From positions 468,621-532,620 of the forward strand of contig JAPKYS010000023.1 in NCBI GenBank assembly GCA_026394195.1: 64,000 nucleotides of DNA, read 5' to 3'. Both the position numbers and the translations under genes were made by a program. A model generated the notes under the pieces. That model ran no database searches, was not told where the DNA came from, and saw nothing but the letters and a program-made list of their open reading frames with translations. Each line of letters starts with the position of its first letter. Positions within the stretch are counted from its first letter, which is position 1. Below, piece after piece: positions 1 through 64,000 of the stretch. Origin of the DNA: a bacterium. GTDB lineage: Bacteria > Electryoneota > B3-LCP.

Positions 1-24
1 ATAATTTAATTCCTGTAATGGGAG

Positions 25-438
25 TTGAACGTGAAGACTAAACTTTATCCAGCAATAACCACACTCATTCTGGTGATTTTCTTTGCCACGGCATTTGCTG
101 CCGGAGTGATCACCAGCTTTGAGGCGCGATCCGAGGGTGATTACGCCTACCTGGAATGGACCTCGGAATCTGAATCCGGTTTGTCAGTTTACCGGGTGGA
201 ACGAAGTCTCGATGCTCTGCAATTCATCTCGGTAGCTGAAGTAGAGCCCACCGGCGACCACTCATCCTACGTGTATGAAGATCACGACCTGGTCAAATCC
301 AGTACGCGTACCTATTACTATCGCATCAATGCGCTGATGAAAGACGGAACCAACAGCTTTAGTTCAGTAAAATCGGTCACCCTGGCTTTTTCCGGTATTC
401 AACAGACCTGGGGGTCGATAAAAGCGCTGTTTAGATAA
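25..438 (+). CDS. Hypothetical secreted or membrane-anchored protein with a fibronectin-III-like beta domain
   Basis: ORF with an N-terminal hydrophobic signal/anchor (LILVIFFATAFAAGV), a YYYRI motif and beta-rich composition. It is followed by an intrinsic terminator. Confidence 0.45.
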   Translation: MNVKTKLYPAITTLILVIFFATAFAAGVITSFEARSEGDYAYLEWTSESESGLSVYRVERSLDALQFISVAEVEPTGDHSSYVYEDHDLVKSSTRTYYYRINALMKDGTNSFSSVKSVTLAFSGIQQTWGSIKALFR

Positions 439-455
439 ACGATTTACTTGCATTA

Positions 456-482
456 AAAGCGGCGAAAGCCGCTTTTTTTTAT
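456..482. terminator. Rho-independent, probably bidirectional terminator
   Basis: Hairpin agcggc-gaaa-gccgct followed by a T8 run. An A-run upstream gives a T-run on the other strand. Confidence 0.6.
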
Positions 483-1285
483 TCTATAACCTCAAACGAG
501 AGCAGGTCTGCCAAGCCGATTGTCCCCTGTTGCGACTTGAATTTTTTCTGTCCGAAGGCGATGAACCACTGGGGAGATCCCGGTAACTGCCTCGTAACTG
601 TTTCCACACCCTCCTGAACGCCTCTGGCAGGATCGGACATGGAATTGCAATAGACCAACGGCACCTTCAACGACTCCCTGTTGCCATCCTTGAAGAGCAC
701 CTCCGTATCGATCCATCGTTTCAACTGCCCAAATTCCAGCACCCGAATTTGCTCAAAAGGAATAAATTCAAAGCTGCTGCCGCGTACGGCTTCCAGGTGC
801 GGACCGATGGTCATATCGGCATCCTGACAATCCGAAAATATGCGAATCTTATTATTGCGGTCTGTCAATCGTACTTGCACAGAAGGAAAGTTGAATCGGC
901 AATTGGCGCTCCATTCTGCCGTCAAACCGTTCGCCATGTAAAGATGAAAGCCCTGCAGTGAATCCTGCCGCCAGTGGCCCCGCTTTAATTCCTTACTAAT
1001 CTTGGTGGGATTCTCGAGTTTCATGCCATCCCAATAATCCAGCCGGGCGCATTCGTAATCGGAGTACCGTAACAGCTCGGTCAAGCCTTTGATCTGCTGT
1101 TGTTCCAGTGGATTTCCCGGGACCAGTAATTGCTTGAAGAGGTGTTGGGCTTCCCGAAAGGCTCCTGAAAAATAATAGGAAAGCGACAGCAGGTATGCCG
1201 CTCCGGTGTGGCGAGGTTCTGCTGTCAACACCTGTTGGAAGTACTTAAACGCATCCTGAAAATGCTTATGGCGGAACTTTTCCAT
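479..1285 (-). CDS. Hypothetical protein with an N-terminal TPR-like region
   Basis: 268-aa ORF. The N-terminus resembles a TPR helix pair (AFKYFQQVLTAEP...AAYLLSLSYYFSGAFREA). The C-terminal part is unknown. There is no alternative in-frame start upstream. Confidence 0.45.
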   Translation of the reverse strand: MEKFRHKHFQDAFKYFQQVLTAEPRHTGAAYLLSLSYYFSGAFREAQHLFKQLLVPGNPLEQQQIKGLTELLRYSDYECARLDYWDGMKLENPTKISKELKRGHWRQDSLQGFHLYMANGLTAEWSANCRFNFPSVQVRLTDRNNKIRIFSDCQDADMTIGPHLEAVRGSSFEFIPFEQIRVLEFGQLKRWIDTEVLFKDGNRESLKVPLVYCNSMSDPARGVQEGVETVTRQLPGSPQWFIAFGQKKFKSQQGTIGLADLLSFEVIE

Positions 1286-1453
1286 TCCGATCTTGATGAG
1301 TTCCGCGACGTCTTGTCGTTCTGCCAGAGTGCTGCCTCGAGTTTATCGCATCATGAATTAAGCCAATATAACCAGCAAAATCAGACAAATCAAATTAATA
1401 TTGCACTTTCTCCCAATTATTGAGATCGTTTTCAGTCTCCCAATTCGACCTGG

Positions 1454-3661
1454 TTAATTCTGCTGAAGCGACAGTGATATTCGCCACTCCCGCAGGGGTG
1501 TCGGAGCAGCATCGACAATGCGATAGGATTGATTGAATAGATTGGTTACGTCGAAACGGCAAGTCAATATCACCTGCTTTCGGTTCAGTGAGAAATCCTG
1601 CCATAGCCCGAAATCCCAAACCTGGTATGGTGATAAGGATTTGGTATTGGCTTCATTGGTAAACCTGCGGCTGACCCAGCGCGCCGTTGCCGTGAGATGA
1701 AGGTACCTGAGGTTCTGCTCCAAGGTAAAAACGGTGTTGTTTACCGGCCGGTAGGGCAATAATCTGCCGTCGGTGTTCGGCTCGTTTGACTGATTGATCG
1801 CATGCATCCAGCGGTGAGTCAGAAAGATATTGTGGGCCCAGTCGCCTTTTCCCAATTGATATTTCCAGATATACTCGATTCCAAAAATACGAGCTTTGCT
1901 TAAATTCAATGGTTTCCACCGATTGTCGAAATCAAGGCGCCAGTAGATCAGGTCCCAAATTTTCCGATCAAAATAGCTGACGCCGAATTCTGCAGACTTG
2001 TATCCCAGAGATGCTGCGATTTCACGATTCTCGGCTCTTTCAGGCTTCAAGTTGGGGTTCCCTTGCGCTTGCAGATCTTCCTGCCAGAATAATGAGTTAA
2101 AAGACGGCAGCCGAAAAGCGCCAGCAGATTCACCGCGCAGCGCAGCCCAGAAGATCTTTCCAGTTTTGACCTCAACCCCAAATCGAGGATAAATAAACAC
2201 TTGCCCGCCGCTGTAGAGATCCGTGCGCACACCGCCGAAGAGACCGGTGTTCACGGGTAGATTCAACTCTTGCAATGGGTTTCCCTGCGCCTGAAAATAA
2301 CCGAATTCATGCAATCGCTCAGCATAACCACCCAAAAGATCAGGTGACCAGAGTCGCTCCAGTCTCGCTCCCGTGCCGAAATTGAGATTCGTCCGTGATT
2401 CGCCCCCCCGACTCCAATCCAGAGAACCGCTGTAAACTTCACCTCGCAAGCTGGAGTTTTTATAAAGCAATGGATACTGTGAACCGTAATCAGTGATACT
2501 ATTCAGACGATAACTCTCACCATGAAGAGTCACTCGAGGCCGGTACCAATTCTCAGCGCCCTTTAGTGAGACATTAAATTCCTGATGATCAGTGGTGGTG
2601 GTGGATTCGTGGACAATTTCAGGCAGAGGCAGATAGTCGGGGTTCTGTCTGCTGGACATGTTTCTGCGATAACTTAGTTCAAGCACGCCCGGTGGATTCA
2701 ATTTAAGGGTCAGGTAATCACGTTGATATTCAGCGTTACTCCTGATCAAGATCTCACCAATGCTGCGCGTGAACAACTCCAAACCATCGTCGGGGACCAC
2801 TCGATACGGATATTTGCCGGTTCCTTCCTGATGCTCGTACATGCTCAGGAATCGCCAATTGGAAACATTCCTGCCGAGGAGAATGCTTCCTGTCTTGTCT
2901 CCATAGTCGGAGTATCCTGTCTTGACCGTCATCCGGTTTCGACCCGGATAAAGAGTAATAATATTTATCACACCTCCAATCGCTTGAGCACTCAGGCTTG
3001 ATGGAGCCTGGGGATAGACTTCGATTTGTTGGATTTCCGACAATGATACCTGTGACAGATCCGCCGTACCATCGCCTGACTCGTTGATGGGGCGCCCGTC
3101 GACTAACACTAAAACCTGGTCGCTGTTGCTGCCGCGCAGGGTTACGCTGCGCTTCCCACCCGGAGATCCATCCGAAGTAATGGTCGCCAGACCATTCTCT
3201 TCGAGGATTTTTCCCAAATCGCTGGTTCCGGTACGGGTGAGAACGTTTCGTCCCAATACGGTGCCGCCGGAAAGATACCCTGCTGAAGGCAGCGCCTTAG
3301 TTTCCACGGTCGTCTCGTCATCCATTTCCAGCACGATAGGAGACAATCGGAACTCCAGGGAAAGTGGGGTATCCGCAGCAAGCAAAACGACTCGACGGGT
3401 GATGGTTTTGTAGCCGATATGCGTTATTTTTAAATCGCAGCCACCCATCGGCAGATTATAAAAATAAAAACGCCCTTCTGCATCGGCTGCAACGCCGAAG
3501 GGCGAACCGTCGATCACGACGTCTGCGCCGGGAAGAGGCAACCCGGTTCGATCATCAAGCACCAGTCCGGAGAGATTTAACAGATTCTGGGCAGCGGCGC
3601 TACAGGCAAAGGCGAGTGCCACACCGATGAATACCAACAATGATTTCATGCGATACGTCAT
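1454..3661 (-). CDS. TonB-dependent outer membrane receptor with an N-terminal carboxypeptidase-regulatory-like domain
   Basis: Signal peptide followed by a CarbopepD-like beta-sandwich (GLVLDDRTGLPLPGADVVIDGS...), then plug-domain motifs (VTLRG, VLVDGRP, IEVYPQAPSSL...AIGGVINIIT) and a 22-strand barrel length. Confidence 0.9.
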   Translation of the reverse strand: MTYRMKSLLVFIGVALAFACSAAAQNLLNLSGLVLDDRTGLPLPGADVVIDGSPFGVAADAEGRFYFYNLPMGGCDLKITHIGYKTITRRVVLLAADTPLSLEFRLSPIVLEMDDETTVETKALPSAGYLSGGTVLGRNVLTRTGTSDLGKILEENGLATITSDGSPGGKRSVTLRGSNSDQVLVLVDGRPINESGDGTADLSQVSLSEIQQIEVYPQAPSSLSAQAIGGVINIITLYPGRNRMTVKTGYSDYGDKTGSILLGRNVSNWRFLSMYEHQEGTGKYPYRVVPDDGLELFTRSIGEILIRSNAEYQRDYLTLKLNPPGVLELSYRRNMSSRQNPDYLPLPEIVHESTTTTDHQEFNVSLKGAENWYRPRVTLHGESYRLNSITDYGSQYPLLYKNSSLRGEVYSGSLDWSRGGESRTNLNFGTGARLERLWSPDLLGGYAERLHEFGYFQAQGNPLQELNLPVNTGLFGGVRTDLYSGGQVFIYPRFGVEVKTGKIFWAALRGESAGAFRLPSFNSLFWQEDLQAQGNPNLKPERAENREIAASLGYKSAEFGVSYFDRKIWDLIYWRLDFDNRWKPLNLSKARIFGIEYIWKYQLGKGDWAHNIFLTHRWMHAINQSNEPNTDGRLLPYRPVNNTVFTLEQNLRYLHLTATARWVSRRFTNEANTKSLSPYQVWDFGLWQDFSLNRKQVILTCRFDVTNLFNQSYRIVDAAPTPLREWRISLSLQQN

Positions 3662-3680
3662 AGTCTCGCACTAAAAAAAA

Positions 3681-5540
3681 TCAATTGGTAAAGTTCCAGG
3701 ATACTCCCCATACTTCCTCCTTGTGCATCATGGTGAATCCTGGTAAGAGTTCATAGTTTCGATCCAGGATATTGTTGACACCCCAGAAAATCTGCACACC
3801 GTACAATCTGGCGCTGATCCTCGCCGATAAGACGAAATCGTTAGGATGCGCCTCCCATCCTCCGGGCACCGGCAGCCAACGTTGTCCCCAGAAATCCCCC
3901 CAGACCTTGAAGCGCAAATCGAGATGGTTTTGGAACGCAGGTTGTCGGTACTGCGTCCAAACGTGCCAGATCACTTCCGGGAAAATTCTCTGTTCTCCCG
4001 AATGAAGCGGCAGATATGAACCTGTCCCTCCGATTTCGATTTGATCTGAAGGTTTTAATCCGACCGAACCTAAAATCCCTTTGGAATCCAGCGAATTGGA
4101 ATTAATCGACCGGATGACATTGCCGTCGACCACCCAGGATATCTGATCCTCTACTCGATAGTGCGCAACGGCAAGATTGCAATCGACGAATCGAGACTTA
4201 ATTTCGCCGCCGAACGAAGCATTGGAATAAGTTTCATTTTTCAAGCTGTGCGTACCCTGTACGTCGAGGCTGGGGTATTGGAAGAAAACGGGGCTATAGG
4301 GCCAATAGTGATCGCTGTGTGTGTAGTCGGCGGACGCTTCCAATCGGGAAGGATTTTGCTGGTGTTGGGATGCCGCTAAAAATAACCTGATCCCTTGATA
4401 GACAGTGAAATCCGTTCGCACGCCCAGATGGCGAGCCGGTGTGAAATCGTCTGATAAATCCAACCCCAAAAAGGTCTGAACGTCCAGAATATCCGAAGCT
4501 CTCCAGACCAAAAAGTTGCTCAGACCGCCGAAGGACGTCGTAGACCAGTTTTGCGATTTCAGACGCCAGCGCGCCAGAGCAGCCTGCAACTTGAGTTCAC
4601 CATCAAACCTGGTTCGACCATATGGGCTTTGCGTGATGACACCCAGCTCTTCCCAGAGATCTTCGCCATTGCTGCCATAGGTATCAATCTGTTGCACGCC
4701 GTAGCCGCGCACAGCATGGGATCGCCAATGCAGCACAGCATCGGTCTCATAGCGTTCGCGCTTGTAGCTTGCAGTCTTGAAGGAAACCTGGGCATTCCTC
4801 CGGTTCTGAGTGACACCCCACCACCCCCAGACCCGGTTTGAATTTTCACTCATCCTGATGCTGTCATGCCAAACGACTTCAGCGCGAAGATTGAGTCCGT
4901 AACCTGCGCTGTGGTACTGTCTCCCGCCATACGTGGATACCTCTCCCCCACCATTCAAGCCAACAGCCGGCGTAATTTTCTCCGCCAGATCGAAATCAAT
5001 ATTTCCCAGTCCGTAGTACCCATCCCGTGCGCCAACATGACTCGATGGGGGTGAATTCTGCAACTCTTTTAATACCACGTCCATCTTCGCACCCGGCGCT
5101 TGAATCGCAAAAGGCTGAAAAATTATATTCGAGAGCGAATGAGGTGGTACCCACCCCAACTCAGGTGATCCTAAAAGAAAATCCCGCAACTCTCTACCCT
5201 TAAAATTGATGCTTAAAACGTCCGGCGACCAACCAAAAAACAAAGCGCGATCCGGTTGAGCATATCCTGCTTGATCCAAGGGGTAGAATCCGGGCATGAC
5301 TCTGATCAGATCGCCGAATTCCTCATAGTCGAAATCAGCGATTTCATCGACGTCAAGTCCAAGCCGAAAAGGTGTCGAATCATTTACGGAGTTGATCAGC
5401 GTACTTTGTGAGCTGTCGATCATGGTGGAATCAGGAATACTTGACTCTAAAATTTGTGAACTGGCTATAACAGCCTGGAAACACAAGAGCGCCAGACACC
5501 AGATTGTACAGTGATCGGGTGTGAATTTGGGATATTTCAT
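3681..5540 (-). CDS. Hypothetical secreted / outer-membrane-associated protein (619 aa)
   Basis: Signal peptide (MKYPKFTPDHCTIWCLALLCFQAVIASSQ) and beta-rich, Trp/Tyr/Gly-rich composition. It sits between the BtuM-like gene and the TonB-dependent receptor in an apparently co-transcribed unit. The start overlaps the upstream gene by 4 nt. Confidence 0.5.
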   Translation of the reverse strand: MKYPKFTPDHCTIWCLALLCFQAVIASSQILESSIPDSTMIDSSQSTLINSVNDSTPFRLGLDVDEIADFDYEEFGDLIRVMPGFYPLDQAGYAQPDRALFFGWSPDVLSINFKGRELRDFLLGSPELGWVPPHSLSNIIFQPFAIQAPGAKMDVVLKELQNSPPSSHVGARDGYYGLGNIDFDLAEKITPAVGLNGGGEVSTYGGRQYHSAGYGLNLRAEVVWHDSIRMSENSNRVWGWWGVTQNRRNAQVSFKTASYKRERYETDAVLHWRSHAVRGYGVQQIDTYGSNGEDLWEELGVITQSPYGRTRFDGELKLQAALARWRLKSQNWSTTSFGGLSNFLVWRASDILDVQTFLGLDLSDDFTPARHLGVRTDFTVYQGIRLFLAASQHQQNPSRLEASADYTHSDHYWPYSPVFFQYPSLDVQGTHSLKNETYSNASFGGEIKSRFVDCNLAVAHYRVEDQISWVVDGNVIRSINSNSLDSKGILGSVGLKPSDQIEIGGTGSYLPLHSGEQRIFPEVIWHVWTQYRQPAFQNHLDLRFKVWGDFWGQRWLPVPGGWEAHPNDFVLSARISARLYGVQIFWGVNNILDRNYELLPGFTMMHKEEVWGVSWNFTN

Positions 5541-6082
5541 GACACGCTCCAGCTTTTGATCCGATTCAGGAAAATGGGTATGATCATGGCAAAGATCATC
5601 GCGTTTGTTGTTATATGCATGGCTGCGAAGGGTATCCCCAGGATCAGAGTAAGCCGGGTCTGTTCCGCGCTGAATCCGGCTGAAATCGGGAAGGAAAGAT
5701 TGGTAAGGAGATCGAAAATGGTGGTCAGAAACGCTCCGAGCGCTCCTAAAAAGAAATGGTAATACCAGGATCCGGATGAGAAATATCTGATTGTGGTGAT
5801 TTTAGAGGCGATTAAACCTCCACAGAAGCCTGTCAGGGTCATGGAGAGCGCCTGTGCGATCAGAAGCGGCGGAGGCGGAAATCCCATCGGGTTGAAGGTC
5901 GAATAGATGGTCTCAGCGACACAGCCGATAATGGAGCCATACAACGGTCCCATGAGTATGCCTGAGAAGAAAATTCCGGCGGTGATCATCTCCAGATTGG
6001 GCACGGGCAGGAATAGATATCCGAGGACCACACAGGTCGCGGTCAACAGCGCGGCGCGAGTTATTTTGTGATGTCTTTTCAA
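5537..6082 (-). CDS. ECF-transporter S-component-like small membrane protein, putative cobalamin transporter (BtuM/CbrT-like)
   Basis: 181 aa with about 5-6 transmembrane helices and a conserved-looking Cys in the GCVAET motif. It lies directly downstream of a cobalamin riboswitch. The start is TTG at 6080-6082. Confidence 0.55.
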   Translation of the reverse strand: MKRHHKITRAALLTATCVVLGYLFLPVPNLEMITAGIFFSGILMGPLYGSIIGCVAETIYSTFNPMGFPPPPLLIAQALSMTLTGFCGGLIASKITTIRYFSSGSWYYHFFLGALGAFLTTIFDLLTNLSFPISAGFSAEQTRLTLILGIPFAAMHITTNAMIFAMIIPIFLNRIKSWSVS

Positions 6083-6087
6083 GATTT

Positions 6088-6285
6088 CTGCAAAAAGAAA
6101 AGGAGCCGAGCAGGCTCCTGAGAGTAGTTCTTCTTAGAACGAACAGAAGAACGTTCTTAGCGCCTTCCCGCGAAGGCTCTCGATTTCCCGTCAGGTGTCT
6201 GGCTCATGCTCCCGAGGAGCAATCACAGTTGCGGGGCAGCGTCGGAATTACACCGTCTTCCCTGATAGTTTCACGGGGAAGTAAT
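6088..6285 (-). promoter_or_regulatory. Cobalamin (B12) riboswitch with an intrinsic-terminator expression platform
   Basis: The minus strand reads cttccccgtgaaactatcaGGGAAgacGGTGtAAtTCCgacgctgCCCCGCAACTGTgattgc...GAGCCAGACACCTGAC (B12 box). It ends in the terminator hairpin ggagcctgctcggctcc plus ttttcttttt, immediately 5' of the 5537-6082 CDS. Confidence 0.8.
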
Positions 6286-6296
6286 TTTAACGAATT

Positions 6297-6644
6297 CTAA
6301 CGGTTGGTCTTCTCCTTGATTCTGGCGGCTTTGCCATGGAGATCACTCAGATAATACAGCTTGGCGCGGCGTACTTTTCCACGTCGTAGCGTCTCGATTT
6401 GGGCAATCCGAGGTGAATGCAACGGGAAGATGCGTTCCACGCCGACTCCGGCAGAAATCTTTCGAACTGTGAACATTTCGTTGATCCCAGCCCCACTCCG
6501 CTGCAAGACGGTCCCCTGGAAGACCTGGATGCGCTCCTTGTCCCCTTCGATGACGCGTACGTGAACTTTGATGGTATCCCCAGCTTTGAATTCAGGTAAG
6601 TCAGTCTTCAATTGCGGAGAAGTAGATAAATGTAGTTCCCGCAT
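6297..6644 (-). CDS. rplS: 50S ribosomal protein L19
   Basis: 115 aa with conserved L19 sequence ([22 protein letters not shown]...). It lies in the conserved rpsP-rimM-trmD-rplS cluster. Confidence 0.95.
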
Positions 6645-6653
6645 GGCGGTCCT

Positions 6654-7370
6654 TTACGATTTATTTTTTTCTTCTATCATCTTTTTCAGGTAACGCTGCC
6701 ACAGATCCGGGCGGCGTTCCCGCGTTGTCTCGATGGCTTTCAAGTCGCGCCAATCTTCGATGCGCTTGTGGTCACCGGAAAGTAATACCTCCGGAACCTG
6801 GTGACCTCTAAAATCTTCCGGACGGGTGTATAGCGGTCCTTCTAACAGACTGGCGGCAAAGCTGTCGGTATTGGCAGATTCGATATCGTTGATCACGCCC
6901 GGAATCAGGCGGGTAACGCCTTCGATCATGATCATGGCCGGCAACTCTCCGCCCGAAAGCACGTAATCGCCAACCGATAACTGCCGATCCACCAATTGGT
7001 CAATAACCCGTTGATCCAGACCTTTATAGCGTCCGCAAATACACAGAATCTGATTTTCTCTGCTCAAATCGGCCAATATCTGCTGATTTAATAGTTCACC
7101 TGATGGTGTGAAATAAATGATTAACGTTTTTTGCGTTCTATCCTTGATGAGTTCTTCCACGGCTTCAAAAACCGGTTCCGGTTTCATAACCATACCCGGT
7201 CCGCCGCCAAAAGGGTAATCATCCACCTGTTGATGCTTGCTTCTCGCCCAGGACCGCAGTTGATAGATATTCAGTTCCAGAAGTCCCTTCTGCAAAGCAC
7301 GCTTGATCAGCGCGTCGGCTTTGAATCCGCTGAAAAGACCGGGGAACAAAGTTACAATATCGATGCGCAT
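6654..7370 (-). CDS. trmD: tRNA (guanine37-N1)-methyltransferase
   Basis: MRIDIVTLFPGLF... TrmD signature and SPOUT fold motifs. Cluster context supports the call. Confidence 0.95.
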   Translation of the reverse strand: MRIDIVTLFPGLFSGFKADALIKRALQKGLLELNIYQLRSWARSKHQQVDDYPFGGGPGMVMKPEPVFEAVEELIKDRTQKTLIIYFTPSGELLNQQILADLSRENQILCICGRYKGLDQRVIDQLVDRQLSVGDYVLSGGELPAMIMIEGVTRLIPGVINDIESANTDSFAASLLEGPLYTRPEDFRGHQVPEVLLSGDHKRIEDWRDLKAIETTRERRPDLWQRYLKKMIEEKNKS

Positions 7371-7384
7371 TCAACCGCTTAAGT

Positions 7385-7903
7385 TCAATCCTGAAGACCA
7401 TCCAGCAAGCGGACGATCATTTTGTTTTGATCCAGATCAATCGTAAGTACGACGTCAGAAATGGCTGGTATTAACAATTCACCGGTTTGCGTCTCTATCT
7501 GATAAATATCATGGTGTGAAAATTCCATCACGTCTTTCAACCGTCCAATTAGGATTCCATCCTCCCCATAAACTTCGATACCGATAAGATCTCTTATGAA
7601 GTATTCATCAATCGGAGGTTTATTCAGTTGTTTTCTCTGAACATAAAGTTCTCTGCCCCGCCAACTTTCAGCCTCTTCAATGCTATCCAATCCTTCCACC
7701 TTGATGGTTGCATATCCTGACGAAATCCGTATGTTGAGGATTTTCAATTTATGCGGTGGTTCATCGCTATGAATAAAGTATAGCGATTTGTACTTCCCAA
7801 GTTCTTCCGGATCACGTGTGTATGGCATGACCCGCAGTTCACCCTTAATTCCAACTGGTCTAATTACCCTGGCAACTTCCACAAATGCGTTAGCGTCTTC
7901 CAT
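7385..7903 (-). CDS. rimM: 16S rRNA processing protein RimM
   Basis: VGIKGELRV motif, PRC barrel and cluster context. Confidence 0.9.
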   Translation of the reverse strand: MEDANAFVEVARVIRPVGIKGELRVMPYTRDPEELGKYKSLYFIHSDEPPHKLKILNIRISSGYATIKVEGLDSIEEAESWRGRELYVQRKQLNKPPIDEYFIRDLIGIEVYGEDGILIGRLKDVMEFSHHDIYQIETQTGELLIPAISDVVLTIDLDQNKMIVRLLDGLQD

Positions 7904-7906
7904 CCT

Positions 7907-8158
7907 TTAGTCACTGCGATTTTGAGAACCATCCATGATCTCCAGGTTGGCTCGCTTTCCCTGCCTTGCGGCTACGGCAGCCAAGAGTGTCCGGAGGGAT
8001 TTGGCGGTACGCCCTTCTTTACCGACAACTCGGCCGATGTCGCTTTCACCCACGGTCAAGCGGAAGAGATAACCCCTCTCATTCTGCTCCTCGTTCACGC
8101 GGACCATGTCGGGGTCTTCCACCAGATGTTTTACGATAAATTCAATAAATTCCTTCAT
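7907..8158 (-). CDS. KH-domain RNA-binding protein (UPF0109/YlqC-like)
   Basis: GRVVGKEGRTAKSLRTL KH motif, 83 aa, between rpsP and rimM. Confidence 0.85.
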   Translation of the reverse strand: MKEFIEFIVKHLVEDPDMVRVNEEQNERGYLFRLTVGESDIGRVVGKEGRTAKSLRTLLAAVAARQGKRANLEIMDGSQNRSD

Positions 8159-8292
8159 TGCTGACTCCGGTTATTCCCTGATGCTGGTGCAACTGGATAT
8201 TTCCTGTTTTGGCAATGCGTGTAAATGCTCTCCCCCTGCAGGACGCAAACCCTCTATAAACCTATTCCTGCCGGGCTCCATCAAATCCGGCG

Positions 8293-8913
8293 CTATTCCT
8301 TGGGTTCTGAAGCCGGCGCCTCTTCGGCTGGCGCTTCAGATGTGGCACCGGGTGTTGGCGCTTCGGGTACGACTTCGGGTGCTGGTGCTTCAGGTGCAGC
8401 GTCGGGTGCTGGTTCAACAGGTGCGGCTTCTGGCGTTGGCGCTACCGCAGCTTCTGGCGCCTGAGCCTCAGACGCCGCTTCAACCGGCTCTGCTTCCGCA
8501 GCAACAGGTTCGGGCGCAGCTTCCTCTTTCTTCGGTTTCGCAGGTTGCGGCTTCACAACCACCGGAGCTTTATCGGTCTGGCGAAGTTTCTCTTCTTTTT
8601 CCAGCCGGTATTGGGCGACTTTTGACCAGATTTCCTCTTCCTGAACGCCATGCTTTTGCAGATCAAAAGCTAACATTAAACCGCGGCGTGATAACAGATT
8701 GCGTACGGTATCCGAGGGCGTGGCGCCTTCGTTCAACCATTTTAACGCTTTCTGGTCGTCGAGGATGACTTCAGCGGGTCTGGTCAGAGGGTTGTAATGA
8801 CCGATTTTTTCGATGTAAGCTCCATCACGGCGAACGCGTGAATCCACTGCAACGATACGATAAGCGGGTTGTTTTCTGCGACCCGTGCGCATAAGGCGAA
8901 GTTTAACGGACAC
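8293..8913 (-). CDS. rpsP: 30S ribosomal protein S16 with a long Ala/Pro/Glu-rich C-terminal extension
   Basis: The N-terminal 85 aa is canonical S16 (MSVKLRLMRTGRRKQPAYRIVAVDSRVRRDGAYIEKIGHYNPL). The C-terminal ~110 aa is a low-complexity AP(E) repeat tail. Confidence 0.9.
   Translation of the reverse strand: MSVKLRLMRTGRRKQPAYRIVAVDSRVRRDGAYIEKIGHYNPLTRPAEVILDDQKALKWLNEGATPSDTVRNLLSRRGLMLAFDLQKHGVQEEEIWSKVAQYRLEKEEKLRQTDKAPVVVKPQPAKPKKEEAAPEPVAAEAEPVEAASEAQAPEAAVAPTPEAAPVEPAPDAAPEAPAPEVVPEAPTPGATSEAPAEEAPASEPKE
8300..8520. repeat. Low-complexity GC-rich tandem-like repeats encoding the S16 APE-rich tail
   Basis: Imperfect ggtgctggtgcttca / ggtgcagcgtcg / ggtgctggttcaaca units inside the 3' part of rpsP. 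Confidence 0.5.
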
Positions 8914-8988
8914 GGAAAGTAGCCTCCAGTAACTGCTGACGAATTTCTTGCTAAACGATTACTTCTATATATGTACGAGTTGGATTTA

Positions 8989-10320
8989 TCAATTTAACGG
9001 AAAGGGGAATTTGGGTAATTTTCCGGGATGACCTTTGAACTTGGTCATTTGCCGCATCATGGTTCTTAGCTGCTCATATTGTTTAAGCAGTTGGTTGACG
9101 TCCTGGACGTTGGTTCCCGATCCTCTGGCGATCCTTTTTCTGCGGCTGCCGTTGATGATATGCGGTTTGCGGCGTTCCTGTTGCGTCATGGAACAGATGA
9201 TCGCCTCAGTCCGCTCCATCTCATTTTCATCGATCTTCATATCCTTGAACTGCCTGCCGATTCCTGGGATCATCCCGATTAATTGATCTAATGGTCCCAT
9301 TTTACGAATCTGGCGAAGCTGTTCCAGGAAATCTTCCAGGCTGAATTCCTGTTTGGCGATTTTTTGAGCGAGACGCTCAGCCTGTTCCTGATCGACGTTT
9401 TCCTGGGCTTTTTCAACCAGGCTGACAATATCGCCCATGCCCAAGATGCGGGAAGCCATTCGGTCCGGATGGAATTCCTCGAGTGCATCCGGTTTCTCTC
9501 CCGTTCCGATATAAACAATCGGTCTGCCGGTTACTGAACGAATTGAAAGCGCAGCGCCACCCTTGGCGTCACCGTCCAATTTGGTCAGGACAACGCCAGT
9601 AAAATCCAGTCGTTCCAAGAATTCCTGAGCCGCTCTGACCGCATCCTGTCCCGCCATTCCGTCAGCGACATAGAGAATTTCTGCGGGATGGATGGCTTCT
9701 CGAATTCGCGAAAGTTCAGCCATCATCCCGGTGTCGATGTGCAGACGGCCTGCCGTATCCAAAAGAACAACGTCCCGACCGGTGCGACGCGCTTCGGCAA
9801 GCCCATCCTTGCAGATGGATACGGGGTCAAGGATTCCCGGAGCCCACACGGGCAGATCCAGTTGACGACCCAACTGTTGCAATTGTTCAATGGCTGCCGG
9901 GCGGTATACATCGGCTGCGACCAGCAGAGGGAACCTGCCATTTCGTCTCAGACGCAGCCCCAGTTTGGCATTGAACGTGGTTTTTCCCGATCCCTGCAAT
10001 CCTACGATCATCACCACAACCGGCGGCAGTCCGGAAAGGTCAAGTTTCCGATTTCCACCACCCAGAACGTTCACCAGCTCATCGTAAATGATTTTAATAA
10101 CCTGCTGTCCGGGAGTTATGCTGCGGAGCACATCCTGCCCCTGAGCCTTATCCTGAACGCCGGTGATAAAATCTTTGACAACCTTCAGATTGACGTCTGC
10201 TTCCAGCAATATCCTGCGAACTTCACGCATCGATTCGCGGATATTCTCATCGGTAATGGACCCTTGTCCGCGAAGCTGCCGAAAGAATTTTTCAAATCGC
10301 TGAGTCAGCTGGTCGAACAT
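8989..10320 (-). CDS. ffh: Signal recognition particle protein Ffh
   Basis: SRP54 N, G (GLQGSGKTT, DTAGR) and M domains. 443 aa. Confidence 0.95.
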   Translation of the reverse strand: MFDQLTQRFEKFFRQLRGQGSITDENIRESMREVRRILLEADVNLKVVKDFITGVQDKAQGQDVLRSITPGQQVIKIIYDELVNVLGGGNRKLDLSGLPPVVVMIVGLQGSGKTTFNAKLGLRLRRNGRFPLLVAADVYRPAAIEQLQQLGRQLDLPVWAPGILDPVSICKDGLAEARRTGRDVVLLDTAGRLHIDTGMMAELSRIREAIHPAEILYVADGMAGQDAVRAAQEFLERLDFTGVVLTKLDGDAKGGAALSIRSVTGRPIVYIGTGEKPDALEEFHPDRMASRILGMGDIVSLVEKAQENVDQEQAERLAQKIAKQEFSLEDFLEQLRQIRKMGPLDQLIGMIPGIGRQFKDMKIDENEMERTEAIICSMTQQERRKPHIINGSRRKRIARGSGTNVQDVNQLLKQYEQLRTMMRQMTKFKGHPGKLPKFPFPLN

Positions 10321-10338
10321 GTTTATTGAATATTGAGG

Positions 10339-10839
10339 TTATGCCGCGCCATACCGTTTAAGAATCGTCTCGATCAGATTGGTGGTGGATTTCCCCGTCG
10401 TCAGCGCAATACGAACGACCTGACCTCCGTGTTTCCTGACGACGTCAGCGCCGACAATCTCGGCTTCCTGATAGTCGGCGCCTTTGACCAGAATATCCGG
10501 AAGCAGGGCTTCAATGAGTTGTTCGGGTGTATCCTGATCGAAAAAAGTGACGATATCCACCTGCCTGAGACAACTCAGCGCAAAAGCGCGGTCTTCCTCA
10601 ATGGCCAAGGGTCTTTTCTCACCCTTCAAACGCTTCACGGAAGCGTCGGTGTTTAAACCTACAATCAGCAAATCACCGAGGTTTCGAGCTTTAAGAAGAT
10701 AATCGAGATGGCCGCGATGCAATATATCGAAGACGCCGTTGGTAAATACGACGGACAAATCAGCTTGTTTCCATGACTCCCGCTGTTTTAATAAGAAGGA
10801 CCAATCAGTAATAATTTTAGCTGTTGCAACGTCCGCCAT
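10339..10839 (-). CDS. hldC: D-glycero-beta-D-manno-heptose 1-phosphate adenylyltransferase (RfaE domain II, stand-alone)
   Basis: Cytidylyltransferase-like fold with GVFDILHRGH motif. The ORF-track N-terminus (10840-10962) is a translated tRNA, so the start was moved to ATG at 10839 (MADVATAK...). Confidence 0.8.
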   Translation of the reverse strand: MADVATAKIITDWSFLLKQRESWKQADLSVVFTNGVFDILHRGHLDYLLKARNLGDLLIVGLNTDASVKRLKGEKRPLAIEEDRAFALSCLRQVDIVTFFDQDTPEQLIEALLPDILVKGADYQEAEIVGADVVRKHGGQVVRIALTTGKSTTNLIETILKRYGAA

Positions 10840-10885
10840 GGAATTTTTGGTCGTCCTGCTGGTATCTGACGATAATCGATTTAAG

Positions 10886-10959
10886 TGGGCGATATTGGAG
10901 TTGAACCAACGACCTCTGGTATGTGAGACCAGCGCTCTAACCAACTGAGCTAATCGCCC
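10886..10959 (-). tRNA. tRNA-Val (anticodon CAC)
   Basis: gggcgatTAGCTCAGTTGGTTAGAGCgctggtctCACataccagaggtcGTTGGTTCAACTCCAATatcgccca folds as a cloverleaf. It has a 7-bp acceptor stem, a GTTC T-loop and anticodon loop cuCACau. Confidence 0.8.
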
Positions 10960-10998
10960 CAATAGGTTACAAACGCCTGTGTGCAGCGTGATAGAAAA

Positions 10999-12000
10999 TT
11001 AATTGGTACTACAGGTCTGCAACTCTTCCCAGAGCTTATGCCTGTCTATGGGAACAACGCCCACCTCAGCGCAGACGATTGCTGCCGCAAAATTTGCCAT
11101 GGTCGCTGCTTCCATGACATCTGCTCCTGCCAGCGTCGTGACTACAAAGGCAGAGATGACTGTATCGCCTGCTCCGGAAACATCGTGAATCTTCCGGGCG
11201 CGCGTGGGGACATGCACTTGTTTTTCGCCGTGGTCAGAAAAAAGCGTCATCCCCTTGTCGCCGCGTGTGATCAGAACATACTTGCATTCGAGCCTTCGGA
11301 AGAGCTCTTTGGCTGCGGCGAGCAGATCTTCATCGGTGTTGATCTTGATACCCAACGCTTGTTCGGTTTCGCGCATGTTAGGCTTGAAAAGATCCACACC
11401 CCTGAAGTTGAAAAAATTATTAAACTTGGGGTCAACCGCCACAAATATTTTATGCTGATGGCAGATCGTGATGATTTCGCCGATCAATCTTGGTGTAAGG
11501 ACACCCTTGTTGTAATCTTCGAGAATAATTCCGTCTATTTCAGCGGTTCTTTCCCTGATAATCGCCAGAATACGATCTTCAACTGCTCTATGAATATCCT
11601 GTTTGGATTCAACGTCGGCGCGCACCACATGTTGATCGTGCGCGATGATGCGGGTTTTTATGGTGGTTGGTCGATCGATGTCGGTCACCACTCCGGAAAT
11701 ATCCATTCCAAACGCAGTAAATAGATCCCTCAGCAGTTTTCCTGGTAAATCATCTCCTACGACTCCAACCGGAAATGCGTTTGCCCCAATGGTCAGGATA
11801 TTATTGGCGACGTTGGCTGAACCTCCGAGTTTGACGGTTTCTGAGGTGACTTCAACCACGGGAACAGGCGCCTCTGGGGAGATTCTCTGAACATAGCCCC
11901 ACATGTAACGATCCAGCATCAGATCGCCCACCACCGCGATTTTTACACGGCTAAAATTATCAAAGAGCTCCTGCAAACGGGAAGAACTGAACTTTGTCAT
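10999..12000 (-). CDS. hldA: D-glycero-beta-D-manno-heptose 7-phosphate kinase (RfaE domain I, PfkB family, stand-alone)
   Basis: PfkB/ribokinase-like motifs (GGSANVANN, DVSGAGDT) and RfaE1-like N-terminus (KIAVVGDLMLDRY). Confidence 0.85.
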   Translation of the reverse strand: MTKFSSSRLQELFDNFSRVKIAVVGDLMLDRYMWGYVQRISPEAPVPVVEVTSETVKLGGSANVANNILTIGANAFPVGVVGDDLPGKLLRDLFTAFGMDISGVVTDIDRPTTIKTRIIAHDQHVVRADVESKQDIHRAVEDRILAIIRERTAEIDGIILEDYNKGVLTPRLIGEIITICHQHKIFVAVDPKFNNFFNFRGVDLFKPNMRETEQALGIKINTDEDLLAAAKELFRRLECKYVLITRGDKGMTLFSDHGEKQVHVPTRARKIHDVSGAGDTVISAFVVTTLAGADVMEAATMANFAAAIVCAEVGVVPIDRHKLWEELQTCSTN

Positions 12001-12163
12001 CAGCGATTATTTCACTTTCTTTGGCTCAATATAACAATAAATTCGTGTTAAAGCAACTGATTTCTTGCCGCTCCTTGGAGCAAATTTGATTCCAATTAGC
12101 CGATGTTTTCACAATATTCTCAATGGAGCTTCATGAATTGCGGAGGAAACTTACCGAAAACGT

Positions 12164-12191
12164 TAAAGTGTCTCTAAAAGGTTGCCGATAT
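12164..12191 (+). promoter_or_regulatory. Sigma-28 (FliA)-type promoter
   Basis: TAAAGTGT-N12-GCCGATAT matches the sigma-28 consensus TAAAGTTT-N11/12-GCCGATAA. It lies about 45 nt upstream of the MerR-like gene and the flagellin gene. Confidence 0.5.
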
Positions 12192-12238
12192 CAATAATGA
12201 GCGATTGTAATAAAAACCACCTGAAGGGGGGTGATACC

Positions 12239-12598
12239 GTGAGACCCAACAAAATGCCGGAAGACACATTGTATTCTATTGCTCAGGTGAATGCGATTAC
12301 GGGTGTCGCAAAACCTACCATTCGATTTTGGGAAAAAGAATTCCAGGAATTTCTGAGACCATTACGCACTCAAGGGAATCAACGTCGCTATAGTCGCGAC
12401 GATATTGACGTGATCGAGAAGATCAATGATCTAGTGCGTGTAGAGGGGTTCACCCTCGAAGGTGCTCGCAGAAAACTGGATAATGAATTGCAGCGTGAAC
12501 CGCACAACGCTGCGCAGGAAGTCGATCAGTTAGCCAAATTGGCTGATACGATGTCTGATTATCTCCTGAAAAAGCTATTGGACAGAACCACCGCCTGA
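12239..12598 (+). CDS. MerR-family HTH transcriptional regulator
   Basis: MerR HTH pattern (YSIAQVNAITGVAKPTIRFWEKEF...RRYSRDDIDVIEKINDLVRVEGFTLEGARRKL). The start is placed at GTG 12239 after a GGGGGG RBS. The ORF-track ATG at 12182 would lie upstream of the predicted transcription start. Confidence 0.65.
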   Translation: MRPNKMPEDTLYSIAQVNAITGVAKPTIRFWEKEFQEFLRPLRTQGNQRRYSRDDIDVIEKINDLVRVEGFTLEGARRKLDNELQREPHNAAQEVDQLAKLADTMSDYLLKKLLDRTTA

Positions 12599-12640
12599 TT
12601 CCGCAAACCAGGCGAACATCAGCTGTAAGGAAAAATCGAG

Positions 12641-13480
12641 ATGAGTACACGAATCAATCACAACATCCTATCTCTGACGGCACAGCGTAATATCTGGAGC
12701 ACGCAAAATGATCTGGATAAAGCCGTGAACCGCTTGTCGTCCGGGCTGCGTATCAACAACGCATGGGATGATCCCGCGGGGTTGGCGATCTCCGAGCGAT
12801 TCCGCGCTCAGATTGCATCAATGGATGAAGCTGAGCGCAATGCCAATGCCAACATTAACGTAATGCAGACTGCGGAAGGCGCTCTCTCCGTCATCGATGA
12901 GAAGCTGATTCGTATGCGCGCATTAGCGGTAGAGGCTTCCAACGGAGCTTTAACGGATACCGATCGTATCGCGCTGGACGTCGAATTCCAGCAACTTCGA
13001 TCGGAGATCACGCGAATCGCCAATGTTACCAATTACAACGGGTTGTACCTGCTTAATGGCGACTTCTCAACAGGGACGCCGGGAATTAAATTCCACATCG
13101 GCACTTATAATATCCAGAATCAAGACTACTACTACGTCAACTTCAATGCAATGACTGCATCTTCCCTGAGTCTCGAAGGTACGAACCTGTTGAACACAAC
13201 CAGCGCACAGCTATCGATTGGATCGATTGACGTCGCCATCGAATCCAAAGACACTGAGCGCACCAGAATTGGAGCCTACGTCAACCGGCTGCAAGGAACG
13301 ATTCAGCAACTTATGATTGCGCGGGAAAATTCCTCATCGTCAGAATCGCAAATCCGCGATGCCGACATCGCAGCGGAAATGTCCAATTTCATCAGGGCTC
13401 AGATCCTGATGCAGACAGGCATTTCCATGCTGGCTCAAGCCAACATGGTCCCGCAGATGGTATCGAAGCTCGTCGGTTAG
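12641..13480 (+). CDS. Flagellin (short form, N and C conserved domains, no hypervariable insert)
   Basis: N-terminus MSTRINHNILSL...LSSGLRINNAWDDPAGLAISERFRAQI and C-terminus RIGAYVNRLQGTIQQL...DADIAAEMSNFIRAQILMQTGISMLAQAN. AGGAA RBS upstream. Confidence 0.9.
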   Translation: MSTRINHNILSLTAQRNIWSTQNDLDKAVNRLSSGLRINNAWDDPAGLAISERFRAQIASMDEAERNANANINVMQTAEGALSVIDEKLIRMRALAVEASNGALTDTDRIALDVEFQQLRSEITRIANVTNYNGLYLLNGDFSTGTPGIKFHIGTYNIQNQDYYYVNFNAMTASSLSLEGTNLLNTTSAQLSIGSIDVAIESKDTERTRIGAYVNRLQGTIQQLMIARENSSSSESQIRDADIAAEMSNFIRAQILMQTGISMLAQANMVPQMVSKLVG

Positions 13481-13496
13481 TAATCCACGCGAGCTT

Positions 13497-13532
13497 TATT
13501 AAAAAAGTCCGGCGTCCGCCGGACTTTTTGTT
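13497..13532. terminator. Bidirectional rho-independent terminator
   Basis: aaaaaaGTCCGGCGtcCGCCGGACtttttgtttt lies between the convergent flagellin and ferredoxin genes. Confidence 0.65.
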
Positions 13533-13543
13533 TTCCCGCGAAT

Positions 13544-13735
13544 TTATTCCAGTGGGGGAATACAATCAACCGGGCAATACTCGACACAACGCGGGGAGTC
13601 GTAGTGACCCTTGCAATCGACACAGACGTTCGTATCGATGATGTAGATATTCTCGCCTTCTGAAATCGCGCCGACCGGGCATTCCGGTTCGCACGCCCCG
13701 CAGTTGATGCATTCCTCGGTGATCAGACGTGGCAT
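13544..13735 (-). CDS. 4Fe-4S ferredoxin
   Basis: Two CxxCxxCxxxCP clusters (CINCGACEPECP; CVDCKGHYDSPRCVEYCP). 63 aa. Confidence 0.85.
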   Translation of the reverse strand: MPRLITEECINCGACEPECPVGAISEGENIYIIDTNVCVDCKGHYDSPRCVEYCPVDCIPPLE

Positions 13736-13793
13736 TTTACCTCCTGATGTATGGTCAGAGATCTTTCCTCAGCTCGCATTGGCTGTAATGGAG

Positions 13794-14351
13794 TCATACC
13801 TCCATGATCTCTTCTTCCTTTTGACTTAGAACTTTATCGACATGTTCTATGTATTGATCTGTCAGTTGTTGATTTTGGGTTTGGAGCTTCTTCGATTCAT
13901 CTTCTGAGATTTTGCCGTCCTTCTCCTCACGCTTCAGATGCTCATTGACGTCTCGGCGAACATTACGGACCGCAACACGAGCCTCTTCGGCATATCTTTT
14001 AACCAGCTTTACCAAGTCCTTGCGCCGCTCTTCAGTCAGGATGGGGATCGCCAGGCGAATAAAAGTTCCATCGCTCATGGGCGTAAGCCCCAATTCGCTC
14101 TTCTGAATCTCCTTTTCGATCTTGCCGATCAAAGATTTTTCCCACGGCTGGATTATGATCATCCGTGGTTCGGGCGTCGACAGGCTGGCAACCTGGTTCA
14201 AGGGCACCTGGGAACCGTAGTACTCCACACGAATCCCGTCCAGCAGGGCAGTTGAGGCTTTTCCAGTACGGATTCTTAACATTTCCTGCCGCAGGGTTTC
14301 TACGGTCTTCTTCATCCGCCGTTCTGCTTCAGCCAAAGTGGGATGTTCCAT
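13794..14351 (-). CDS. frr: Ribosome recycling factor
   Basis: Full-length RRF similarity. 185 aa. Confidence 0.95.
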   Translation of the reverse strand: MEHPTLAEAERRMKKTVETLRQEMLRIRTGKASTALLDGIRVEYYGSQVPLNQVASLSTPEPRMIIIQPWEKSLIGKIEKEIQKSELGLTPMSDGTFIRLAIPILTEERRKDLVKLVKRYAEEARVAVRNVRRDVNEHLKREEKDGKISEDESKKLQTQNQQLTDQYIEHVDKVLSQKEEEIMEV

Positions 14352-14354
14352 AAA

Positions 14355-15071
14355 TTACCTCACCACAAGCGTTCCGACTGCTTCACCCATCACGATCTTT
14401 TTCAGATTTCCCGGAATCATGATATTGAATACCCGGATGGGTATTTGATTATCCATGCAGAGAGCCACGGACGTTGCATCCATGACCTTCAGTTCCTGTT
14501 GAATAACCTGGGTATAGGTCAGCGACGTATACCGTACCGCCGCCGGATTCTTTTCCGGATCACTATCATAAACGCCGTCGACTCGAGTCCCTTTAAGAAT
14601 GATGTCGGCGTGAACCTCGATGGCTCTCAGGGTGGCGGCTGTATCGCTGGTGAAATAGGGATTTCCAGTGCCGGCTGCAAAGATGACAATTCGACCTTTT
14701 TCCAGGTGGCGCATCGCCCGTCGGCGAATAAACGGTTCGGCGAGTTCCTGAACTGAAATGGCAGATTGAACGCGTGTCACCACGTCCAGTTTTTCGAGGC
14801 TGTCCTGCAACGCCAAGGCATTGATGATGGTCGCCAACATGCCCATGTGATCAGCCGTCGACCGGTCGATTCCTTGAGCCGCTGCCTGGAGTCCCCTAAA
14901 AATATTCCCACCGCCGATGACGATGGCGATCTGCACTCCCAATTCCTGAATTTCTTTGATTTCCATGGCAATGCGACGAACTTCGGCAGGATCAATGCCG
15001 CCTTTCTTCGCTCCTGCCATGACCTCGCCGGTCAGTTTCAGCAGGATCCTGGAGTAAAAGGGCTTGCTCAT
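14355..15071 (-). CDS. pyrH: Uridylate kinase
   Basis: UMP kinase motifs ([20 protein letters not shown]). Confidence 0.95.
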
Positions 15072-15667
15072 TCACCAACCTTGAATCTAGAGAAGCGGCG
15101 GAGAATCAGATTTTCACCGAATTTGGCGGCTGCCTCAGCAATCAAAGCGCCGATTGTCTTGGTTGAATCCTTGACGAACAACTGCTCAAGCAGGCAGTTT
15201 TCAGAGAAATACTTGTCGAGCTTACCGTTGATAATCTTTTCTACGATGTCCGGTGGCTTGGGTTTCCCTTCACCCTCAACCTGCGCCCGGTAGATCTCTT
15301 TCTCCTTCTCGATGACCCCAGCTGGAATCTCTTCACGGCTTACGGTAAGTGGATTAGAAGCAGCGATGTGCAGCGATATGTCGCGCGCCAGCCTCTTGAA
15401 TTCATCGGTCTTTGCGACAAAATCAGTTTCACTGTTCAGTTCCAGCAACACCCCCAACTTGGCCCCAGTATGGATATAGGCTTCTACGACACCTTCCTTG
15501 GCGACTCGATCAGCTCGTTTTTCGACTTTGCTGAGACCGTGCTTACGAAGGACCTCGATGGCTTTCTCTTCATTACCATCAGCTTCAACCAGCGCTTTTT
15601 TACATTCCATCATCCCCGCGCCGGTTTTTAATCTGAGCTCTTTAACTATCTGGGAGGTTATCTCCAT
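15068..15667 (-). CDS. tsf: Elongation factor Ts (short form)
   Basis: [22 protein letters not shown]-like N-terminus and dimerisation core. 199 aa. Confidence 0.95.
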
Positions 15668-15740
15668 CTATTTCTCCAATCAATCACGTACAAGGTTGTC
15701 TTCACGTAATACCCCAGCATTCAGGGCGTCTAACCGCCAA

Positions 15741-16757
15741 TTACGTTTCCGGGGGTGGAACCGGAGCCGGTGGTTCGGGATTTCCAGAGGGTTCGGTGGG
15801 CGTCTGCGGTCTTGCGGCATTCTGCTGATCGGGTCTATAATTGGGGCGTGGTCGTCTATCGTGATGCGTCCGGACCGGTTCACCGGTCGAACTGGCATTT
15901 GCCGTAATACCTTCGGTAGAGAGGGTTTCATGTCTGCCTTCTGCCTGTGACGACTGTCCGGATCTTTCATCACCAAAACGATTGCGCGGTCTGCGACGGC
16001 GTCCAGCTGACCGCGGAGCGGCGCTCTCCTCGACACCAGTCGTCACCGCGACTTCAGCGGCGCGTCTCTCAGCAGCGACCGCCGCGGCTTCCGCGATGGC
16101 ATCACTGAGCGCCCGGGTGATCAAACCAACTGATTTGAAAGCATCATCATTCCCCGGTATTGGGTAATTGACGACGTCAGGATCTGCATTGGTATCGACC
16201 AGAGCCACGATGGGAATGGACAATCGCCGCGCTTCAGCAACAGCAATATGTTCTTTCTTGGTATCAACGATGAAAATGACGCCGGGCAGTTTTTTCATAT
16301 CTCGGATTCCACCGAGCGCCTTATCCAGTTTGGCTTTGTCTTTCTCGATGGTCAGACGCTCTTTTTTGTGGAGCTTCTCATAGGTTCCATCAGTGGAAAG
16401 ACGTTCCAGCGTTTGCAGATTTTTCAGGCTTTTCCTGATGGTGGTAAAGTTGGTTAACATTCCACCCAGCCAACGTTCGCAGACGAAAGGCATATTAATA
16501 CGGCTGGCTTCGCTTCGGATAATATCCTTAGCTTGCTTCTTCGTCCCAACAAAAAGAACCTTTTCACCCCGTTTGACGATTTCCTGTATCGCCGCGCAGG
16601 CTGTATCGATGCAAATTTGAGTCTTTTTTAAATCGATGATGTGGATACCGTGTTTAGCGTCGAAGATGTACTTTTTCATCTTCGGATTCCAGCGACGGGT
16701 CAAATGGCCGAAATGCGTTCCTGCCATTAATAACTGTTGAATTGAGACGTTGGGCAT
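15741..16757 (-). CDS. rpsB: 30S ribosomal protein S2 with a Pro/Arg-rich C-terminal extension
   Basis: Canonical S2 core (LLMAGTHFGH, residues 1-~245) plus a ~90-aa low-complexity tail. Confidence 0.95.
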   Translation of the reverse strand: MPNVSIQQLLMAGTHFGHLTRRWNPKMKKYIFDAKHGIHIIDLKKTQICIDTACAAIQEIVKRGEKVLFVGTKKQAKDIIRSEASRINMPFVCERWLGGMLTNFTTIRKSLKNLQTLERLSTDGTYEKLHKKERLTIEKDKAKLDKALGGIRDMKKLPGVIFIVDTKKEHIAVAEARRLSIPIVALVDTNADPDVVNYPIPGNDDAFKSVGLITRALSDAIAEAAAVAAERRAAEVAVTTGVEESAAPRSAGRRRRPRNRFGDERSGQSSQAEGRHETLSTEGITANASSTGEPVRTHHDRRPRPNYRPDQQNAARPQTPTEPSGNPEPPAPVPPPET

Positions 16758-16930
16758 ACTCTCCTCTTGATTGATGGTTTAGGGTTTTTCGACCACCACC
16801 TTCTTTTCGGCGCTCGATCCTCTTTGCGATTAGAGGACACCCGGAACGCTGATCCAGTGGTGTGATGATTTTTTTTAGTTCGAGGACGTCCAGAATCCGA
16901 TCCTGGGATTCTGGACGACCATCCGGGACA

Positions 16931-17335
16931 TTATCTCTTGGAGTACTGGAAGCGCTTGCGAGCTCCGGGCTGACCGTACTTCTTGCGTTCTTTCTCGCGC
17001 GGGTCCCGCGTGAGAAATCTGTTGCTTTTAAGATCGGTGCGAATCGCTGGATCATAGGTTACCAACGCCCTCGAAATTCCTAGAAGCATGGCTCCTGCCT
17101 GACCGCTTTTCCCGCCGCCTCTGACGTTGGCAACCACATCAAACTGACCTAACAGGTTCACTTTCTCGAAGGGTTGTTCCACCATGAGCTTCAGGGTTTC
17201 CCTGCCGAAATATTCAAGGAATTCCTTGCCGTTGACAGTCATTTTACCGCTGCCCGGCAATATCCAGACTCGGGCGACGGAGGTTTTGCGTCGTCCTGTG
17301 GCGTAAAAACGCTGTGTGCTATCACTGATTGCCAT
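16931..17335 (-). CDS. rpsI: 30S ribosomal protein S9
   Basis: GRRKTSVARV...GGGKSGQAGA...KRFQYSKR. Confidence 0.95.
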   Translation of the reverse strand: MAISDSTQRFYATGRRKTSVARVWILPGSGKMTVNGKEFLEYFGRETLKLMVEQPFEKVNLLGQFDVVANVRGGGKSGQAGAMLLGISRALVTYDPAIRTDLKSNRFLTRDPREKERKKYGQPGARKRFQYSKR

Positions 17336-17359
17336 TCGGTCCTCTATTCACGATTTGAT

Positions 17360-17788
17360 TTACAGCGGAAGTGGAGCAGGGCATTGAGCCTGATGAGGGT
17401 GTTCGGTGCCTGCGTAGACCTTGAGCTTGCGTAATTGCTGCCGACCCAATGGTCCGCGCGGCAGCATGCCTTTCACGGCATGTTCAATGATCCGCTCAGG
17501 ATGCTTGGTTCGCATTTCCGCAACCGAGGTGAATTTTCCTCCACCCGGATAGCCGGTATGGCGGAAATACATCTTGTTGCTCTCTTTTTTCCCGGTCAGC
17601 TTGACTTTCTCGGCATTGATGACGATGATGAAGTCGCCGGTGTCAAAGTGCGGTGAAAAGATCGGTTTGTGTTTTCCTCGCAGAACGGTTGCGATTCTGG
17701 TGGCTAACCGCCCGAGGATCAGATCGTTAGCGTCAACGATGTACCATTTCCGCTGTACGACGTCAGGTTTGCTGTGGTATGTTGTCAC
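17360..17788 (-). CDS. rplM: 50S ribosomal protein L13
   Basis: KWYIVDA...LGRLA L13 N-terminal signature. Confidence 0.95.
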
Positions 17789-17815
17789 TTCTTCCCCAAA
17801 AATTTGCGAAACTGT

Positions 17816-17844
17816 AATTTATGAAATTGTATAGTCGATGTCAA
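17816..17844 (-). promoter_or_regulatory. Sigma-70-like promoter for rplM-rpsI
   Basis: Minus strand TTGACA-17 nt-TAAATT, about 25 nt upstream of the rplM start. Confidence 0.35.
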
Positions 17845-17896
17845 GTAAATTGTTCAATTTTAATCTAACCCCCAAATACAGACTACTCACACTTAT

Positions 17897-19051
17897 TTAT
17901 TTTTTCTGCTCAAAATCCAAATTTTCGAGAACCTTCATGAATTCATCCCAAGAGTATTGGTCCTTGCCGGAGACGATATTAGACCTGATTTTCTCTTCCA
18001 CCTCCTCTCGAAAGTATTGCACGATAGTCTTTGCCAGATATTCCGGAGATTCAGGATCCACTAAAAAACCAGTTACACCGTCTTTGATAACTTCTGGGAT
18101 GCCTCCCACCCTGGTGGAAATCACCGGCAGACCGAAGTTGAATGCCACTTGGATAACGCCCGATTGAGTGGCGGATCTGTAAGGCAGCACCAATACGTCT
18201 GCCGCGCGAAAATAGAGACCAACGTCTTCATTCGAGATATATTTATTAATGATAGTAACCGTATCGGATAATTCTAATTCTCGAATTATTTTGGTGTAGT
18301 CTTCTTCAGGTTCGTAAAATTCCCCCGCTACCAGCAGGTGAATTTGCGAACCCAGTGAGCTTTGCACTGCTGGCAGCGACCGTAGCAGTATATCCAATCC
18401 CTTATACCGCCGCACCAGGCCGAAAAAGAGTAGTAATTTACCCTTGGGATCCAGATTTAATCTGCCGCGTGCTTCTGCTTTGCTGCCTGCAGTGTCTGAA
18501 TAGCAATCATAGATCGGGTGAGCTACCAGATTAACACGGCGCTTTTTCGCTTCGGGAAACCAGCGGTACAGATCTGTTAGAACCACTTCGGATTGCGCGA
18601 TAAAACCATCCACCCACCGAAATGCCAATCGGGTGAAGAACCGGTCTCCCAAGCGCTGCTCATGAGGGATGACGTTATCCAGAACAAATATGGTTTTGAT
18701 CGGAGTGAACCATTTACATAAGGCACAAACCGCCGCATATCCCGGAGCGAAGAAGGGCATCCAATATTTGAAAATCAATGCATCCGGTTTACCCTGGCGA
18801 GCGTGTAAAAATGTCCTGAACCAACTGAGCGGATTCCAGGGAACAAAAACGTGATCAGATTCAAGGGGAATGTGTTCACGACTGGATTCTAACTGCGTTT
18901 GCCCCGGGAATAAGAATTTGGGGAATTGTTTTCGGAATGCCAGCACCTTCACCCGGTGTCCGCGCTGTTCCAACTTTTGTCCCAGTACCCCGATGTATTG
19001 AGCAATACCTCCGCGCAGTGGATAGAACGGACCGACCAGAAAAAAGGTCAC
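17897..19051 (-). CDS. Glycosyltransferase family 4 (GT-B, group 1)
   Basis: GT4 architecture with C-terminal EX7E-like region (VLVLPYRSATQSGV, GLPVISTRVGGIPE). Confidence 0.85.
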   Translation of the reverse strand: MTFFLVGPFYPLRGGIAQYIGVLGQKLEQRGHRVKVLAFRKQFPKFLFPGQTQLESSREHIPLESDHVFVPWNPLSWFRTFLHARQGKPDALIFKYWMPFFAPGYAAVCALCKWFTPIKTIFVLDNVIPHEQRLGDRFFTRLAFRWVDGFIAQSEVVLTDLYRWFPEAKKRRVNLVAHPIYDCYSDTAGSKAEARGRLNLDPKGKLLLFFGLVRRYKGLDILLRSLPAVQSSLGSQIHLLVAGEFYEPEEDYTKIIRELELSDTVTIINKYISNEDVGLYFRAADVLVLPYRSATQSGVIQVAFNFGLPVISTRVGGIPEVIKDGVTGFLVDPESPEYLAKTIVQYFREEVEEKIRSNIVSGKDQYSWDEFMKVLENLDFEQKK

Positions 19052-19998
19052 AACTGCTCCTGATCAATCCCTAACAGCGCTTTGAAGGAGTATTCTCTGC
19101 GATCGGAGTGCAAACGGGTCAGCAATTCACCGATAAGTCCTACGGAAAAGGATTGCGCCCCGAAGACCACCAACAGAATGCCCAGGAAGAAGATGGGACG
19201 ATTGCCGATCCAGACACCGTGCAGCCATCCCCAGGTGAGGTAACCTAAAATGATGATTCCCAGCGTAGTGAACAATGCGCCGGCCAATCCGAACAGATGC
19301 ATCGGTTTCTTGGTATAGCGCACCAGGAAAAGCACGGTCAACAAATCCAGAAATCCATTAAGAAACCTGGTTGCTCCGAATTTACTGTACCCGAATTTTC
19401 GTGGATGATGTTTTACCGGAATTTCGGTAACCTTAAAACCGTCCCAATGAGCCAGCGCCGGTAAAAATCGGTGCATTTCACCATAGACCGGCAATCTCGA
19501 CACTACTTCGGACCGGTATGCCTTTAAGCCGCAGTTAAAGTCGTGCAGGCGCAATCCAGTCAATAAACTGGTGGTCAAATTAAAAATCTTTGATGGGAAA
19601 GTCTTGCTGATGGGATCGTGACGTTTTTTCTTCCATCCTGATACCAGATCGTACCCTTCTTCCAGCTTTTTGATCAGATGGGGAATTTCATCGGGATCAT
19701 CCTGCAAGTCTGCGTCCAAAGTGACGATAAAACGTCCCTTGACAATGTGAAATCCGGCGTTTAGCGCCGCGGATTTTCCATAGTTTTTTCGAAAGGAGAG
19801 CACTCGAACCCGGGGGTCGCGTTGATGCAGAACCGTAAGGATTTTCAGTGAGTCATCCCTGCTGCCGTCATCAATGAAAATAATTTCCCACTCACCCAGC
19901 TTGTTCAGATTTTGAGATAACCGCTCATAAAGTTCCTGCAGAGATTCCGCCTCGTTTAACAGCGGAACCACGACTGAGATGAAAACCTCACTGTTCAT
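19048..19998 (-). CDS. Glycosyltransferase family 2 (polyprenyl-phosphate sugar synthase-like) with C-terminal TM helices
   Basis: VVVPLLNE...IFIDDGSRD...LDADLQDDP GT2 DXD motifs. Two C-terminal transmembrane segments. Confidence 0.85.
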   Translation of the reverse strand: MNSEVFISVVVPLLNEAESLQELYERLSQNLNKLGEWEIIFIDDGSRDDSLKILTVLHQRDPRVRVLSFRKNYGKSAALNAGFHIVKGRFIVTLDADLQDDPDEIPHLIKKLEEGYDLVSGWKKKRHDPISKTFPSKIFNLTTSLLTGLRLHDFNCGLKAYRSEVVSRLPVYGEMHRFLPALAHWDGFKVTEIPVKHHPRKFGYSKFGATRFLNGFLDLLTVLFLVRYTKKPMHLFGLAGALFTTLGIIILGYLTWGWLHGVWIGNRPIFFLGILLVVFGAQSFSVGLIGELLTRLHSDRREYSFKALLGIDQEQL

Positions 19999-20797
19999 GT
20001 TTCGCCCCTGGTGACGCGGGAGGGTTAATATCTTCTATCTCAAAAGCGCTGGGCGTCAACCCGGAATTAACCTTACAATGGGATAATTTTACCTGGGCAA
20101 TGTATGCTTCTTTACCATAACCGATTTGAGTCTTCCAACTGTAGGGAAGATAGATGCCCGAAATTGAGTCTACATTGGTCGCTTCTTTATAAATAACTGT
20201 GTCGGTTCCAGTGGAGGAAATCAATTCTCGTAAAACTACCGGTTCGAATGGATCGAACCAGGCCTGATGGTTTAAGCTGCTGTCTGCCCATGACACCAAA
20301 TAGGTTTGACTCTGATGATCAATCGTCATCTTCGGTGATTCTTCATGTTCAAATGGCGGTCCAATCGGCAGCAGAAGGCTCAACAAAATTGCAGGTTCGA
20401 AGCTGATGCCGAAACCGAACGGTAGATTGAGGCTCTGTAGATCTCCCTGAGCATCTTCATCTCCAAGCGGTGAGGTGATCTTATAGATCCCTCGAGCCAT
20501 CAAAAGTTCACCTAATGGGATACCGAACGCTCCCTTGAATTGCAGTTTGTAAAGGTCAGGCTGCAGATAAGAAAGATTGACTCCAATTGCGGAAGCGCCA
20601 TCGGGTGTCCGCAAAACAATCGTCAGCGCACCTTGTAAATCCTGGAGTTTTGTTCGGTTGGCGTTCACCGCGGAGATTAGGCTTTGAGGTTCCGGCGTGG
20701 GTAAATCTTCCAGGCGCATGCCTCGCTTGGCGCATTGCGCCAGGAAAAGCAGTGAACTCCCCAGAATGAAATAAGTGATTTGTCTACGGAACTTCAC
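19988..20797 (-). CDS. Hypothetical lipoprotein (LolA-like / DUF4292-like)
   Basis: Signal peptide with lipobox-like LAQC, 269 aa. Commonly found next to TPR/GT genes in FCB-group genomes. Confidence 0.45.
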   Translation of the reverse strand: MKFRRQITYFILGSSLLFLAQCAKRGMRLEDLPTPEPQSLISAVNANRTKLQDLQGALTIVLRTPDGASAIGVNLSYLQPDLYKLQFKGAFGIPLGELLMARGIYKITSPLGDEDAQGDLQSLNLPFGFGISFEPAILLSLLLPIGPPFEHEESPKMTIDHQSQTYLVSWADSSLNHQAWFDPFEPVVLRELISSTGTDTVIYKEATNVDSISGIYLPYSWKTQIGYGKEAYIAQVKLSHCKVNSGLTPSAFEIEDINPPASPGAKHEQ

Positions 20798-22176
20798 CGT
20801 GCCAACTTTTCGCGAATTTTAATGTTCTTTTCGTCAAATTCCAGGGCTTTTAACCAGGCGCTGCGTGCTTGACCTTTGTCGCCCTGTGCCAGATAGACGT
20901 CTCCCAAATGATCCCACACTGCCGCGTTCTTATTATCCAATGCCAACGCTTGGGCGATGAACTTATTCGCCAGTTCGTACCTGCCCATCATGTAGTAGAT
21001 CCAACCGATGGTATCCAGGTAAGACGCGTTGTCCGGGGACTTCTGCAAAGCCTTCTCGACCATCCCCAGGGCTTCGTTCAACCGAACTCCCTTTTGCGCT
21101 AGCAGGTAGGCATAATTATTAAGCACCAGCGGCTCTTCCGGTGCGATAGTCAAAGCCTGGTCATATACTTCGATGGCGCGGTCGGTGTCACCCCTGTTGT
21201 CGTAGATATACCCAATAGTGATATACGGTCCGACCTGGCTGGCATCCAACTCCAAAGCAGTATCACATGCCTTCAATGCCAGCGAGTCTTGTTTGGATTG
21301 CTGGTAGGCTGAACCTAACAAAGCCCACATGTCCGCAGCAGTAGGATGATGCGCAGTGCCTTTTTTCAAAATCTCTACGGCTTTTGAATAATTGGATTGG
21401 CTGAGATGCAGATAAGCCCAATTGGTATAGTAGCGTGGATCATCAGGATTAATTTTGGCTGCTCGAGCAAAAAAGCTATCTGCCTCGGTGGTTTTCTTCA
21501 TCTGTGCGAACAAAGATGCCACCGTAAAGCAGATCCGATCATCATTGGGATTGAAATCGTTGAGTTGCAGGGTAACTTCAAGGGCGCGGTCGTAATTCTT
21601 CTGAGCTATATAAAGGGTGCTAAGTTGTCCAAGCGTCTCCCAATTTTCTGGGTGCTCCAGACGGATCTGTTCCAGTTGCGCAATCGCCTCAGTGAGTCGG
21701 TTTTGCCTGATATACAGATTGGCAAGATTCTGACGGTAACGAATATCGTTCGGATTGTCGTTCACCAGGCGCTCGAGGTAGAATGCTGCTGAATCCATCT
21801 GATCCATCTGCACCATCAAATCGCTGATGAATTCCAACACGCGCGAATCCAGCGAATCAATCCTCAAAGCCGAGCGGAGCTGCGACAAGGCGTCATCGGG
21901 GAGCTGTAACGCCAGGTAATCTTCAGCCAGCGAGAGATAAATCGCAGTCGCGGTGGAATCAAACCGGAGGGCATTACGGTATTCCGAAATCGCCCGGGTA
22001 GGTTCCCCCTGTTGATCGTAGATCACCCCTTTGATGAAATGATCCAAAGCCGCGCGTGGAGGTTCCTTCACCGGCGCCGGTTCAGCGATGATTTCAACTT
22101 TCGTCTGCGGAGCGCACCCGAAGCCGACGATTGCAAGCAGGATAATGACAGGAATAATTTTAGCAGCTTTGGTCAT
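20794..22176 (-). CDS. TPR repeat protein
   Basis: Multiple 34-aa TPR units (W-LG-Y...A...F...A...P). Signal peptide. Confidence 0.8.
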   Translation of the reverse strand: MTKAAKIIPVIILLAIVGFGCAPQTKVEIIAEPAPVKEPPRAALDHFIKGVIYDQQGEPTRAISEYRNALRFDSTATAIYLSLAEDYLALQLPDDALSQLRSALRIDSLDSRVLEFISDLMVQMDQMDSAAFYLERLVNDNPNDIRYRQNLANLYIRQNRLTEAIAQLEQIRLEHPENWETLGQLSTLYIAQKNYDRALEVTLQLNDFNPNDDRICFTVASLFAQMKKTTEADSFFARAAKINPDDPRYYTNWAYLHLSQSNYSKAVEILKKGTAHHPTAADMWALLGSAYQQSKQDSLALKACDTALELDASQVGPYITIGYIYDNRGDTDRAIEVYDQALTIAPEEPLVLNNYAYLLAQKGVRLNEALGMVEKALQKSPDNASYLDTIGWIYYMMGRYELANKFIAQALALDNKNAAVWDHLGDVYLAQGDKGQARSAWLKALEFDEKNIKIREKLAR

Positions 22177-23243
22177 GGTCCTAAGATGATCCTCATGATG
22201 TCGTGGTAGCTGACCACCAGAAAAAAAGTCAATATCAATGCAAGCCCGACCTTTTGGATGTTGAGTTTCACCTTTGTCGAGATTTGCCGTCCGATCACCG
22301 CCTCAATACTGATGAAGACGAGGTGTCCACCATCCAGGACTGGAAAGGGGAATATATTGAGCAACCCGATACTGACTGAAATCTGAGCGATCAGAGACAG
22401 GAAATCAGTGAATCCGGATCGGATGGTCTGTCCTGAGAGTTGAGCGATACCGATCGGTCCTGCCAGTTCACCCATTCCCGCCTTACCGAAGATGAGCATT
22501 TTAACCACGCCGAGACTCTGAGTGATAATGTACCAGGTAAGGTTTACACCGTTGGCAAGTGATTTAAATACGCCGACTTTCTTGAAGATCGGCTGCGGAT
22601 TGATGCCGATCCTTCCGAAGGAGATGGTGTCTCCAGCCTGCATATATTGCGAACCTACCGGCACAATCGCCGCGGTAGACACCTCTCCCCCACGCTGCCA
22701 GGCGATGGTAAGAGTATCTCCAGTATGAGGATGGATATAATCGGTCAGTTGCTGCCAGGTGGAGATGCTGTCTCCATTGATGGCGACGATTCGGTCGCCG
22801 ATCTGCATACCGGCAGCAGCAGCCGGCATTTTTTCGACCACATAACCGACCACCGGTTCTTTCACTTCAGCGATGCCGATCCGCCAGGTGAGCAGGAAGT
22901 ACACAAAAATCCCCAGGAGGATATTCATGATAACGCCGGCGCTGATGACAAAAATCTTCTGCCAGTATTTTTTAGACATGAATTCCCATGGGGCGCCGGT
23001 GAGGGGCTTGTCGTCCATACTCTCATCAATCATCCCGGCCATTTTCACATACCCACCCAAGGGAATCCAGGCGATAACGTACTCTGTGTCTCCCACTTGC
23101 TTCGAAATCATCTTGGGGGGGAAGCCCAGCGAAAACGTTTCTACCCTGATACCCACGAGTTTTGCTGCCAGAAAGTGTCCCAACTCGTGGACAAAAATGA
23201 TGACTCCAAGAACGATGATAAAAGCCAGGATGGTCAGTACCAT
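22173..23243 (-). CDS. rseP: RIP metalloprotease RseP (site-2 protease)
   Basis: HELGHFLAAK zinc motif, PDZ domain, LDGG motif in the C-terminal TM region. Confidence 0.9.
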   Translation of the reverse strand: MVLTILAFIIVLGVIIFVHELGHFLAAKLVGIRVETFSLGFPPKMISKQVGDTEYVIAWIPLGGYVKMAGMIDESMDDKPLTGAPWEFMSKKYWQKIFVISAGVIMNILLGIFVYFLLTWRIGIAEVKEPVVGYVVEKMPAAAAGMQIGDRIVAINGDSISTWQQLTDYIHPHTGDTLTIAWQRGGEVSTAAIVPVGSQYMQAGDTISFGRIGINPQPIFKKVGVFKSLANGVNLTWYIITQSLGVVKMLIFGKAGMGELAGPIGIAQLSGQTIRSGFTDFLSLIAQISVSIGLLNIFPFPVLDGGHLVFISIEAVIGRQISTKVKLNIQKVGLALILTFFLVVSYHDIMRIILGP

Positions 23244-23249
23244 AAGTAC

Positions 23250-24416
23250 CTATTGGATTCTCTGTGTTTGATTCAGTTTATCTCGGCACCAGGTTCGAGT
23301 CCAACGATCCACATTCAGAATACCGGCCAGATCGAGTGTGGCTGGCGGCGCAATCTCGTTTAAGGCTTCCTGGATAAAACCGGAAATTTGTATAAAAGCC
23401 AATTGATTTGCGAGGAAAGCAGTAACAGCCATTTCGTTCGCAGCATTAAGCACGGTAGGGTAACCATTCCCTGACTTCAACGCTTGGAATGCCAGATTCA
23501 GACAGGGGAAGCGCTGATAATCAGGTTCCTCGAAATGAAGAGTGGCGATCTTTGTTAGATCTGTCGCAACGAAACTTGCCGGCAGACGTTCAGGATAAGT
23601 CAATGCGTACTGAATGGGAATCCGCATGTCCGGCAGAGATAATTGAGCTTTGATCGATCCGTCCACAAATTCCACCAGCGAATGTACAACGGATTCAGGA
23701 TGCACTAAAATTTTAATCTGCTCCGGAGGTAAGTCAAACAGGTAGTGCGCCTCAATGACTTCCAATCCCTTATTCATCAGAGTGGCGCTGTCCACGGTGA
23801 TTTTAGGTCCCATCTGCCAATTAGGATGCTGCAACGCCTCTTCCGTCGTTATGGCTGCAAAGCTTGATTCAGGGCGGCGCAGGAAGGGTCCGCCAGAAGC
23901 CGTTAATATCAACGTCTTTATCTCATCAGGAATTTCGCCGCGCAGACATTGCAGGATGGCTGAATGTTCTGAATCGATAGGGATCAGGAGGCCGTCGCTG
24001 TTGGCGACAGCCTCCATGACCAGATGCCCTGCCATGACAATGCTCTCTTTATTCGCCAGAGCCACAATTTTACCTGCGGATAACGCTTTCAGAGTCGCCC
24101 GCAATCCTATGGCTCCAACCAGAGCATTCACCACGATGTCAGCTTCGGGATCACTGGCTAAAGATACCAGAGCCTCCTCATCGGTCAGTACTTCTACGGA
24201 AGGATCCCGCAGCCGTTGACTTACGGCTTTCCGATCGTGAGAATTTAATATTGCCACCTTACGCGGTTTGAAGCGCAGAGCCTGTTCGATAAGCAGATCC
24301 ACACTGGATTTTGCCGCCAGACTGTGAACCCGATACTCCGGTCCCAAGTGATCGATTACGTCTAAAGTATTTCGACCTATCGACCCTGTTGAACCCAGGA
24401 TGACAATATTTTTCAT
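23250..24416 (-). CDS. dxr: 1-deoxy-D-xylulose 5-phosphate reductoisomerase
   Basis: ILGSTGSIG NADPH motif and full-length Dxr similarity. Confidence 0.95.
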   Translation of the reverse strand: MKNIVILGSTGSIGRNTLDVIDHLGPEYRVHSLAAKSSVDLLIEQALRFKPRKVAILNSHDRKAVSQRLRDPSVEVLTDEEALVSLASDPEADIVVNALVGAIGLRATLKALSAGKIVALANKESIVMAGHLVMEAVANSDGLLIPIDSEHSAILQCLRGEIPDEIKTLILTASGGPFLRRPESSFAAITTEEALQHPNWQMGPKITVDSATLMNKGLEVIEAHYLFDLPPEQIKILVHPESVVHSLVEFVDGSIKAQLSLPDMRIPIQYALTYPERLPASFVATDLTKIATLHFEEPDYQRFPCLNLAFQALKSGNGYPTVLNAANEMAVTAFLANQLAFIQISGFIQEALNEIAPPATLDLAGILNVDRWTRTWCRDKLNQTQRIQ

Positions 24417-24437
24417 TGGAAAACTGACTCTCTGATC

Positions 24438-25235
24438 TTATCTGAAACTGACCGCCAGCCCTGCCGTCGCTGCCGGGAATTTGCCGAAGTTGTAATCGGC
24501 AAAGATCTTGATGAAGGGGACAGGCGACAGATTGAATCCCAAGGTGAATCGGGCTGTATTGGCTTTAAAGGTTTTATCGATTGGCACGGATATGGCTTGT
24601 CCTTGAATGCTATCCTCATAGGTATATGAGAATTTCATCGAGGTGTAATCAAAGCCGAAACCACCATAGGGCTCGATGATGAAGAATTTCTTCGAGACCA
24701 TGACGTCGAAGCTCAGCGTGCTTGCGGAAAGCACGTCTCCACCCTTGAACTTGTGGTATACGATCATCGCAGATACGTTGGGAAATGCTGGAATGGGGAT
24801 ATACGAACTGAAGTTTTTCTTCACCCCGATACCGAAAAGCGAGAGTGTTTGATCTTCTATTTTAATCGCAAAGCCGCGCCCCATAACATCCAGACCAATG
24901 ACCGGAACGCCGATAGAGGCTTGAATGACCGGCACTCCGATCAATTTCACATCGGCCGAGTCAAAGGTAGCGCTTTTCCCGGATGGAATCATAACCAGCA
25001 TTGCTCTGGCGCCCAAATCGAAACCAAGACCGCTATGCGTACCGGCAGTATGATACAACCCCCCGCCTACGCAAGTGCTAAAAGCCTCAACAACTGGTTT
25101 GGCGAGACTTTCCAATGTGGAATCAGCGTAGGACTGGAGCTCATCGTAAAAATTCGTTTGTGCTCTGCTCGTCATCGAGGTCATCATCAGAGCAACCAAT
25201 CCGACGAAAAGGAACCAGGTAAAGCGCTTCATCAT
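24438..25235 (-). CDS. Hypothetical outer-membrane beta-barrel protein
   Basis: Signal peptide (…SRAQT). Alternating hydrophobic beta-strand pattern, 265 aa. Confidence 0.45.
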   Translation of the reverse strand: MMKRFTWFLFVGLVALMMTSMTSRAQTNFYDELQSYADSTLESLAKPVVEAFSTCVGGGLYHTAGTHSGLGFDLGARAMLVMIPSGKSATFDSADVKLIGVPVIQASIGVPVIGLDVMGRGFAIKIEDQTLSLFGIGVKKNFSSYIPIPAFPNVSAMIVYHKFKGGDVLSASTLSFDVMVSKKFFIIEPYGGFGFDYTSMKFSYTYEDSIQGQAISVPIDKTFKANTARFTLGFNLSPVPFIKIFADYNFGKFPAATAGLAVSFR

Positions 25236-25244
25236 TCCTCCATC

Positions 25245-26039
25245 TTAAACGTTGATCGTGTCTATGCTGTTATGTTTTATTTGCGTACCCGAGATCGTCG
25301 ATTCAAAGTGCGGCGTATCAGCCTTGCCGTCTTCGAGAATCAGATTGATTTCCTTCTGATCGAATGGTTGTTCGCGCCAGAGGATCTCCCACTCACGGCA
25401 AAATGCCTCAGGTATCTCCCTCCGCAATCTGACCTCCAGATCAGGCAAAGCCGAAAGCGTATCCATGATATCAGCTGGGAACACCGGCTCATCATGGCGA
25501 TGGGCCATGCCGAATACAACTGCTGGATCAAGATTGTTTCTACCCAAAATAATGGATCCGTGCTGTAACATCACTCCGGGAAGATACCGCTGTGCCGATC
25601 CGATCCATTTACTACCAGCCAGCCTGACTTCCCAGCGAGAAACGCTGTCAAAGCATAGCGGACTGTTGCTGACCTTCCTGCGGCTGCTGAGGTTGTTAAA
25701 ACCTTCTCGCGCCAACTCAGCATGCACGCCTGCCTGCCTGGCGGCGGCGACAAACACGAAGCCTATTCTTTTTTGAACTTCGCTCCGGTCGAATTTTAAT
25801 AATGGATGTTCAGACGGTATAGTCAGACAATACGTTAATTCGTTATCATGAAGGACTGCCCTTCCTCCCGTGGGTCTACGCACCACGGATATGCCAAGCT
25901 GATCGCATAAGTTCAATTGATCGACTGAGATCTTCTGATGAAATCCCAATGACAAAGTAGGGTTGGTCCATCTGTAGAGTCTCAATACTGGGATAAACGT
26001 ATCTCGGGAAAATGCCGCGAGCAAGCTATCGGCTGCCAT
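25245..26039 (-). CDS. Lipoate-protein ligase / octanoyltransferase family protein (BPL_LplA_LipB domain)
   Basis: RRPTGGRAVLHD and conserved Lys region. The start was moved to ATG 26039 (MAADSLLAAF), which removes a 100-nt overlap with lpxA. Confidence 0.65.
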   Translation of the reverse strand: MAADSLLAAFSRDTFIPVLRLYRWTNPTLSLGFHQKISVDQLNLCDQLGISVVRRPTGGRAVLHDNELTYCLTIPSEHPLLKFDRSEVQKRIGFVFVAAARQAGVHAELAREGFNNLSSRRKVSNSPLCFDSVSRWEVRLAGSKWIGSAQRYLPGVMLQHGSIILGRNNLDPAVVFGMAHRHDEPVFPADIMDTLSALPDLEVRLRREIPEAFCREWEILWREQPFDQKEINLILEDGKADTPHFESTISGTQIKHNSIDTINV

Positions 26040-26091
26040 GTTGAATATGCCCGCTTGGCAGCCATCCTGAATTAGACGCCCCTCTATCAGT

Positions 26092-26859
26092 TCAGATGAT
26101 CCCACGCTCGCTGTGCTCGATAAAGTCGATGATATGTTCAATATCCGGGGTAATTTCCATCTCTTCCCGGATGCGCGCGATGCCCTGTGATACATTCAAA
26201 TCGCTCAAATAGATCAATCTATAGGCATGTTTGATCTGGCTAATCCTTTCGGCGGTAAATCCACGCCGCTTCAGTCCTACCGTATTCAATCCCTCAAATT
26301 TTAACGGTTCATTGCCCGACATGATGAAGGGTGGAATATCTTTGACCACACGGAATCCTCCACCGACGAAGGCGTGACAACCAATTCGCACGAACTGATG
26401 CACCGGAACCAACCCTCCGACGGTCACCCAATCTTCCAACTTGCAATGACCGGCAACGTTCGCAGAGTTCACTAAAATGACCTTGTTCCCAAAGATACAG
26501 TCGTGAGCAACATGGGTGTAAGCCATCAATAAACAGTCGGATCCGATGATGGTCTTACCTGTCGCATCGGACCCACGGTGGATCGTGGCAAATTCACGGA
26601 TGATGGTGTTATCTCCGATGATGGCGACTGTCGATCCACCCTTAAATTTCAGATCTTGTGGTTCTTCGCTGATCACGGCTCCCTTAAAAACCCGCACATT
26701 CTTCCCCAGGCGGGCGCCGGTAGCCAGCAAGACATGGGGACCAATTTCACAACCGGAATCGATGACAACGTCGGATTCGACGACTACGAAAGGCGCAATT
26801 TTTACGTCTTCTGCAATCTGAGCCCCGGGATCAACTACGGCAGTTGGATGAATATTCAC
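26092..26859 (-). CDS. lpxA: Acyl-ACP--UDP-N-acetylglucosamine O-acyltransferase
   Basis: Left-handed beta-helix hexapeptide repeats and the LpxA C-terminal helical domain. Confidence 0.95.
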   Translation of the reverse strand: MNIHPTAVVDPGAQIAEDVKIAPFVVVESDVVIDSGCEIGPHVLLATGARLGKNVRVFKGAVISEEPQDLKFKGGSTVAIIGDNTIIREFATIHRGSDATGKTIIGSDCLLMAYTHVAHDCIFGNKVILVNSANVAGHCKLEDWVTVGGLVPVHQFVRIGCHAFVGGGFRVVKDIPPFIMSGNEPLKFEGLNTVGLKRRGFTAERISQIKHAYRLIYLSDLNVSQGIARIREEMEITPDIEHIIDFIEHSERGII

Positions 26860-28259
26860 ACTTCCTCCTTGTCGCGCACGACCGCTGACATAATCGCTTC
26901 CGCGACGACGACGTCATTCACATAGGCTTTACCCTTCATACGGCAGATTCCGCGGCGGAAAAACTCAAGTTCAATCTTAAGAAATAATTGATCCCCAGGA
27001 ATCACGGGTTTGCGGAAGCGGACTTCATCCATACCTGTGAAAAAGACCAGCTTCGTCTCCGGATGTTCCAGGGAGTTCAATAACAACAATCCACCAGCTT
27101 GTCCGAGCGCTTCGATGATCAAGACTCCAGGCATGATGGGATATCCCGGGAAATGACCCTGAAAGAAGTGCTCGTTATAAGTGACGCATTTAACTCCGGT
27201 TACTCTTTCGCCCGGCGAAAGATCAATAATTTTATCCACCAGCAGGAAAGGATAGCGGTGCGGGAGTATGCGTGTAATGGCAGCGGCATCGAAGATAAAA
27301 TCTTTGGAACTCTTCCCCTGATAGGTTCGGATGATTTTGTTCTTCTCATATTCTTTTCGTATCATCCGTACCAGTTCGACGTGAGCAGCATGACCGGCTC
27401 GAGCAGCTAGGATGTGTCCTTTGATCGGGAAACCCAACAAGGCCAGATCTCCGATCAAATCGAGCAATTTATGGCGCACCGGCTCATTGTAGTAGCGCAG
27501 TTTTCTGCCGTCCAGAATTCCGTTGTCGCCGCGGATAACGTCTGTATTGAGATTGAACATCTTTTTCAACCGGTCAAATTCTGAATCATCTATTTCACGG
27601 TCCAGAATGACGACCGAATTTTCCAGATTGCCACCCTTGATCAATCCCTGTTCCTTCAATGACTCAACCTCAGATAGAAAGCAGAAGGTGCGCGATGAAG
27701 CGAATTCCGAAACAAATTCCTCCTGCAGATCATAGAGTGAGGTATATTGAGTCCCGAGCGCCGGATTGCGGTAATCGATCATATAGGTGATGCGAAAGGT
27801 CGGCGCGGGCACGACGACCAGATCGATCCCTTTCTCCTCATTGTGATAAATAATGGTTTTCTCGATTTCCAAATACTCTTTGGGCGCAGTCTGCTCCTCG
27901 ATACCAATTGTATTAATTGCCTCAACAAATGGCATCGCAGAACCGTCACCGACCGGCGGTTCACCTGCGGTAAGATCAATGAGGACATTGTCAATCTCAA
28001 GACCGCTAAGAGCCGCCATGACATGTTCCACCGTGTGGATCCTGATATCTTTAATGCCCAGAATCGTCCCCCGCGAAATATCTACGACGTGATCAATCGT
28101 CGCTGGAATGATGGGTGAGTTGGGGATATCCTGCCGTCGGAATCTGATTCCATGTCCTTCCGGCGCGGGATGAAAGGTCAATGAGCATGGTTCGCCGGTG
28201 TGCAAGCCAATCCCGGAATAGGATATCGAACCCTTGATCGTACGTTGCGTTTTAATCAT
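26856..28259 (-). CDS. lpxC-fabZ: Bifunctional UDP-3-O-acyl-GlcNAc deacetylase / 3-hydroxyacyl-ACP dehydratase (LpxC-FabZ fusion)
   Basis: N-terminal LpxC (SGIGLHTGE, HTVEHVMAAL) and C-terminal FabZ hotdog (HFPGYPIMPGVLIIEALGQ). Confidence 0.95.
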   Translation of the reverse strand: MIKTQRTIKGSISYSGIGLHTGEPCSLTFHPAPEGHGIRFRRQDIPNSPIIPATIDHVVDISRGTILGIKDIRIHTVEHVMAALSGLEIDNVLIDLTAGEPPVGDGSAMPFVEAINTIGIEEQTAPKEYLEIEKTIIYHNEEKGIDLVVVPAPTFRITYMIDYRNPALGTQYTSLYDLQEEFVSEFASSRTFCFLSEVESLKEQGLIKGGNLENSVVILDREIDDSEFDRLKKMFNLNTDVIRGDNGILDGRKLRYYNEPVRHKLLDLIGDLALLGFPIKGHILAARAGHAAHVELVRMIRKEYEKNKIIRTYQGKSSKDFIFDAAAITRILPHRYPFLLVDKIIDLSPGERVTGVKCVTYNEHFFQGHFPGYPIMPGVLIIEALGQAGGLLLLNSLEHPETKLVFFTGMDEVRFRKPVIPGDQLFLKIELEFFRRGICRMKGKAYVNDVVVAEAIMSAVVRDKEEV

Positions 28260-28269
28260 GCTGTTTGTC

Positions 28270-29301
28270 TTATTTTTTGGCTTTCAAATCTGCAATCTCT
28301 TTTTCCATCGAATTGATACGACGCAAAAGAGCGGGTAACTTGTTTAAGGATGCTTCAACGTACAATTGATCCCGGTGCAACCTGGCATGCCTGCCGGAAA
28401 TAAAAACTCCTTCAGGAAAGGATTTGGAAACTCCGGATTGAGCTCCGATTTTGACTTCATTCCCGATGTCGATGTGTCCCACAAACCCGACCTGACCGCC
28501 AATCATGCATCTCCTGCCGATTTTGGTTGATCCAGAAATACCCGTTTGGGCAGCAATGACTGTGTTGGCGCCGATGATGACGTTGTGGGCGACCTGGATC
28601 AGATTGTCCAGTTTAACTCCTCGCTCAATTTTCGTTGCCCCCAAGGTAGCCCGGTCAATGGTGCATCCGGCGCCGATTTCAACGTCATCTTCGATGATAA
28701 CCGTGCCTAACTGCGGAATCTTTTCATAGTCTCCCTGTTCCTTGGGAACGAACCCGAAACCATCCGAACCGATGACTGAATTGTCCTGAATGATGACGCG
28801 ACGTCCAATCTGCACCTTGTGGCGTATGGAGACACCAGCCCTGACAACCGAGTCATCGCCGATAATCACATGATGGCCCAGACAAGCATTCGGGTGTATG
28901 CTCACGTTCCTGCCCAGGGTGCAGCCATCGCCGATCACAACCTGAGCGGCAATGCGACATCCCTCACCGATGGTGGTTTCCTTACCAACAACCGCCGTTG
29001 GATGGACTCCGACGTCAAGCTGTCGTTCTGGCTTGAGGAACAGTTCCAGCAGCTTGGCGAAACAGAGATGCGGATCTGCCACACGAATGAGCGTGCGGCT
29101 TGCGGCGGGTTGTTTTTCTGAAATCAGAATGACTGAAGCTTTGGTCGATTCCAGATATTTTTCATACTTTGGGTTCGCCAGGAAAGTGACGTCACCCGTA
29201 CCGGCTTCCTCGATCTTGGCAATTCCTGTGACGATAGTTTCAGGATCGCCTTCCAGAGCGCCGCCCAATTTATCGGCGAGTTCTCTTGCTGTATAAGCCA
29301 T
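28270..29301 (-). CDS. lpxD: UDP-3-O-(3-hydroxyacyl)glucosamine N-acyltransferase
   Basis: LpxD N-terminal domain plus hexapeptide beta-helix. Confidence 0.95.
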   Translation of the reverse strand: MAYTARELADKLGGALEGDPETIVTGIAKIEEAGTGDVTFLANPKYEKYLESTKASVILISEKQPAASRTLIRVADPHLCFAKLLELFLKPERQLDVGVHPTAVVGKETTIGEGCRIAAQVVIGDGCTLGRNVSIHPNACLGHHVIIGDDSVVRAGVSIRHKVQIGRRVIIQDNSVIGSDGFGFVPKEQGDYEKIPQLGTVIIEDDVEIGAGCTIDRATLGATKIERGVKLDNLIQVAHNVIIGANTVIAAQTGISGSTKIGRRCMIGGQVGFVGHIDIGNEVKIGAQSGVSKSFPEGVFISGRHARLHRDQLYVEASLNKLPALLRRINSMEKEIADLKAKK

Positions 29302-29310
29302 GAGATTTCG

Positions 29311-29826
29311 CTACTTGTTTAACTCATCAAGGAGCAGTTGCGTCATGTCGTAATCGTCTTTGGCATAGACGATGTTGCCCACCGCAGCATCCCAGATGAC
29401 GTCATACCCACCGTCTTTGCCCAATTTTTGGATTAATGTATTCACCTTATCCAGAATCGGCTGGGTTAATACTTTATTGCGCTGATAAAGTTTTCCCTGC
29501 TCACCCCAGACGTCCGCCTGGAATTTCTGATAATTCAGGTATTTTTCTTGAATTTTCTGCATCTTCTCTGATTTCTTTTCTTCGGAAAGCAGCAGGCTCT
29601 GGTTTTGGAGTTCATCCTCCATTTTGGAGATCTCATCTTCCATTTTCTTGGCTTCGTCCAACCACTTCTTCTGCTCATCATCGAGAGTCCGCTGAGCTTC
29701 GATGGACTCCTGGAATTCCGCCATGATGCGCTGAGAGTGAATGTAACCGATCTTCAACTCTTTGGCGAAAACCGGAGCCGCAATGACTAAACCGCCCAAA
29801 AGGAGCGTCAACAGTCTGGTACGCAT
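29311..29826 (-). CDS. skp: Periplasmic chaperone Skp/OmpH
   Basis: Signal peptide, coiled-coil-rich 171 aa, positioned between bamA and lpxD. Confidence 0.85.
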   Translation of the reverse strand: MRTRLLTLLLGGLVIAAPVFAKELKIGYIHSQRIMAEFQESIEAQRTLDDEQKKWLDEAKKMEDEISKMEDELQNQSLLLSEEKKSEKMQKIQEKYLNYQKFQADVWGEQGKLYQRNKVLTQPILDKVNTLIQKLGKDGGYDVIWDAAVGNIVYAKDDYDMTQLLLDELNK

Positions 29827-29884
29827 TGATTCCTCGCTTTATCTTGTATTTGATTTTTCAGCAGTCGTTCTGACTGGTTTCTGA

Positions 29885-32275
29885 TCAGAAACCGCGCCCG
29901 AACTGAAAGTGCGGCATCCATTCCCCATGGCGCTGACCGGTCGTCGGATTGAAATAATCCAATCCATAACCATAATCCAGACCGATCAAACCGATCATGG
30001 GCATGTACAACCTGACGCCCAGCCCGACAGAACGGTTCAGATCGTAGATATCTGTATCTTCGAAGTTATACCAAGTATTGCCTGCCTCGGCAAAGCCGAG
30101 CAGATAAATGGTGGGACTGGGCACCACCGGAACACGCAGTTCAATCGACTGCTTGAACATAGTCTTCCCACCCAGGGCATACGATCCACTCTGTGGTCCA
30201 ACGGTGCGTTCGTCATACCCGCGCAGCGGCACGCCCAGCGACAATCCGGATCCACCCATGAAGAACATTTCAATATACGGCACTGCCAATGCTGAATTGG
30301 ACAGGGGTCCAATCAGCCCCATTTCGGTATCCGTATAGAGCACTAACTTTCCCAGAATTGGCAGATACCACTGTGAGCTGAAGATGTGTTTATGGTATTG
30401 GTCATCTCCTTGAAAAGGACCTCCAGTAATCTCGAGGGAGTATTGATTCACTGATCCAGTGGTCGGAAATTCGGGGTTATCTCTCGAATCGCGTGCAACG
30501 ATGGTGGTCACACCGGAAGAGAGCCGAGGGACACCCTCCAGCAATCCCTGCGGATTTGAAGCGGCGAATGAAGTGCTGAAATTCGAATACACGGCTCGTT
30601 CGAGGCGATAGATCCAGTCAACCCGGAAATAGTCGTCGGGCCAGCGGAGACGCCTTCCGACCCGAAGTGACCCACCGAAAATTCTTTCATCAAATCCGTA
30701 GTAGCTTCCGCCCCTGCGGGTGGCGAAGAAACTGACGCCCAACAAGGTCGGAGTATCCCTGAACCAGGGGTCGGTGAAATTAAGTGAAAACGTCCGGTAG
30801 ATGCTTCCAAATTGCCAATCCAGGCTGAATCGCTTACCCGTACCGAACAGGTTGGGCATGCTGAACCCCAGCGAACCAATTAAACCATCCCGTTCGGAAT
30901 AACCGGCTGAGGTCTGCACCTGGTCGGTCGATTTCTCTTCAACAGCCACGAAGAGATCAACCTCACGGTCGTTCACCGGCTGCACGTCCGGAATGATATT
31001 CTGGAAGTAGTTCAATATGGTTACTTCACGAGCAGAACGACGCAGTTTCGAGACGTCGAAGGTGTCACCCGGGTTCAGAACGAATTCTCTGCGGATTACG
31101 TTTTCACGCGTTTTGGTATTGCCTTCGATGTTGATGCGACGAACCTTAAATTCGTTCCCTTCAAAGACTCTGAAGTGAATGTTAATGGTGTCCTGGTTGA
31201 CTGGAACCTCCACCGGAGATACATTGGCGTAGATGTAACCGCGATCGTAGTAGAGATTGGTCAGTCTCTCCTTGACGCTACGATCCAGTTTATCCTTGTT
31301 ATAGATCTCACCGGTGTTGATTAAGAGCTGTTTCTTGAGTTCGGAATCTTTGTAGAGAGTGTTTCCGGAAAAACTGATTTCGCCGAAGTAATAGAGCACG
31401 CCAGAGTCAATCCAGACTCCAATGTTGATATGGCGTTTGTCTGCACTATAGGTGATGGAATCTGCGGCGATGGTGGCATCACGATAGCCGTGATTCTTGT
31501 AGTATTCCGCCAAATTTTTTAAATCGTCCTTGTACTCCGTTTCTTTGAATTCGCCTGAACGAAAGATCGGCGCTTTCTCTTTGGTTTTCTTCATTTGACC
31601 GCGCAGCTTCCCATCGGCGAAAGGATCATCCGGTACGATCCACTCGACAGAACTATTCAGCCAGGAAAGCGGGAAGAAAAATGGTTTCTTCTTGTGAGCT
31701 TCGTTGCCATAGAAGGTAATGTCCTTGATCTTTACTTTCTTTCCCTCATGAATGCCAATGCGCAGGACGACTTTGCCGCTGTCTGTGCTGGTGAAAGTTT
31801 CGGTGTTAACCTCCGCCAGTAAATACCCCTTTTCAGCGTACATGTCCTTCAATTTGTTCTTGGCGCTGATGACCTGATCCGGTCGTAAAATCTGCCCGGG
31901 CAAGAAATCTACAGCCGTCTCAATCTCATCCTTCTTCAACTTCTTGTTACCGGAAACCTCAATTTTATCGAGGCGGGGATACTCGGCAACGATAATTTTA
32001 AAGAAGGCTCCATCCGGTACTTCTTTTTCCAGAATAACCTGAACGTCGGAAAATAATCCCAATTTCCAGATCTGCTTGATGGCGAGCTGAATGTCGTCAC
32101 CGGTAATTTCTGAACCGACAATCAAGCCGGAGTTGGCGCGAATCAGTCCTTCATCGGCGGTCTTGTTGCCTTCGACCGAAAGTCCTAAGAGCCGCAGTTT
32201 TTGCACTTGTGCAAAAACCAGGGAATTCAGACTGAAAATTGCCAGTATTATAACGATTATTCTTTGAGATTTCAT
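29885..32275 (-). CDS. bamA: Outer membrane protein assembly factor BamA
   Basis: POTRA repeats and a C-terminal Omp85 barrel (…HFQFGRGF terminus). 796 aa. Confidence 0.95.
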   Translation of the reverse strand: MKSQRIIVIILAIFSLNSLVFAQVQKLRLLGLSVEGNKTADEGLIRANSGLIVGSEITGDDIQLAIKQIWKLGLFSDVQVILEKEVPDGAFFKIIVAEYPRLDKIEVSGNKKLKKDEIETAVDFLPGQILRPDQVISAKNKLKDMYAEKGYLLAEVNTETFTSTDSGKVVLRIGIHEGKKVKIKDITFYGNEAHKKKPFFFPLSWLNSSVEWIVPDDPFADGKLRGQMKKTKEKAPIFRSGEFKETEYKDDLKNLAEYYKNHGYRDATIAADSITYSADKRHINIGVWIDSGVLYYFGEISFSGNTLYKDSELKKQLLINTGEIYNKDKLDRSVKERLTNLYYDRGYIYANVSPVEVPVNQDTINIHFRVFEGNEFKVRRINIEGNTKTRENVIRREFVLNPGDTFDVSKLRRSAREVTILNYFQNIIPDVQPVNDREVDLFVAVEEKSTDQVQTSAGYSERDGLIGSLGFSMPNLFGTGKRFSLDWQFGSIYRTFSLNFTDPWFRDTPTLLGVSFFATRRGGSYYGFDERIFGGSLRVGRRLRWPDDYFRVDWIYRLERAVYSNFSTSFAASNPQGLLEGVPRLSSGVTTIVARDSRDNPEFPTTGSVNQYSLEITGGPFQGDDQYHKHIFSSQWYLPILGKLVLYTDTEMGLIGPLSNSALAVPYIEMFFMGGSGLSLGVPLRGYDERTVGPQSGSYALGGKTMFKQSIELRVPVVPSPTIYLLGFAEAGNTWYNFEDTDIYDLNRSVGLGVRLYMPMIGLIGLDYGYGLDYFNPTTGQRHGEWMPHFQFGRGF

Positions 32276-32380
32276 AGTTTAAGCGCTGCCCCGCGGAGTA
32301 TCATAGCAAATTAAGAAAATTTAGGTCATGATTAAAGCAAAAAATGGTCAATTCCTCTTGCTACAGGGATGCCTGTCCGC

Positions 32381-35300
32381 TTAAAACAGGATCGAGTAAC
32401 GCAAAGTCGCCTGCTTATCTTCTATTTTCTCGAGGCTATCATACTGGTAGCTCAGGTTTATTACCAAGCGTTTGGAAATCGGTCTAATGCGATATTCGAT
32501 GCTCCAGCGATGCAGAAAGCCAAAATGGCGTTCGCTGGCAGCATTGAGACCGGTTTCCCAAGTGCCTGTATAGACCAGGAAGACGTCATCACTTAAGTAT
32601 TTGCCCACTGAAAGCTGCGATTGGCGTAGAAAATAGGCGCCCCAATCGACCTGACTTTCAGGGCCAGGATCCGTCCCAAGAATCTGGTTTTCAAAGAGGT
32701 GTTGCGCAATGGTCGGCTGAAGACTGACCAGATCGAGCTTAAGAAATGTCTCCAATTCCCGTTCAATTGGTCGGATCCAGCGGCGCAGCATGGCGTTGGA
32801 AACGATCTGTCCGCTGATTGAAGTCACTTTACTGGTGATCTGACTGGGAGAATAACCTAACATCGCCAAAATCTGCTCTTGTGAAGATCCGGCGTCATCT
32901 TCTATCACCAGGATAAAATCTCCCCAGCGCCCCCGTAACACTTTCTCTTTAGTTACTGGATCAACAACGTACAAAGTAATGTAAATGTTCCTTGTTTGAC
33001 CCAGCGAATCGCGGTAGACCGTCTCACCACGACCCTCAACCCAGGGCAGAAGATCGTGCTCGTCAAACTCCACAGTGACCTGATCCACTTTAAATTTAAA
33101 ATCAAGGTAATCGATGCTGCCTCTGGTCGAGACCAAATTCCCGAGAAAACGAAAAGTACCTTGATCAGCACACCCCAGAATACTGAGTGAACTCTCGCCG
33201 GCATTGATGGTCAGATTTACGTCCACCGGAGTCAATAATCCGGACATTTCTGCCAGGAGTGGCGTCCCCTCCAATCCACCGATTTCACGCATAAAACGAT
33301 TATCTCTCTCAGCCTGGACCGTAACGTCCCATCGACCTGCATTTAGAACCCTTAGGACGCCGGCAGCAAATTTGGAGATAGGTCCTTTGGAGGGGATGAA
33401 GGGAAATGTGAGAGTTGTGCCTGAGGCGCTGATGATTCCACGAAACAGAGGGCTGCTGGTGGGGCCCGATACTGAAAATTTCTCACCGGCAGATTTGCCT
33501 TGAAATTTAAAATAACCCTTTGAACCGGTGACCATCAACGATGGAATCTTGGCAAAAATTCCACGTCCTTCCGTACTCATGGTCACCACACCGATATCGA
33601 CGTCCACTGAAGGAAAATACAGGTGCTGAAAGGTGGTGGAATCAACCACGTCGGGGAAATAATTGCTGATATTGAATTTTTGACGGTCAATTGACCCGCT
33701 GAGTTCATCGATGACGACCTTGTGACCTTCAAGATGCATCTGTGCCTGAATGTCTTGGATCTCATCAACCACGTCCTTAAAGCGCATCATCCCATCGCGC
33801 AGTGAAAGGGTGGCGTCGCTGACATGGACGGAACCGTCGACCTGATCGAGAACAAAGTTAAATTTCCCCTGTCCTGTCGAGACTGGAATGGCTCCCGGCT
33901 CGATCAAGTTGGGAATTTTCAAAATATTTCCTTCGATTGCAAAAGATAGATGCAGCGGAGTTTTCCGGAAGGGAAGCTGTCCCTGCCCTTTGATAGCCAG
34001 ATCTGAAGATTGAATCAGACTGAATTCAGTCAATTTGGGAATATATGCAGTGGAGGCGTCCATGCGGATAGAGGCGATAAAGCTCTGGAAAGGCATATGA
34101 TACAGCGTCCCTGAAGGGATTTGAGCTGTAAGGCTCATTTCCGGCTGTGCGATAGAACCCTTCAGTTGCGCAGACAATTGGAGCGCGCCTGATAGACACA
34201 CCGGGTTGATTCCAAATAGTTTTAAAATGTCTGATGAGTTGGCATACTGCGATCCCAGATTGAAGTCTAAGCTGCTTCCATTGATTTTACCCGAACCCAT
34301 GATTTTAAAGAGGTTCAATACGTCTTTGCCGATATTGCATTCCGTCAAATTAAAAGCCTGATCCTTTAATTCGGCAGAGATAACCGCCCAAAAACCACTC
34401 TGTTGCATAAAATATCCACGGGAAGCATACAAGTTAACTGATGCCATGGGATTTTTTATATCGCCATAGATTTCGAACCTGCCATCCAGTTGTCCCCCGA
34501 CCTTGCCGCTCCAAGTCGGAGCAATAATCCCGACCAACTTGCTGACGTCCCAATTAGTGACGGCAATTTCTGATAAGGCAATCTCGTTTTTACTGAAATC
34601 GACTGATCCATGTGCAGTGATAGCGTCATCGAAACTGAAATCATTTAGAGTAAGAATGTGGTTGAGCAAATTGGCGTCAATGCGACCACCCATTACGGCG
34701 CCGGTATCCTGTTGGAATGAGAACGCATTTGCAATGATCAGTCCCCGGGTTGAATCGGTTACCAGTGAGCCATCGAATTTGAATTTCGACGATGTTGCCC
34801 GATTAACCGCCTCCAATTTGTATGTTGCGTGCTCCAAAGTTCCTTTTGCCACTCCGGAGAATCTGATCGCCCTTAAGTCTTCCCAACCATACCACCGATA
34901 AAATTGCTCCAGAATCGGAATCGGTGCGTTGAAAGCGAAATCGTAATTTGGCTTTTTAGGAAAATCCGAAATGTTCAGCCACACCAGTGACGTGTCTCCC
35001 GGTAAACTGATCTCTGCCGACAGTGCTGTACTGTCCGGGAGATAAGACACATTGATTGCAACCGGTACAGACGTGGAATCCGAAGATTGCCAAACACCTC
35101 CCAATCGGTACTCGTGTGATCCACCACTTACCTGGGCACTCAAATGTCCGGGGATTGAGTTATCCAGACCAGGGATCGCTCCATCCCATTCGGCGGAAAT
35201 TGTATAGCGTGGACCCGTGCTGTCCGCCCAGAAATCACCGGAACATTTCAAATTACCTTTTGCAGGGAGCACCATATTCACAAAGTTAGGAAGTTCTCCC

Positions 35301-36595
35301 ACCCAATCGACTTTCAACGCGTATTTCGATTTCGTGCTGTCAGCCCAGACGTCTCCGGTGCATTTTAGACTACCTTCCGGTGTAATTGCCGACAAATCTT
35401 TAAGTTGAAAATGACGATCGGAATATAAACCCCCGAAGGTGATCGATGAAAAAATCCCCAGATCGGTTTGAAAATGGTCGAGACTACCCGCAACCTCTAT
35501 ACGAGGCGATTGGGCATCACCGGTCACTCTACCATCCAAACCAAAATTGCCTTGGGGCAGGACTGCCGTCGAATCAAGGAAAAGTGAGGTGATCTTCTGG
35601 GAGTCTGTAGAGTGACCGCTGATGGTAAAATCCAATAGTGGAGTTCTGAGGTCAGGTATTTGGCCGGAAAAATTCCAATTGACAGATAGCCCCTCAGCCT
35701 TGGTCGGCGGTATTGTCAGTTTCCAATTGTCAACAAATAATGACAAGGTATCGCATCGAAATAGATCAACTTTAGAATTGTCCAGACTTAAATCTAAAAA
35801 TTGAATGACACCTTCAAGTCCGTTTTGGCTTCCTTTGCTCCAGAGACGTAAGTCAAGGTTCATGCTGTCAAGATTGACGCTCATGGAGTTTTGAATCCCG
35901 AACTCTTCCCAGGGAATGGTAACGTCGCCGATCCGGGTCTGCAGAGTCACTTCAAGGGTTTGGGTTTGCGCATCCAGTGACAACAAAATGACTCCGGCAG
36001 GGATGCCGGCTGATGCGGGGCCGCTCTGCAATTTACCCGCTAGTGTCTTTGGATGATCTGAATGCAATTGCCCTTTAAGGTTTCTCAGTGACCACCAGGG
36101 TTTACCTTGCGGGGTATCAAAGCGAATAACACCTGCATCGAGGTTCAACTTATGCAGCCAGAGCTCATCGGGTAATTTATTGATAGCTTCCCAACCCAGG
36201 GCGGTCGTGGTATCACTTTTTGCAGACAGGGAATCAGTTGCAGATAAAATCAGGGTGGCTTCGGGATGATGCAGCGAGACAGAGCTTATGGATTTGAGGA
36301 TGTTTAATCGTGAGGAAAGCAGTGTCACGAGGTTGAAGTCGATGGTGGCTGCTTCGATTTTAACAGTAAAAGTCTGGTTTTCGTCCTGATACTGGAAACC
36401 ATAAAGGTGCAGAGCTAAAAATCCGAGACTGGCTCCTTTTAACTCGATACGCCCCTTGATGGATTTTTCAAGTTCGTCCGCGACCAGTTGACGAATATTC
36501 TTATTGACGTTGAGGAATGGCCATGCCAGCACTCCGATCAGGAGCAAGACAAGGAGAGTTAGAAGTAAACTGAGCAGAATCGAGCGCAATGTCAT
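32381..36595 (-). CDS. tamB: Translocation and assembly module protein TamB-like (AsmA-family, C-terminal DUF490)
   Basis: N-terminal single TM anchor, 1404 aa beta-rich body, C-terminal DUF490-like region. Adjacent to bamA. Confidence 0.8.
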   Translation of the reverse strand: MTLRSILLSLLLTLLVLLLIGVLAWPFLNVNKNIRQLVADELEKSIKGRIELKGASLGFLALHLYGFQYQDENQTFTVKIEAATIDFNLVTLLSSRLNILKSISSVSLHHPEATLILSATDSLSAKSDTTTALGWEAINKLPDELWLHKLNLDAGVIRFDTPQGKPWWSLRNLKGQLHSDHPKTLAGKLQSGPASAGIPAGVILLSLDAQTQTLEVTLQTRIGDVTIPWEEFGIQNSMSVNLDSMNLDLRLWSKGSQNGLEGVIQFLDLSLDNSKVDLFRCDTLSLFVDNWKLTIPPTKAEGLSVNWNFSGQIPDLRTPLLDFTISGHSTDSQKITSLFLDSTAVLPQGNFGLDGRVTGDAQSPRIEVAGSLDHFQTDLGIFSSITFGGLYSDRHFQLKDLSAITPEGSLKCTGDVWADSTKSKYALKVDWVGELPNFVNMVLPAKGNLKCSGDFWADSTGPRYTISAEWDGAIPGLDNSIPGHLSAQVSGGSHEYRLGGVWQSSDSTSVPVAINVSYLPDSTALSAEISLPGDTSLVWLNISDFPKKPNYDFAFNAPIPILEQFYRWYGWEDLRAIRFSGVAKGTLEHATYKLEAVNRATSSKFKFDGSLVTDSTRGLIIANAFSFQQDTGAVMGGRIDANLLNHILTLNDFSFDDAITAHGSVDFSKNEIALSEIAVTNWDVSKLVGIIAPTWSGKVGGQLDGRFEIYGDIKNPMASVNLYASRGYFMQQSGFWAVISAELKDQAFNLTECNIGKDVLNLFKIMGSGKINGSSLDFNLGSQYANSSDILKLFGINPVCLSGALQLSAQLKGSIAQPEMSLTAQIPSGTLYHMPFQSFIASIRMDASTAYIPKLTEFSLIQSSDLAIKGQGQLPFRKTPLHLSFAIEGNILKIPNLIEPGAIPVSTGQGKFNFVLDQVDGSVHVSDATLSLRDGMMRFKDVVDEIQDIQAQMHLEGHKVVIDELSGSIDRQKFNISNYFPDVVDSTTFQHLYFPSVDVDIGVVTMSTEGRGIFAKIPSLMVTGSKGYFKFQGKSAGEKFSVSGPTSSPLFRGIISASGTTLTFPFIPSKGPISKFAAGVLRVLNAGRWDVTVQAERDNRFMREIGGLEGTPLLAEMSGLLTPVDVNLTINAGESSLSILGCADQGTFRFLGNLVSTRGSIDYLDFKFKVDQVTVEFDEHDLLPWVEGRGETVYRDSLGQTRNIYITLYVVDPVTKEKVLRGRWGDFILVIEDDAGSSQEQILAMLGYSPSQITSKVTSISGQIVSNAMLRRWIRPIERELETFLKLDLVSLQPTIAQHLFENQILGTDPGPESQVDWGAYFLRQSQLSVGKYLSDDVFLVYTGTWETGLNAASERHFGFLHRWSIEYRIRPISKRLVINLSYQYDSLEKIEDKQATLRYSILF

Positions 36596-37293
36596 CGAGC
36601 GAAAATTCCGTGAGGATCAATGTCCTTGCATAAATTCGCATAAATCCACTGAACTGGGTTTGGATCACTATTTTGCGCGGTCTTTAGGTTCGGTATATCA
36701 GTAAGCGGCAGCATTTTTTCGATATTCAACGTCAGTCGGGTTACAACGCCAAATCTGCCTGCTGATCCAATTATAAATGACCAATAGTCAAATCCTGCAA
36801 CGTTTTTTATCGCAGAACTACCGAACCTTAGCGCTCTCCCTTCAGAGTCGATCAGCTCCAGCCCTAAGAGTCGGCGACGTATCTCCGCATGACGTAAACC
36901 GCCATGGTCGGGTCCTAATACTGCGCCGGCAATCGTTCCAGGGTAATCCGCCAATACTGCGGGGAAATCAAGGTCTGAACCTGCCATTTGCTGCGCCAGA
37001 TTGGTGGTCAGTAATCCCGCTTCGACAACGACAATGGCATCCATGGGTCTGATTTCGAGTAATTGATTCATCCCCACCATCAGTAAAAATATCATATCGT
37101 CGGGTGGTTGATAGTTTGCGGCAAAGCTCGAACCCGTTCCGGTCGAGCAAATTCGTTTTCTTTTCTCCGCGGCAACTTGGATTAGATTTGAGATCGCCGC
37201 TTCATCTTGTGGAACCGCAACCATTCTGGGGAGCAACCGCTCGACTAATTGGCATCCGGAAAGACGAATCGCTTCACACAGCACTGTATCCAT
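36592..37293 (-). CDS. FAD-binding (PCMH-type) oxidoreductase domain protein, GlcE-like
   Basis: FAD_binding_4-like motifs (STGTGSS, GLELIDSEGRALRFG). Short (233 aa), so the substrate domain may be missing. Confidence 0.5.
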   Translation of the reverse strand: MDTVLCEAIRLSGCQLVERLLPRMVAVPQDEAAISNLIQVAAEKRKRICSTGTGSSFAANYQPPDDMIFLLMVGMNQLLEIRPMDAIVVVEAGLLTTNLAQQMAGSDLDFPAVLADYPGTIAGAVLGPDHGGLRHAEIRRRLLGLELIDSEGRALRFGSSAIKNVAGFDYWSFIIGSAGRFGVVTRLTLNIEKMLPLTDIPNLKTAQNSDPNPVQWIYANLCKDIDPHGIFAR

Positions 37294-37411
37294 TCTTTAC
37301 TCATTTCATCAATTGCGACTATTGCAAATTACACCCTGATTCCATCGTAATGTTCCACCGAAACGCAAAGACCAACCGGGTGGTTGGCCTCTGCATTTTC
37401 TTGGCAGCCGA

Positions 37412-38155
37412 TCACTTTGCCGGCAGCTGCTCGCTAACCTGTCCAAACCGCCTTTCGCGCTGTTGGTAAGCAAGAACGGCATCGTAAAGTTGATCTCGCC
37501 TGAAGTCCGGCCAGAGTACGTCGGTTACGTAAATCTCGGTGTACGCCAATTGCCAAAGCAGAAAATTGGAGATACGTAACTCCCCGGAGGTTCGGATGAG
37601 CAGTTCGGGATCCGGCAGTCCGGCGGTATATAACGAGTCCGAAAACTCCTGCTCGGTGATAGCCGTTCTTCCATCAAGCGCTGCTCGCCGCACGGCTTCG
37701 AGGATTTCCTGCCGTCCGCCGTAAGATAGCGCCAGGTTCAGAATCAATCCGGTATTGGAGGCGAGGCGATCAATCGCCTGAAGCATGCCGTTACGGGGCT
37801 GTTCAGGCAAATCGCCAATCTTACCAATGACTTTCAAGCGGACGTTATTGCGATCGAGGTCATCAGCTTCCCGGTTGATGGTCTTCAAGAGCAGCTGCAT
37901 CAAGGCGGAGACTTCGTGTTTCGGTCTGCGCCAATTCTCAGATGAGAAGGTGTACAACGTCAGGACTTCGACCTTCAATTCGCCGCAAACCTTGACGACT
38001 TCCCGAACCGAGTTGATACCTTCCCGGTGACCGGCGATGCGCGGAAGCAGCCGCTGTTTCGCCCAGCGCCCATTACCATCCATAATGATAGCGATATGCC
38101 GGGGAATTTTCTTCGGATCAATTCCCGATGACTTCTTTGTGCTGCTTTTTAACAT
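37412..38155 (-). CDS. uppS: Undecaprenyl diphosphate synthase (cis-prenyltransferase)
   Basis: HIAIIMDGNGRWA and the conserved C-terminal RFG motif. Confidence 0.95.
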   Translation of the reverse strand: MLKSSTKKSSGIDPKKIPRHIAIIMDGNGRWAKQRLLPRIAGHREGINSVREVVKVCGELKVEVLTLYTFSSENWRRPKHEVSALMQLLLKTINREADDLDRNNVRLKVIGKIGDLPEQPRNGMLQAIDRLASNTGLILNLALSYGGRQEILEAVRRAALDGRTAITEQEFSDSLYTAGLPDPELLIRTSGELRISNFLLWQLAYTEIYVTDVLWPDFRRDQLYDAVLAYQQRERRFGQVSEQLPAK

Positions 38156-38158
38156 AGC

Positions 38159-39208
38159 CTAAGGGTTTTTACCCTGAAGTTCTGCGGCTTTGTTCAATGC
38201 CTTCTTGCCTTCGTCCATCAGGGATTGGTCTTGTTTTTGATCTCCATCCCGCATTAAGGCGACGCCCAGATTTTGCCAAATCCCTGCATTATTGGGATCC
38301 AGTTCCACCGCTTTCTGGTAATACACGACGGCATTGGGATAATCCTTTTTCACCTCGAGATAAATCCCGGCGATATTCAGAATGGCTTCGACGTCTTTTG
38401 GATTAAACTCCATGGTCCGGTGAAAGCTGGCGATGGATTCATCGTATTTTTGCATCGCCTTATAGAGCTGACCCATATTGAAATTAAGATCTGGGTCATT
38501 CGGTTGGTCGCTGAGCACTTTTTGGTAGTATTCAAGAGCTTTTTGAGATTCGCCGAGGGAATTATACGAAAAAGCTGCCGCACGATTCGCATCCTTCTGA
38601 TTTGGATCGACTTTAAGGATTTCCATGGCTTTGTTCAAAGCCTTTTCGTACATACCTTTGTTGTAATAAAACTGCATCAGCAGAACGTGGTCCGGCATGA
38701 ATTCGTATTTAGGGTCAAGCGAATCTGCTTTCTCGAATGCCATCAAGGCATCATCGTTCTGCTCTTTCTTGACATAAACCCTTGCCAGCAGCGCCCATGT
38801 TGCCTGATCATCCGGTACGATCAATGCCGCGTTCTGACCATCGGCTAACGCTTCGTCGTATTTCTTCTGATTGTACATCTCGACAGCGTTATTGTACAAA
38901 TCCCGATGGTGCTTCTTTTGAGTGCCGTCGATTTCGTTATTGTACTTGTTACTCAGAGACTTGGCGCTTTCAAATTCCTTCAACATTTCCGGGTACATCT
39001 TCTTGTGCGAATACACCTGACCTAACAGGTAATGCGCTTCCGCGTCATTTGGGTTGCCTGCTAAGGCGCTCTTCAATGATTCCACGGCTTTGTCCAGTTC
39101 ACCCTGTTGGATGTAGATTTTGGCAGAGACAGTTGCAGGATTGCGGCACCCAGCCAAGCTCAGGGCTAACAGGCAGCCCAGAATGACACTAATTACTACA
39201 TTTTTCAT
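38159..39208 (-). CDS. TPR repeat lipoprotein
   Basis: Lipobox LAGC, multiple TPR units. Confidence 0.75.
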   Translation of the reverse strand: MKNVVISVILGCLLALSLAGCRNPATVSAKIYIQQGELDKAVESLKSALAGNPNDAEAHYLLGQVYSHKKMYPEMLKEFESAKSLSNKYNNEIDGTQKKHHRDLYNNAVEMYNQKKYDEALADGQNAALIVPDDQATWALLARVYVKKEQNDDALMAFEKADSLDPKYEFMPDHVLLMQFYYNKGMYEKALNKAMEILKVDPNQKDANRAAAFSYNSLGESQKALEYYQKVLSDQPNDPDLNFNMGQLYKAMQKYDESIASFHRTMEFNPKDVEAILNIAGIYLEVKKDYPNAVVYYQKAVELDPNNAGIWQNLGVALMRDGDQKQDQSLMDEGKKALNKAAELQGKNP

Positions 39209-39244
39209 CTGTTCCTCATATTTTCCGTAATGCGGGTTCCAGAT

Positions 39245-40297
39245 CTATTTCTGGTGTTGTTTACTTTCAGTTAAAAAAGAAAAATCATAGGGAGGGCGAT
39301 GCACTCCCAGTTCGGTGATTATTGCCGCGACCAGCTCATGTGGAGTCACGTCGAATGCCGGATTAAAAGTCTTTATACCTTCCGGCGCTGTGCGTGTTGC
39401 GCCGAAACCGGTTACCTCATAGTCCGGTCGTTCTTCGATGGGAATTTGGTCTCCCGATGTGATTTTAGGATCAACCGTTGACGTAGGCGCAGCAACATAG
39501 AAGGGCACGTCGTGGTGCTTCGCCAGCAGAGCCACGGTATAGGTTCCAATTTTATTGGCAACGTCCCCGTTGGCGGCAATTCGGTCCGAACCCACAATCA
39601 CCGCATTCACCCAACCCTTTTTCATAACGACGGCAGCCATATTGTCGCAAATCAGGGTGACGTCTACACCATTCTGTTTTAGCTCCCAGGAGGTCAGTCG
39701 TGCTCCCTGCAACAGCGGACGGGTCTCGTCTGCGAATACTTTTATTTTCTTGCCCTGCTCCTGAGCGACGTAGATTGGAGCCAATGCCGTTCCCATCCCA
39801 CCGGTTGCCAGTGAACCGGCGTTGCAGTGTGTAAGGATCGTCATTCCATCATGCAGGAGTTCAGCACCATGCTCTCCGATACGGCGGCACATGGCTTCAT
39901 CCTCTTGATGAATGCTTACGGCCTCAGCAATTAACTTCTGTATCGTCGGGGCAATTTCATGATTTGCCGCGAGAACCCTCTCCATCCGATCAATCGCCCA
40001 GAACAGATTCACCGCAGTTGGGCGGGTGGAGCGTAATTCGTTCATAATTCTTCGCAGTTCGCGGGCAAAGTGCGAAAAGTCATCACGCGGCAGTGAGAGC
40101 GCCCCAATGACTACCCCATAAGCTCCCGCAACTCCAATCGCAGGCGCTCCGCGCACTGCCAATCTTTTTATGGCGTCGCACATCACGCGATAATCATCAG
40201 TGACGATATATTCCAAGCTGCCGGGCAGTTTGGTCTGCTCGATCAACCTCACTTTTCGATCGCTTGCCAGCCACTCGATGGTTTTAAAGTTGAGCAT
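39245..40297 (-). CDS. mtnA: S-methyl-5-thioribose-1-phosphate isomerase (eIF-2B alpha/beta/delta family)
   Basis: VRGAPAIGVAGAYG motif. The start was chosen at ATG 40297 (MLNFKTIEW...), which aligns with MtnA N-termini. The ORF-track GTG at 40384 is less likely. Confidence 0.75.
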   Translation of the reverse strand: MLNFKTIEWLASDRKVRLIEQTKLPGSLEYIVTDDYRVMCDAIKRLAVRGAPAIGVAGAYGVVIGALSLPRDDFSHFARELRRIMNELRSTRPTAVNLFWAIDRMERVLAANHEIAPTIQKLIAEAVSIHQEDEAMCRRIGEHGAELLHDGMTILTHCNAGSLATGGMGTALAPIYVAQEQGKKIKVFADETRPLLQGARLTSWELKQNGVDVTLICDNMAAVVMKKGWVNAVIVGSDRIAANGDVANKIGTYTVALLAKHHDVPFYVAAPTSTVDPKITSGDQIPIEERPDYEVTGFGATRTAPEGIKTFNPAFDVTPHELVAAIITELGVHRPPYDFSFLTESKQHQK

Positions 40298-40443
40298 TTC
40301 CTGTTCATCCGTTTGCTTCGCCCTTTGGCTGTCGATCTTCCGCCGCCGAATTCGGGGGCGGAACTTTAAATATAAAAAAATCACCTATCCAAGTCAAGGA
40401 AAAGCTCAGAAAAGGTGAAATCACGTCATCGGCTTGTGCTCGT

Positions 40444-41343
40444 TTAAAACCGTGTCATTTCTGCCAACTTCCGATACCGCGTTTCGATATCTTCCATTTT
40501 CAGGTCCTTCAGGCGATCAATGGAAAACTGCTCAACTGAAAACGAGGCAGTAACCGTCCCGTAAGCAATCGCCTTGCGAAAGGATTCCATGGAGATATCG
40601 TTGCATTTTGCCAGGTAGCCCACCATACCTCCGGCGAAGGAATCGCCGGCGCCGGTCGGATCATACAGACTTTCTAATGGATATGCTGGAATTGCAAAGA
40701 TCTCGTCGCCGGCTAACACGAAGGCGCCATGCTCACCTTTTTTAATGATCACGATCTTCGGACCCAGATCAGTAACTTTCCGAGCTGCGCGAATTAGATT
40801 GATTTCTCCGGTGATCTGTGTGGCTTCCTGATCATTCAGAATGACTGCATCGACCTTTTTCATGACCTCCTTCAGGGGAGCCAAGGCGGTGTCAATCCAG
40901 AGATTCATGGTATCCAGCATCACCAGACGCGGATTTCTGGTCTGCTCCAGCACCTGAAGCTGCAACTCGGGATGAATGTTCGCAAGAAAGACGAAAGGAG
41001 TGTCCCGATACGCCTCCGGCAATTTAGGCGAAAAGGTCTCAAAGACGTTTAAATGAGTAAAAAGTGTATCACGGTGATTCATATTCTCATGATAGACTCC
41101 ACCCCAGCGAAAAGTTTTGCCTTTGGCGATTTCCAATCCCGTGAGATCCACACCGCGTTTGATCAGGAAATCTAATTGGTCCAGGGGGAAATCATCCCCA
41201 ACAATACCGACGATTTTTACCGGTGCAAAGTAACTTGCCGCCGCAGAAAAATAAAATGCAGAACCACCAAGTGTATCATTGACTTCACCGAATGGCGTTT
41301 TAACCGAATCTAAGGCTGTCGAGCCGACTACCAGTACACTCAT
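40444..41343 (-). CDS. PfkB-family carbohydrate/nucleoside kinase
   Basis: Ribokinase-like fold motifs (GGSAFY, DPTGAGDSFAGG). 299 aa. Confidence 0.8.
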   Translation of the reverse strand: MSVLVVGSTALDSVKTPFGEVNDTLGGSAFYFSAAASYFAPVKIVGIVGDDFPLDQLDFLIKRGVDLTGLEIAKGKTFRWGGVYHENMNHRDTLFTHLNVFETFSPKLPEAYRDTPFVFLANIHPELQLQVLEQTRNPRLVMLDTMNLWIDTALAPLKEVMKKVDAVILNDQEATQITGEINLIRAARKVTDLGPKIVIIKKGEHGAFVLAGDEIFAIPAYPLESLYDPTGAGDSFAGGMVGYLAKCNDISMESFRKAIAYGTVTASFSVEQFSIDRLKDLKMEDIETRYRKLAEMTRF

Positions 41344-41351
41344 TGATCCTC

Positions 41352-42977
41352 CTACATGGTTTCAGGGGCGCTCATGCCTAACAGACGGAGACCTTCCTTC
41401 AGTACGATCTGTGCCGCCCGGCACAGTGCCAATCGCGCTTTGGTCTGTTCCAGATCATCCGACAGGACGCGACAATTGTGATAAAAACGGTGATAAATTG
41501 TTGCAAGTTCTGCCAAATAGGAATTTAAACGGTTTGGAGCATACTGCAAAGCTGCGGCTTCGACTACGTCCGGAAACAACGAAAGAGCTCGGAGCAGCTC
41601 TTTTTCTTCGACTGCCGTCAGAAGGTCAAAGTCTGCCGAAGAGAAATCGATCTGTTGGTCCGCTTTCCTGAAAATGGAACAGATCCGTGCGTGTGCATAC
41701 TGAACATAGAAGACGGGACTCTTTTCCGAACGATCTTTGGCAACCTCAATATCGAAGTCGAGGTGCGACGACCAGCGTCTGGATAGGAATATCTGCTTTG
41801 CTGCATCGGCGCCGACCTCCGCGAGCAGTTCATCCATGGAGATAATTTCACCGGCACGCTTGGACATCTTAACCGGCTGACCACTACGCAGCAGATTAAC
41901 CTGCTGGACGATGATAATCTCAAGAAAATCAGCAGGCAACCCCAGAGCCGCCATGGCAGCCTTTATCCGCTGCGCATGACCGTGATGGTCCGGCCCCAGT
42001 AAATCGACCGCCTTAGCATAACCTCGCAGGGCCTTATCCCGATGATAGGCGATATCCGGGAGAAAATAGGTCGGACGACCCTCCTGTGTTATAATGACGC
42101 GGTCTTCATCATCACCGAACTGAGTACTTTTGAAGAATAACGCGCCGTCTTTTTCATAGGTGTGACCTGCATTTTTCAGTTCTTCGAGAACCTGCAGATG
42201 CGCCTTGTTTTCATGCAATTCGCTCTCGAAATACCAACGGTTGAAGCGCACGCCATATTCTTCAAGTGTGCGTCTTTGATCCAGGACGATTCGATTTGCA
42301 GCCCATCGACCCACAAGATCTCCCGAATCGTGGAAAAGATCGCCACCGTATTCGGTCAAAGCCACTTTGGCGATATCAATTACGTAGGAACCATGATACC
42401 CTCCCTCAGGGATGGCAACCGCTTCGCCTTTCAGCTCTTTTACCCTGACTTGGACCGATTCGCCCAAGAGTCGAACCTGACGCCCGGCATCATTGACATA
42501 GAACTCCGCATCAGCGACAAATCCGATTTTCTGGTGTAATCTGACGAGCGAATCTCCCAGCGCCGCGGCACGCGCGCTGACGATGTTCATCGGTCCCGTG
42601 GGGTTGGCAGAGACGAATTCAAAAAGCCGCCTCGCCCCCGCTCCTAACGTCGATGAGCCATACGATTCGCCCGTTTTAAGTATTTCGGTTAAAACAGCGC
42701 TCAGGGCCGACCCGGACCAGAAGAAATTGAGATAACCCGGTCCGGCGATCTCGACCTTGCGGAAAAGCGATTCAATCTGACTGATGGAACCGTGAATGGC
42801 GGCGGCAATCTGATGGGGGGGTAGTTTCAGTTTTTTCGCCAGGGCGAGAGCTACAGCACAGGATCTATCCCCCAATTCAGGCGTTGGGGGTATTTCCAAG
42901 AAAATCTGTTCGTCGGGATATTGCAGATTCCTGAGCGTAGTGCGCAGGTGTTCTTTAAGTTGATGGCTCAGGTTCAC
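41352..42977 (-). CDS. argS: Arginine--tRNA ligase
   Basis: Class I HIGH-like region, anticodon-binding DALR domain. 541 aa. Confidence 0.95.
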   Translation of the reverse strand: MNLSHQLKEHLRTTLRNLQYPDEQIFLEIPPTPELGDRSCAVALALAKKLKLPPHQIAAAIHGSISQIESLFRKVEIAGPGYLNFFWSGSALSAVLTEILKTGESYGSSTLGAGARRLFEFVSANPTGPMNIVSARAAALGDSLVRLHQKIGFVADAEFYVNDAGRQVRLLGESVQVRVKELKGEAVAIPEGGYHGSYVIDIAKVALTEYGGDLFHDSGDLVGRWAANRIVLDQRRTLEEYGVRFNRWYFESELHENKAHLQVLEELKNAGHTYEKDGALFFKSTQFGDDEDRVIITQEGRPTYFLPDIAYHRDKALRGYAKAVDLLGPDHHGHAQRIKAAMAALGLPADFLEIIIVQQVNLLRSGQPVKMSKRAGEIISMDELLAEVGADAAKQIFLSRRWSSHLDFDIEVAKDRSEKSPVFYVQYAHARICSIFRKADQQIDFSSADFDLLTAVEEKELLRALSLFPDVVEAAALQYAPNRLNSYLAELATIYHRFYHNCRVLSDDLEQTKARLALCRAAQIVLKEGLRLLGMSAPETM

Positions 42978-43440
42978 GGCGGGGTGTGGCTTTTCGTTTG
43001 GGTTTCGGCTTTACGGCGGCTGCTTTGCGGGTTTTGGGCTTCGGGCTCGCCGCCGCTTCCGGTTTGGGTGGTTCTTCGAAGGTTAACTTCACCGGATCGG
43101 CTTCGATCCAGAGATTTTCAAGGTTGTAAAACTGCCGCATGTCCGGAATGAAAAGGTGAACGATGACGTCGATGTAATCGATCAGAACCCACTTGGCAGT
43201 GTTCTTCCCCTCAACGTGGTGCGGTCGAACGCCCTCTTTCTTCAAAGTATCGACAATGTGATCAGAGATGGCTCTGACATGAAGATCGACCTCTCCATTC
43301 AAGAGCACGAAATAATCTGTGAATTGCGTTAACTGCGAAACATCAAGAACGACGATGTCCTCAGCTTTATTTAGCCAAGCCAGTTGCGCGATTCGAAGCG
43401 CTAATTCACGGCTTGAAGTAACGGTCGGTTTTTTCTTTCG
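42955..43440 (-). CDS. rsfS: Ribosome silencing factor RsfS (Iojap) with a Lys/Pro-rich C-terminal tail; start codon unresolved
   Basis: The conserved RsfS core (ALRIAQLAWLNKAEDIVVLDVSQLTQFTDYFVLLNGE...WVLIDYIDVIVHLF) extends upstream of the ORF-track GTG at 43308. There is no ATG/GTG/TTG between the upstream stop (43441-43443) and the core. Confidence 0.7.
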   Translation of the reverse strand, partial: RKKKPTVTSSRELALRIAQLAWLNKAEDIVVLDVSQLTQFTDYFVLLNGEVDLHVRAISDHIVDTLKKEGVRPHHVEGKNTAKWVLIDYIDVIVHLFIPDMRQFYNLENLWIEADPVKLTFEEPPKPEAAASPKPKTRKAAAVKPKPKRKATPRREPEPST

Positions 43441-43449
43441 AGGCGTATT

Positions 43450-44064
43450 TTACTCCAAAGCTAAGTTAAGTTGCCGGTAGTCCCGTCCCACAATGACGGT
43501 TACGTCGATGTCTTTCAGTATGGGATCCTGTGCTGTGGTCGTTTGCTGTGAGGAGATTCCCAATGATTGCGCAACCAATATCCCTGCCTGTTCCCCGAAG
43601 GATCCCGCGATTCGAACGACGACTTGAGACTGTCTATAATCCTGTCGTTCTGCATTGCCGTAACTTTTAACCATGTAGCCGCGATCTTTCAGGATGGTTC
43701 GAACCCGGTCTGCCAGACCGCGCACCCCGCTGCCGTTGAGAATCTGAATTCTGATCTCTGCCGGAGATGGAGGCCTCGCCGTTGCAGTTTGTTGTACCAG
43801 TGGTGAAGCTACTGTGCTCGTTTGAGTTTTTGGCTCTGAAGGCGTAGTAGTGACTGGTGTGACCGGCTTGCTTTCGACCGGAGGTTTGGTGGTGGTTTGG
43901 GTCACAACAGGAGTCGAGGGACGCGGCGTCGCCGGCGGTCCCTGGAGTACGTGAAGGACGTTGAGAATGACCAGAAGAACCAGGAGGGATATGATCCAGA
44001 AATTCGGTTCCCGGAAGATGCTGGTGTCTGATGAAAGGCTGCGGCTTCGACGGATTCTTCGCAT
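43450..44064 (-). CDS. LytR_C domain protein (membrane-anchored, Pro/Thr-rich linker)
   Basis: N-terminal TM, PT-rich linker, C-terminal LytR/CpsA/Psr C-terminal-domain-like region (IRIQILNGSGVRGLA...VIVGRDY). Confidence 0.65.
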   Translation of the reverse strand: MRRIRRSRSLSSDTSIFREPNFWIISLLVLLVILNVLHVLQGPPATPRPSTPVVTQTTTKPPVESKPVTPVTTTPSEPKTQTSTVASPLVQQTATARPPSPAEIRIQILNGSGVRGLADRVRTILKDRGYMVKSYGNAERQDYRQSQVVVRIAGSFGEQAGILVAQSLGISSQQTTTAQDPILKDIDVTVIVGRDYRQLNLALE

Positions 44065-44160
44065 GGTTATCGGAAAAGAAAATGCCGCGCATGAGCCACG
44101 CGGCGAGAGCTGTCGGTTTGATGAGGTGAATCTTCAGCCAAATTATCGGCCATTTCGGAA

Positions 44161-44718
44161 CTACTTCCCCTGTGATCCCGCTTCGTTATTGGATTGAGTA
44201 TCTGACGGGGCAGGTGGAATCGGCGTATATCTGGGGATATAATATCCATACGGTGAATACCCATAATAACCGGAACTCGGGTAATTGGCAACTTCAAAAT
44301 GGAAAATCATATTATCCCTGGGTCGCCAATCGACTGCGGCGCCACCGATAAAAGCGCTTTGTTGAAAGAGGCCGTCCGGACCATAGCTTGAGTATGGTTG
44401 ATTCATATAACCAAGATTCAGGGTCAGCGTAACCGGCGCGTTGAAGCGATAACCGATGGTCTCCATGAAAAGGTTTTGCATTACACCCTGACTGCCGGAA
44501 GACATATAACTTGAACTGAAGGAATGGGTGAAAGTCAATCTGCTGGGATCAAATAGACCAAGTGGTTTGACTCCTAGACCATAGGTGTTTTGCCCGGACC
44601 TCAGATAATTTTTCATGCCGGAGAGATCCGATGTATCCCTGAACTGAGCCTCTGCTGCTGCCACGGTCACAAGCAGGGCGGCGACAACGACGAATTTTAT
44701 CAGTTTTCCAGCAGTCAT
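44161..44718 (-). CDS. Hypothetical secreted protein with a Tyr/Gly/Pro-rich C-terminus
   Basis: Signal peptide and low-complexity YYGYSPYGYY tail. No recognisable domain. Confidence 0.4.
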   Translation of the reverse strand: MTAGKLIKFVVVAALLVTVAAAEAQFRDTSDLSGMKNYLRSGQNTYGLGVKPLGLFDPSRLTFTHSFSSSYMSSGSQGVMQNLFMETIGYRFNAPVTLTLNLGYMNQPYSSYGPDGLFQQSAFIGGAAVDWRPRDNMIFHFEVANYPSSGYYGYSPYGYYIPRYTPIPPAPSDTQSNNEAGSQGK

Positions 44719-44861
44719 GACGTCCTCTATCCCTTTAATTCAATAATAGCAAGAACTGCTATTAAAGTCAAGGTATTTTTCCGGCATTTTGGAGTAGCAA
44801 GGGTATTCCTCGTTCATCTCTAATACTTATACATTCCCGCTGGAGTGAAGTTCCTCAGTGT

Positions 44862-45602
44862 TTACAGCAATTCAGCGGCTTGAAGCTCCTGCACAGTGTT
44901 GATCCCCAGAACTTCCTGAAAACTGCCTTCTCTGGCTGCGACAGTCTTGCCGCCCAGTGTCAAAAGACGCACGGCATCTGTCAAATAGTACTCCTTCTGA
45001 TCGTTCTGGTCTGATAAAAGAGGGAGCACTCGCCGTAATTCATCCAGTTCAAAGATATAGATACCACTATTGATTTCTCTGAGTTTACGAATTTCCTCAC
45101 TGGCGTCGCGCTGCTCCACGATGGCTTCAAGATTCCCGGTGGATGATCGCACGATTCGACCGTAGCTGTGAGGATTTTCCGCCATCGCAGTCAGAACAGT
45201 GGCAGCAGCATGACTCTGACGGTGATGGTGCCAGAGTTCGGACAAAGTTTGGTGTCGTATCAGGGGCACATCGCCGGAAAGAATTAAAACGGGTCCGGTC
45301 TGCTCTTGCAGTTGCTGCAATCCGCACATGACTGCATGTCCCGTCCCCAACTGTGGTTCCTGGACGGCAAATCTGACTCTGGATGCAGCCAGTTCCTGCA
45401 TGACCCGCTCTTTTTGGTGCCCGACGATCACCACGATCGGGTCTCCATTTATGGTCTTGGCGGTATCGATCACATAATGGATCATCGGTTTGCCGCGCAG
45501 GGGGTGCATCACCTTGGCGAGATCCGATTTCATGCGGGTTCCTTGGCCCGCTGCCATGATCATAACGGCCAATTTATCCACGAAATTACCCTTTAGCTTC
45601 AA
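44862..45602 (-). CDS. Sugar-phosphate nucleotidyltransferase (GlmU N-terminal-like, no acetyltransferase domain)
   Basis: AVIMAAGQGTRM and the LSGDVPL motif typical of the GlmU/MobA-like NTP transferase fold. Only 246 aa. Confidence 0.65.
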   Translation of the reverse strand: MKLKGNFVDKLAVMIMAAGQGTRMKSDLAKVMHPLRGKPMIHYVIDTAKTINGDPIVVIVGHQKERVMQELAASRVRFAVQEPQLGTGHAVMCGLQQLQEQTGPVLILSGDVPLIRHQTLSELWHHHRQSHAAATVLTAMAENPHSYGRIVRSSTGNLEAIVEQRDASEEIRKLREINSGIYIFELDELRRVLPLLSDQNDQKEYYLTDAVRLLTLGGKTVAAREGSFQEVLGINTVQELQAAELL

Positions 45603-46440
45603 GTATTACATTATCAATCAGGCGAGTTTTGCCGACAAATGCGGCGATTACGGCTACAGAACGACCGGTCAGCACGCCGATGCTCTGCAAAGAACCAGCA
45701 TCCAAGATATCGAGATAGTCAATTTTTAAGTTCGGTATCGATTGGAAAGTCGTTTGCATCTGCCGGATCAATAAACTCGCAGCGCGTTCACCGGAATTGT
45801 AAAGAATACGAACGTCTTCAAGCGCTCGATGGAGGCCCAGAGCGTTTTTTCGCTCCTCGTGGGTAAGGTAAACGTTGCGCGAGCTCATCGCCAGACCGTC
45901 AGGTTCACGAACGATCGGGCAAATTACGATTTCAATATCGAAGTTGAGATCCTCGACCATTCGTTGGATGATGCGCGCCTGTTGGTAGTCTTTTTGGCCG
46001 AAAGCTGCAGCGTCGCATTTCGTAAGCAGAAAAAGTTTGCTGACCACTGTGGTAACACCGCGAAAATGATTCGGACGGCTGCGACCGCAGAGATTTTCAC
46101 CCAACTTCTCGACGTCCACGTAGGTCAGAAACCCTGCAGGGTACATCACCTCATTGGCAGGATAAAATAACGCATCAACTCCCCTGCCGGCGAGCAGTTT
46201 CTCATCACGATCAAAATCGCGAGGATAACGGTCTAAATCTTCGCCGGGAGCGAACTGTTTGGGGTTGACGAAGATCGAAGTGATAATCTTATCGCAGCGC
46301 GGCCCAAGGCGGTCGACCAGAGATAAATGTCCTTCGTGCAGATATCCCATGGTGGGCACAAGACCGATGCGCCCCCCTACTCGCTTCCAGCCGTTAACAA
46401 ACGCCCTCAGTTCAGGTACGGTACGAAGGATGATCATCAA
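45586..46440 (-). CDS. panC: Pantoate--beta-alanine ligase
   Basis: PTMGYLHEGHLSL HIGH motif, full length. Confidence 0.95.
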   Translation of the reverse strand: MMIILRTVPELRAFVNGWKRVGGRIGLVPTMGYLHEGHLSLVDRLGPRCDKIITSIFVNPKQFAPGEDLDRYPRDFDRDEKLLAGRGVDALFYPANEVMYPAGFLTYVDVEKLGENLCGRSRPNHFRGVTTVVSKLFLLTKCDAAAFGQKDYQQARIIQRMVEDLNFDIEIVICPIVREPDGLAMSSRNVYLTHEERKNALGLHRALEDVRILYNSGERAASLLIRQMQTTFQSIPNLKIDYLDILDAGSLQSIGVLTGRSVAVIAAFVGKTRLIDNVILEAKG

Positions 46441-47251
46441 TATTACCGGTTATATCGTAGCTTTCTTCCGGGGATGGGAAGGAACCCTTTTTCACGTCAG
46501 CGACGTATTCTTGCACTGCATTGCGAATTTCATCGCCCAGATGCCGATATCTGCGCACAAATTTCAACGACATCTGTTCATATAGCCCCAGCATATCGTA
46601 ATTGACTAAAACCTGCCCATCGCACCCCGAACCTGAACCGATGCCAATGGTTGGAATCTGCAGTGACGAGCTTATCTCCGCAGCCAGCGGCGCAGGAATT
46701 TTCTCTAATACGATGGCAAAAGCTCCAGCCTCTTCCAGCAGGTGAGCATCCGACATGATTTTTTCAGCTTCATGCTTATCCCGGGCTCTGACGCCCCACC
46801 CGCCAAATTGATGGACGGACTGCGGAGTCAACCCCAGATGACCCATGACTGGAATTCCAATGTCCACCAGCCGCCTCACGGCATCGATAATCGGAGCGCC
46901 CCCTTCCAGCTTAACCGCCTCGGCGCCGGCTTCGGATAGGAACCGTCCCGCATTGCGAACTGCTTCCTCCGGGGTTATCTGGAAGGATAAAAAAGGCATG
47001 TCCGCAACCAGTAGAGCGCGTGTGACTCCTCGTGAGACTGCACGGACATGATAGAGCATCTGCTCCATGGTGGCAGTTAATGTCGTTTTTTCACCGGCGA
47101 TGACCATCGCCGCGGAATCCCCCACTAAAATTATCTCGATCCCCGCTTGATCTTCCAGCTCTGCAAAGGTCGCATCATAGGCAGTCAGCGCAGTAATCTT
47201 TTCACTGCGCTTTTTCATTTCAAGAATAGACTTGGTCGTTATTTTTTTCAT
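46412..47251 (-). CDS. panB: 3-methyl-2-oxobutanoate hydroxymethyltransferase
   Basis: TAYDATFA and the conserved GDS, HLGLTPQS motifs. The start was set at ATG 47251 (MKKITTK...), which aligns with PanB N-termini. Confidence 0.9.
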   Translation of the reverse strand: MKKITTKSILEMKKRSEKITALTAYDATFAELEDQAGIEIILVGDSAAMVIAGEKTTLTATMEQMLYHVRAVSRGVTRALLVADMPFLSFQITPEEAVRNAGRFLSEAGAEAVKLEGGAPIIDAVRRLVDIGIPVMGHLGLTPQSVHQFGGWGVRARDKHEAEKIMSDAHLLEEAGAFAIVLEKIPAPLAAEISSSLQIPTIGIGSGSGCDGQVLVNYDMLGLYEQMSLKFVRRYRHLGDEIRNAVQEYVADVKKGSFPSPEESYDITGNIDDHPSYRT

Positions 47252-47292
47252 AATGCTCCCCGTAGATGATTTACTCTCGACGGTTCTTGACC

Positions 47293-48405
47293 CTATTCCG
47301 CTGGCAGTACCCACACAATTCTCCCCCCCCCAATAACTCGACGATCCTGATAGAAGACGGCAGATTGCCCGGGGGTGATTGCTTCGACGGGTTCATCGAA
47401 TACCACGGTTAATTCCTCAGCATTATTCCCGAAGTTTAGTCCAGCGTGAGTTGCTTTGGAGCGATAGCGTACCTGCACGGATGCCTCTCTGATGACATGC
47501 GGGTCGGGGATCAGCCAGTTGAGCTGATCGACAATGAACCTGCGCTGCTGTAATTTCGCCCGCGTTCCTATAACGACTCGATTTGAAGACGGCTCCACCG
47601 AGAGCACGAAATGCGGTTCCTTGAAGCCTCCGCCCAGCCCCTTCCGCTGTCCCACCGTGTAGTGTATATATCCTTGATGCCGCCCCACTGTCTGACCCTC
47701 CTCCATCATCTCCCCGGGTTGTAACTCTGACAGCAGATCAGGTCGTTGCTCCAGGATAAAATCGCTGTAATGCCCGGAGGGGATAAAACAGATTTCCTGG
47801 CTCTCAGGGGTGTTTGCAGTCTTCAAACCTACCTGAGCGGCAATTTTTCTGACCTCCGTTTTTCGCAGACTCCCCAGAGGTAAAAGTGTAAATGGCAGCG
47901 ATTCCCTGGGGATACCCCATAATGCGTAGGACTGATCCTTGGCAGGATCCAACGCACGATGCAATTGATATTCACCTGCGATTTGCTCGATTCCGGCATA
48001 ATGCCCGGTCATGAGATAATCGCAACCCAACAATCTGGCTTTTTTAAAAAGGCTGCCCCACTTCAGGTAAGTGTTGCAGCGGATGCAGGGATTAGGCGTT
48101 CTCCCGTTTATATATTCGGTGATGAAATCAGTGATCACGTATTGCTTGAAGTCATCTCGCAAATCAACCGTATAATGCGGAATTTTCAGGGTGTGACAAA
48201 CTGCCTCAGCGCGGTGGATCGCATCGATATTGCAACAGCCGCGATCAGAAAGCGGCACCCCCCCCAGCGTCTTCCGATCGAACAACTGCATCGTGAAGCC
48301 GATGACTTCACAGCCCTGCTCGACCAGGATCGAGGCGGCGACTGAGCTGTCCACGCCCCCGCTCATCGCCGCTGCAACCCGCTTGAGAGCCGCGTTGGTT
48401 GACAT
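47293..48405 (-). CDS. mnmA: tRNA-specific 2-thiouridylase
   Basis: SGGVDSSV PP-loop and the CNxxLKWG motif. Confidence 0.95.
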   Translation of the reverse strand: MSTNAALKRVAAAMSGGVDSSVAASILVEQGCEVIGFTMQLFDRKTLGGVPLSDRGCCNIDAIHRAEAVCHTLKIPHYTVDLRDDFKQYVITDFITEYINGRTPNPCIRCNTYLKWGSLFKKARLLGCDYLMTGHYAGIEQIAGEYQLHRALDPAKDQSYALWGIPRESLPFTLLPLGSLRKTEVRKIAAQVGLKTANTPESQEICFIPSGHYSDFILEQRPDLLSELQPGEMMEEGQTVGRHQGYIHYTVGQRKGLGGGFKEPHFVLSVEPSSNRVVIGTRAKLQQRRFIVDQLNWLIPDPHVIREASVQVRYRSKATHAGLNFGNNAEELTVVFDEPVEAITPGQSAVFYQDRRVIGGGRIVWVLPAE

Positions 48406-48414
48406 GTGATCCGC

Positions 48415-49569
48415 CTATCCGCCGAAAGACATTTCTCGCAGCCGATTCACGACCTCAGGGACAACTTTAAGCAGATAATCCACGGATTCTTCTTCGTTCT
48501 CTCGACCTAAGGAAAAGCGGATCGAACCTTGCGCGATTTCAGCAGGAATGCCCATCGACAATAAAACGTGCGATGCGCTGACCTGTCCTGAAGAACAAGC
48601 CGAACCGGTTGAAACGGCGATTCCCTTCATGTCGAGCGACAGCAGCAGCGCCTCGCCCTCAATTCCCTCGAATGAGACGTTGTTCAATCCGGGCAGCCGT
48701 TTTTGGGGATGCCCATTGAGATGAACGGCGGTAAGGGAGGTCTGCAATCCCTGCCACAGGCGATCGCGCAGGTTCGTCAGCCTTTCTGCTTCAGATGACA
48801 TTTTCTCATGGCAGATCGATGCAGCCTTTACCAGGCCGATGATTCCGGGCAAATTTTCTGTCCCGGTCCGAGTGTTGCGTTCCTGGTGACCGCCAAACGT
48901 GCGCGGTTCCAATTTTATTCCCTTGCGGACGAAGAGCGCTCCACAGCCTTTCGGTCCATAAATCTTATGTGCTGAGAGCGAGAGCAGATCGATATTCAGC
49001 TTTTGAACGTCAATCGGCAGCTTCCCGAAGGATTGCACGGCATCGGTATGAAACAATACGTTCTTGTCACGCGTCACCTTACCGATTTCTTCAATGGGAT
49101 TGATCGTGCCTGTTTCATTGTTGACGTGCATGATCGACACCAGTACGGTCTTAGGAGTTATCGCTTCAGCCACGTGATCAGGATGGATCATTCCGTAATG
49201 ATCGGGACTCAGATAGGTCACCTCATAGCCGCTATTTTCCAGATACCTGGCGGAATCAAGTACAGCGTGATGTTCAATTTTTGAGGTGATCAGGTGATTC
49301 CCACGATCCCGATTCGCAACCATTACACCGATCAGAGCCGTGTTGTCCGCTTCCGTGCCCCCCGAAGTGAAGTAGAGTTCGGCAATGTCGGCTTGCAGCA
49401 TTTTCGCCAGGGTTTCGCGGGCATCTTCAATCGCCACGCGAGCCGTGCGGCCAAAGCCGTGAACGCTGGAGGGATTGCCATAATTTTCCCTCATCACCTC
49501 CAGCATGGCGGCTGCCACGTCCGCATCGACACGGGTCGTGGCGCTGTGATCAAAGTAGTACTGTCTCAC
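48415..49569 (-). CDS. iscS: Cysteine desulfurase (IscS/NifS family)
   Basis: PLP lysine motif SAHKIYGPKG, and the catalytic SxGSACSS loop. Confidence 0.9.
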   Translation of the reverse strand: MRQYYFDHSATTRVDADVAAAMLEVMRENYGNPSSVHGFGRTARVAIEDARETLAKMLQADIAELYFTSGGTEADNTALIGVMVANRDRGNHLITSKIEHHAVLDSARYLENSGYEVTYLSPDHYGMIHPDHVAEAITPKTVLVSIMHVNNETGTINPIEEIGKVTRDKNVLFHTDAVQSFGKLPIDVQKLNIDLLSLSAHKIYGPKGCGALFVRKGIKLEPRTFGGHQERNTRTGTENLPGIIGLVKAASICHEKMSSEAERLTNLRDRLWQGLQTSLTAVHLNGHPQKRLPGLNNVSFEGIEGEALLLSLDMKGIAVSTGSACSSGQVSASHVLLSMGIPAEIAQGSIRFSLGRENEEESVDYLLKVVPEVVNRLREMSFGG

Positions 49570-49576
49570 GATCTTT

Positions 49577-50176
49577 TCAGATTCCTTTATCCCGCCGGCT
49601 CTTTAAAAACTCGACCCATGCTGCCAGCGCTCTTCCCCGATGAGATATTTCATTCTTTTCTTCCAAGGACAACTCAGCCAGAGTTTTCCCCTTCTCGGGT
49701 ATGAAAAAAACTGGATCGTACCCAAAACCATTATTTCCGGATGGGGTCTGACTGATTAATCCATCAATCCGCCCCTGAAACAGGTTGACGTCACCATCCT
49801 GAACAAACGCGATGACACATCGAAACCTTGCCTGACGCTTTCCGAGGGGGACGCCAGCCATTTCCATGATTAGCCTATCCACGTTATCCTGGTAGGTGGC
49901 CTGAGGACCAGCGTAACGCGCAGAATAGATTCCGGGAGCTCCACCTAAAGCATCAACTTCAAGACCGGTGTCATCCGCCAGGGTTGGCAGATGGGTGATA
50001 CGATGCAGCTCCAGGCCTTTTTTTGCTGCATTCTCTTCCAGGGTTTCGCCGTCTTCATCTACTTCCGGCAAGTCCGGAAAATCGCAGGGTGTCAGGATTT
50101 CAATGTCGAGATCCTGCACTTTTTCGCGAATTTCTTTCGCTTTGTCTTTATTCCGGGATGCCAGCAGTATCTTCAT
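49577..50176 (-). CDS. rdgB: dITP/XTP pyrophosphatase (RdgB/Ham1)
   Basis: Ham1 motifs (LASRNKDK, FGYDP). The start was set at ATG 50176 (MKILLAS...). Confidence 0.9.
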   Translation of the reverse strand: MKILLASRNKDKAKEIREKVQDLDIEILTPCDFPDLPEVDEDGETLEENAAKKGLELHRITHLPTLADDTGLEVDALGGAPGIYSARYAGPQATYQDNVDRLIMEMAGVPLGKRQARFRCVIAFVQDGDVNLFQGRIDGLISQTPSGNNGFGYDPVFFIPEKGKTLAELSLEEKNEISHRGRALAAWVEFLKSRRDKGI

Positions 50177-50255
50177 AGTCCGAACGAAAAGGGCAACCAC
50201 AGTGTCCGGGAGGTTGCCATCGGGTTATCATTTCAAAGTATTTGAAAGCTGACGC

Positions 50256-50537
50256 TCAAGAACGCTGGTTGTACAATTCACTGCGATCAACGATACCCAC
50301 GATCGCCGCGTCAACCGGCGTCAGCAGAGGTTCAGGAAAACTAAGCGAGGCTTCGCGGGAGGTTACGTAGAATACGATTTCCCCCGGACCGGCTCCCACC
50401 GTATCAACTGCCACGATGGCGCGCCCCATCTTGCGACCCTGCTCGGTCAGAGGCTGAATCAATTGCATTTTACTGCCATTCAGATGCGGATCCTTGACGG
50501 TCGCCCAGATGGTGCCGACTACTTTAGCCAGGTTCAC
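50256..50537 (-). CDS. Bacterial microcompartment vertex protein (EutN/CcmL/PduN family, BMC-P)
   Basis: 93 aa with VVGTIWAT...AVDTVGAGPGEIV...PVDAAIVGIVD, a classic EutN_CcmL pattern. Confidence 0.85.
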   Translation of the reverse strand: MNLAKVVGTIWATVKDPHLNGSKMQLIQPLTEQGRKMGRAIVAVDTVGAGPGEIVFYVTSREASLSFPEPLLTPVDAAIVGIVDRSELYNQRS

Positions 50538-50833
50538 TTCAGGTCAGCCTCCCACTCGGACAACGGCAGTTCGACGTCTAACCGATCGACGATTGCCATG
50601 ATGACGGCATCTACGGGCTTATCCCTGGTGATCCAGGTCAACCGCCCGGAAGAACCTTGGGCGATCAGAACAATTTCGCCTACACCGGCTCCTACAGAAT
50701 CGACAGCGACGACGATGTTGTCCAAGGGTTTATAATCCGTATCTACCGCTCGCACGATCTGGAATTTCATTCCTTCCAGTTTCTCATCCTTGCGCGTGGC
50801 CCAGACTGTACCGATGACGCGACCTAACAGCAT
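50534..50833 (-). CDS. Bacterial microcompartment vertex protein (EutN/CcmL/PduN family, BMC-P), second paralog
   Basis: 99 aa with VIGTVWAT...VAVDSVGAGVGEIVLIAQGSSGR...PVDAVIMAIVD. It overlaps the downstream paralog by 4 bp. Confidence 0.85.
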   Translation of the reverse strand: MLLGRVIGTVWATRKDEKLEGMKFQIVRAVDTDYKPLDNIVVAVDSVGAGVGEIVLIAQGSSGRLTWITRDKPVDAVIMAIVDRLDVELPLSEWEADLK

Positions 50834-50854
50834 TGATGTACCTGCAATGGATTA

Positions 50855-52039
50855 TCAATTGTTCTGCGGTTGGATCAATTTCCAGAAACTTTTCCCCGAT
50901 CCGGTTCCTGTAACTCCGAAATAATCAGCGATGGTAGCTGCGAGGTCAGCGAATGTATCGCGGCAGCCGAGGTTTGTGTTGCTCCTCAGCTTCTTCCCAT
51001 AAATCAGGATAGGCACGTATTCACGGGAATGATCCGTAGAAGGTGTGGTCGGATCGCAGCCATGGTCTGCTGTCAGAACTAAAACGTCATCCTCACTCAG
51101 GTTCGCCAGAATTTCAGGCAGGAATAGATCCACCTCCCGCAAACCGGAATAATAACCCGCCACGTCGTTGCGATGCCCCCACATCATATCAAAATCGACC
51201 AGGTTGGTGAAGATAAAACCTCTGCGCTTACTCTTGATAGCTTCAAGAGTCTCTTCCAGACCCTGACGATTGGATTTCGTATGAATCGCTTCAGTAATCC
51301 CCTGACCGGCAAATAGATCCTCGATCTTACCAATCCCCAATACCTCTTTCCCAGCAAGACACAGATGATCAAGAATCGTACGATTGGGCGGTGGTAAGGA
51401 AAAATCTTTGCGGTTGCTAGTCCTTATGAAACTGCCTTCAGGTCCAATAAAAGGGCGGGCGATAATCCTGCCGACCGCATCCTGCCCTGTCATGATCCCG
51501 CGCGCGATCTGACAGATCTGATAAAGTTTTACGACTGGAATAATTTCTTCGTGAGAAGCGATCTGCAGAACTGAGTCCGCGGAAGTATACAAGATCAGTT
51601 TTCCTGTGCGGATATGTTCGGAACCCAATCTCTGAATGATCTCAGTACCGGATGCAGCAATATTCCCGATGAAGTGACGTCCTGAGGCAGTTTCAAGTTG
51701 ATCCACGATCCGCTGGGGGAATCCGCCGGGATAAGTCGGTTGAGGCTGCCGGGCGATCAAACCCATCAATTCCCAATGCCCGTAGATGCTATCCTTACCC
51801 GGAGATTGTTCTGCCATATAACCATATGACGCCTGCGCAGCTACACTCCCGGAAAGTCCTCGTATCGGTCTGATTTTACCCAATCCAAGGCGTTCCAAAT
51901 TCGGTAAGAGCAAACCACCGACGGCTTCAGCCAAATTTCCGAGAGTATTTGATCCCAGGTCGCCATATTGGGCAGCATCTGGAAGTTCCCCCATCCCGAC
52001 GCTATCCAGAACTACTACGATAAAGCGGCCGGCCGCCAA
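50855..52039 (-). CDS. deoB: Phosphopentomutase
   Basis: Alkaline-phosphatase-superfamily metal-binding motifs (VVLDSVG, TADHGCDPT), full-length DeoB similarity. Confidence 0.9.
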   Translation of the reverse strand: MAAGRFIVVVLDSVGMGELPDAAQYGDLGSNTLGNLAEAVGGLLLPNLERLGLGKIRPIRGLSGSVAAQASYGYMAEQSPGKDSIYGHWELMGLIARQPQPTYPGGFPQRIVDQLETASGRHFIGNIAASGTEIIQRLGSEHIRTGKLILYTSADSVLQIASHEEIIPVVKLYQICQIARGIMTGQDAVGRIIARPFIGPEGSFIRTSNRKDFSLPPPNRTILDHLCLAGKEVLGIGKIEDLFAGQGITEAIHTKSNRQGLEETLEAIKSKRRGFIFTNLVDFDMMWGHRNDVAGYYSGLREVDLFLPEILANLSEDDVLVLTADHGCDPTTPSTDHSREYVPILIYGKKLRSNTNLGCRDTFADLAATIADYFGVTGTGSGKSFWKLIQPQNN

Positions 52040-52041
52040 AT

Positions 52042-52242
52042 TTAGTTACCCAGCACTTCCGCGCTGTTGCACTTGCAGACAGCTTGAATACGACGCTGAA
52101 AGCGATATCCGCCGCTCGCCCCCTGCTGAGTGGGTGAAATCACCCGGATATGAGTGACTGGAGTATCGCAGACGGGGCACTTATGCAGACCGCTCGATTG
52201 TGCTTTGGCGACTTTGTCGCTGAAGGTTTGTTGCTTTGCCAT
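52042..52242 (-). CDS. Small hypothetical zinc-ribbon protein
   Basis: 66 aa with CPVC...CKC. It lies immediately upstream of deoB on the same strand. Confidence 0.4.
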   Translation of the reverse strand: MAKQQTFSDKVAKAQSSGLHKCPVCDTPVTHIRVISPTQQGASGGYRFQRRIQAVCKCNSAEVLGN

Positions 52243-52351
52243 GGGTTCCTCTATTTCCTTTAGTTTATATACGATTATTTTTAATCAACTTTTATAATGA
52301 TTCCCATAATTCTCTGGACATAGAACAAATCAGACTTTCGATAGACAGTCG

Positions 52352-52444
52352 TGTCACTCCGGCTTAGCCTGCCCCATTGGGGTCCGGAGTCAGACACGCC
52401 GTCAGATTCCCGACGCAGGCTGAAGCCTTTGCGGGAATGACGGC
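52352..52444 (-). ncRNA. Candidate structured RNA / 5' leader (two nested stem-loops)
   Basis: Minus strand gccgtcaTTCCCGcaAAGGCttcaGCCTgcgtCGGGAAtcTGACGGC, then gtgtctgACTCCGGaCCCCaatGGGGcaggctaaGCCGGAGTgacac. It lies downstream of a sigma-70-like promoter. Confidence 0.3.
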
Positions 52445-52492
52445 TTCTCTTACCCTGTGACGTAAGTCCAGTTAATTATAGGAATCGCTATA

Positions 52493-52521
52493 ATATAATA
52501 AAAAATTACTACCGAAATCAA
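52493..52521 (-). promoter_or_regulatory. Sigma-70-like promoter (TTGATT-17-TTATAT) upstream of the structured leader and zinc-ribbon-deoB operon
   Basis: Minus-strand hexamers TTGATT (52521-52516) and TTATAT (52498-52493). An additional TATAAT lies at 52480-52475. Confidence 0.35.
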
Positions 52522-52551
52522 TAAAAAAACCGCCTAAACTTAGTCAGGCGG
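52522..52551 (-). terminator. Rho-independent terminator after the anti-sigma factor gene
   Basis: Minus strand CCGCC-tgactaagttta-GGCGG followed by TTTTTTT. Confidence 0.6.
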
Positions 52552-52580
52552 AAAGTTATTCAACGCTGTTCGATCAGTGG

Positions 52581-53195
52581 TTATCGACTTGGTGGCGTCG
52601 TCGAAACTTGATTGACGCGCCAGAGGTCGTCGTTGACCGGAATGGTGATCTGATCGTGTCCGGGTCGTTCGGGTAATTTATGGATCGCCGTATCCGCCGG
52701 GGCATTGTCTGCCAGGAATCGAGATTGCAGCGGCTCGTGAGTTGTGGTCGGTTTGGCTATCTTCTTGATTTCGACCTGGGGTGTTACAATGGTCGCCACG
52801 TTGTCAGTGCTCGGTTCCACCGATGCAGCAGTGGGATAACTGATTTGCCGGCTTGCCGGATTGAAAAGGAAAAATCCCAGCACGATTGCTGTCGTGAAAC
52901 CGGACCCCAACAACGCCAGACGCGGAAATAGTCCGGTATTCCATTCCGGTTTGCTTAAGCCCATCTCCATCCGGTTGATTTCCCGCTTCAAATTGGAGAG
53001 GAAATAGGGCGGAGTTTGTAGTTTGGGCAAACTGATCAGCGCTTCTCGTACCCGCCTCGTGTCTTGAGCATATTGCCGACAAAGGGCACAACTGGCACGA
53101 TGTTGTTCAAGCTCAGCCAACCGCTCGGCGCTTGCGTGAGTAGCCTTGATTGCAGGATACTCTTTTTCGAACTCTTCACAGCTCAGATTCATCAT
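52581..53195 (-). CDS. Membrane-anchored anti-sigma factor (zf-HC2-type)
   Basis: N-terminal HxxxCxxC-like zinc motif (HRASCALCRQY) and a central TM helix. Lies downstream of the ECF sigma gene. The start is placed at ATG 53195 (MMNLSCEEF). Confidence 0.55.
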   Translation of the reverse strand: MMNLSCEEFEKEYPAIKATHASAERLAELEQHRASCALCRQYAQDTRRVREALISLPKLQTPPYFLSNLKREINRMEMGLSKPEWNTGLFPRLALLGSGFTTAIVLGFFLFNPASRQISYPTAASVEPSTDNVATIVTPQVEIKKIAKPTTTHEPLQSRFLADNAPADTAIHKLPERPGHDQITIPVNDDLWRVNQVSTTPPSR

Positions 53196-53444
53196 CTTCA
53201 CGCATCCGGTAGATCTAACATTAAAGAAAAACAACTATCCCCTTATGATTTACAGTCTTTCATCCTCCAGACTCAATTAGTTGAACATAAGCTGAAGTAG
53301 CACGGTTCCCAGTTTCAGCAAATTTTTGCAGGTTTATTTATTTTTTCCTACAGGTGTCATCTGCTTATTAATTCGGCAGTTCACTGCCCATTCTTGAATG
53401 TAATCCAACAGACGGCTTTCCAGTAAAATAATATAGGAGGGAGC

Positions 53445-54053
53445 TTAGAGTCTGCCCTTCAATTTTTTCTGGATCTGTGTTCGTCCACGATTGACTCGAG
53501 ATTTCACAGTCCCCAGTGGGACATTGAGAATCTGGCTAATTTCCTCGTAGGATAAGTCCTGCAAATCGCGCAGGATGATAACTTCCCGGAAATAAACAGG
53601 AAGCTCGGTAATTTCCTTGAGGATGACTTCTTTCTCTATTGATCCTTCAATCTGCTTTTCCAGATCAATGTCGGTGTCGGGAATTTCATAGTCCTTTTCC
53701 GTATCACCCCGCTGAGAAATCGAGAAGATGTTTCTGATCTTGCGGCGTCTGAGTTCAGTCCGAGCCAGGTTACCGGCAATAGTATAGATCCAGGTTGAAA
53801 ACCGGGCAATTTCTTTATAGCGATGTTTGTTCCGATACACTCTGAGGAAGGTTTCCTGGACGATGTCTTCTGCCGTTATGCGATCATTAAGCAATCGACC
53901 TACAAAATTGATCAACTGTCCCTGGTAGCGATGGACGATTTCTTCAAATGCGGCGAGATTGCCATTCTGAAATTGCGCGATGAGCTTTTCATCGCTCACA
54001 GCCACCTTGGTGTATTTATCTTTCCCGATGGGTGGAAGGTCTTTGGCTGTCAT
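53445..54053 (-). CDS. ECF-subfamily RNA polymerase sigma-70 factor
   Basis: Region 2 (DIVQETFLRVYRN) and region 4 HTH (SYEEISQILNVPLGTVKSRVNRGR). Confidence 0.9.
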   Translation of the reverse strand: MTAKDLPPIGKDKYTKVAVSDEKLIAQFQNGNLAAFEEIVHRYQGQLINFVGRLLNDRITAEDIVQETFLRVYRNKHRYKEIARFSTWIYTIAGNLARTELRRRKIRNIFSISQRGDTEKDYEIPDTDIDLEKQIEGSIEKEVILKEITELPVYFREVIILRDLQDLSYEEISQILNVPLGTVKSRVNRGRTQIQKKLKGRL

Positions 54054-55075
54054 GGTTGCAATAAACTCTCGGTTAGAGTATTCAGCAGAAGATCATCCGG
54101 CGGCGATTGTGTTTTTCTGCTTAAATCAGCTTTAGCCAATGCTTCAAGGGAGCGCCCCAGCTCGGATCGGGTAAAATGGGGCAGATACTCCCGGTATCGG
54201 CGCTCCAGGAAGGCGGGCCGAATGTTGAGTTGCTGCTGCCAGGACGCAGAAGATACTTTCTGTTCCTGTAAATACTTCATCCGATAGAGTGCCCAGGTTT
54301 GCCGGTAAAGCAGATGAATCAAGGCGCCGATCTCGGTCCTTCCCTGGAGTAAATATTGCAGGGATTTGCGAGTCTCGGTCTGATCCTTTTTCCCAAGTGC
54401 TCGCAGCAGTGAAAAGATTTCAACTTCACGGGTGAAAACCAGACTCGCTTCAACGTCGCTAACTTCGATGACGCTTTTTTCGCCGACGTAGAGGATCAAT
54501 ACTTCAATTTTCGACAACAGTTCACGCAAGGAAGGATCAGTTTCAGATAAAATTCTTTCCATGGCTTCAGGCGAAATCTGCTTCCCAAAACTCCCGGCGT
54601 ATCCAATTAATTGCTGCTCTAATTCCTCGGAATTTAAACGGTTAAAGGCGACGACCGTGATAGAATCATGAGATTTCTGTAACTTCTCACCAAAAGATTT
54701 CTTGATGAAATCAGGATCGTTCTCAATCATAATAAAAGTAAGATCTTCCGGTGGACTCTTCAAGATCGAGTCGATTAGTTTTTGGACGGTTTTCGTGCGG
54801 ATCGCTCGGGCAAGATCCTTAAGAATGACAATGCGCTGGGAAGGAATCAGAGGCAGAGACACCAGGGTATCCGCGAAAGCGCTCCAGTCAACTTCCCCAT
54901 CGCCGGCACGAAAGACGTTCCAGTTGAAATCAAATGCTCCTGAGTTCAACACGACCACTTTGATCTTCTCGAGAGCGCGTTCGATCAGTAGGTCTTCGGG
55001 GCCGTGGAAGAAGTAGACTGGATCAAGACGCTGGTTATCGAGCTGCTTGATCAGTGTAGTGTAGTTTAGAATCAC
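54050..55075 (-). CDS. holA: DNA polymerase III delta subunit
   Basis: YFFHGPEDLL N-terminus typical of HolA. 341 aa. Confidence 0.85.
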   Translation of the reverse strand: MILNYTTLIKQLDNQRLDPVYFFHGPEDLLIERALEKIKVVVLNSGAFDFNWNVFRAGDGEVDWSAFADTLVSLPLIPSQRIVILKDLARAIRTKTVQKLIDSILKSPPEDLTFIMIENDPDFIKKSFGEKLQKSHDSITVVAFNRLNSEELEQQLIGYAGSFGKQISPEAMERILSETDPSLRELLSKIEVLILYVGEKSVIEVSDVEASLVFTREVEIFSLLRALGKKDQTETRKSLQYLLQGRTEIGALIHLLYRQTWALYRMKYLQEQKVSSASWQQQLNIRPAFLERRYREYLPHFTRSELGRSLEALAKADLSRKTQSPPDDLLLNTLTESLLQP

Positions 55076-55115
55076 GAAAAGACTCGGCGTTTTGTAACTT
55101 GATGTTGAAGGAATA

Positions 55116-55898
55116 TCAAAGCAGGATTAGCCCCAGAACTCCGATAACCAACAGATAAACTCCGAACGTCCACAATTTCCGCTTCATCAAGACGTTCATG
55201 AGAAATCCTATCGCCAGGTATCCTACCACTGACGCAACTACGGTTCCAGTAAGATAAGGCAGATAATCTGCTCCGGTTATACCTGCGAGATCTTTCAGCT
55301 CTAAGAAAGTCGCTCCCAGTATTGCTGGAATAGAGACGAGAAATGAAAATCTGGCTGCAGTCCGGGCATCCAACCCGGTAAAAATACCGGCGGCTATGGT
55401 TGATCCTGAGCGTGAGATCCCGGGAATTATGGCGATCCCCTGGACGATACCCACAATCAACGAAGAGGAGACTGTCAATTTGCTGGGGTTGCGCCTCTGA
55501 ATGACCAAACGGTCTGCAATAAAAAGTAAAGCCGCAGTCACCAGCAACATCATGGCGACGAGGTGCGGGTCGCCAAACAGAGATTCAAATTTATCTTTGA
55601 AGAAAAATCCAATCAATCCAGTTGGAATCGTCGCCAGAATGATCATGAGCATCCAGCGCCGCCCGTCGCGTTTGCCGGATCTCGATGCGGCTGAAAGAAC
55701 GATCTCCATGATGTCCCGGCGGAAATATATCACCACGGCTAACAGCGTCCCCAGGTGCAGCATGATATCGAAGGCGAGTTGCGGACCGGTAAGTCCTAAC
55801 AAATGCTGCGCCAACACCAGGTGGCCCGAACTGGAGACAGGGAGAAATTCCGTCAATCCCTGTACGACACCTAAAATGATCGTATTCAGATAGCTCAT
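55116..55898 (-). CDS. uppP: Undecaprenyl-diphosphatase
   Basis: GVVQGLTEFLPVSSSGHL and PGISRSGSTI BacA motifs. Confidence 0.95.
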   Translation of the reverse strand: MSYLNTIILGVVQGLTEFLPVSSSGHLVLAQHLLGLTGPQLAFDIMLHLGTLLAVVIYFRRDIMEIVLSAASRSGKRDGRRWMLMIILATIPTGLIGFFFKDKFESLFGDPHLVAMMLLVTAALLFIADRLVIQRRNPSKLTVSSSLIVGIVQGIAIIPGISRSGSTIAAGIFTGLDARTAARFSFLVSIPAILGATFLELKDLAGITGADYLPYLTGTVVASVVGYLAIGFLMNVLMKRKLWTFGVYLLVIGVLGLILL

Positions 55899-56644
55899 TT
55901 TTTATCCGATTTGATACTGGAAGAAGGCAGAATCCCAATGGCAGCGAAATTGCGTCCGGTATCTTTACCCTCGCGTCGATAGCTGAAAAACAGATCTGGA
56001 TGACAGTAAGTGCATCGGTTGTCTATCGCAATATTCCGGCTGGGAACGCCGGCAGATTCAAGCTGTGTTTTATTGGTTTGCGACAAATTTAAAAGATAAT
56101 ATCCGGGACGGCTCGGCGCAAGCACAGAATGTGAAAACTTTTTAGCGACTTCCTCACCAACTTCATAGCAGGAAGCACAGATGCCCGGTCCAATCAAGGC
56201 ACTGATATCGTCTGCCCGTATCCCGTAACGATCCATGAACAATTGGATTCCACGTGCCGTAATGTGCGCGGCAGTTCCACGCCATCCGGCATGGAAAATG
56301 GCAACACACGGGATATTTTCACTCCAAACGTAGATGGGGTAGCAATCGGCGACCACCACGCTTATAAGCAGACCGGGAACATCAGTCATCAGACCGTCAG
56401 CGTGTGGATAATGTCCCGGATGATCAGCAACAGCTATTTTATTTCCATGCACCTGTTGAGCGGAGGCGACCATTTCCTCATCTGTTCCCACCGCTCGACC
56501 CAGCCGTCGCCTCATGAAATCCCGATCATGATCGGAATATTTCCGGTAAAACGAACGATAGGAAATAACAGCCCTGATGCCAACTGGCGTCAAGGAGTCA
56601 TAATAGTGGAAATCACATAGCACGTTTTCGCCGGATTCCGTCAA
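55895..56644 (-). CDS. pgeF: Purine nucleoside phosphorylase/laccase-like YfiH (peptidoglycan editing factor PgeF) family
   Basis: DUF152 motifs (VVVADCYPI, HAGWRG). Confidence 0.9.
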   Translation of the reverse strand: MTESGENVLCDFHYYDSLTPVGIRAVISYRSFYRKYSDHDRDFMRRRLGRAVGTDEEMVASAQQVHGNKIAVADHPGHYPHADGLMTDVPGLLISVVVADCYPIYVWSENIPCVAIFHAGWRGTAAHITARGIQLFMDRYGIRADDISALIGPGICASCYEVGEEVAKKFSHSVLAPSRPGYYLLNLSQTNKTQLESAGVPSRNIAIDNRCTYCHPDLFFSYRREGKDTGRNFAAIGILPSSSIKSDKK

Positions 56645-56650
56645 TTACTC

Positions 56651-57463
56651 CTAAGAAGCAAGTGTTTCATTCATGCTGCCCGTGCGATAACCCTGCAGGT
56701 CCAAAGCGACGTACTTGTATCCAGTCTCTTTAATCTCTGCAACAATCCGGGATCGAAACGCCTCGTCGGCAAATCGAGCGATTTCTGCTGGTTCGACTTC
56801 GATGCGCGCCACGTCTCCGTGATGGCGAACTCTTACGGTTCGTAATCCTGCTGAATAGAGTAGGTCTTCCGCTCGCTCAACCTGTTTGAGAGCTTCACTG
56901 GTAATTGCAGTTCCATAGGGGATGCGCGAAGCCAGACAGGCGAAGGCAGGCAGATCCCAGGTTTTCAAGCGCAACTCCCGAGATCGATGACGGATCTCAG
57001 CCTTGGTAAACTCGCACTGGCGCAGTGGACTTTCTACCTGAAGCTCATTTAAGGCCAGCAACCCGGGTCTATGATCCTTTAGATCATCCAGGTTGGACCC
57101 ATCGACGACCACTTTGATCCCTTCCGATTCTGCGATTTTACGAATTTTCGAGAACAATTCCCATTTGCAATAATAACATCGGTTGGAAGGGTTGCGCCGG
57201 AACTGCGAATCCTCGATTTCGTGAGTTTCGATTTCTATAATCCGGACACCCATCTCCCGGGCTAACTGCCGGGCTCGATTTCGCTCTCGCTGCGGGTAGG
57301 TTTCCGAAATAGCCGTTATACCTATTACTTTATCCCCCAGCACATCGCCGGCTACGTGCAAAAGATAGGTGGAATCCACTCCACCGGAAAAGGCAACAGC
57401 CACCGATTGGTAGCCGCTCAGTAATCCTCTGAGTTTTTGCTCTTTTTCCAGTGCGTCCATCAT
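56651..57463 (-). CDS. PP-loop ATP pyrophosphatase (LarE-like, TIGR00268 family)
   Basis: AFSGGVDST PP-loop, conserved CYYCK cysteine motif. Confidence 0.8.
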   Translation of the reverse strand: MMDALEKEQKLRGLLSGYQSVAVAFSGGVDSTYLLHVAGDVLGDKVIGITAISETYPQRERNRARQLAREMGVRIIEIETHEIEDSQFRRNPSNRCYYCKWELFSKIRKIAESEGIKVVVDGSNLDDLKDHRPGLLALNELQVESPLRQCEFTKAEIRHRSRELRLKTWDLPAFACLASRIPYGTAITSEALKQVERAEDLLYSAGLRTVRVRHHGDVARIEVEPAEIARFADEAFRSRIVAEIKETGYKYVALDLQGYRTGSMNETLAS

Positions 57464-59217
57464 GGGAAAATTTTAGTTAGCTCTCTAGGATTTAAGACCG
57501 TTTGAAATTCGCCATCCTTGAAGCTCTTGATAAAAAGCGCCGAGTTGACTCGCTTACCTTCCGAAAATGACAATATCTTGTGATCGAGCGCCAATTTTCT
57601 CGATTTTTGTAATTGGATCAGGATCTCTTGAGCATCCAAGCGTGCCTTGTTCAGATTTGAAGAGCAGAGGAAGTTCATGGCGTCTCTGCCGATCTGCACT
57701 CTGCGGTCTCGCAGTTCTCCGACCAGATTGGAATATTTTTGCATATATTCCGGTCTTAAAGTCAACCCCTCAGGGTATTCGAAGGGCGAGGCAAAAACCA
57801 CGCCTTCCACATAGCGCCAATCAGAATCCGGTGTGATGGCGTCCAGACAGTTGCTGCTGCCGATAAGCTGCCCCTGGAATCCCGTTGCGGCAATTTGCGG
57901 AGCCAGAATCGAAATTTCATCTCCCTGAATTGGAACAAAAAGCCCGTCAATGTACCCGTTAGCTTCGGGCGTTTCCACTGGGCTGACGTATTTTAATATG
58001 CCATTCGGGTCTACTTCAGCATCATTTAACGATGAATCTTGTGGGAGGTCGTTCTGCGGGTTCGATACAGTATCAGCGCTGCTGACGCCACTCTGCGTCC
58101 CTGGGTTCAGCAAGGCGTCCAATTGCCTGTGATAGTTGGTCGCGCCCCGATAATACCATTGAATACCAGATATTTTGCCACCCAACGCTTCAAATCGAGA
58201 TTTAAAGCCTTCCACACGCTGCGTCCCTTCGTCGCTCGCTGGAGCGAGAACTGCGATGGACTTTAATTTCAAATTTTTCCTGGCGAAAGAAGCAATTATC
58301 TCGCCTTCCAAGTGATAATCGGTGAGGATTTGGAAGACATTCTCGCCAATCTGCGTCAAGCCGACGTCCTGAGACGCAGGAATAATTTGCGGAATTCCTG
58401 CAGCGGACGTCACTCCAGCAATGGCAGCTGAACAAACTCCGTCATAGTCACCGATGATGGCTACAACTCCTTCCTCGTCTATCAAAGCGCGGGCAGCCAA
58501 AACCGCCTCTGTAACGCTGCCGCGGCTATCCCGGCTGACAATCTCCAGATCAATGTCCCTGTTTTGTTCCATCCCCGTAAGAACGTCTTCGATGCCCGCT
58601 AGAATTTTTTCACCGATTGGTCCGTTGGGTCCGGATAAATCCAGGATCACCCCAATTTTGGTTGAAAGGACCATACCCTTAATGGCGGCCTGCAGCTCAC
58701 CTCTGAGCCGATCAGCTTTAACCCAAGACAACAAGTCCTGCTGCTGGATCTCGTCGAGGTAGTTGCCGAATATTCCCACCAGTTTTTCAGCAGCCAAATG
58801 CCTGAGATCATCATCCTGTGCATATTGCTCAGCGTTCAGAAGCTGCCAGGCTGATTCATGGTAATCGCCCCGTAAAAACGCTATTTCTCCGAGCAGGAAA
58901 TTCGCATGAGCCGCGTAGCGGCTGTGTGGAAACCTGGAAATCAATTCTCGAGCTTCGGCGCTTGCAAGATCAAGCTGATTCGTTTTCAGATAGCATTTAC
59001 CGATCAATAATCGCGCTTCACACTCATAGCGGGACTGTCCACCGCTGATGACCTGGCGAAAGTCCTCGATGGCAGTTTCAAAGTTGTTCTTCTTAGATTC
59101 TGTGAGCGCTCGTTGGAACGCTTCTTCATCCGGGTCCGTAGCTCTGCACCAAGATGTGAACACGATCCCCACCAGAAGGAGTAATATTGTCGCAAGTTTA
59201 GGTTTCAGGAAACTCAT
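57460..59217 (-). CDS. LpoA-like lipoprotein: N-terminal TPR domain fused to a type-I periplasmic-binding-protein fold
   Basis: Signal peptide and TPR helices (residues ~30-170), then a Peripla_BP_6/LivK-like domain (KIGVILDLSGP...IIGDYDGVCSAAIAG...). This matches LpoA architecture. Confidence 0.6.
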   Translation of the reverse strand: MSFLKPKLATILLLLVGIVFTSWCRATDPDEEAFQRALTESKKNNFETAIEDFRQVISGGQSRYECEARLLIGKCYLKTNQLDLASAEARELISRFPHSRYAAHANFLLGEIAFLRGDYHESAWQLLNAEQYAQDDDLRHLAAEKLVGIFGNYLDEIQQQDLLSWVKADRLRGELQAAIKGMVLSTKIGVILDLSGPNGPIGEKILAGIEDVLTGMEQNRDIDLEIVSRDSRGSVTEAVLAARALIDEEGVVAIIGDYDGVCSAAIAGVTSAAGIPQIIPASQDVGLTQIGENVFQILTDYHLEGEIIASFARKNLKLKSIAVLAPASDEGTQRVEGFKSRFEALGGKISGIQWYYRGATNYHRQLDALLNPGTQSGVSSADTVSNPQNDLPQDSSLNDAEVDPNGILKYVSPVETPEANGYIDGLFVPIQGDEISILAPQIAATGFQGQLIGSSNCLDAITPDSDWRYVEGVVFASPFEYPEGLTLRPEYMQKYSNLVGELRDRRVQIGRDAMNFLCSSNLNKARLDAQEILIQLQKSRKLALDHKILSFSEGKRVNSALFIKSFKDGEFQTVLNPRELTKIFP

Positions 59218-59219
59218 GG

Positions 59220-61046
59220 TTACTCAACTGTTACGCTTTTAGCCAGATTTCGGGGTTGATCGACGTTACAGCCGCGCAATACTGCTATGTAATATGCGAG
59301 CAACTGCAGCGGAATCACAGACAAGATGGGCATCAGGAAGTTCATGGTGCGGGGAATTTCCAAGATGTAATCCGCCTTTTCCGCCATCTCCACGTCTCCT
59401 TCGGTACAAACGGCGATGACGGTTCCCTGCCGAGCTTTCACCTCTTCAATATTGGAAATGACCTTTTCATAGGTTCCATCCTGAGTCGCTATAAATACAA
59501 CCGGCATGTCCTTGTCGATGAGGGCAATGGGACCGTGCTTCATTTCCGCCGCAGGGTAGCCTTCTGCATGAATGTAACTTATCTCTTTCAGTTTAAGAGC
59601 GCCTTCCAGTGCGATGGGGAAATTGTATCCCCGCCCGAGGTAGAGAAAATTGTGGCGGTCTTTGAACTTTTCCGCCAGAATTTTGATCGGTTCGGTATTT
59701 TCGAGTATCTTAGCTACCAGCAAGGGGAGATTTTTTAACTCTCGCACCATCCATCGACCTTGCGCCGCAGACAAACCCTTTCTGCGCCCCAGCAGGATAG
59801 CCAGCAGCGCCAGCACGGTGACCTGTGAAGTGAAGGCTTTGGTTGAAGCGACACCGATTTCAGGACCTGCATGCAGGTAGATGCCGGCTTCGGTTTCCCG
59901 GGCTATGCTCGAACCTACGACGTTGCAAATTCCCAGCGTGATCGCTCCTTTGCGGCGAGCTTCCTTTAGAGCTGCAAGCGTATCCGCCGTTTCTCCGGAT
60001 TGACTGATGGCGATAACAAATGTCCCTTCATCGATGATGGGGTCACGGTACCGAAATTCTGAAGCGTATTCAACCTCCACGGGAATCCGGGCGAACTCTT
60101 CGATCATATATTCACCAATCAGACTCGAATGCCAGGAAGTTCCACAGGCGACGATGATAATCCGGCGCGCGTCAGCCAACTTGTCTTCAAATTGTCGGAT
60201 GCCCCCCAGCTTGGTCGTCCCTTCTTCTTCCAGCAATCTCCCGCGCATCGAATCTTCCAGAGTGCGCGGTTGTTCCATGATCTCCTTGAGCATGAAGTGA
60301 TCGTAACCGCCCTTTTCGATCTGCTCCAGGTCCATGGTGACCGATTCGACGGTCTTTAAAACCTTCTGATTCGTCAACGTCCGATTTTGTACGGAATCAG
60401 CCGTAATGACCGCTATCTCGCCATCATCCAGGTAAATGGCATTTCGGGTGAAAGGGATGATTGCTGCCAGGTCAGATGCGAGAAAATTCTCGCCTTCGCC
60501 GACGCCGATGACCAGCGGACTACCCATTCGGGCTGCAATAATTTTATCGGGTTCCTTATCGCAGATCACAGCCAAACCGTAGGTGCCTCTGACCTGAGCC
60601 AATGCCATCTGCACCGCTTCCAGCAAATCGCCCTCGTAAGCTTCTTCGATCAGATGCGCCAGGGTTTCAGTATCCGTCTCAGTGCGAAACTTATGTCCAA
60701 GTTTTTCTAATCTGTGCCGGAGAGCCATATAGTTTTCCACAATACCGTTGTGCACCAGCGCGATGTGACCTTCGCGATCGATATGGGGGTGAGCATTCAC
60801 CTGCGAAGGAATGCCGTGCGTAGCCCAGCGGGTATGCCCCAATCCAAGCTGACCGTTCATCAGATGACCGTTTAGCATCTTTTCCAGTTGTGCGATCTTG
60901 CCGACTTCCTTCTTGACAATTATCTCCTTGCCGTCATAAATTGCCAATCCGGCAGAGTCATAACCTCGATATTCCATACGCTTTAAGCCGGACAGCAAGA
61001 TCGACATTGCCTGCTGTTTGCCGATATATCCGATAATCCCGCACAT
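59220..61046 (-). CDS. glmS: Glutamine--fructose-6-phosphate aminotransferase
   Basis: MCGIIGY Ntn Cys, two SIS domains. 608 aa. Confidence 0.95.
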   Translation of the reverse strand: MCGIIGYIGKQQAMSILLSGLKRMEYRGYDSAGLAIYDGKEIIVKKEVGKIAQLEKMLNGHLMNGQLGLGHTRWATHGIPSQVNAHPHIDREGHIALVHNGIVENYMALRHRLEKLGHKFRTETDTETLAHLIEEAYEGDLLEAVQMALAQVRGTYGLAVICDKEPDKIIAARMGSPLVIGVGEGENFLASDLAAIIPFTRNAIYLDDGEIAVITADSVQNRTLTNQKVLKTVESVTMDLEQIEKGGYDHFMLKEIMEQPRTLEDSMRGRLLEEEGTTKLGGIRQFEDKLADARRIIIVACGTSWHSSLIGEYMIEEFARIPVEVEYASEFRYRDPIIDEGTFVIAISQSGETADTLAALKEARRKGAITLGICNVVGSSIARETEAGIYLHAGPEIGVASTKAFTSQVTVLALLAILLGRRKGLSAAQGRWMVRELKNLPLLVAKILENTEPIKILAEKFKDRHNFLYLGRGYNFPIALEGALKLKEISYIHAEGYPAAEMKHGPIALIDKDMPVVFIATQDGTYEKVISNIEEVKARQGTVIAVCTEGDVEMAEKADYILEIPRTMNFLMPILSVIPLQLLAYYIAVLRGCNVDQPRNLAKSVTVE

Positions 61047-61109
61047 CTATCCCTCCAGATACTTTGAGATTGCTTTGGAGCCGATCAATTCACCGAGGTT
61101 GCTTTCAGC

Positions 61110-62654
61110 TTATTCCCACTCGACGGTGGCGGGTGGTTTTGAAGAGATATCGTAAACGACCCGGTTGATGCCCCGTACCTCATTGATGATTCGATTGGCG
61201 ATTTTTCCTAACAAATCCCAGGGGAAGCGGGTGAAGTCGGCGGTCATCCAGTCGAACGAATCCACTGCCCGTAATGCGACCACCTGTTCGTAGGTCCTCT
61301 CATCGCCCATTACACCAACCGATTTGACCGGCAGTAAAACCGCCAACGCTTGTGAGCTGCGATCATACCAGCCTGCTTTTTTCAATTCTTCTATGAATAT
61401 CTGATCGGCTCGAGCCACCAATTCGAGACGCTGCGGGGTAATTTCGCCCAAAATCCTGACCGCCAGACCGGGTCCCGGGAATGGGTGGCGCTTCACCAGT
61501 TCTTCAGACAATCCCAATTGAACTCCGACAGCACGCACCTCGTCTTTGAACAGTTCCTTCAACGGTTCGATCAGCTTCAGGCGCATTTTTTTCGGTAAGC
61601 CTCCGACGTTGTGGTGGCTTTTGATCGTGGCTGAGGGACCGCCTTTGGCGGATCGGCTCTCGATCAGATCCGGGTATAGCGTCCCCTGCGCCAGAAAATC
61701 GACCTGGCCAATCTTTTTAGCTTCCTCTTCGAAAACAGAGATGAATTCTCTGCCGATGATCTTGCGTTTTTCTTCAGGGTTTTCGACACCCGCCAGCGCT
61801 TTTAAGAATCTTTCGCGAGCGTCAGCCACTCGCAGATCCAAGGCGAATTGGTTGCGAAACAATTTCTCAACCTGATCCCGTTCTCCCAACCGCAGTAAAC
61901 CATTATCGACTAAAATACAATGCAGCTGATTCCCAATGGCTCTGTGGAGCAGCAACGCTGTTACCGAAGAATCAACTCCTCCGGAAAGGGCACAAATCAC
62001 CTGACCCGAACCGACCTGGCGCTGAATGTCGGCAACGGCATTTTCAATGAAGTTGGCAGCGTTCCAGGAACCTTGACATAAGCAGATTTTACGCAGGTAA
62101 TTCGATAATATTTGACTGCCGTTTTCAGTATGCGTTACTTCCGGGTGAAATTGAACACCGTAGCGTCGTTTGCCGGGATTCTCAATGGCTGCGTATGGCG
62201 ATCCGGATGAATGAGCAACAGAATGATAACCGGGAGGCAGAGCTTCGATATGGTCTCCATGGCTCATCCAAACGATCTGTGGTGAAGGCAATTCCTCAAA
62301 CAGCGGACACTCCGAACTTACCTGCACTTCAGTCCTGCCAAATTCACGCTCGGCGCCGGGATGCACCTTGCCGTTTTGCAGGTACGCTATCAGTTGAAGC
62401 CCATAGCAGATCCCGAGAATAGGGATTTCGAGATCGAAGATCGACGGATCGGGGTGGGGCGCGTCGAGTTGATAGACCGATGCCGGACCACCGGATAAAA
62501 TGATACCGGATGCTCCGAATTCTCTGATCCGTTCAGCCGGGCTGTCCGGTGGCCAGATGACGCTGTAGACTCCCAATTCCCGCACTCGCCGAGCGATTAA
62601 TTGCGTGGTCTGGGAGCCAAAATCCAGGATGATTATGGCTTCTTTGGAATTCAT
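61110..62654 (-). CDS. guaA: GMP synthase (glutamine-hydrolysing)
   Basis: GATase (GICYGLQ), PP-loop SGGVDSSV and the C-terminal dimerisation domain ending ...TVEWE. Confidence 0.95.
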   Translation of the reverse strand: MNSKEAIIILDFGSQTTQLIARRVRELGVYSVIWPPDSPAERIREFGASGIILSGGPASVYQLDAPHPDPSIFDLEIPILGICYGLQLIAYLQNGKVHPGAEREFGRTEVQVSSECPLFEELPSPQIVWMSHGDHIEALPPGYHSVAHSSGSPYAAIENPGKRRYGVQFHPEVTHTENGSQILSNYLRKICLCQGSWNAANFIENAVADIQRQVGSGQVICALSGGVDSSVTALLLHRAIGNQLHCILVDNGLLRLGERDQVEKLFRNQFALDLRVADARERFLKALAGVENPEEKRKIIGREFISVFEEEAKKIGQVDFLAQGTLYPDLIESRSAKGGPSATIKSHHNVGGLPKKMRLKLIEPLKELFKDEVRAVGVQLGLSEELVKRHPFPGPGLAVRILGEITPQRLELVARADQIFIEELKKAGWYDRSSQALAVLLPVKSVGVMGDERTYEQVVALRAVDSFDWMTADFTRFPWDLLGKIANRIINEVRGINRVVYDISSKPPATVEWE

Positions 62655-63416
62655 TTACATCAACCGTTCGACCTGTCCCTGCAATTTGGTCAATGTTGGG
62701 TAATGCGTCAAATCATAATGCACGGGCGTAACTGAAATAAATCCGGCTTTAACGGCGCGCTCGTCAATATTTGGATCATTTTCTTCCACTCCGCGTTCGC
62801 CATCCAACCAGAAGTAGACCCGACCCTTGGGGTCAGTCCGCCGGTGAAAAAGTTCTTCATAATTCGCCATTCCCTGGCGAGCCAGTTTGACTCCTTTAAT
62901 CTCCTCTTCCGGCAAGGCGGGCACGTTGACGTTGAAGAATATACCGGGAGGCAATTCAAAGGAAATCAGGTGCTGCGCCATCTTGACGGCGAAATGAGCC
63001 GCCGGTGTAAAGTTCTTATTCTGGTATGACGTCAGTGAAATAGCGAAAGAGGGGAGGCCGTTGATCCGCCCTTCGGTTGCTGCCGACACGGTGCCTGAGT
63101 AGATGATATTGATTCCGGTGTTGGATCCTTGATTGATTCCGGAGATGACCATGTCGGGCCGTTTGTCCAGCAGAGCGAAAAGCGCCAGTTTAACGCAATC
63201 TGCGGGCGTGCCGTCGACCGCCCAACCAAAAAATTCGCCGTCCTTGTAGAATTCTTCTGCACGCAGGGGGTCTGACATGGTGATGGCATGTCCTACCGCA
63301 GACATCTCCCGTGAAGGCGCTACAACGTGCACCTGCGCAATTTTCCTGATCTCGGTCACAAGCGCCTGCAGACCGGGCGCATGGATACCGTCATCATTGC
63401 ATATTAGAATATTCAT
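62655..63416 (-). CDS. surE: 5'/3'-nucleotidase SurE
   Basis: [16 protein letters not shown]-terminus and conserved SGINxGxN motif. Confidence 0.95.
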
Positions 63417-64000
63417 TTGGAATCATCATCCGGTGTTGCTTCGGTGGTCAAATGCATCAGCAGGGTGCTGATGGTTTTCTTCAATTGTGAACGATCTACG
63501 ATCATATCGATGAACCCATGTTGCAGCAAGAATTCAGACCGTTGGAAACCCGGTGGTAAGTCCTGGCCGATGGTCTGTTTGATCACCCGGGGACCCGCAA
63601 ATCCGATCAGGGCGCCGGGTTCGGCGATAATGACGTTTCCCAGCATTGAAAAGCTGGCCGTGGTGCCTCCGGTGGTCGGATGAGTGAGCAACGAGATATA
63701 GGGAATTTTTGCTTCGGCAAGCTGCGCCAACGCGCAGGTCGTTTTGGCCATTTGCAGGAGGCTGTACATCCCTTCCTGCATCCGCATCCCACCCGAAGCG
63801 CTGACTAACACCAGAGGATAACGGCCTTCTATGGATCTAATTACGGCCTGAGTGATCTTTTCCCCTACGACCGAGCCGACACTCCCTCCGAAAAAGGTAA
63901 ATTCCATGGCCACAAAGACGATTTTGCGGCCATCCAGCAAGCCGACACCGGTGCGGACGGCGTCGTTGATGCCGGTCGACTTGATGGCTTGCTGAACGCG
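63413..64000 (-). CDS. accD: Acetyl-CoA carboxylase carboxyltransferase beta subunit (partial; the 5' end lies beyond the window)
   Basis: Carboxyltransferase motifs ([26 protein letters not shown]-like). The reading frame is open to the window edge. Confidence 0.9.

Follow-up and report, generated by a model that had tools for sequence, protein, structure and literature searches.

A row of genes on the minus strand of a bacterial contig, headed by RNA motifs of the cobalamin riboswitch class, raises the question of what these genes carry into the cell and how their expression is switched. The locus lies in a stretch of 64,000 nucleotides (the window), in which genes for BamA, Skp, LpxA and a TamB-like protein indicate an organism with an outer membrane. 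It is probably a cobalamin-repressed, two-membrane corrinoid uptake cassette, with its ligand, regulation and transport predicted from RNA and protein families. The features on which this reading is built are the following, numbered from the first letter of the window.

6297..6644, minus strand: rplS (ribosomal protein L19; PF01245, 167 bits)
6173..6307, minus strand: cobalamin riboswitch aptamer (RF00174 match, short form)
6162..6177, minus strand: P13-like hairpin GCCUUC-GCGG-GAAGGC, kept in 9 leaders (pairs 141-146/151-156)
6127..6152, minus strand: second hairpin of the expression platform, GUUCUUCU...AGAAGAAC, from leader comparison
6092..6119, minus strand: intrinsic-terminator-like hairpin AGGAGCC-ugcuc-GGCUCCU with UUUCUUUUU, from a hairpin search
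5537..6082, minus strand: ECF-type S-component, CbrT-like, 181 aa, TTG start (PF12822)
3681..5540, minus strand: TBDR-A, predicted divergent TonB-dependent transporter, 619 aa (AF2 model and Foldseek)
1454..3661, minus strand: TBDR-B, BtuB-like TonB-dependent transporter, 735 aa (PF13715, PF07715, PF00593)
479..1285, minus strand: TPR and ImpE-domain protein, 268 aa (PF07024, 47.7 bits)
455..476, no strand assigned: palindromic hairpin AAAAGCGGC-gaaa-GCCGCUUUU, with A and T runs on its flanks

The order rplS, riboswitch, S-component, TBDR-A and TBDR-B is found, together with the riboswitch, in 19 other metagenomic loci from candidate division LCP-89 and other FCB-group MAGs. Since the proteins of these loci are only 24-66% identical, the recurrence is more than chance. 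The genes are co-oriented and overlap or abut, as initially described: the S-component and TBDR-A genes share 4 nt (ATGA), TBDR-A and TBDR-B are 19 nt apart, and a gap of 168 nt precedes the TPR/ImpE gene. The conserved unit consists of three genes and not of the four that had been proposed, as the TPR/ImpE gene occurs in four loci only (the window, L011, L021 and L022, among those reaching that far). It is a subclade add-on outside the conserved cassette. In the gap between TBDR-B and this gene no terminator was found and two weak promoter-like sites are present; the gene is possibly co-transcribed with the cassette. The hairpin at 455..476 is likely a bidirectional terminator which closes both the minus-strand unit and a convergent ORF of 137 aa.

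The riboswitch itself, proposed on this strand in the initial annotation, is confirmed. RF00174 gave a significant match to the minus strand at 6173-6307 with 47.1 bits against a gathering score of 31.5 (Infernal/Rfam; E 2.1e-9 in a search of 12 kb), spanning the full model (1-189). All motifs originally quoted are present, that is, GGGAAGACGGTGTAATTCCG and GCTGCCCCGCAACTGTGA at about 6263-6220 and an intact B12 box, GAGCCAGACACCTGAC, at about 6205-6190. The aptamer starts 22 nt past the right edge (6285) of the region first annotated, and its P6 peripheral extension is shrunk to about 10 nt. Nine orthologous leaders show compensatory changes in the aptamer helices, in P13 and in the second hairpin. 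Clan CL00101 was matched in 19 other orthologous loci with 35-120 bits (maximum 119.8).

Downstream of the aptamer core, the P13-like hairpin is a kissing-loop candidate, since its loop region (GCGGG) and L5 of the aptamer (CCCGC) are complementary. As in this riboswitch class generally, such a contact would couple ligand binding to the expression platform. In several orthologues (L003, L007, L012, L020 and L022) a U-run also follows the equivalent of the second hairpin. A terminator-type platform, already suspected from the motifs, was recovered independently of them: read as DNA, AGGAGCC-tgctc-GGCTCCT and then TTTCTTTTT occupy 6119-6092 of the minus strand and end 9 nt 5' of the TTG start codon of the S-component. 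A hairpin with a U-run was present in all the leaders checked (19/19), with differing stem sequences. The comparison of orthologous leaders yielded no definite candidate for an antiterminator pairing.

The gene rplS is the last of an ffh-rpsP-KH-rimM-trmD-rplS block and is located upstream in 19 of the 20 riboswitch-bearing loci. The placement of the switch directly after rplS is an additional feature, absent from the initial annotation. In the window the 5' edge of the riboswitch match reaches over the stop codon of rplS, so rplS is the probable source of the gated transcript. Throughout the clade of the window the aptamer starts about -10 to +20 nt relative to this stop (gene calls vs Rfam coordinates). 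As the aptamer adjoins the stop, what the riboswitch controls is probably the continuation of transcription beyond the ribosomal-protein operon. A search of the minus strand inside rplS for sigma-70-like sites found none; promoters of the Bacteroidota-like, non-sigma-70 type lie outside such a search. The rplS stop and the aptamer lie too close together to accommodate a promoter, and RNA polymerase would therefore enter from the rpsP-rimM-trmD-rplS operon. Corrinoid binding to the short-form aptamer would lead to an L5-L13 contact stabilizing the P13 hairpin, and the downstream hairpin or hairpins with the U-run would then stop transcription; in this way the switch would also end the transcripts of the ribosomal-protein operon. 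Under B12 scarcity, polymerase would read through into the three transport genes.

The first of these genes encodes, as had been recognized, an ECF S-component of about 180 aa (PF12822, 42.3 bits against a gathering score of 30.7). Its designation as BtuM-like has to be replaced by CbrT-like. In detail, the best solved match of the family profile is CbrT (6FNP_A, E 1.7e-7, full length), followed by BioY (E 3e-3). BtuM was not matched in sequence or profile searches even at E up to 10, and the family alignment contains no conserved cysteine. The likeness to CbrT is found at the profile level only, a single-sequence search against the PDB having given no match. S-components contact EcfT through an AxxxA motif, and in helix 1 of this family A11-x3-A15 is nearly invariant (each alanine in at least 90%) and aligned with ALLTA of CbrT. 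Judged from its sequence, the protein is the predicted inner-membrane subunit which binds and translocates the corrinoid.

By homology, the two unrelated TonB-dependent transporters would bring corrinoids into the periplasm and the CbrT-like S-component would bind them and carry them across the inner membrane. For the energy source, the conserved AxxxA and the likeness to CbrT slightly favor an S-component that docks onto an ECF module (EcfAA'T) from elsewhere in the genome over one that acts alone. In about 25 loci the cassette was found neither to contain nor to adjoin an ECF module, and neither an ECF module nor TonB-ExbBD or BtuFCD was found among the 20 mid-size ORFs of the window that were scanned. 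Since the genes for shared ECF modules usually lie at a distance from those for S-components, their absence nearby says little against docking. The same absence also suits the view that the S-component acts alone, without an ECF ATPase module and in a genome devoid of EcfT or EcfA, like BtuM and solitary BioY. This has a precedent in BtuM, the partner of BtuB in Gram-negative bacteria without ECF modules (PMC6072759). The retained AxxxA, the missing BtuM similarity and the missing cysteine speak against it, and solitary action, nearly as likely as docking, is a serious possibility short of an even chance.

The second gene product, initially regarded as an unknown secreted protein of 619 aa, is on the strength of its fold model a complete, very divergent TonB-dependent transporter. 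No sequence match was found in Pfam, NCBIfam or the PDB. The protein combines a signal peptide with a plug and a barrel of some 22 strands; its AF2 model has pLDDT 81.4 and pTM 0.81, and Foldseek returned PirA, PfeA, Cir and BtuB at E 1e-23 to 1e-21 (TM 0.78/0.81 for BtuB 2gsk_A). Distant relatives carry the Pfam Plug and TonB barrel domains. The TonB box is uncertain, with a weak D-S-[LI] motif only. A disordered stretch of 40-100 residues separates the signal peptide from the plug (pLDDT <50 at residues 27-54).

The S-component and TBDR-A genes are closely coupled. In most split loci they overlap by 1-16 nt, and in sister clades they form a single ORF, with an internal signal peptide and its AXA cleavage site between the two halves. 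Single fused ORFs were seen at the DNA level in seven loci (six of them counted with B12 context). The fusion family comprises 15 clusters from independent assemblies and accounts for 11/150 top representatives; n-region, h-region and AXA motif are present in all fused members. These fusions were not part of the initial annotation, and no earlier description of them was found in the literature. Coupling would let the two proteins be made in fixed proportion, and in the fused clades signal peptidase acting at the internal AXA site would free the barrel half, which could then reach the outer membrane. A physical trans-envelope unit could also be imagined, in which B12 is handed from the barrel to the inner-membrane binder in place of a periplasmic binding protein, either as an uncleaved tethered polyprotein (fused clades) or as a stoichiometric complex (split clade). 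The recurrent fusion, the conserved translational coupling, the lack of a BtuF-like gene in every locus and the disordered stretch before the plug would all fit. On the contrary, the canonical AXA site in every fused protein argues for cleavage and separation, and the fusion may serve co-expression alone; such a unit is unlikely.

TBDR-B, found in every orthologous locus long enough to show it, was rightly called a TonB-dependent receptor, as its Pfam domains indicate, and carries a carboxypeptidase-regulatory-like domain at its N-terminus. It is BtuB-like and not, as first labeled, SusC-like: among solved proteins it best matches E. coli BtuB (9e-18) and Bacteroides BtuB1-3, and the SusC/RagA model reached 55 bits against a cut-off of 368. 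The top NCBIfam model is TonB-B12, and the BtuB equivalog models score highest but far under their cut-offs. In loci of the fused clades TBDR-B is followed by a beta-propeller matching BtuG1 (8blw_B, E 5.6e-5), BtuG being a cobamide-capturing protein.

B12 riboswitches commonly control ECF-type cobalt transporters (CbiMNQO) and some TonB-dependent receptors, and control by the switch alone cannot separate cobalt, building-block and cobalamin substrates. Import of cobalt, or of cobinamide or a lower-ligand base as building blocks of B12, instead of complete cobalamin would agree with a very weak hit of the S-component on CbiM among the NCBIfam models (E 0.081), with the binding of cobinamide as well as cobalamin by CbrT (PMC5997447) and with two differing TonB-dependent transporters in one operon, which could mean two substrates. 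Nevertheless, with 12.8 bits, where the cut-off is 205, the hit on CbiM is negligible next to that on CbrT, genes for CbiN, CbiQ and CbiO are not adjacent, and both the solved relatives of TBDR-B and its pairing with a BtuG-like propeller in sister clades speak against it, so that this substrate range appears quite improbable. That the element is a mere rplS operon terminator or a decayed relic, with transport genes unrelated to B12, has next to no likelihood: its position exactly where an operon terminator is expected and its moderate score of 47 bits are outweighed by a full-length match above the curated threshold with an intact B12 box, by up to 119.8 bits at orthologous positions, by its retention across lineages with proteins 24-45% identical and by the matches of the downstream proteins to B12 transporters, and the reading is already effectively refuted by the riboswitch matches here and in the orthologous loci.

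The proposed corrinoid uptake cassette resembles several known systems in part. ECF-CbrT, the cobalamin/cobinamide ECF transporter of Lactobacillus delbrueckii (PDB 6FNP; PMC5997447), is the nearest solved relative of the S-component family, with an aligned AxxxA and a size of about 180 aa. In contrast to it, the gene here belongs to a diderm of the FCB group and is coupled to those of a pair of outer-membrane TonB-dependent transporters, the riboswitch directly follows rplS, no ECF module accompanies the gene in about 25 loci and the likeness is confined to profiles.

BtuM, a solitary S-component-like B12 transporter acting with BtuB in Proteobacteria (PMC6072759), shares with the cassette a small inner-membrane protein of S-component fold which replaces BtuFCD, co-localized with a BtuB-type transporter in Gram-negative bacteria. 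It differs in sequence, to which there is no match, and in its cobalt-ligating Cys80, which has no conserved equivalent here; a second, divergent TonB-dependent transporter is present here, and no such fusion is described for BtuM.

As initially stated, the arrangement is unlike btuBFCD and the btuGB of Bacteroides. With Bacteroides BtuB-BtuG (PDB 8BLW, 8BMX, 8P98) it shares a BtuB-matching transporter of the FCB group under a cobalamin riboswitch and, where sister clades have the fusion, a BtuG-like beta-propeller after TBDR-B, whereas the clade of the window lacks a BtuG-like gene, an ECF S-component replaces BtuFCD and an extra TBDR-A is coupled to it. E. coli btuB is mainly under translational control. 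With E. coli BtuB-BtuFCD the cassette has in common a cobalamin riboswitch over an outer-membrane B12 transporter, E. coli BtuB being the best solved match of TBDR-B, and a TBDR-A of BtuB size (TM 0.78-0.83); it is distinguished by its terminator-type platform, its short class-II-like aptamer, the switch behind rplS and a different inner-membrane system.

The cobalamin riboswitch reported by the initial annotation was confirmed by the Rfam covariance-model search, in which RF00174 matches 6173-6307 (-) over the full model (positions 1-189) at 47.1 bits and E 2.1e-9 (gathering score 31.5). All motifs quoted there are present on the minus strand between rplS, the gene of ribosomal protein L19, and the ORF of the 181-aa S-component; the B12 box and core junction sequences GAGCCAGACACC and GGGAAGACGGUG...CCCCGCAACUG were found in the leader. 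The only further Rfam family of the window is a tRNA-Val, and no other riboswitch was detected in it. This tRNA-Val (CAC), at 10885-10959 (-), lies between a CTP-transferase-like gene and a PfkB kinase gene, with a flagellin gene nearby (12641-13480 (+)), and both the tRNA and the flagellin gene are syntenic with related loci.

The leader downstream of the aptamer core contains three hairpins, the last of which agrees with the terminator-type expression platform proposed before:

6177-6162, minus strand: P13-like hairpin, with a loop region (GCGGG) complementary to L5 of the aptamer (CCCGC)
6152-6127, minus strand: second hairpin of the leader
6119-6092, minus strand: terminator-like hairpin with a U-run, ending 9 nt 5' of the TTG start

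Each of the 19 leaders examined has a GC-rich hairpin followed by a U-run 3' of the aptamer and ahead of the start codon, and the stem sequences differ. In the alignment of nine leaders, compensatory changes were found in 14 of the 35 predicted pairs, with the aptamer, P13 and the second hairpin all represented. As a candidate antiterminator, RNAalifold proposes a long-range pairing in which the terminator's 3' arm binds AGGGA of the aptamer, and the MFE fold of the platform scored no better than shuffles (z -1.27). The peripheral P6 extension of cobalamin riboswitches normally comprises ~62 nt. In the window the respective region has only ~10 nt, and the riboswitch is therefore of a short, class-II-like form. 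The clan CL00101 scores range from 35 to 120 bits at the orthologous loci, at two of which the short "AdoCbl" model RF01482 is the top scorer.

The homologues of the S-component and of TBDR-A, the 619-aa protein encoded after it, were traced to contigs, and their named records belong to MAGs of candidate division LCP-89 and "Calditrichaeota". A CL00101 riboswitch is located 5' of the S-component in 20 loci including the window, and rplS is immediately upstream in 19 of them, the remaining locus being cut off there. The S-component is always followed by TBDR-A, and the 735-aa receptor TBDR-B comes next in every locus long enough. Protein identities to the window's copies decrease from ~66% to 24%, so the cassette is deeply conserved. 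Convergent to the cassette, at 25-438 (+), there is a 137-aa ORF with no Pfam match, which occupies the same position in most orthologous loci (50-68% identity), where it is usually followed by a DUF4835 gene. In one LCP-89-type locus (L007, 14787-20474), two further genes follow TBDR-B on the same strand. One encodes another, third TBDR-like protein of 863 aa with CarboxypepD_reg and Plug domains, the other a 1025-aa protein with no Pfam match.

The identity of rplS (6297-6644) is given by PF01245 (167 bits). Based on the gene calls and the Rfam coordinates, the aptamer starts within ~-10 to +20 nt of the rplS stop codon in the window's clade, so that there is no room for an intergenic promoter. 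Inside rplS, a search limited to promoters of the sigma-70 type found no site on the minus strand. Most simply, the switch would control whether transcription of the rpsP-rimM-trmD-rplS operon reads through. In the presence of B12, the ligand-bound aptamer would favor termination and the switch would serve as the terminator of the rplS operon, whereas at low B12 the transcript would run on into the uptake genes. The position straight after rplS suggests a conditional terminator, through which the uptake operon would borrow a ribosomal-protein promoter.

The layout of the ORFs is as first annotated, with an overlap of 4 nt between the S-component and TBDR-A, a gap of 19 nt before TBDR-B and a gap of 168 nt before the fourth gene. 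The extent of the operon, on the other hand, had to be revised. The fourth gene (479-1285 (-)) encodes a 268-aa protein with TPR and ImpE domains, and was found only in the window and three other loci (L011, L021 and L022), being missing from most orthologous loci; a four-gene unit is thus rejected and the gene is considered a subclade add-on. Its insertion point is 3' of TBDR-B, with which it is co-oriented, and no terminator intervenes. ImpE is usually tied to type VI secretion.

The S-component (5537-6082 (-)) had been described as ECF-S- or BtuM-like, and only the first part of this description holds. It matches PF12822 with 42.3 bits versus 30.7, residues 6-167 aligning to positions 2-168 of the 169 of the model. 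The single 181-aa sequence matched no solved structure. The profile of 31 homologues matched 6FNP chain A best, over the full length (E 1.7e-7), followed by BioY (E 3e-3), and the NCBIfam folT-family model reached 29.5 bits (cut-off 60). The 6FNP structure is that of ECF-CbrT, an ECF transporter from L. delbrueckii for cobalamin and cobinamide (PMC5997447), in which the membrane chain of 182 aa must be CbrT. Helix 1 of the S-component carries a near-invariant A11-x3-A15, which aligns with the ALLTA of CbrT. In S-components, the AxxxA motif is the contact site for EcfT. Its conservation hints that the S-component may work with an EcfT/EcfA/EcfA' module, but it may also act alone; neither an ABC protein, CbiQ or an ECF module nor BtuFCD was found among the 20 mid-size ORFs scanned in the window.

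As for BtuM, the cobalt is ligated by a cysteine, which is Cys80 in the protein of Thiobacillus denitrificans. No BtuM chain of the PDB matched the S-component by sequence or profile at E values up to 10, and in the 31 homologues no cysteine occupies a column that is invariant or 90% conserved. The BtuM reading consequently fails.

TBDR-A (3681-5540 (-)) was initially regarded as an unknown secreted protein. It has no Pfam or NCBIfam match at E up to 0.01/0.1, the Plug (PF07715) and barrel (PF00593) models of Pfam stay below threshold, and no PDB sequence matches it. The exhaustive profile search, however, retrieved 319 relatives, in some of which Pfam recognises a Plug and a TonB barrel domain. 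AF2 with eight sequences gave a pLDDT of 35.8, which increased to 81.4 (pTM 0.81) when sequences of the fusion family were added (23-sequence alignment). In Foldseek, this model matched PirA, PfeA, FepA, Cir and BtuB with E values of 1e-23 to 1e-21 and TM scores of 0.7-0.83; for BtuB from its TonB complex the TM scores were 0.78/0.81 and the rmsd 3.9 Å. On the basis of the predicted structure, TBDR-A is a TonB-dependent transporter, with an N-terminal plug inside a 22-stranded beta-barrel. No recognisable TonB box was found in it, but only a weak D-S-[LI] in the disordered N-terminus. TBDR-A could serve a second corrinoid class, or be the dedicated partner of the S-component. A recent duplication producing TBDR-A and TBDR-B is rejected, as BLASTP showed no significant similarity between the two.

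TBDR-B (1454-3661 (-)) combines a plug and a barrel with a carboxypeptidase-regulatory-like domain. Among solved structures, it comes closest to E. coli BtuB (9e-18) and BtuB1-3 of Bacteroides. The BtuB equivalogs TIGR01779 (121.3 bits vs. 599.7) and NF007926 (99.1 bits vs. 836) are its top-scoring NCBIfam models, although both remain far below their cut-offs. The previous designation as SusC-like does not stand. A SusC/RagA protein was taken to have TIGR04056 above cut-off, a length of ~1000 aa and an adjacent SusD-like gene; TBDR-B has 735 aa, TIGR04056 matches its N-terminal region only (55.5 bits vs. 368.25) and there is no SusD-like neighbor.

The main point of interest, more than the riboswitch call itself, is the fusion of the first two proteins. 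Several distant relatives of TBDR-A have 745-870 aa and carry an ECF S-component domain at the N-terminus. The search with these fused proteins retrieved 15 clusters from independent assemblies, each covering 88-100% of the query, and the S-component domain is present in 11 of the best 150 representatives (50% identity). The DNA sequences show one continuous reading frame in six loci, which belong to sister clades of the FCB group:

L015, 8001-10313: fused ORF
L016, 95-2398: fused ORF
L017, 8001-10304: fused ORF
L019, 4184-6661: fused ORF
L025, ~1100-3340: fused ORF
L026, ~4395-6629: fused ORF

An assembly artefact is dismissed by the 15 clusters, which derive from JGI, ENA, NCBI and Logan, and by the uninterrupted frames of seven loci. 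The six listed loci have the order rplS, riboswitch (76-120 bits), fusion, TBDR-B, and the S-component half shows 44% identity to that of the window. The common gene order and this identity show that the fused and the split forms are orthologous loci. In the literature searched, no description of a fusion between an ECF S-component and a TonB-dependent protein was found.

After the last helix of the S-component, every fused protein has a basic stretch, then a hydrophobic core of 10-14 residues and a small-residue AXA-type site (e.g., SMA|QE, VNA|SE and VQA|ED). Both termini of S-components are cytoplasmic, and an internal signal peptide at this point is thus topologically right to export the barrel half, which signal peptidase could then free at the AXA site.

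The fused sister clades also differ from the window's clade in having a beta-propeller gene 3' of TBDR-B; in the window no gene for a BtuG-like beta-propeller lipoprotein lies beside TBDR-B, the next gene being the TPR/ImpE one. The propeller genes are:

L019, 8938-10230: 430 aa, DUF5074, matching BtuG1 (8blw_B, BtuB1-BtuG1 complex) with E 5.6e-5
L015, 12419-13468: 349 aa, YVTN/NHL
L016, 4511-5569: propeller
L017, 12964-14016: propeller

The location of a BtuG-like propeller after TBDR-B supports TBDR-B as the equivalent of BtuB.

The riboswitches of the two groups are of different length at the same genomic position. Those of the window's clade are short (112-135 nt, 35-60 bits) and have lost the P6 extension, whereas those of the fused clades are full-length (176-198 nt, 76-120 bits), for instance:

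L015, 7624-7821: full-length riboswitch
L019, 3840-4021: full-length riboswitch
L026, 3807-3984: full-length riboswitch

This looks like a class switch at one orthologous site. In L017, ~750 nt (7300-8000) separate the riboswitch terminator from the fusion gene; they are rich in short tandem repeats (AAGTTGAC x3, CCCAAAG x5 and CTTAAC repeats) and inverted repeats, and may have arisen by insertion of a mobile or repeat element. A more distant fusion (P0058, 868 aa) is located in L018 (4433-9388), flanked by QueH and a radical-SAM gene on one side and by a DUF1848 gene on the other; no Rfam family matches there, and the fusion has no B12 riboswitch. This context suggests that fused proteins of this design are also used for another micronutrient, which may be a queuosine precursor.

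The envelope to be crossed is that of a diderm, as confirmed by one block of the window:

26092-37293, minus strand: outer-membrane biogenesis block with an LpxA-like acyltransferase, Skp/OmpH, BamA (796 aa, POTRA and Omp85) and a TamB-like protein (1404 aa)

The 20 scanned mid-size ORFs are all housekeeping, including lpxA, uppS, panBC, bacA, surE and an ECF sigma factor.

The analysis establishes the family of the RNA, the folds and families of the proteins, the diderm setting and the conserved order, coupling and fusion. In the inferred transport model, at low B12, two outer-membrane TonB-dependent transporters and a CbrT-like binder of the inner membrane would be made and would jointly import corrinoids. 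A bolder version, which we regard as improbable, is that the S-component and TBDR-A form an unrecognised envelope-spanning vitamin importer, made as a polyprotein or in strict 1:1 coupling, with a physical relay in place of a periplasmic binding protein and possibly an unconventional energisation. The fusion of an S-component from the inner membrane to a barrel from the outer one, with its internal, putatively cleavable signal peptide, is a strong "Rosetta stone" link between two classes of transporter usually studied separately.

For about half of the B12-dependent bacteria, those without BtuFCD, the inner-membrane route of B12 is unknown (PMC6072759). The cassette is a riboswitch-marked candidate for such a route in an uncultured lineage of the FCB group, with a CbrT-like S-component behind TonB-dependent transporters. 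Its logic resembles that of BtuM with BtuB in Proteobacteria (PMC6072759) and that of BtuB-BtuG in Bacteroides. Its parts are of known kinds, namely a cobalamin riboswitch, an ECF S-component and TonB-dependent transporters. New are the association of a CbrT-like S-component with two mutually unrelated TonB-dependent transporters, the TBDR-A family that is invisible to Pfam, the recurrent fusion of S-component and transporter, and the fixed position behind rplS.

Follow-up and report, generated by a model that had tools for sequence, protein, structure and literature searches.

The question that this locus raises is what an exported protein of 619 aa contributes to a cobalamin riboswitch-controlled transcriptional unit in which a TonB-dependent receptor is encoded as well. 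The original prediction had described it as an unknown protein and a candidate accessory B12 binder, an unrelated analogue of BtuG and BtuH. The gene (3681..5540, minus strand, ATG start; supported by the ORF list, homology and predicted fold) is located within the 64,000-nucleotide stretch of DNA that was analysed, here called the window. Its ATG overlaps the TGA stop codon of an upstream 181-aa ORF as GTGTCATGAAA, a 4-nt ATGA overlap (5537..5540, minus strand) that represents translational coupling, and 19 nt separate its own stop codon from the ATG (at 3661) of a gene encoding a 735-aa receptor; no terminator-like site was found between the latter two genes. The organization that had been described before (a gene for a secreted protein, a 4-nt overlap, a neighbouring TonB-dependent receptor and a riboswitch unit) is thus confirmed by the ORF coordinates, the ATGA sequence and a match to RF00174, and the protein is indeed relatively rich in Trp (3.7%), Tyr (4.0%) and Gly (8.7%). 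Since orthologues exist that are 42-52% identical (7 metagenome proteins besides this one, and 6 MAG loci), the ORF represents a real gene. In none of the loci examined is its reading frame interrupted and, judged from the more than 100 residues that are invariant among these orthologues, it appears to be under purifying selection.

The cobalamin riboswitch aptamer (RF00174; 6173..6307, minus strand; 47.1 bits against a gathering threshold of 31.5, E 1e-8) begins within the rplS ORF (6297-6644 in the ORF list), approximately 10 nt from its end. Just before the start of the 181-aa ORF, which encodes an ECF-transporter S-component-like protein (ECF-S), we found a terminator-like hairpin (AGGAGCC-TGCTC-GGCTCCT) with a T-run (6091..6119, minus strand, from the sequence; 6101-6119 in the terminator search) that, in view of its position, is probably the expression platform of the riboswitch. 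To see how often homologues of the 619-aa protein co-occur with such riboswitches had been proposed as a check: in the window and 13 related loci alike, the ECF-S gene, or a fused version of it, is directly preceded by RF00174. There are two exceptions: in L018 the riboswitch is absent upstream of the ECF-S/barrel pair, and in L016 there is none in the approximately 600 nt examined upstream of the ECF-S gene, the riboswitch of this locus preceding the second receptor instead. All these loci are located after rplS, and because they share this position the riboswitch cases are not independent; the association was inherited and not independently re-evolved. The recurrence of RF00174 upstream of these genes supports the view that the exported protein of this unit most likely handles a corrinoid.

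The nature of the protein became apparent via its relatives. On its own, the window protein yielded no match at E ≤ 1 in Pfam and NCBIfam, the curated models PF07715 (Plug), PF00593 (barrel), TIGR01779 and PRK10641 all missed it, a phmmer search against the PDB returned only noise (isopropylmalate dehydrogenase, E 1.5), and a profile of 8 close orthologues retrieved nothing from the PDB at E ≤ 10, hence no receptor. The same 8-orthologue profile recovered 319 relatives (clusters at 50% identity) at E ≤ 1e-3 from 1.84 billion representative proteins. Among these, P0016 (E 2e-40 to the family profile) carries both the Pfam Plug (5e-17) and the TonB_dep_Rec barrel (2e-15), and its gene occupies the corresponding position (rplS - riboswitch - ECF-S - X - CarboxypepD receptor). 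A direct BLASTP comparison of the window protein with P0016 gave two matches, one covering the plug region (E 4e-15) and the other the C-terminal part of the barrel (E 6e-16); residues 62-191 of the window protein align to the region that holds the Pfam Plug match of P0016 (residues 20-119). The relatives P0159 and P0160 carry PF07715 and PF00593 as well. The receptor models of Pfam and NCBIfam therefore miss a whole subfamily of 319 clusters; members were encountered in MAGs that carry the labels LCP-89, KSB1, Calditrichaeota and Bacteroidota.

The structure prediction and fold comparison that had been suggested lead to the same family. An AlphaFold (AF2) model based on an alignment of 139 sequences that includes more typical receptors (pLDDT 91.2, pTM 0.87) consists of a plug and a barrel; a prediction from 8 sequences (pLDDT 35.8) was set aside in its favour. 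The best Foldseek matches are to E. coli BtuB (3m8b/1nqe; E 2e-24, target TM 0.82-0.83, rmsd 3.1-4.1 Å), followed by PirA, PfeA, Cir and B. theta BtuB1, and the top 50 are all TonB-dependent transporters. In a search of the PDB with the 139-sequence profile, E. coli BtuB was matched over its full length (E 8e-48), next to B. theta BtuB1 (4.5e-45). By transitive homology, and by a model whose alignment includes typical receptors, the protein is a TonB-dependent-transporter homologue; as it has no NCBIfam match, we call it BtuB-like and not a BtuB equivalog. At NCBI the exact sequence already bears the name "TonB-dependent receptor". The label "unknown" is at odds with that name and with the plug and barrel domains of P0016, the model and the profile match to BtuB. 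The fold is not a new one, nor is it that of a generic porin or outer-membrane protein unrelated to ligand capture, because TonB-dependent transporters are ligand-capturing receptors.

These results also bear on the idea that we are dealing with a novel secreted or surface-exposed B12-binding accessory protein, BtuG/BtuH-like in function but unrelated to these, that would pass B12 to the downstream receptor. The protein is exported, riboswitch-controlled, adjacent to a receptor and without a family HMM match, all of which would fit. The defining features of BtuG and BtuH are a lipobox Cys and a beta-propeller (BtuG) or another soluble, surface-exposed fold, whereas the orthologue alignment shows neither a conserved lipobox Cys nor any conserved N-terminal Cys, the structure predicted with high confidence is that of a plugged membrane barrel rather than of a propeller or soluble domain, and the protein is homologous to Pfam-positive receptors. 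We consider such an accessory role very improbable: the protein itself belongs among the TonB-dependent transporters. A lipoprotein was also considered and rejected: the sequence "LALLC" is not a lipobox, its Cys is not conserved among the orthologues and the signal peptide is of the SPase-I type.

The domain layout follows that of a receptor, with several deviations. As originally claimed, the N-terminus resembles a Sec signal peptide by hydropathy (residues 1-26; 5463..5540, minus strand): MKYPKF is followed by a hydrophobic core (residues 10-26; a helix at 8-30 in the model), with predicted cleavage, read by eye, between VIA and SS, and hydrophobic N-termini are common to all full-length orthologues. 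The subsequent disordered segment (5373..5435, minus strand; pLDDT below 50 for residues 33-52) contains the motifs DSTMI (37-41), DSSQS (42-46) and DSTPF (52-56), which on the basis of pLDDT, a motif survey and profile alignment constitute one or more candidate TonB boxes. A (P/D/E/A/Q)D(S/T) motif precedes the plug in 81 of the 139 relatives, often repeated. In the alignment of the family profile to BtuB, the DS motif falls opposite the TonB box PDTLVVTA; the sequence of the motif is non-canonical. The plug (hatch) domain (residues ~60-175; 5016..5363, minus strand) was identified from the alignment to the Plug region of P0016 and from the fold, with boundaries read from the secondary-structure string, and its motifs are degenerate (FG for the usual RG, KG for the usual DG). 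The beta-barrel (residues ~179-618; 3687..5006, minus strand; model, Foldseek and P0016 alignment) comprises 22 long strands according to our reading of the DSSP string and includes the receptor-like motifs NPSRLE (396-401) and QGTHSLKNE (428-436). A C-terminal aromatic residue, the assembly signal, is typical of the TonB-dependent transporter superfamily rather than strictly defining. The window protein ends in WGVSWNFTN, the final residues F-T-N not being aromatic; the close orthologues end in F-x-(N/H) and the distant relatives mostly in FWD or FWE, which leaves 1-2 polar residues after the aromatic one.

The upstream gene (5537..6082, minus strand, TTG start) encodes an inner-membrane protein of 181 aa with matches to PF12822 (E 1e-10) and PF07155 (E 3e-6), and its orthologues are 54-63% identical to it. 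Its sole PDB match is weak (E 0.0023) and concerns a 182-aa "Membrane protein" chain of ECF-CbrT (6FNP), which we take to be CbrT; no BtuM structure was among the PDB matches. In BtuM, Cys80 in loop 3 is a cobalt ligand (PMC6072759). No conserved counterpart of this Cys was seen in the ECF-S orthologues, as judged by eye without an alignment to BtuM; a single Cys, C17 close to the N-terminus, is invariant among them. The gene had been called BtuM-like before, and what we find is an ECF S-component (PF12822) that is not demonstrably BtuM-like. It also shows a very weak match to CbiM (NCBIfam, E 0.08). Since CbiM proteins start with Met-His, which binds the metal, and the ECF-S sequences do not, we rate a CbiM-type cobalt transporter unlikely. 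Among ten mid-sized ORFs elsewhere in the window, neither an ECF energising module nor TonB/ExbBD was encountered; these were housekeeping genes only.

Wherever the upstream DNA is present, the ECF-S and barrel genes lie side by side, overlap or are fused, and this pair is the constant core of these loci. In 11 representative proteins, ECF-S and barrel form a single ORF, fused in-frame at the very boundary that overlaps in the window and joined by an internal signal-peptide-like segment; the named members among them belong to candidate division KSB1 (taxonomy from cluster members), and RKY80562.1 and P0017 are examples of such fusions. By Rosetta-stone logic, these are evidence of a joint function of the two proteins. 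In L018 the pair occurs without a second receptor, so that the barrel is the sole outer-membrane transporter of that unit. Taken together, we tentatively propose, at somewhat below even confidence, that ECF-S and the BtuB-like barrel constitute an obligate module for vitamin uptake across two membranes, which in some relatives (those named are KSB1 MAGs) is made as one polyprotein of six inner-membrane helices, an internal signal peptide and an outer-membrane plug-barrel. Such a product would need to be cut by signal peptidase, at a putative internal AxA site. The window holds the unfused, ATGA-coupled state of the pair. If the proposal is right, production would be fixed at 1:1 and B12 might be handed over directly without a periplasmic binding protein. 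It would also imply the fusion of an inner-membrane transporter to an outer-membrane TonB-dependent transporter, and a literature search for S-component/TonB-dependent fusions yielded no relevant description of such an arrangement. Should the fused form be made and cleaved, it would provide a natural case of one gene supplying proteins to both membranes, useful for the study of outer-membrane protein targeting and of the stoichiometric coupling of two transport steps.

The second receptor (735 aa; 1454..3661, minus strand) is canonical, with an N-terminal carboxypeptidase-regulatory-like domain (PF13715) besides PF07715 and PF00593. Its best NCBIfam match is TonB-B12 (121 bits, under the 600-bit cutoff) and the best PDB match of its profile is BtuB (E 2e-28); it is BtuB-like, too. 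BLASTP between the two neighbours gave nothing significant, and hhalign between the orthologue profiles of the 619-aa protein and of the receptor gave a weak match (E 0.005, probability 7%) that falls on the GNPxLKPE motif and places QGTHSLKNE on the GNPNLKPE of the receptor. The 619-aa protein is no closer to its neighbour than to other receptors. Its extreme divergence from the curated receptor models might be taken to mean that it is a decaying, non-functional duplicate of that neighbour, but this is hardly compatible with the lack of special similarity between the two, with the intact frame in every locus examined, with the more than 100 residues that stay invariant among orthologues 42-52% identical to it, and with its retention in L018, where the second receptor is absent; of all the readings we regard decay as the least probable.

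We conclude that the protein is probably a highly divergent BtuB-type TonB-dependent outer-membrane transporter that takes part, together with ECF-S, in riboswitch-controlled corrinoid uptake. Transcription would then depend on RNA polymerase passing the riboswitch-terminator, which would happen only under B12 scarcity, and translation would be coupled to that of the ECF-type S-component. After predicted removal of the signal peptide, the barrel would bind a corrinoid at the cell surface and bring it into the periplasm at the expense of TonB energy, from where the co-produced S-component would move it across the inner membrane. The 735-aa BtuB-like receptor may provide a parallel or differently specific outer-membrane route. 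With such a canonical neighbour in the same unit, the role of the 619-aa protein could be redundant or different, and the degenerate plug motifs, the non-canonical N- and C-termini, the very weak CbiM match of ECF-S and the preservation of the pair without a riboswitch in L018 are in line with another job for the same fold. It could import another molecule of the B12 economy (cobinamide or another incomplete corrinoid, cobalt, or a lower ligand). Alternatively, it might assist ECF-S or the neighbouring receptor as a partner that works without TonB or does not transport at all. Yet the best profile and fold matches are to BtuB itself, the DS motif is aligned to the TonB box of BtuB, the ECF-S sequences lack the Met-His start of CbiM, and in L018 the protein is the only receptor of the unit, so that we hold another job to be rather unlikely. 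With corrinoid uptake as the preferred function, what would be annotated as a hypothetical or novel accessory protein becomes a recognisable BtuB-like B12 outer-membrane transporter, and the unit would represent a third wiring of B12 uptake in diderms, in which a BtuB-like barrel is combined with an ECF-S permease and no BtuF/BtuCD is present in the unit.

The comparison with known systems shows where this wiring would differ. Like E. coli BtuB (1NQE/1NQH/3M8B), the window protein has ~590 mature residues arranged as plug and barrel, and the N-terminal PDS motif aligns with the TonB box PDT of BtuB; expression of E. coli btuB, too, is governed by a cobalamin riboswitch. The two are ~11% identical in structural alignment, a level at which residue mapping is unreliable, and in contrast to BtuB the window protein has up to three DS motifs instead of one canonical TonB box, degenerate plug motifs and a C-terminus ending in WNFTN. 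E. coli BtuB works with BtuCDF, whereas the window protein is tied to an ECF-S gene. With BtuB1-3/BtuG of Bacteroides thetaiotaomicron (8BLW, 8P97/8P98) the locus shares its occurrence in FCB-group organisms, several BtuB paralogues and, in the downstream 735-aa receptor, the N-terminal carboxypeptidase-regulatory-like domain; such an extension is common in Bacteroidota receptors, and Bacteroides B12 loci are riboswitch-controlled. Unlike BtuB1-3, the 619-aa protein lacks an N-terminal extension and has an ECF-S permease as its partner, and a BtuG-like propeller lipoprotein is not encoded in the window unit. Bradyrhizobium FbcH (cytochrome b/c1) is a polyprotein that is split by an internal signal peptide. 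The fused relatives resemble it in that a polytopic inner-membrane domain is joined to an exported one through an internal signal-peptide-like segment, and differ from it in that the exported part is a predicted outer-membrane barrel and the cleavage is putative; the window itself carries the unfused form. A solitary ECF-S-type B12 permease beside BtuB is found in the btuM-btuB neighbourhoods of Proteobacteria, as for BtuM of Thiobacillus denitrificans (PMC6072759). The order of events proposed here corresponds to these neighbourhoods, the S-component acting after a TonB-dependent step, without BtuF/BtuCD. The loci studied here come from a different lineage (MAGs labelled LCP-89, KSB1 and Calditrichaeota) and the coupling between ECF-S and barrel is far tighter, taking the form of an ATGA overlap or of an outright fusion.

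No match at E ≤ 1 was found for the 619-aa protein (minus strand, 3681-5540) in Pfam and NCBIfam, phmmer against PDB returned noise only, and the profile of its close orthologues (a search of 5.8 billion clustered proteins yields only 8; identity to the window protein 42-52%) retrieved no PDB chain at E ≤ 10; AlphaFold on these 8 sequences alone gave no usable model (pLDDT 36). An exhaustive profile search of 1.84 billion representative proteins recovered 319 proteins at E ≤ 1e-3, of which 125 reached E ≤ 1e-10. One relative, P0016 (family-profile match E 2e-40), carries the Pfam Plug (5e-17) and TonB_dep_Rec barrel (2e-15) domains and occupies the same slot as the window protein: rplS - RF00174 (the Rfam cobalamin riboswitch aptamer) - ECF-S (an S-component-like inner-membrane permease) - P0016 - CarboxypepD receptor. 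In BLASTP, residues 62-191 of the window protein matched the P0016 region containing its Plug match (E 4e-15) and residues 373-617 its C-terminal barrel (E 6e-16). With a 139-sequence family alignment AlphaFold produced a model (pLDDT 91.2, pTM 0.87) that in our reading comprises a signal helix (8-30), a disordered segment (33-52), a plug (~60-175) and 22 long strands (~179-618). The top 50 Foldseek matches in PDB were all TonB-dependent transporters: E. coli BtuB, the outer-membrane B12 receptor, ranked first (E 2e-24, target TM 0.82-0.83, rmsd 3.1-4.1 Å), followed by PirA, PfeA, Cir, FepA and B. thetaiotaomicron BtuB1. Positions 29-609 of the family profile likewise span E. coli BtuB 4-585 end to end (E 8e-48), with B. 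thetaiotaomicron BtuB1 (4.5e-45) and then Cir as the next matches. Because of the homology to P0016, the model, and the Foldseek and profile matches to BtuB, the protein is predicted to be a very divergent BtuB-like TonB-dependent transporter, with a transitive connection to known receptors and a model that depends on an alignment in which more typical receptors are included; that it has the fold of such a transporter we hardly doubt. The plug and barrel model, with BtuB as best match, rules out a new fold, and the original prediction of a novel accessory protein, analogous to the surface B12-binding proteins BtuG and BtuH of Bacteroides, was not upheld: the protein is an HMM-invisible variant of a known receptor type, and its exact sequence already bears the name 'TonB-dependent receptor' at NCBI.

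The protein departs from a typical receptor in several respects. Its plug motifs are degenerate (FFG...FKG versus LRG...VDG in P0016), and its C-terminus reads WNFTN, with F-x-(N/H) in the close orthologues and mostly FWD or FWE in distant relatives, so that the aromatic residue is not the last one. Receptor-like motifs were recognized by eye (NPSRLE, 396-401; QGTHSLKNE, 428-436), and hhalign pairs the latter with GNPNLKPE of the neighbouring receptor. A canonical TonB box is absent, and the disordered N-terminal segment holds three DS motifs (DSTMI, DSSQS and DSTPF; residues 37-56, nt 5373-5432). The motif (P/D/E/A/Q)D(S/T) precedes the plug in 81 of the 139 family members, often in tandem (e.g. 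IDSLALDSLGLDSLALDSLAQDTL in P0028), and is paired by the family profile with PDTLVVTA of BtuB, which suggests that the DS motifs are TonB-box equivalents. In six relatives (P0028, P0116, P0036, P0023, P0033 and P0153) the pre-plug disordered segment contains tandem 'DS(L/T)xx' pentapeptides in up to ~6 copies (e.g. DSLALDSLGLDSLALDSLAQDTL), and these look like multiplied TonB boxes.

The features on which the original prediction was based are all present in the window, where the genes lie on the minus strand in the order: rplS (6297-6644), the riboswitch aptamer (6173-6307; 47.1 bits versus a gathering score of 31.5), a terminator-like hairpin with T-run (6101-6119), the 181-aa ECF S-component (5537-6082; PF12822, E 1e-10), the target, and a 735-aa receptor (1454-3661; Pfam CarboxypepD_reg, Plug and TonB_dep_Rec barrel). 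The target start overlaps the ECF-S stop by 4 nt (ATGA), and its own stop lies 19 nt before the ATG of the 735-aa gene, with no terminator-like site found in between. The protein opens with a typical Sec signal, in which MKYPKF precedes a hydrophobic core (residues 10-26) and VIA/SS, and its composition is Trp/Tyr/Gly-rich (3.7%, 4.0% and 8.7%, respectively). The 735-aa receptor has BtuB as best PDB profile match (E 2e-28) and TonB-B12 as best NCBIfam match (121 bits, far under cutoff); since it is thus also BtuB-like, the unit contains two tandem BtuB paralogues. After this second receptor a TPR/ImpE-like 268-aa ORF is found (479-1285), and a 272-aa ORF of similar N-terminal sequence takes the equivalent position in L006 (10260-11078).

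The upstream gene had been called BtuM-like. Its assignment as an ECF S-component holds by PF12822, but the cobalt-ligating Cys80 of BtuM sits in loop 3 (PMC6072759). The sole invariant Cys of the window ECF-S family is C17, near the N-terminus, and no conserved Cys fit for a loop-3 role was seen by eye, without alignment to BtuM. The only PDB match of the family profile was a 182-aa chain of ECF-CbrT (6FNP; E 0.0023), which we take to be CbrT, the B12-specific S-component. Judged by its sequence, the partner is therefore not demonstrably BtuM. Without its ECF module, CbrT on its own failed to sustain the E. coli test strain (PMC5997447), and no ECF module was found among the ten other window ORFs scanned.

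Only 6 related loci turned up among 185,579 species genomes, labelled candidate division LCP-89, Calditrichaeota or 'bacterium'. The gene order ffh - rpsP - KH - rimM - trmD - rplS - (riboswitch) - ECF-S - target - receptor recurred in every locus with upstream DNA. The original prediction is borne out in part, in its tie to B12: RF00174 lies directly 5' of ECF-S, whether separate or fused, in the window and in 13 related loci (L001, L002, L003, L005 to L009, L010, L011, L013, L014 and L017). The exceptions are L016, with a cobalamin riboswitch (3070-3261, 112 bits) that follows the target-like gene and precedes the second receptor and none in the ~600 nt examined 5' of the ECF-S gene, and L018, where the ECF-S and target-like pair (3890-6303) starts 94 nt after rplS, a Ppx-GppA gene comes next, and neither riboswitch nor second receptor was found. 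The pair can thus exist without B12 regulation and without a canonical BtuB-like paralogue. The tie to B12 regulation is strong yet inherited with the locus, and constitutes one evolutionary observation across deep divergence (to about 17% identity) rather than many independent ones. In L011 (5254-6000), and likewise in L013 (749-1494), ~750 nt separate the aptamer from the fused-gene start, unusually long for an expression platform; no real-looking ORF of ≥ 40 aa was seen there. Four loci encode a 350-450-aa secreted protein after the second receptor (L010 8938-10230, DUF5074; L011 10964-12016, faint SGL match; L005 10024-11310; L014 9011-10351), which we suspect to be propeller-like and possibly BtuG-type surface B12 binders; the window has no counterpart at that position.

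The aptamer begins within the last rplS codons (6297-6307), and the same tight spacing occurs in L001-L003, L011, L013, L014 and L017, with the aptamer start on the rplS stop codon or a few bases from it (coordinates at this boundary: L001 4994/4997, L002 5249/5251, L003 5257/5256, L011 5074/5078, L017 4246/4258). Since a promoter would have no intergenic space here, transcription probably runs on from rplS; a sigma-70 scan is uninformative if the lineage uses another promoter type. The B12-uptake genes may thus extend the rpsP-rimM-trmD-rplS operon at its 3' end under riboswitch gating, and the riboswitch terminator may double as the operon's conditional terminator. At low B12 the riboswitch would form no terminator, transcription would probably continue from rplS into ECF-S, and permease and barrel would be translated in coupled fashion. 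After export the barrel would assemble in the outer membrane, bind corrinoid and, with TonB acting, release it into the periplasm, after which the S-component would carry it across the inner membrane. That the target handles a corrinoid, driven by TonB and working with the ECF-S protein, we consider likely. Bacteroides BtuB paralogues differ in corrinoid preference, and the second BtuB-like receptor could act in parallel, perhaps on other corrinoids.

The constant core of the loci is the ECF-S and barrel pair. Orthologues detected with the window-type ECF-S HMM (E 1e-35 to 1e-44) lie directly 5' of the target-like gene in L014, L016, L017 and L018, with junctions of TAATG, ATGA or a few-base gap. 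In 11 of the 150 representatives listed, both parts form a single ORF: nine full-length fusions (P0014, P0015, P0017, P0020, P0022, P0025, P0030, P0052 and P0111; 766-868 aa) and two that are N-terminally truncated (P0021, P0034). Their N-termini match the ECF-S HMM (E 1e-27 to 5e-46 for ten, 3e-8 for truncated P0021) and the remainder is matched by the target profile; precomputed Pfam annotation places PF12822, PF07715 and PF00593 within one protein in P0159 and P0160, and the JGI name of P0052 is 'outer membrane cobalamin receptor/uncharacterized membrane protein'. Assembly artefacts are ruled out by the presence of P0015 on 9 contigs and by the 40-member cluster of P0111, in which most named members are candidate division KSB1 MAGs (e.g. 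RKY80562.1, RKY88658.1, RKY86160.1, RKY92782.1), besides one Bacteroidota-labelled MAG and one unclassified. The fused genes occupy the rplS - riboswitch slot ahead of the same CarboxypepD receptor, with the ORFs of L010 (4184-6661), L011 (6001-8304) and L013 (1495-3798) behind a cobalamin riboswitch. In all 11 fusions Arg/Lys and then a 12-20-residue hydrophobic stretch come after the last ECF-S helix, with a small-x-small site next in most (e.g. RKLVPVMVLASLLILLSSSSMA/QES and RLTPARSIIIAIALLAVANQSLRA/QN), a segment that resembles an internal signal peptide. S-components span the membrane with six helices and have both termini in the cytoplasm, the correct topology for exporting a downstream part. 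The distance from the small-x-small site to the plug is only about 20 residues in P0015, P0021 and P0022, too short to span the periplasm, and cleavage is therefore inferred as the parsimonious reading. The fused proteins fall in at least 3 clades, mixed among unfused ones, in a crude neighbour-joining tree that has no support values and therefore does no more than hint at repeated fusion or fission. The obligate pairing and the fused forms, predicted from sequences outside the window, are unexpected at the family level. We found no paper on such ECF-S/TonB-dependent transporter fusions, and what the BtuM paper reported was, rather than a fusion, the co-localisation of btuM with btuB (PMC6072759).

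Follow-up and report, generated by a model that had tools for sequence, protein, structure and literature searches.

A sigma-28-type promoter heads a recurrent gene pair for a minimal MerR-like protein and flagellin in several phyla of uncultivated bacteria

Introduction

To our knowledge, the control of flagellar genes is understood for a small number of model phyla but hardly at all for the FCB-group candidate phyla LCP-89, Zixibacteria, Calditrichota and KSB1. In Bacillus subtilis, the fliW-csrA-hag genes reportedly provide SigD-dependent flagellin homeostasis. The locus presented here has in common with them a small dedicated regulator gene placed directly upstream of the flagellin gene and, as judged from its promoter, transcribed by the flagellar sigma factor. 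The B. subtilis regulator ties flagellin output to assembly status, and by analogy a similar task may be proposed for the MerR-like protein encoded here. However, CsrA is an RNA-binding translational repressor and FliW its protein antagonist, whereas the protein described here has a MerR-type DNA-binding fold and the merR-flagellin unit contains neither csrA nor fliW. FliZ, encoded in the fliAZ operon of E. coli and Salmonella and known from Enterobacteria, has an integrase-like fold. Like FliZ, the MerR-like protein may be a DNA-binding regulator wired into the flagellar cascade, whose level would report flagellar gene activity. FliZ is co-transcribed with fliA and not with flagellin, and the two proteins show no sequence relationship.

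The classic operator of the MerR family is a palindrome located inside a promoter with an overlong spacer of 19-20 bp, and dimers of the family are built on an antiparallel coiled coil of the long helices that follow the DNA-binding domains. The tails of TnrA and GlnR bind glutamine synthetase, HspR uses DnaK, and NmlR signals through cysteines. The MerR-like protein resembles CarH, TnrA and GlnR in being small and in a control that would lie outside the classic metal or drug pocket. Unlike CarH and LitR, it has no B12-binding domain, and unlike TnrA and GlnR it has no glutamine-synthetase-binding tail motif; from all of these its genomic context differs entirely. It shares with HspR the form of a short sensor-less MerR protein; the activity of HspR needs a protein partner (the co-repressor DnaK), whereas the present gene has no dnaK or clpB context and a HAIR-type palindrome was not found at 64 loci. 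NmlR (PDB 5d8c and 5d90), a MerR regulator lacking a sensor domain, is similar in length and likewise consists of a DNA-binding domain and a long helix, but the MerR-like protein is cysteine-free and the identity is only 17-20%.

The sequence-only reading had regarded a MerR gene coupled to flagellin as an arrangement not previously described, and full-text literature searches indeed returned no description of it. Apparent literature matches concerned the surname 'Merrell' or MerR genes of no relevance here.

Results

The window analyzed here is a DNA stretch of 64 kb. As had been stated before, it contains no other flagellar genes, according to Pfam scans of essentially all open reading frames of at least 150 amino acids. 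The sole sigma factor found in the window is of the ECF type (53445-54053), and no integrase or other mobile-element gene was present among the Pfam matches of the larger open reading frames. The merR-flagellin pair is the only plus-strand unit within a long minus-strand array of housekeeping genes.

A sigma-28 promoter was defined by a TAAA(GTTT) -35 box and a GCCGATAA -10 box about 11-12 nt apart (TAAA-N15/16-GCCGATAA). The plus strand carries the -35 box TAAAGTGT (12164-12171) and the -10 box GCCGATAT (12184-12191), and the arrangement TAAAGTGT-N12-GCCGATAT (12164-12191) agrees with this definition. Including the 12-nt spacer, both boxes together cover 28 nt, the commonest spacing class among relatives. 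The distance from the end of the -10 box to the GTG start codon of the MerR gene is 47 nt, close to the approximately 45 nt given earlier for a near-consensus FliA-type promoter upstream of a MerR-family HTH gene. At a sigma-28 promoter, FliA-dependent transcription would be expected to begin some 7-8 nt past the -10 box. The predicted leader of about 40 nt (12192-12238, plus strand), placed by an alignment anchored on the -10 box, contains the block caataaTGAGcg by the predicted transcription start, where relatives keep aAtAgTGaRA, and the Shine-Dalgarno sequence AAGGGGGGTGA of the merR-like gene (12224-12234). The loose sigma-28 pattern matched once in the 64-kb window against 0.45 matches expected, and 35 of 100 shuffled sequences had at least one match; the lone match is therefore not significant alone, and its significance has to come from conservation.

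The merR-like gene (12239-12598, plus strand; 119 aa; Pfam MerR_1 E=4.9e-19) lies in an open reading frame of 12182-12598, with the stop codon at 12596-12598. Its true start is most likely the GTG at 12239, as judged from the sequence, being preceded by AAGGGGGGTGA and aligned with the ATG starts of homologues. It is followed by a 42-nt intercistronic gap (12599-12640, plus strand) in which, as had been described, the flagellin gene has its own ribosome-binding site (AAGGA, 12627-12631); besides this Shine-Dalgarno sequence the gap holds no promoter or terminator motif, and a scan revealed no terminator-like hairpin on the plus strand between the two genes. The flagellin gene (12641-13480, plus strand) encodes 279 aa with Flagellin_N (PF00669, 144.5 bits, E=2.8e-42) and Flagellin_C (PF00700, 75.6 bits, E=3.8e-21) domains, and NCBIfam flagellin models match as well. 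Only about 50 aa separate the N- and C-terminal domains, so the protein is a short flagellin; it is 57-82% identical to flagellins downstream of merR at other loci. Downstream, RNA folding and reading of the sequence revealed an intrinsic terminator on both strands (13502-13534), composed of an A-run, a G+C-rich hairpin (13502-13529) and a T-run, TTTTTGTTTT. The hairpin has a folding energy of -23.6 kcal/mol (z = -4.3), and none of 200 shuffled sequences was as stable, in accordance with the strong bidirectional terminator noted from the sequence. It is common to flagellin and a convergent ferredoxin gene (13544-13735, minus strand). A simple terminator scanner had missed this hairpin, which became apparent by folding.

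The conservation of the pair was assessed with a set of 68 MerR copies of at least 50% identity from non-duplicate loci of different species. In 59 of them the MerR gene is adjoined by flagellin. The carriers belong to LCP-89, Zixibacteria, Calditrichota, KSB1 and others, so that the pairing extends over several phyla. Complete genomes such as OY769902.1, OY820579.1 and JACJWA010000001.1 have the locus as well, and the MAG of locus L037 is labelled Caldithrix abyssi. The architectures were merR followed by flagellin within 130 nt (43 copies), flagellin-merR-gap-flagellin (15), flagellin-merR (1) and merR alone (9). The flanking genes are wholly different from group to group, with at least four unrelated contexts (pfkB / Fer4-frr, Aldedh / Metallophos, PCMT / AsnB, and SDF / response regulator). 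Genomes of LCP-89 and Zixibacteria have the same insertion site, and the placement is therefore old. In other lineages the MerR gene occurs after flagellin, beside fliA, or solitary as a paralogue; the stand-alone paralogues have the same protein architecture, and several have their own sigma-28 promoter.

The promoter was compared over 77 distinct instances, with which the -35 box of the window aligns at TAAAGTT and which yield the consensus AAaA.tTAAAGTT...(G/T)CCGATAa, the (G/T)CCGATA box being near-invariant in relatives. The 28-nt spacing class comprises 57 of the 77 instances and the 27-nt class the other 20. Some 50 species have kept both boxes whereas spacer and flanks diverge freely; apart from an A-rich stretch, the promoter alignment showed no conservation in the spacer or upstream of the -35 box. 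The near-consensus promoter ahead of the MerR gene is thus present and under purifying selection across phyla. In 58 of 84 loci, each merR or flagellin unit has a single strict motif, TAAAGT-N12-15-CCGATA, just upstream of it; by our estimate, chance would give about 0.005 matches per 10-kb locus. Except for a second match in L080, all matches lie on the coding strand. This bears on the reading that the promoter is a chance match, or the MerR fold an excisionase-like part of a mobile element, with no link to FliA. The expected 0.45 loose-consensus matches per window, a weak, sub-threshold HTH_17 match (E=0.0012) and the position as sole plus-strand unit in the housekeeping array would fit it; however, the boxes are kept in about 50 species amid diverged surroundings, the larger open reading frames of the window match no mobile-element gene, and the insertion site common to LCP-89 and Zixibacteria is old. 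Such an origin is extremely improbable, and the conservation and placement of the promoter, as far as sequences can tell, effectively refute it.

The distribution of the motif within the units fits that of an operon. Where merR is first or alone, the motif is found upstream in 49 of 52 cases. In contrast, an internal sigma-28 motif, from the merR interior to the flagellin start, was present in 1 of 43 flagellins directly following merR and in none of the other 42. Flagellins without a preceding merR carry the strict motif about 100 nt upstream in 27 of 36 cases; among the other nine, seven have one-base variants and two (L045 and L048) the strict motif further upstream. A merR gene downstream of flagellin has its own motif in 2 of 16 cases. 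Thus, the two genes behave as one unit, as had been suggested, with a promoter at the head and none between them, while merR-less flagellins have their own. Since the genes share strand and conserved order and are separated by a short gap with no internal promoter or terminator, we infer from this sequence layout that they are co-transcribed. The comparison refines the earlier reading in one respect: what the lineages have in common is a MerR gene under sigma-28 control.

Alternatively, the two genes could be independent, with a flagellin promoter hidden in merR, a sigma-28 promoter serving merR only or neither gene, and an adjacency that is inherited synteny. Near its 3' end merR includes GCTGATAC, a loose likeness of a -10 box, and in flagellin-merR-gap-flagellin units the second flagellin is clearly preceded by a long upstream region of its own. 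On the other hand, GCTGATAC codes for a conserved Ala-Asp-Thr, species differ in its third-codon positions, and no TAAA is found at the right distance. Moreover, linked flagellins have the sigma-28 motif inside merR or the gap in that single case of 43 whereas unlinked ones carry it about 100 nt upstream, no sigma-70-like site was detected by a scan of 11500-14000, the gaps measure only 41-110 nt, and the two genes lie side by side in no fewer than four unrelated contexts. A promoter embedded in merR was rejected as a candidate, GCTGATAC being explained by coding, and we regard independence of the two genes as very unlikely.

Near-complete flagellar gene sets have been described for KSB1 clades (PMC9012183). 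At two loci (L047 and L035), sigma factors with regions 2, 3 and 4 that are 43% identical to E. coli FliA are encoded about 1.9 kb upstream of the merR orthologues. FliA/WhiG proteins were also found on contigs that match in length those of the merR-flagellin loci L022, L025, L036, L043, L046 and L062, and on the contig of P0110. Judged in several cases by this agreement in length, FliA/WhiG genes lie on merR-flagellin contigs in at least seven genomes, and a lack of fliA or flagella, which would have spoken against the sequence-only reading, does not apply to the relatives. The organism of the window itself would be expected to depend on FliA in the same way.

The MerR-like protein was recognized by the Pfam models MerR_1 (PF13411, 68.6 bits, cut-off 21.6) and MerR (PF00376, 33.3 bits, cut-off 28.2). 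Its parts are a winged helix-turn-helix (residues about 11-80), a linker that varies between homologues (about 85-100) and, at the C-terminus, the conserved helix LAKLADTMSDYLLKKLL. The N-terminal HTH and wing are those of the MerR family, and the fold agrees with DNA-bound structures of this family. In the AlphaFold model (mean pLDDT 82) the winged helix-turn-helix is confident, and the monomer shows a continuous helix over residues 73-118, with a pLDDT of only 60-66 over residues 81-100. The C-terminal helix, of which LADTMSDYLLKKL is a part, is nearly invariant in the family (LA(D/E)TMSDYLLKKL) and has an a/d heptad pattern (L-L-M-Y-L). This motif is kept while third-codon positions vary, and selection therefore acts on the protein. 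A C-terminal effector-binding region for metal, drug or redox signals is absent, since the protein ends at residue 119 and has no further domain match; sequence and alignment show no cysteine and no conserved histidine.

The best PDB matches, over residues of about 7-85, were the DNA-binding domains of CarH/CarA/LitR and TnrA/GlnR (5c8e, 2jml, 3whp, 4r22 and 4r4e), with E-values of 7.7e-11 to 1e-6, an rmsd of about 2 A and 27-37% identity. For the DNA-bound domains of CarH, TnrA and GlnR, the nearest solved structures, the identity is 30-36%. The top NCBIfam match was HspR (NF047375, model positions 2-88 of 92) with 49.3 bits against a cut-off of 105; TnrA/GlnR (NF053740) reached 29.3 bits against 140 and CarH (NF052513) 45.8 against 400. 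Membership in the HspR, TnrA/GlnR, CarH, CueR, SoxR and BldC sub-families was rejected, the scores being far below the cut-offs, as was the assignment to the excisionases (HTH_17), for which the match falls short of the family threshold and a mobile-element context is missing. On the basis of sequence and model, the protein appears as a minimal, sensor-less MerR most like CarH, TnrA and GlnR.

Discussion

The observation as a whole is confirmed, and each structural claim of its interpretation is supported; the role suggested there, a flagellin-specific regulator or feedback element, is a hypothesis. We consider it fairly probable that the locus is a late-class (class III-like) flagellar operon with a flagellum-dedicated minimal MerR factor that feeds back late-stage status. 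RNA polymerase with FliA (sigma-28) would start at the promoter 12164-12191 and produce a bicistronic mRNA of the merR-like gene and then flagellin, ending at the hairpin 13502-13534. The MerR-like protein would bind DNA as a dimer via its winged helix-turn-helix. Since it has no sensor domain, the most likely signal is its own abundance, which would track FliA activity and hence the progress of flagellum assembly. In this way the factor may report late-stage status to flagellar and motility genes, with the damping of early genes or the tuning of flagellin paralogues as possible outputs. Its binding to DNA, its targets and the direction in which it would regulate them are predictions.

Candidate operators were searched as all gapped palindromes with half-sites of 4-6 nt and gaps of 0-12 nt in the non-coding DNA around the unit at 64 loci. 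In this set no palindrome was widely shared, the best being present in 12 loci, so that neither the unit nor its surroundings revealed a conserved operator. The MerR-type combination of operator and promoter is likewise missing around the unit, with neither a shared palindrome nor a sigma-70-like site in 11500-14000. The sequences therefore lend no support to autoregulation or to a direct action on the flagellin next to it. A sigma-28-driven MerR-like factor might instead control non-flagellar genes for adhesion, biofilm or metabolism and so couple lifestyle to the motile state, in the manner of FliZ in E. coli. We hold such an output branch to be unlikely, although no binding-site candidate occurs near the flagellin loci, orthologues and paralogues away from flagellins still keep the sigma-28 promoter, and at locus L047 the merR orthologue is followed by response-regulator and PAS-kinase genes; the tight linkage to flagellin (59 of 68 copies) in varied contexts argues for a flagellin-related role.

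The same lack of an operator beside the operon fits another rival, in which DNA binding is set by a protein docked on the C-terminal helix and reports the export status of flagellin; unexported flagellin, the chaperone FliS, FliW, FlgM and FliA are candidate partners. TnrA, GlnR and CarH, the closest solved relatives, have no classic MerR sensor and are governed through their C-terminal parts, HspR is the best NCBIfam match, and the protein combines a DNA-binding domain and a variable, low-confidence linker with a nearly invariant C-terminal helix. Moreover, the regulator is the first cistron of an mRNA expected to be among the most abundant, which implies high, roughly stoichiometric synthesis; this is unusual for a low-copy transcription factor and hints at a stoichiometric, protein-binding role. 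However, the heptad helix, continuous with residues 73-118 in AlphaFold, may just be a MerR dimerization coiled coil, and every sub-family score is far under its cut-off; control by a partner is a rather doubtful proposal. In a bolder extension, to which we give a still lower probability, the MerR-like proteins of the FCB group would together be a new family of flagellar checkpoint regulators spread over several phyla. They would be made only with active FliA, and their C-terminal helix would be captured by an export component (unexported flagellin, FliS or FlgM), so that DNA binding would switch with flagellin export. If true, the CsrA-FliW partner switch would have an equivalent at the level of transcription, built on a MerR scaffold.

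With respect to the preferred reading, the late-class operon with a flagellum-dedicated factor, recurrence of the pair in dozens of uncultivated bacteria of several phyla points, at the sequence level, to a hitherto undescribed regulator with a link to late flagellum assembly. The promoter data are sequence-level evidence for a canonical sigma-28 late promoter in these FCB-group lineages; the spacing that it prefers exceeds the E. coli consensus by one base. Their late regulon appears to include a compact, highly conserved MerR-type family that is physically tied to flagellin. The MerR-like protein is a testable candidate for linking filament synthesis to gene expression, and it would extend the range of the MerR family by a sensor-less form whose input is apparently its own sigma-factor-dependent synthesis.

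In the flagellin-merR-gap-flagellin units regulation is more complex than that of a simple operon, since 186-363 nt separate merR from the downstream flagellin and the conserved block between them carries no sigma-28 motif. An Rfam scan of the window and of five such loci detected none of the known RNA families at the operon or close to it. Consensus folding of the 186-363 nt gap gave 8 pairs only, with -4.7 kcal/mol on a very gappy alignment.

Organization of the merR-flagellin locus

The sequence-only reading had described a sigma-28 promoter, a MerR-family gene, a closely spaced flagellin gene and a terminator, and the window sequence agreed with this layout. On the plus strand, the -35 box TAAAGTGT (12164-12171) and the -10 box GCCGATAT (12184-12191) are separated by a 12-nt spacer, and the MerR open reading frame (ORF) was called at 12182-12598 (+). 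The start of merR is most likely the GTG codon at 12239, which is preceded at 5-6 nt by a Shine-Dalgarno-type AAGGGGGGTGA and is in register with the ATG of the homologues, whose aligned N-termini read M(K/R)xxK(L/M)PEExLYSI. The 119-aa product (MCX6640084.1) matched Pfam MerR_1 (4.9e-19). The 42-nt gap after merR contains solely a Shine-Dalgarno sequence and leads to a 279-aa flagellin (12641-13480, +) with about 50 residues between its N- and C-terminal helical domains. A hairpin with an A-run 5' and a T-run 3' (13502-13529; -23.6 kcal/mol, z = -4.3 by RNA folding) lies between flagellin and the convergent ferredoxin gene. A degenerate sigma-28-like CAAA-N14-GCCGATGT at 12076-12105 (+), some 90 nt 5' of the main promoter, was not conserved in the related loci L002 and L003 and is probably a chance match.

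Conservation of the sigma-28 promoter

Within the window alone, the promoter match is no more than chance: TAAA-N14-17-CCGATA occurred once against 0.45 expected, and at least one match was present in 35 of 100 shuffles. The case for the promoter therefore rests on related sequences. Upstream regions of related loci were aligned on the -10 box, giving 77 distinct promoter instances in which TAAAGTT and (G/T)CCGATA were near-invariant, with spacer and flanks unconserved. The boxes spanned 28 nt, as in the window, in 57 instances and 27 nt (E. coli-type) in 20. The strict pattern occurred once per merR/flagellin unit in 58 of the 84 fetched loci, always on the coding strand except for a second match in L080. 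A fortuitous sigma-28 match, with which the window count by itself agrees, is now unlikely, and the near-consensus FliA promoter proposed earlier stands.

A second conserved block, aAtAgTGaRA(ggAa), was found directly 3' of the -10 box (window 12192-12205), at the same place in the 77 related promoters, and is common to the promoters of merR, of stand-alone flagellin genes and of merR paralogues. Possible readings are a preferred initial transcribed sequence, a protein site in the 5' leader (some clades have a CsrA-type GGA) and a DNA site without palindromic symmetry.

Transcription of merR and flagellin

Sigma-28 motifs sit at the heads of the merR/flagellin units. The motif was present upstream of merR in 49 of 52 loci where merR comes first or alone and in 2 of 16 where merR follows a flagellin gene. 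When flagellin directly follows merR, the motif was seen inside merR or the gap in 1 of 43 loci; flagellin genes without a preceding merR carried it at most 260 nt upstream in 27 of 36. Seven of the nine failing the strict pattern have one-base variants (TTAAGTT, GCCGATGA), and in L045 and L048, the remaining two, a strict motif lies farther upstream. In the window, nothing resembling a terminator was detected between merR and flagellin on the plus strand.

Separate transcription of the two genes was considered with GCTGATAC, inside merR, as a flagellin promoter element. This candidate was rejected: it codes for a conserved Ala-Asp-Thr with third-codon positions that differ from species to species, and no -35 box accompanies it. 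The motif at the unit head, the lack of an internal terminator and the coding, partnerless nature of GCTGATAC make co-transcription well supported and independent transcription now unlikely. The layout behind the earlier proposal of co-transcription thus held, and from it we infer a single transcript.

In the L025 clade (L025, L028, L032, L043, L044, L046; around 5300-5347 in L025), a perfect hairpin CCCGCGATTAGCGGG covers the merR stop codon, with TAG in the loop, just 5' of the flagellin Shine-Dalgarno sequence. The hairpin may tune how strongly one cistron is expressed relative to the other.

Pairing of merR and flagellin in other genomes

The window MerR protein has 241 close homologues, and, with a single genome scanned for each species, 79 loci were obtained from LCP-89 (a member of the FCB group), Zixibacteria, Calditrichota, KSB1, 'Electryonea', 'Tariuqbacter' and many further MAGs. 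Among 68 orthologue copies (tblastn, at least 50% identity), merR was followed by flagellin within 130 nt in 43, so the pair recurs in related genomes; 15 copies showed flagellin, merR, a gap of 186-363 nt and a flagellin, one showed flagellin then merR, and nine had no adjacent flagellin. In the group comprising the window, LCP-89 and Zixibacteria, the pair lies between a pfkB kinase gene and ferredoxin-frr. Other groups have aldehyde dehydrogenase and metallophosphatase genes, PCMT methyltransferase and asparagine-synthase-like genes, or transporter and response regulator genes. As these flanks are wholly different between groups, we infer that the linkage is maintained by selection and is not merely inherited synteny.

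At L085:11303-13684, and equivalently in L025, L028 and similar loci, the merR-linked flagellin is separated from a second flagellin by a 137-aa ORF (no Pfam match) and the gene of a 653-aa asparagine-synthase-like protein; the 653-aa protein may be a flagellin-modification enzyme.

In the flagellin-merR-gap-flagellin loci (L026, L030, L031, L033, L039, L041, L045, L048, L052, L053, L055, L058, L059, L063, L086), the gap before the second flagellin (240-363 nt; e.g., L026:5340-5647) has strongly conserved blocks in the order GGTGGG, N8-10, CC.., (G/C)TCTTTGACAAGC, GCTCA and CACCCAC, the last just 5' of the second flagellin Shine-Dalgarno sequence. Downstream of merR, a hairpin with a CCCCGTC loop shows covariation in its stems. 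The gap gave no Rfam match; it could act as a structured leader RNA or else contain a promoter of non-sigma-28 type together with an operator.

FliA in relatives

The presence of fliA was checked in relatives of the window. E. coli FliA, used as a query sequence, had matches of 43% identity in L047 and L035, and the L047 protein contains sigma regions 2, 3 and 4. Both loci are among those without flagellin beside merR; the merR orthologue lies about 1.9 kb downstream of the FliA-type gene, and the L047 copy has its own sigma-28 promoter. With the L047 FliA as query, FliA/WhiG proteins were found on contigs equal in length to those of the merR-flagellin loci L022, L025, L036, L043, L046 and L062 and to the contig of P0110. 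Near-complete flagellar and chemotaxis gene sets have been reported in KSB1 clades (PMC9012183).

Three ORFs without Pfam match (287, 86 and 119 aa) lie between the FliA-type gene and merR (L047:2292-5318, L035:1873-5333), and response-regulator and PAS-kinase genes come after merR. The 86-aa ORF could encode a putative anti-sigma factor.

The MerR-like protein and its possible role

Alignment A1 revealed a near-invariant helix-turn-helix and wing (YSIxQVNAITGxxKPTIRFWEKEF...RTxGNQRRY), about 15 variable residues and a conserved C-terminal helix LA(D/E)TMSDYLLKKL. The AlphaFold model has a mean pLDDT of 82; residues 11-80, which form the winged helix-turn-helix, are modelled with confidence, and the helix 73-118 is weak over 81-100. 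By sequence and fold, the nearest solved relatives are the DNA-binding domains of CarA/CarH/LitR and TnrA/GlnR. All curated sub-family scores were far under their cut-offs; HspR scored best, yet with 49 bits against a cut-off of 105. The 119-aa protein contains neither cysteine nor a sensor domain. The family is compact, with 7 representatives (50% identity) at E <=1e-30 among 1.84 billion proteins.

A paralogous group of 38-47% identity (L069-L078; e.g., L075:4911-5411, L069:4977-5366) shares this architecture and the helix-turn-helix, with a C-terminal helix IEKLxEMVTDLLLxKLF. Its members stand alone among unrelated genes, in genomes that also carry the flagellin-merR-gap-flagellin loci, and often (several copies) have their own sigma-28 promoter. 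As such promoters are often present in these stand-alone paralogues too, sigma-28 control is the common denominator of the family and flagellin adjacency its commonest arrangement.

In the favoured mechanism, FliA-polymerase would transcribe merR and flagellin together, and the sensor-less MerR-type protein would report FliA activity through its own level, working as a dimer that binds DNA and regulates flagellar or motility genes. This mechanism has two weak points: no operator candidate was found near the merR-flagellin operon, and merR is the first cistron of a very abundant mRNA, which suggests a high MerR copy number. The latter leaves room for a partner-switch model resembling that of TnrA/GlnR, which act with glutamine synthetase, or of HspR, which acts with DnaK. 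The protein might also act on non-flagellar genes, in an output role similar to that of FliZ.

The nearest functional analogue is the SigD-driven fliW-csrA-hag of Bacillus, in which a dedicated regulator gene likewise lies directly upstream of flagellin; its regulator, however, works on RNA and has other folds than the MerR type. Literature searches found neither a MerR-flagellin operon nor a MerR regulator under sigma-28 control, in line with the earlier view that the arrangement is undescribed. The parts are all of known kinds, and the combination and its breadth are new.

Other features of the window

Virtually every ORF of 150 aa or longer was scanned against Pfam. The housekeeping genes detected lie, with few exceptions, on the minus strand (among them trmD, rimM, rpsP, ffh, frr, pyrH, tsf, rpsB, lpx genes, bamA, uppS, argS, pan genes, glmS and guaA). 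As claimed earlier, these scans found no other flagellar genes in the 64 kb; the sole sigma factor was of the ECF type.

A cobalamin riboswitch (Rfam RF00174, 47.1 bits, 6173-6307, -) precedes an ECF-transporter S component (5537-6082) and a 619-aa ORF without Pfam match (3681-5540); together with the adjoining TonB-dependent receptor (1454-3661), these elements probably make up a locus for B12 uptake. A tRNA gene (71.9 bits, 10886-10959, -) falls within the 5' part of the mechanically called ORF 10339-10962, so the cytidylyltransferase-like gene must begin further downstream; homologues of its product have 163-165 aa. A 1404-aa ORF (32381-36595, -) between bamA and the gene of an FAD-binding protein matched no Pfam family at E <=1e-5. 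In the lpxA-lpxC/fabZ-lpxD-ompH-bamA array, one 467-aa ORF (26856-28259, -) encodes a fused LpxC-FabZ-type protein with LpxC and FabA-like dehydratase domains.
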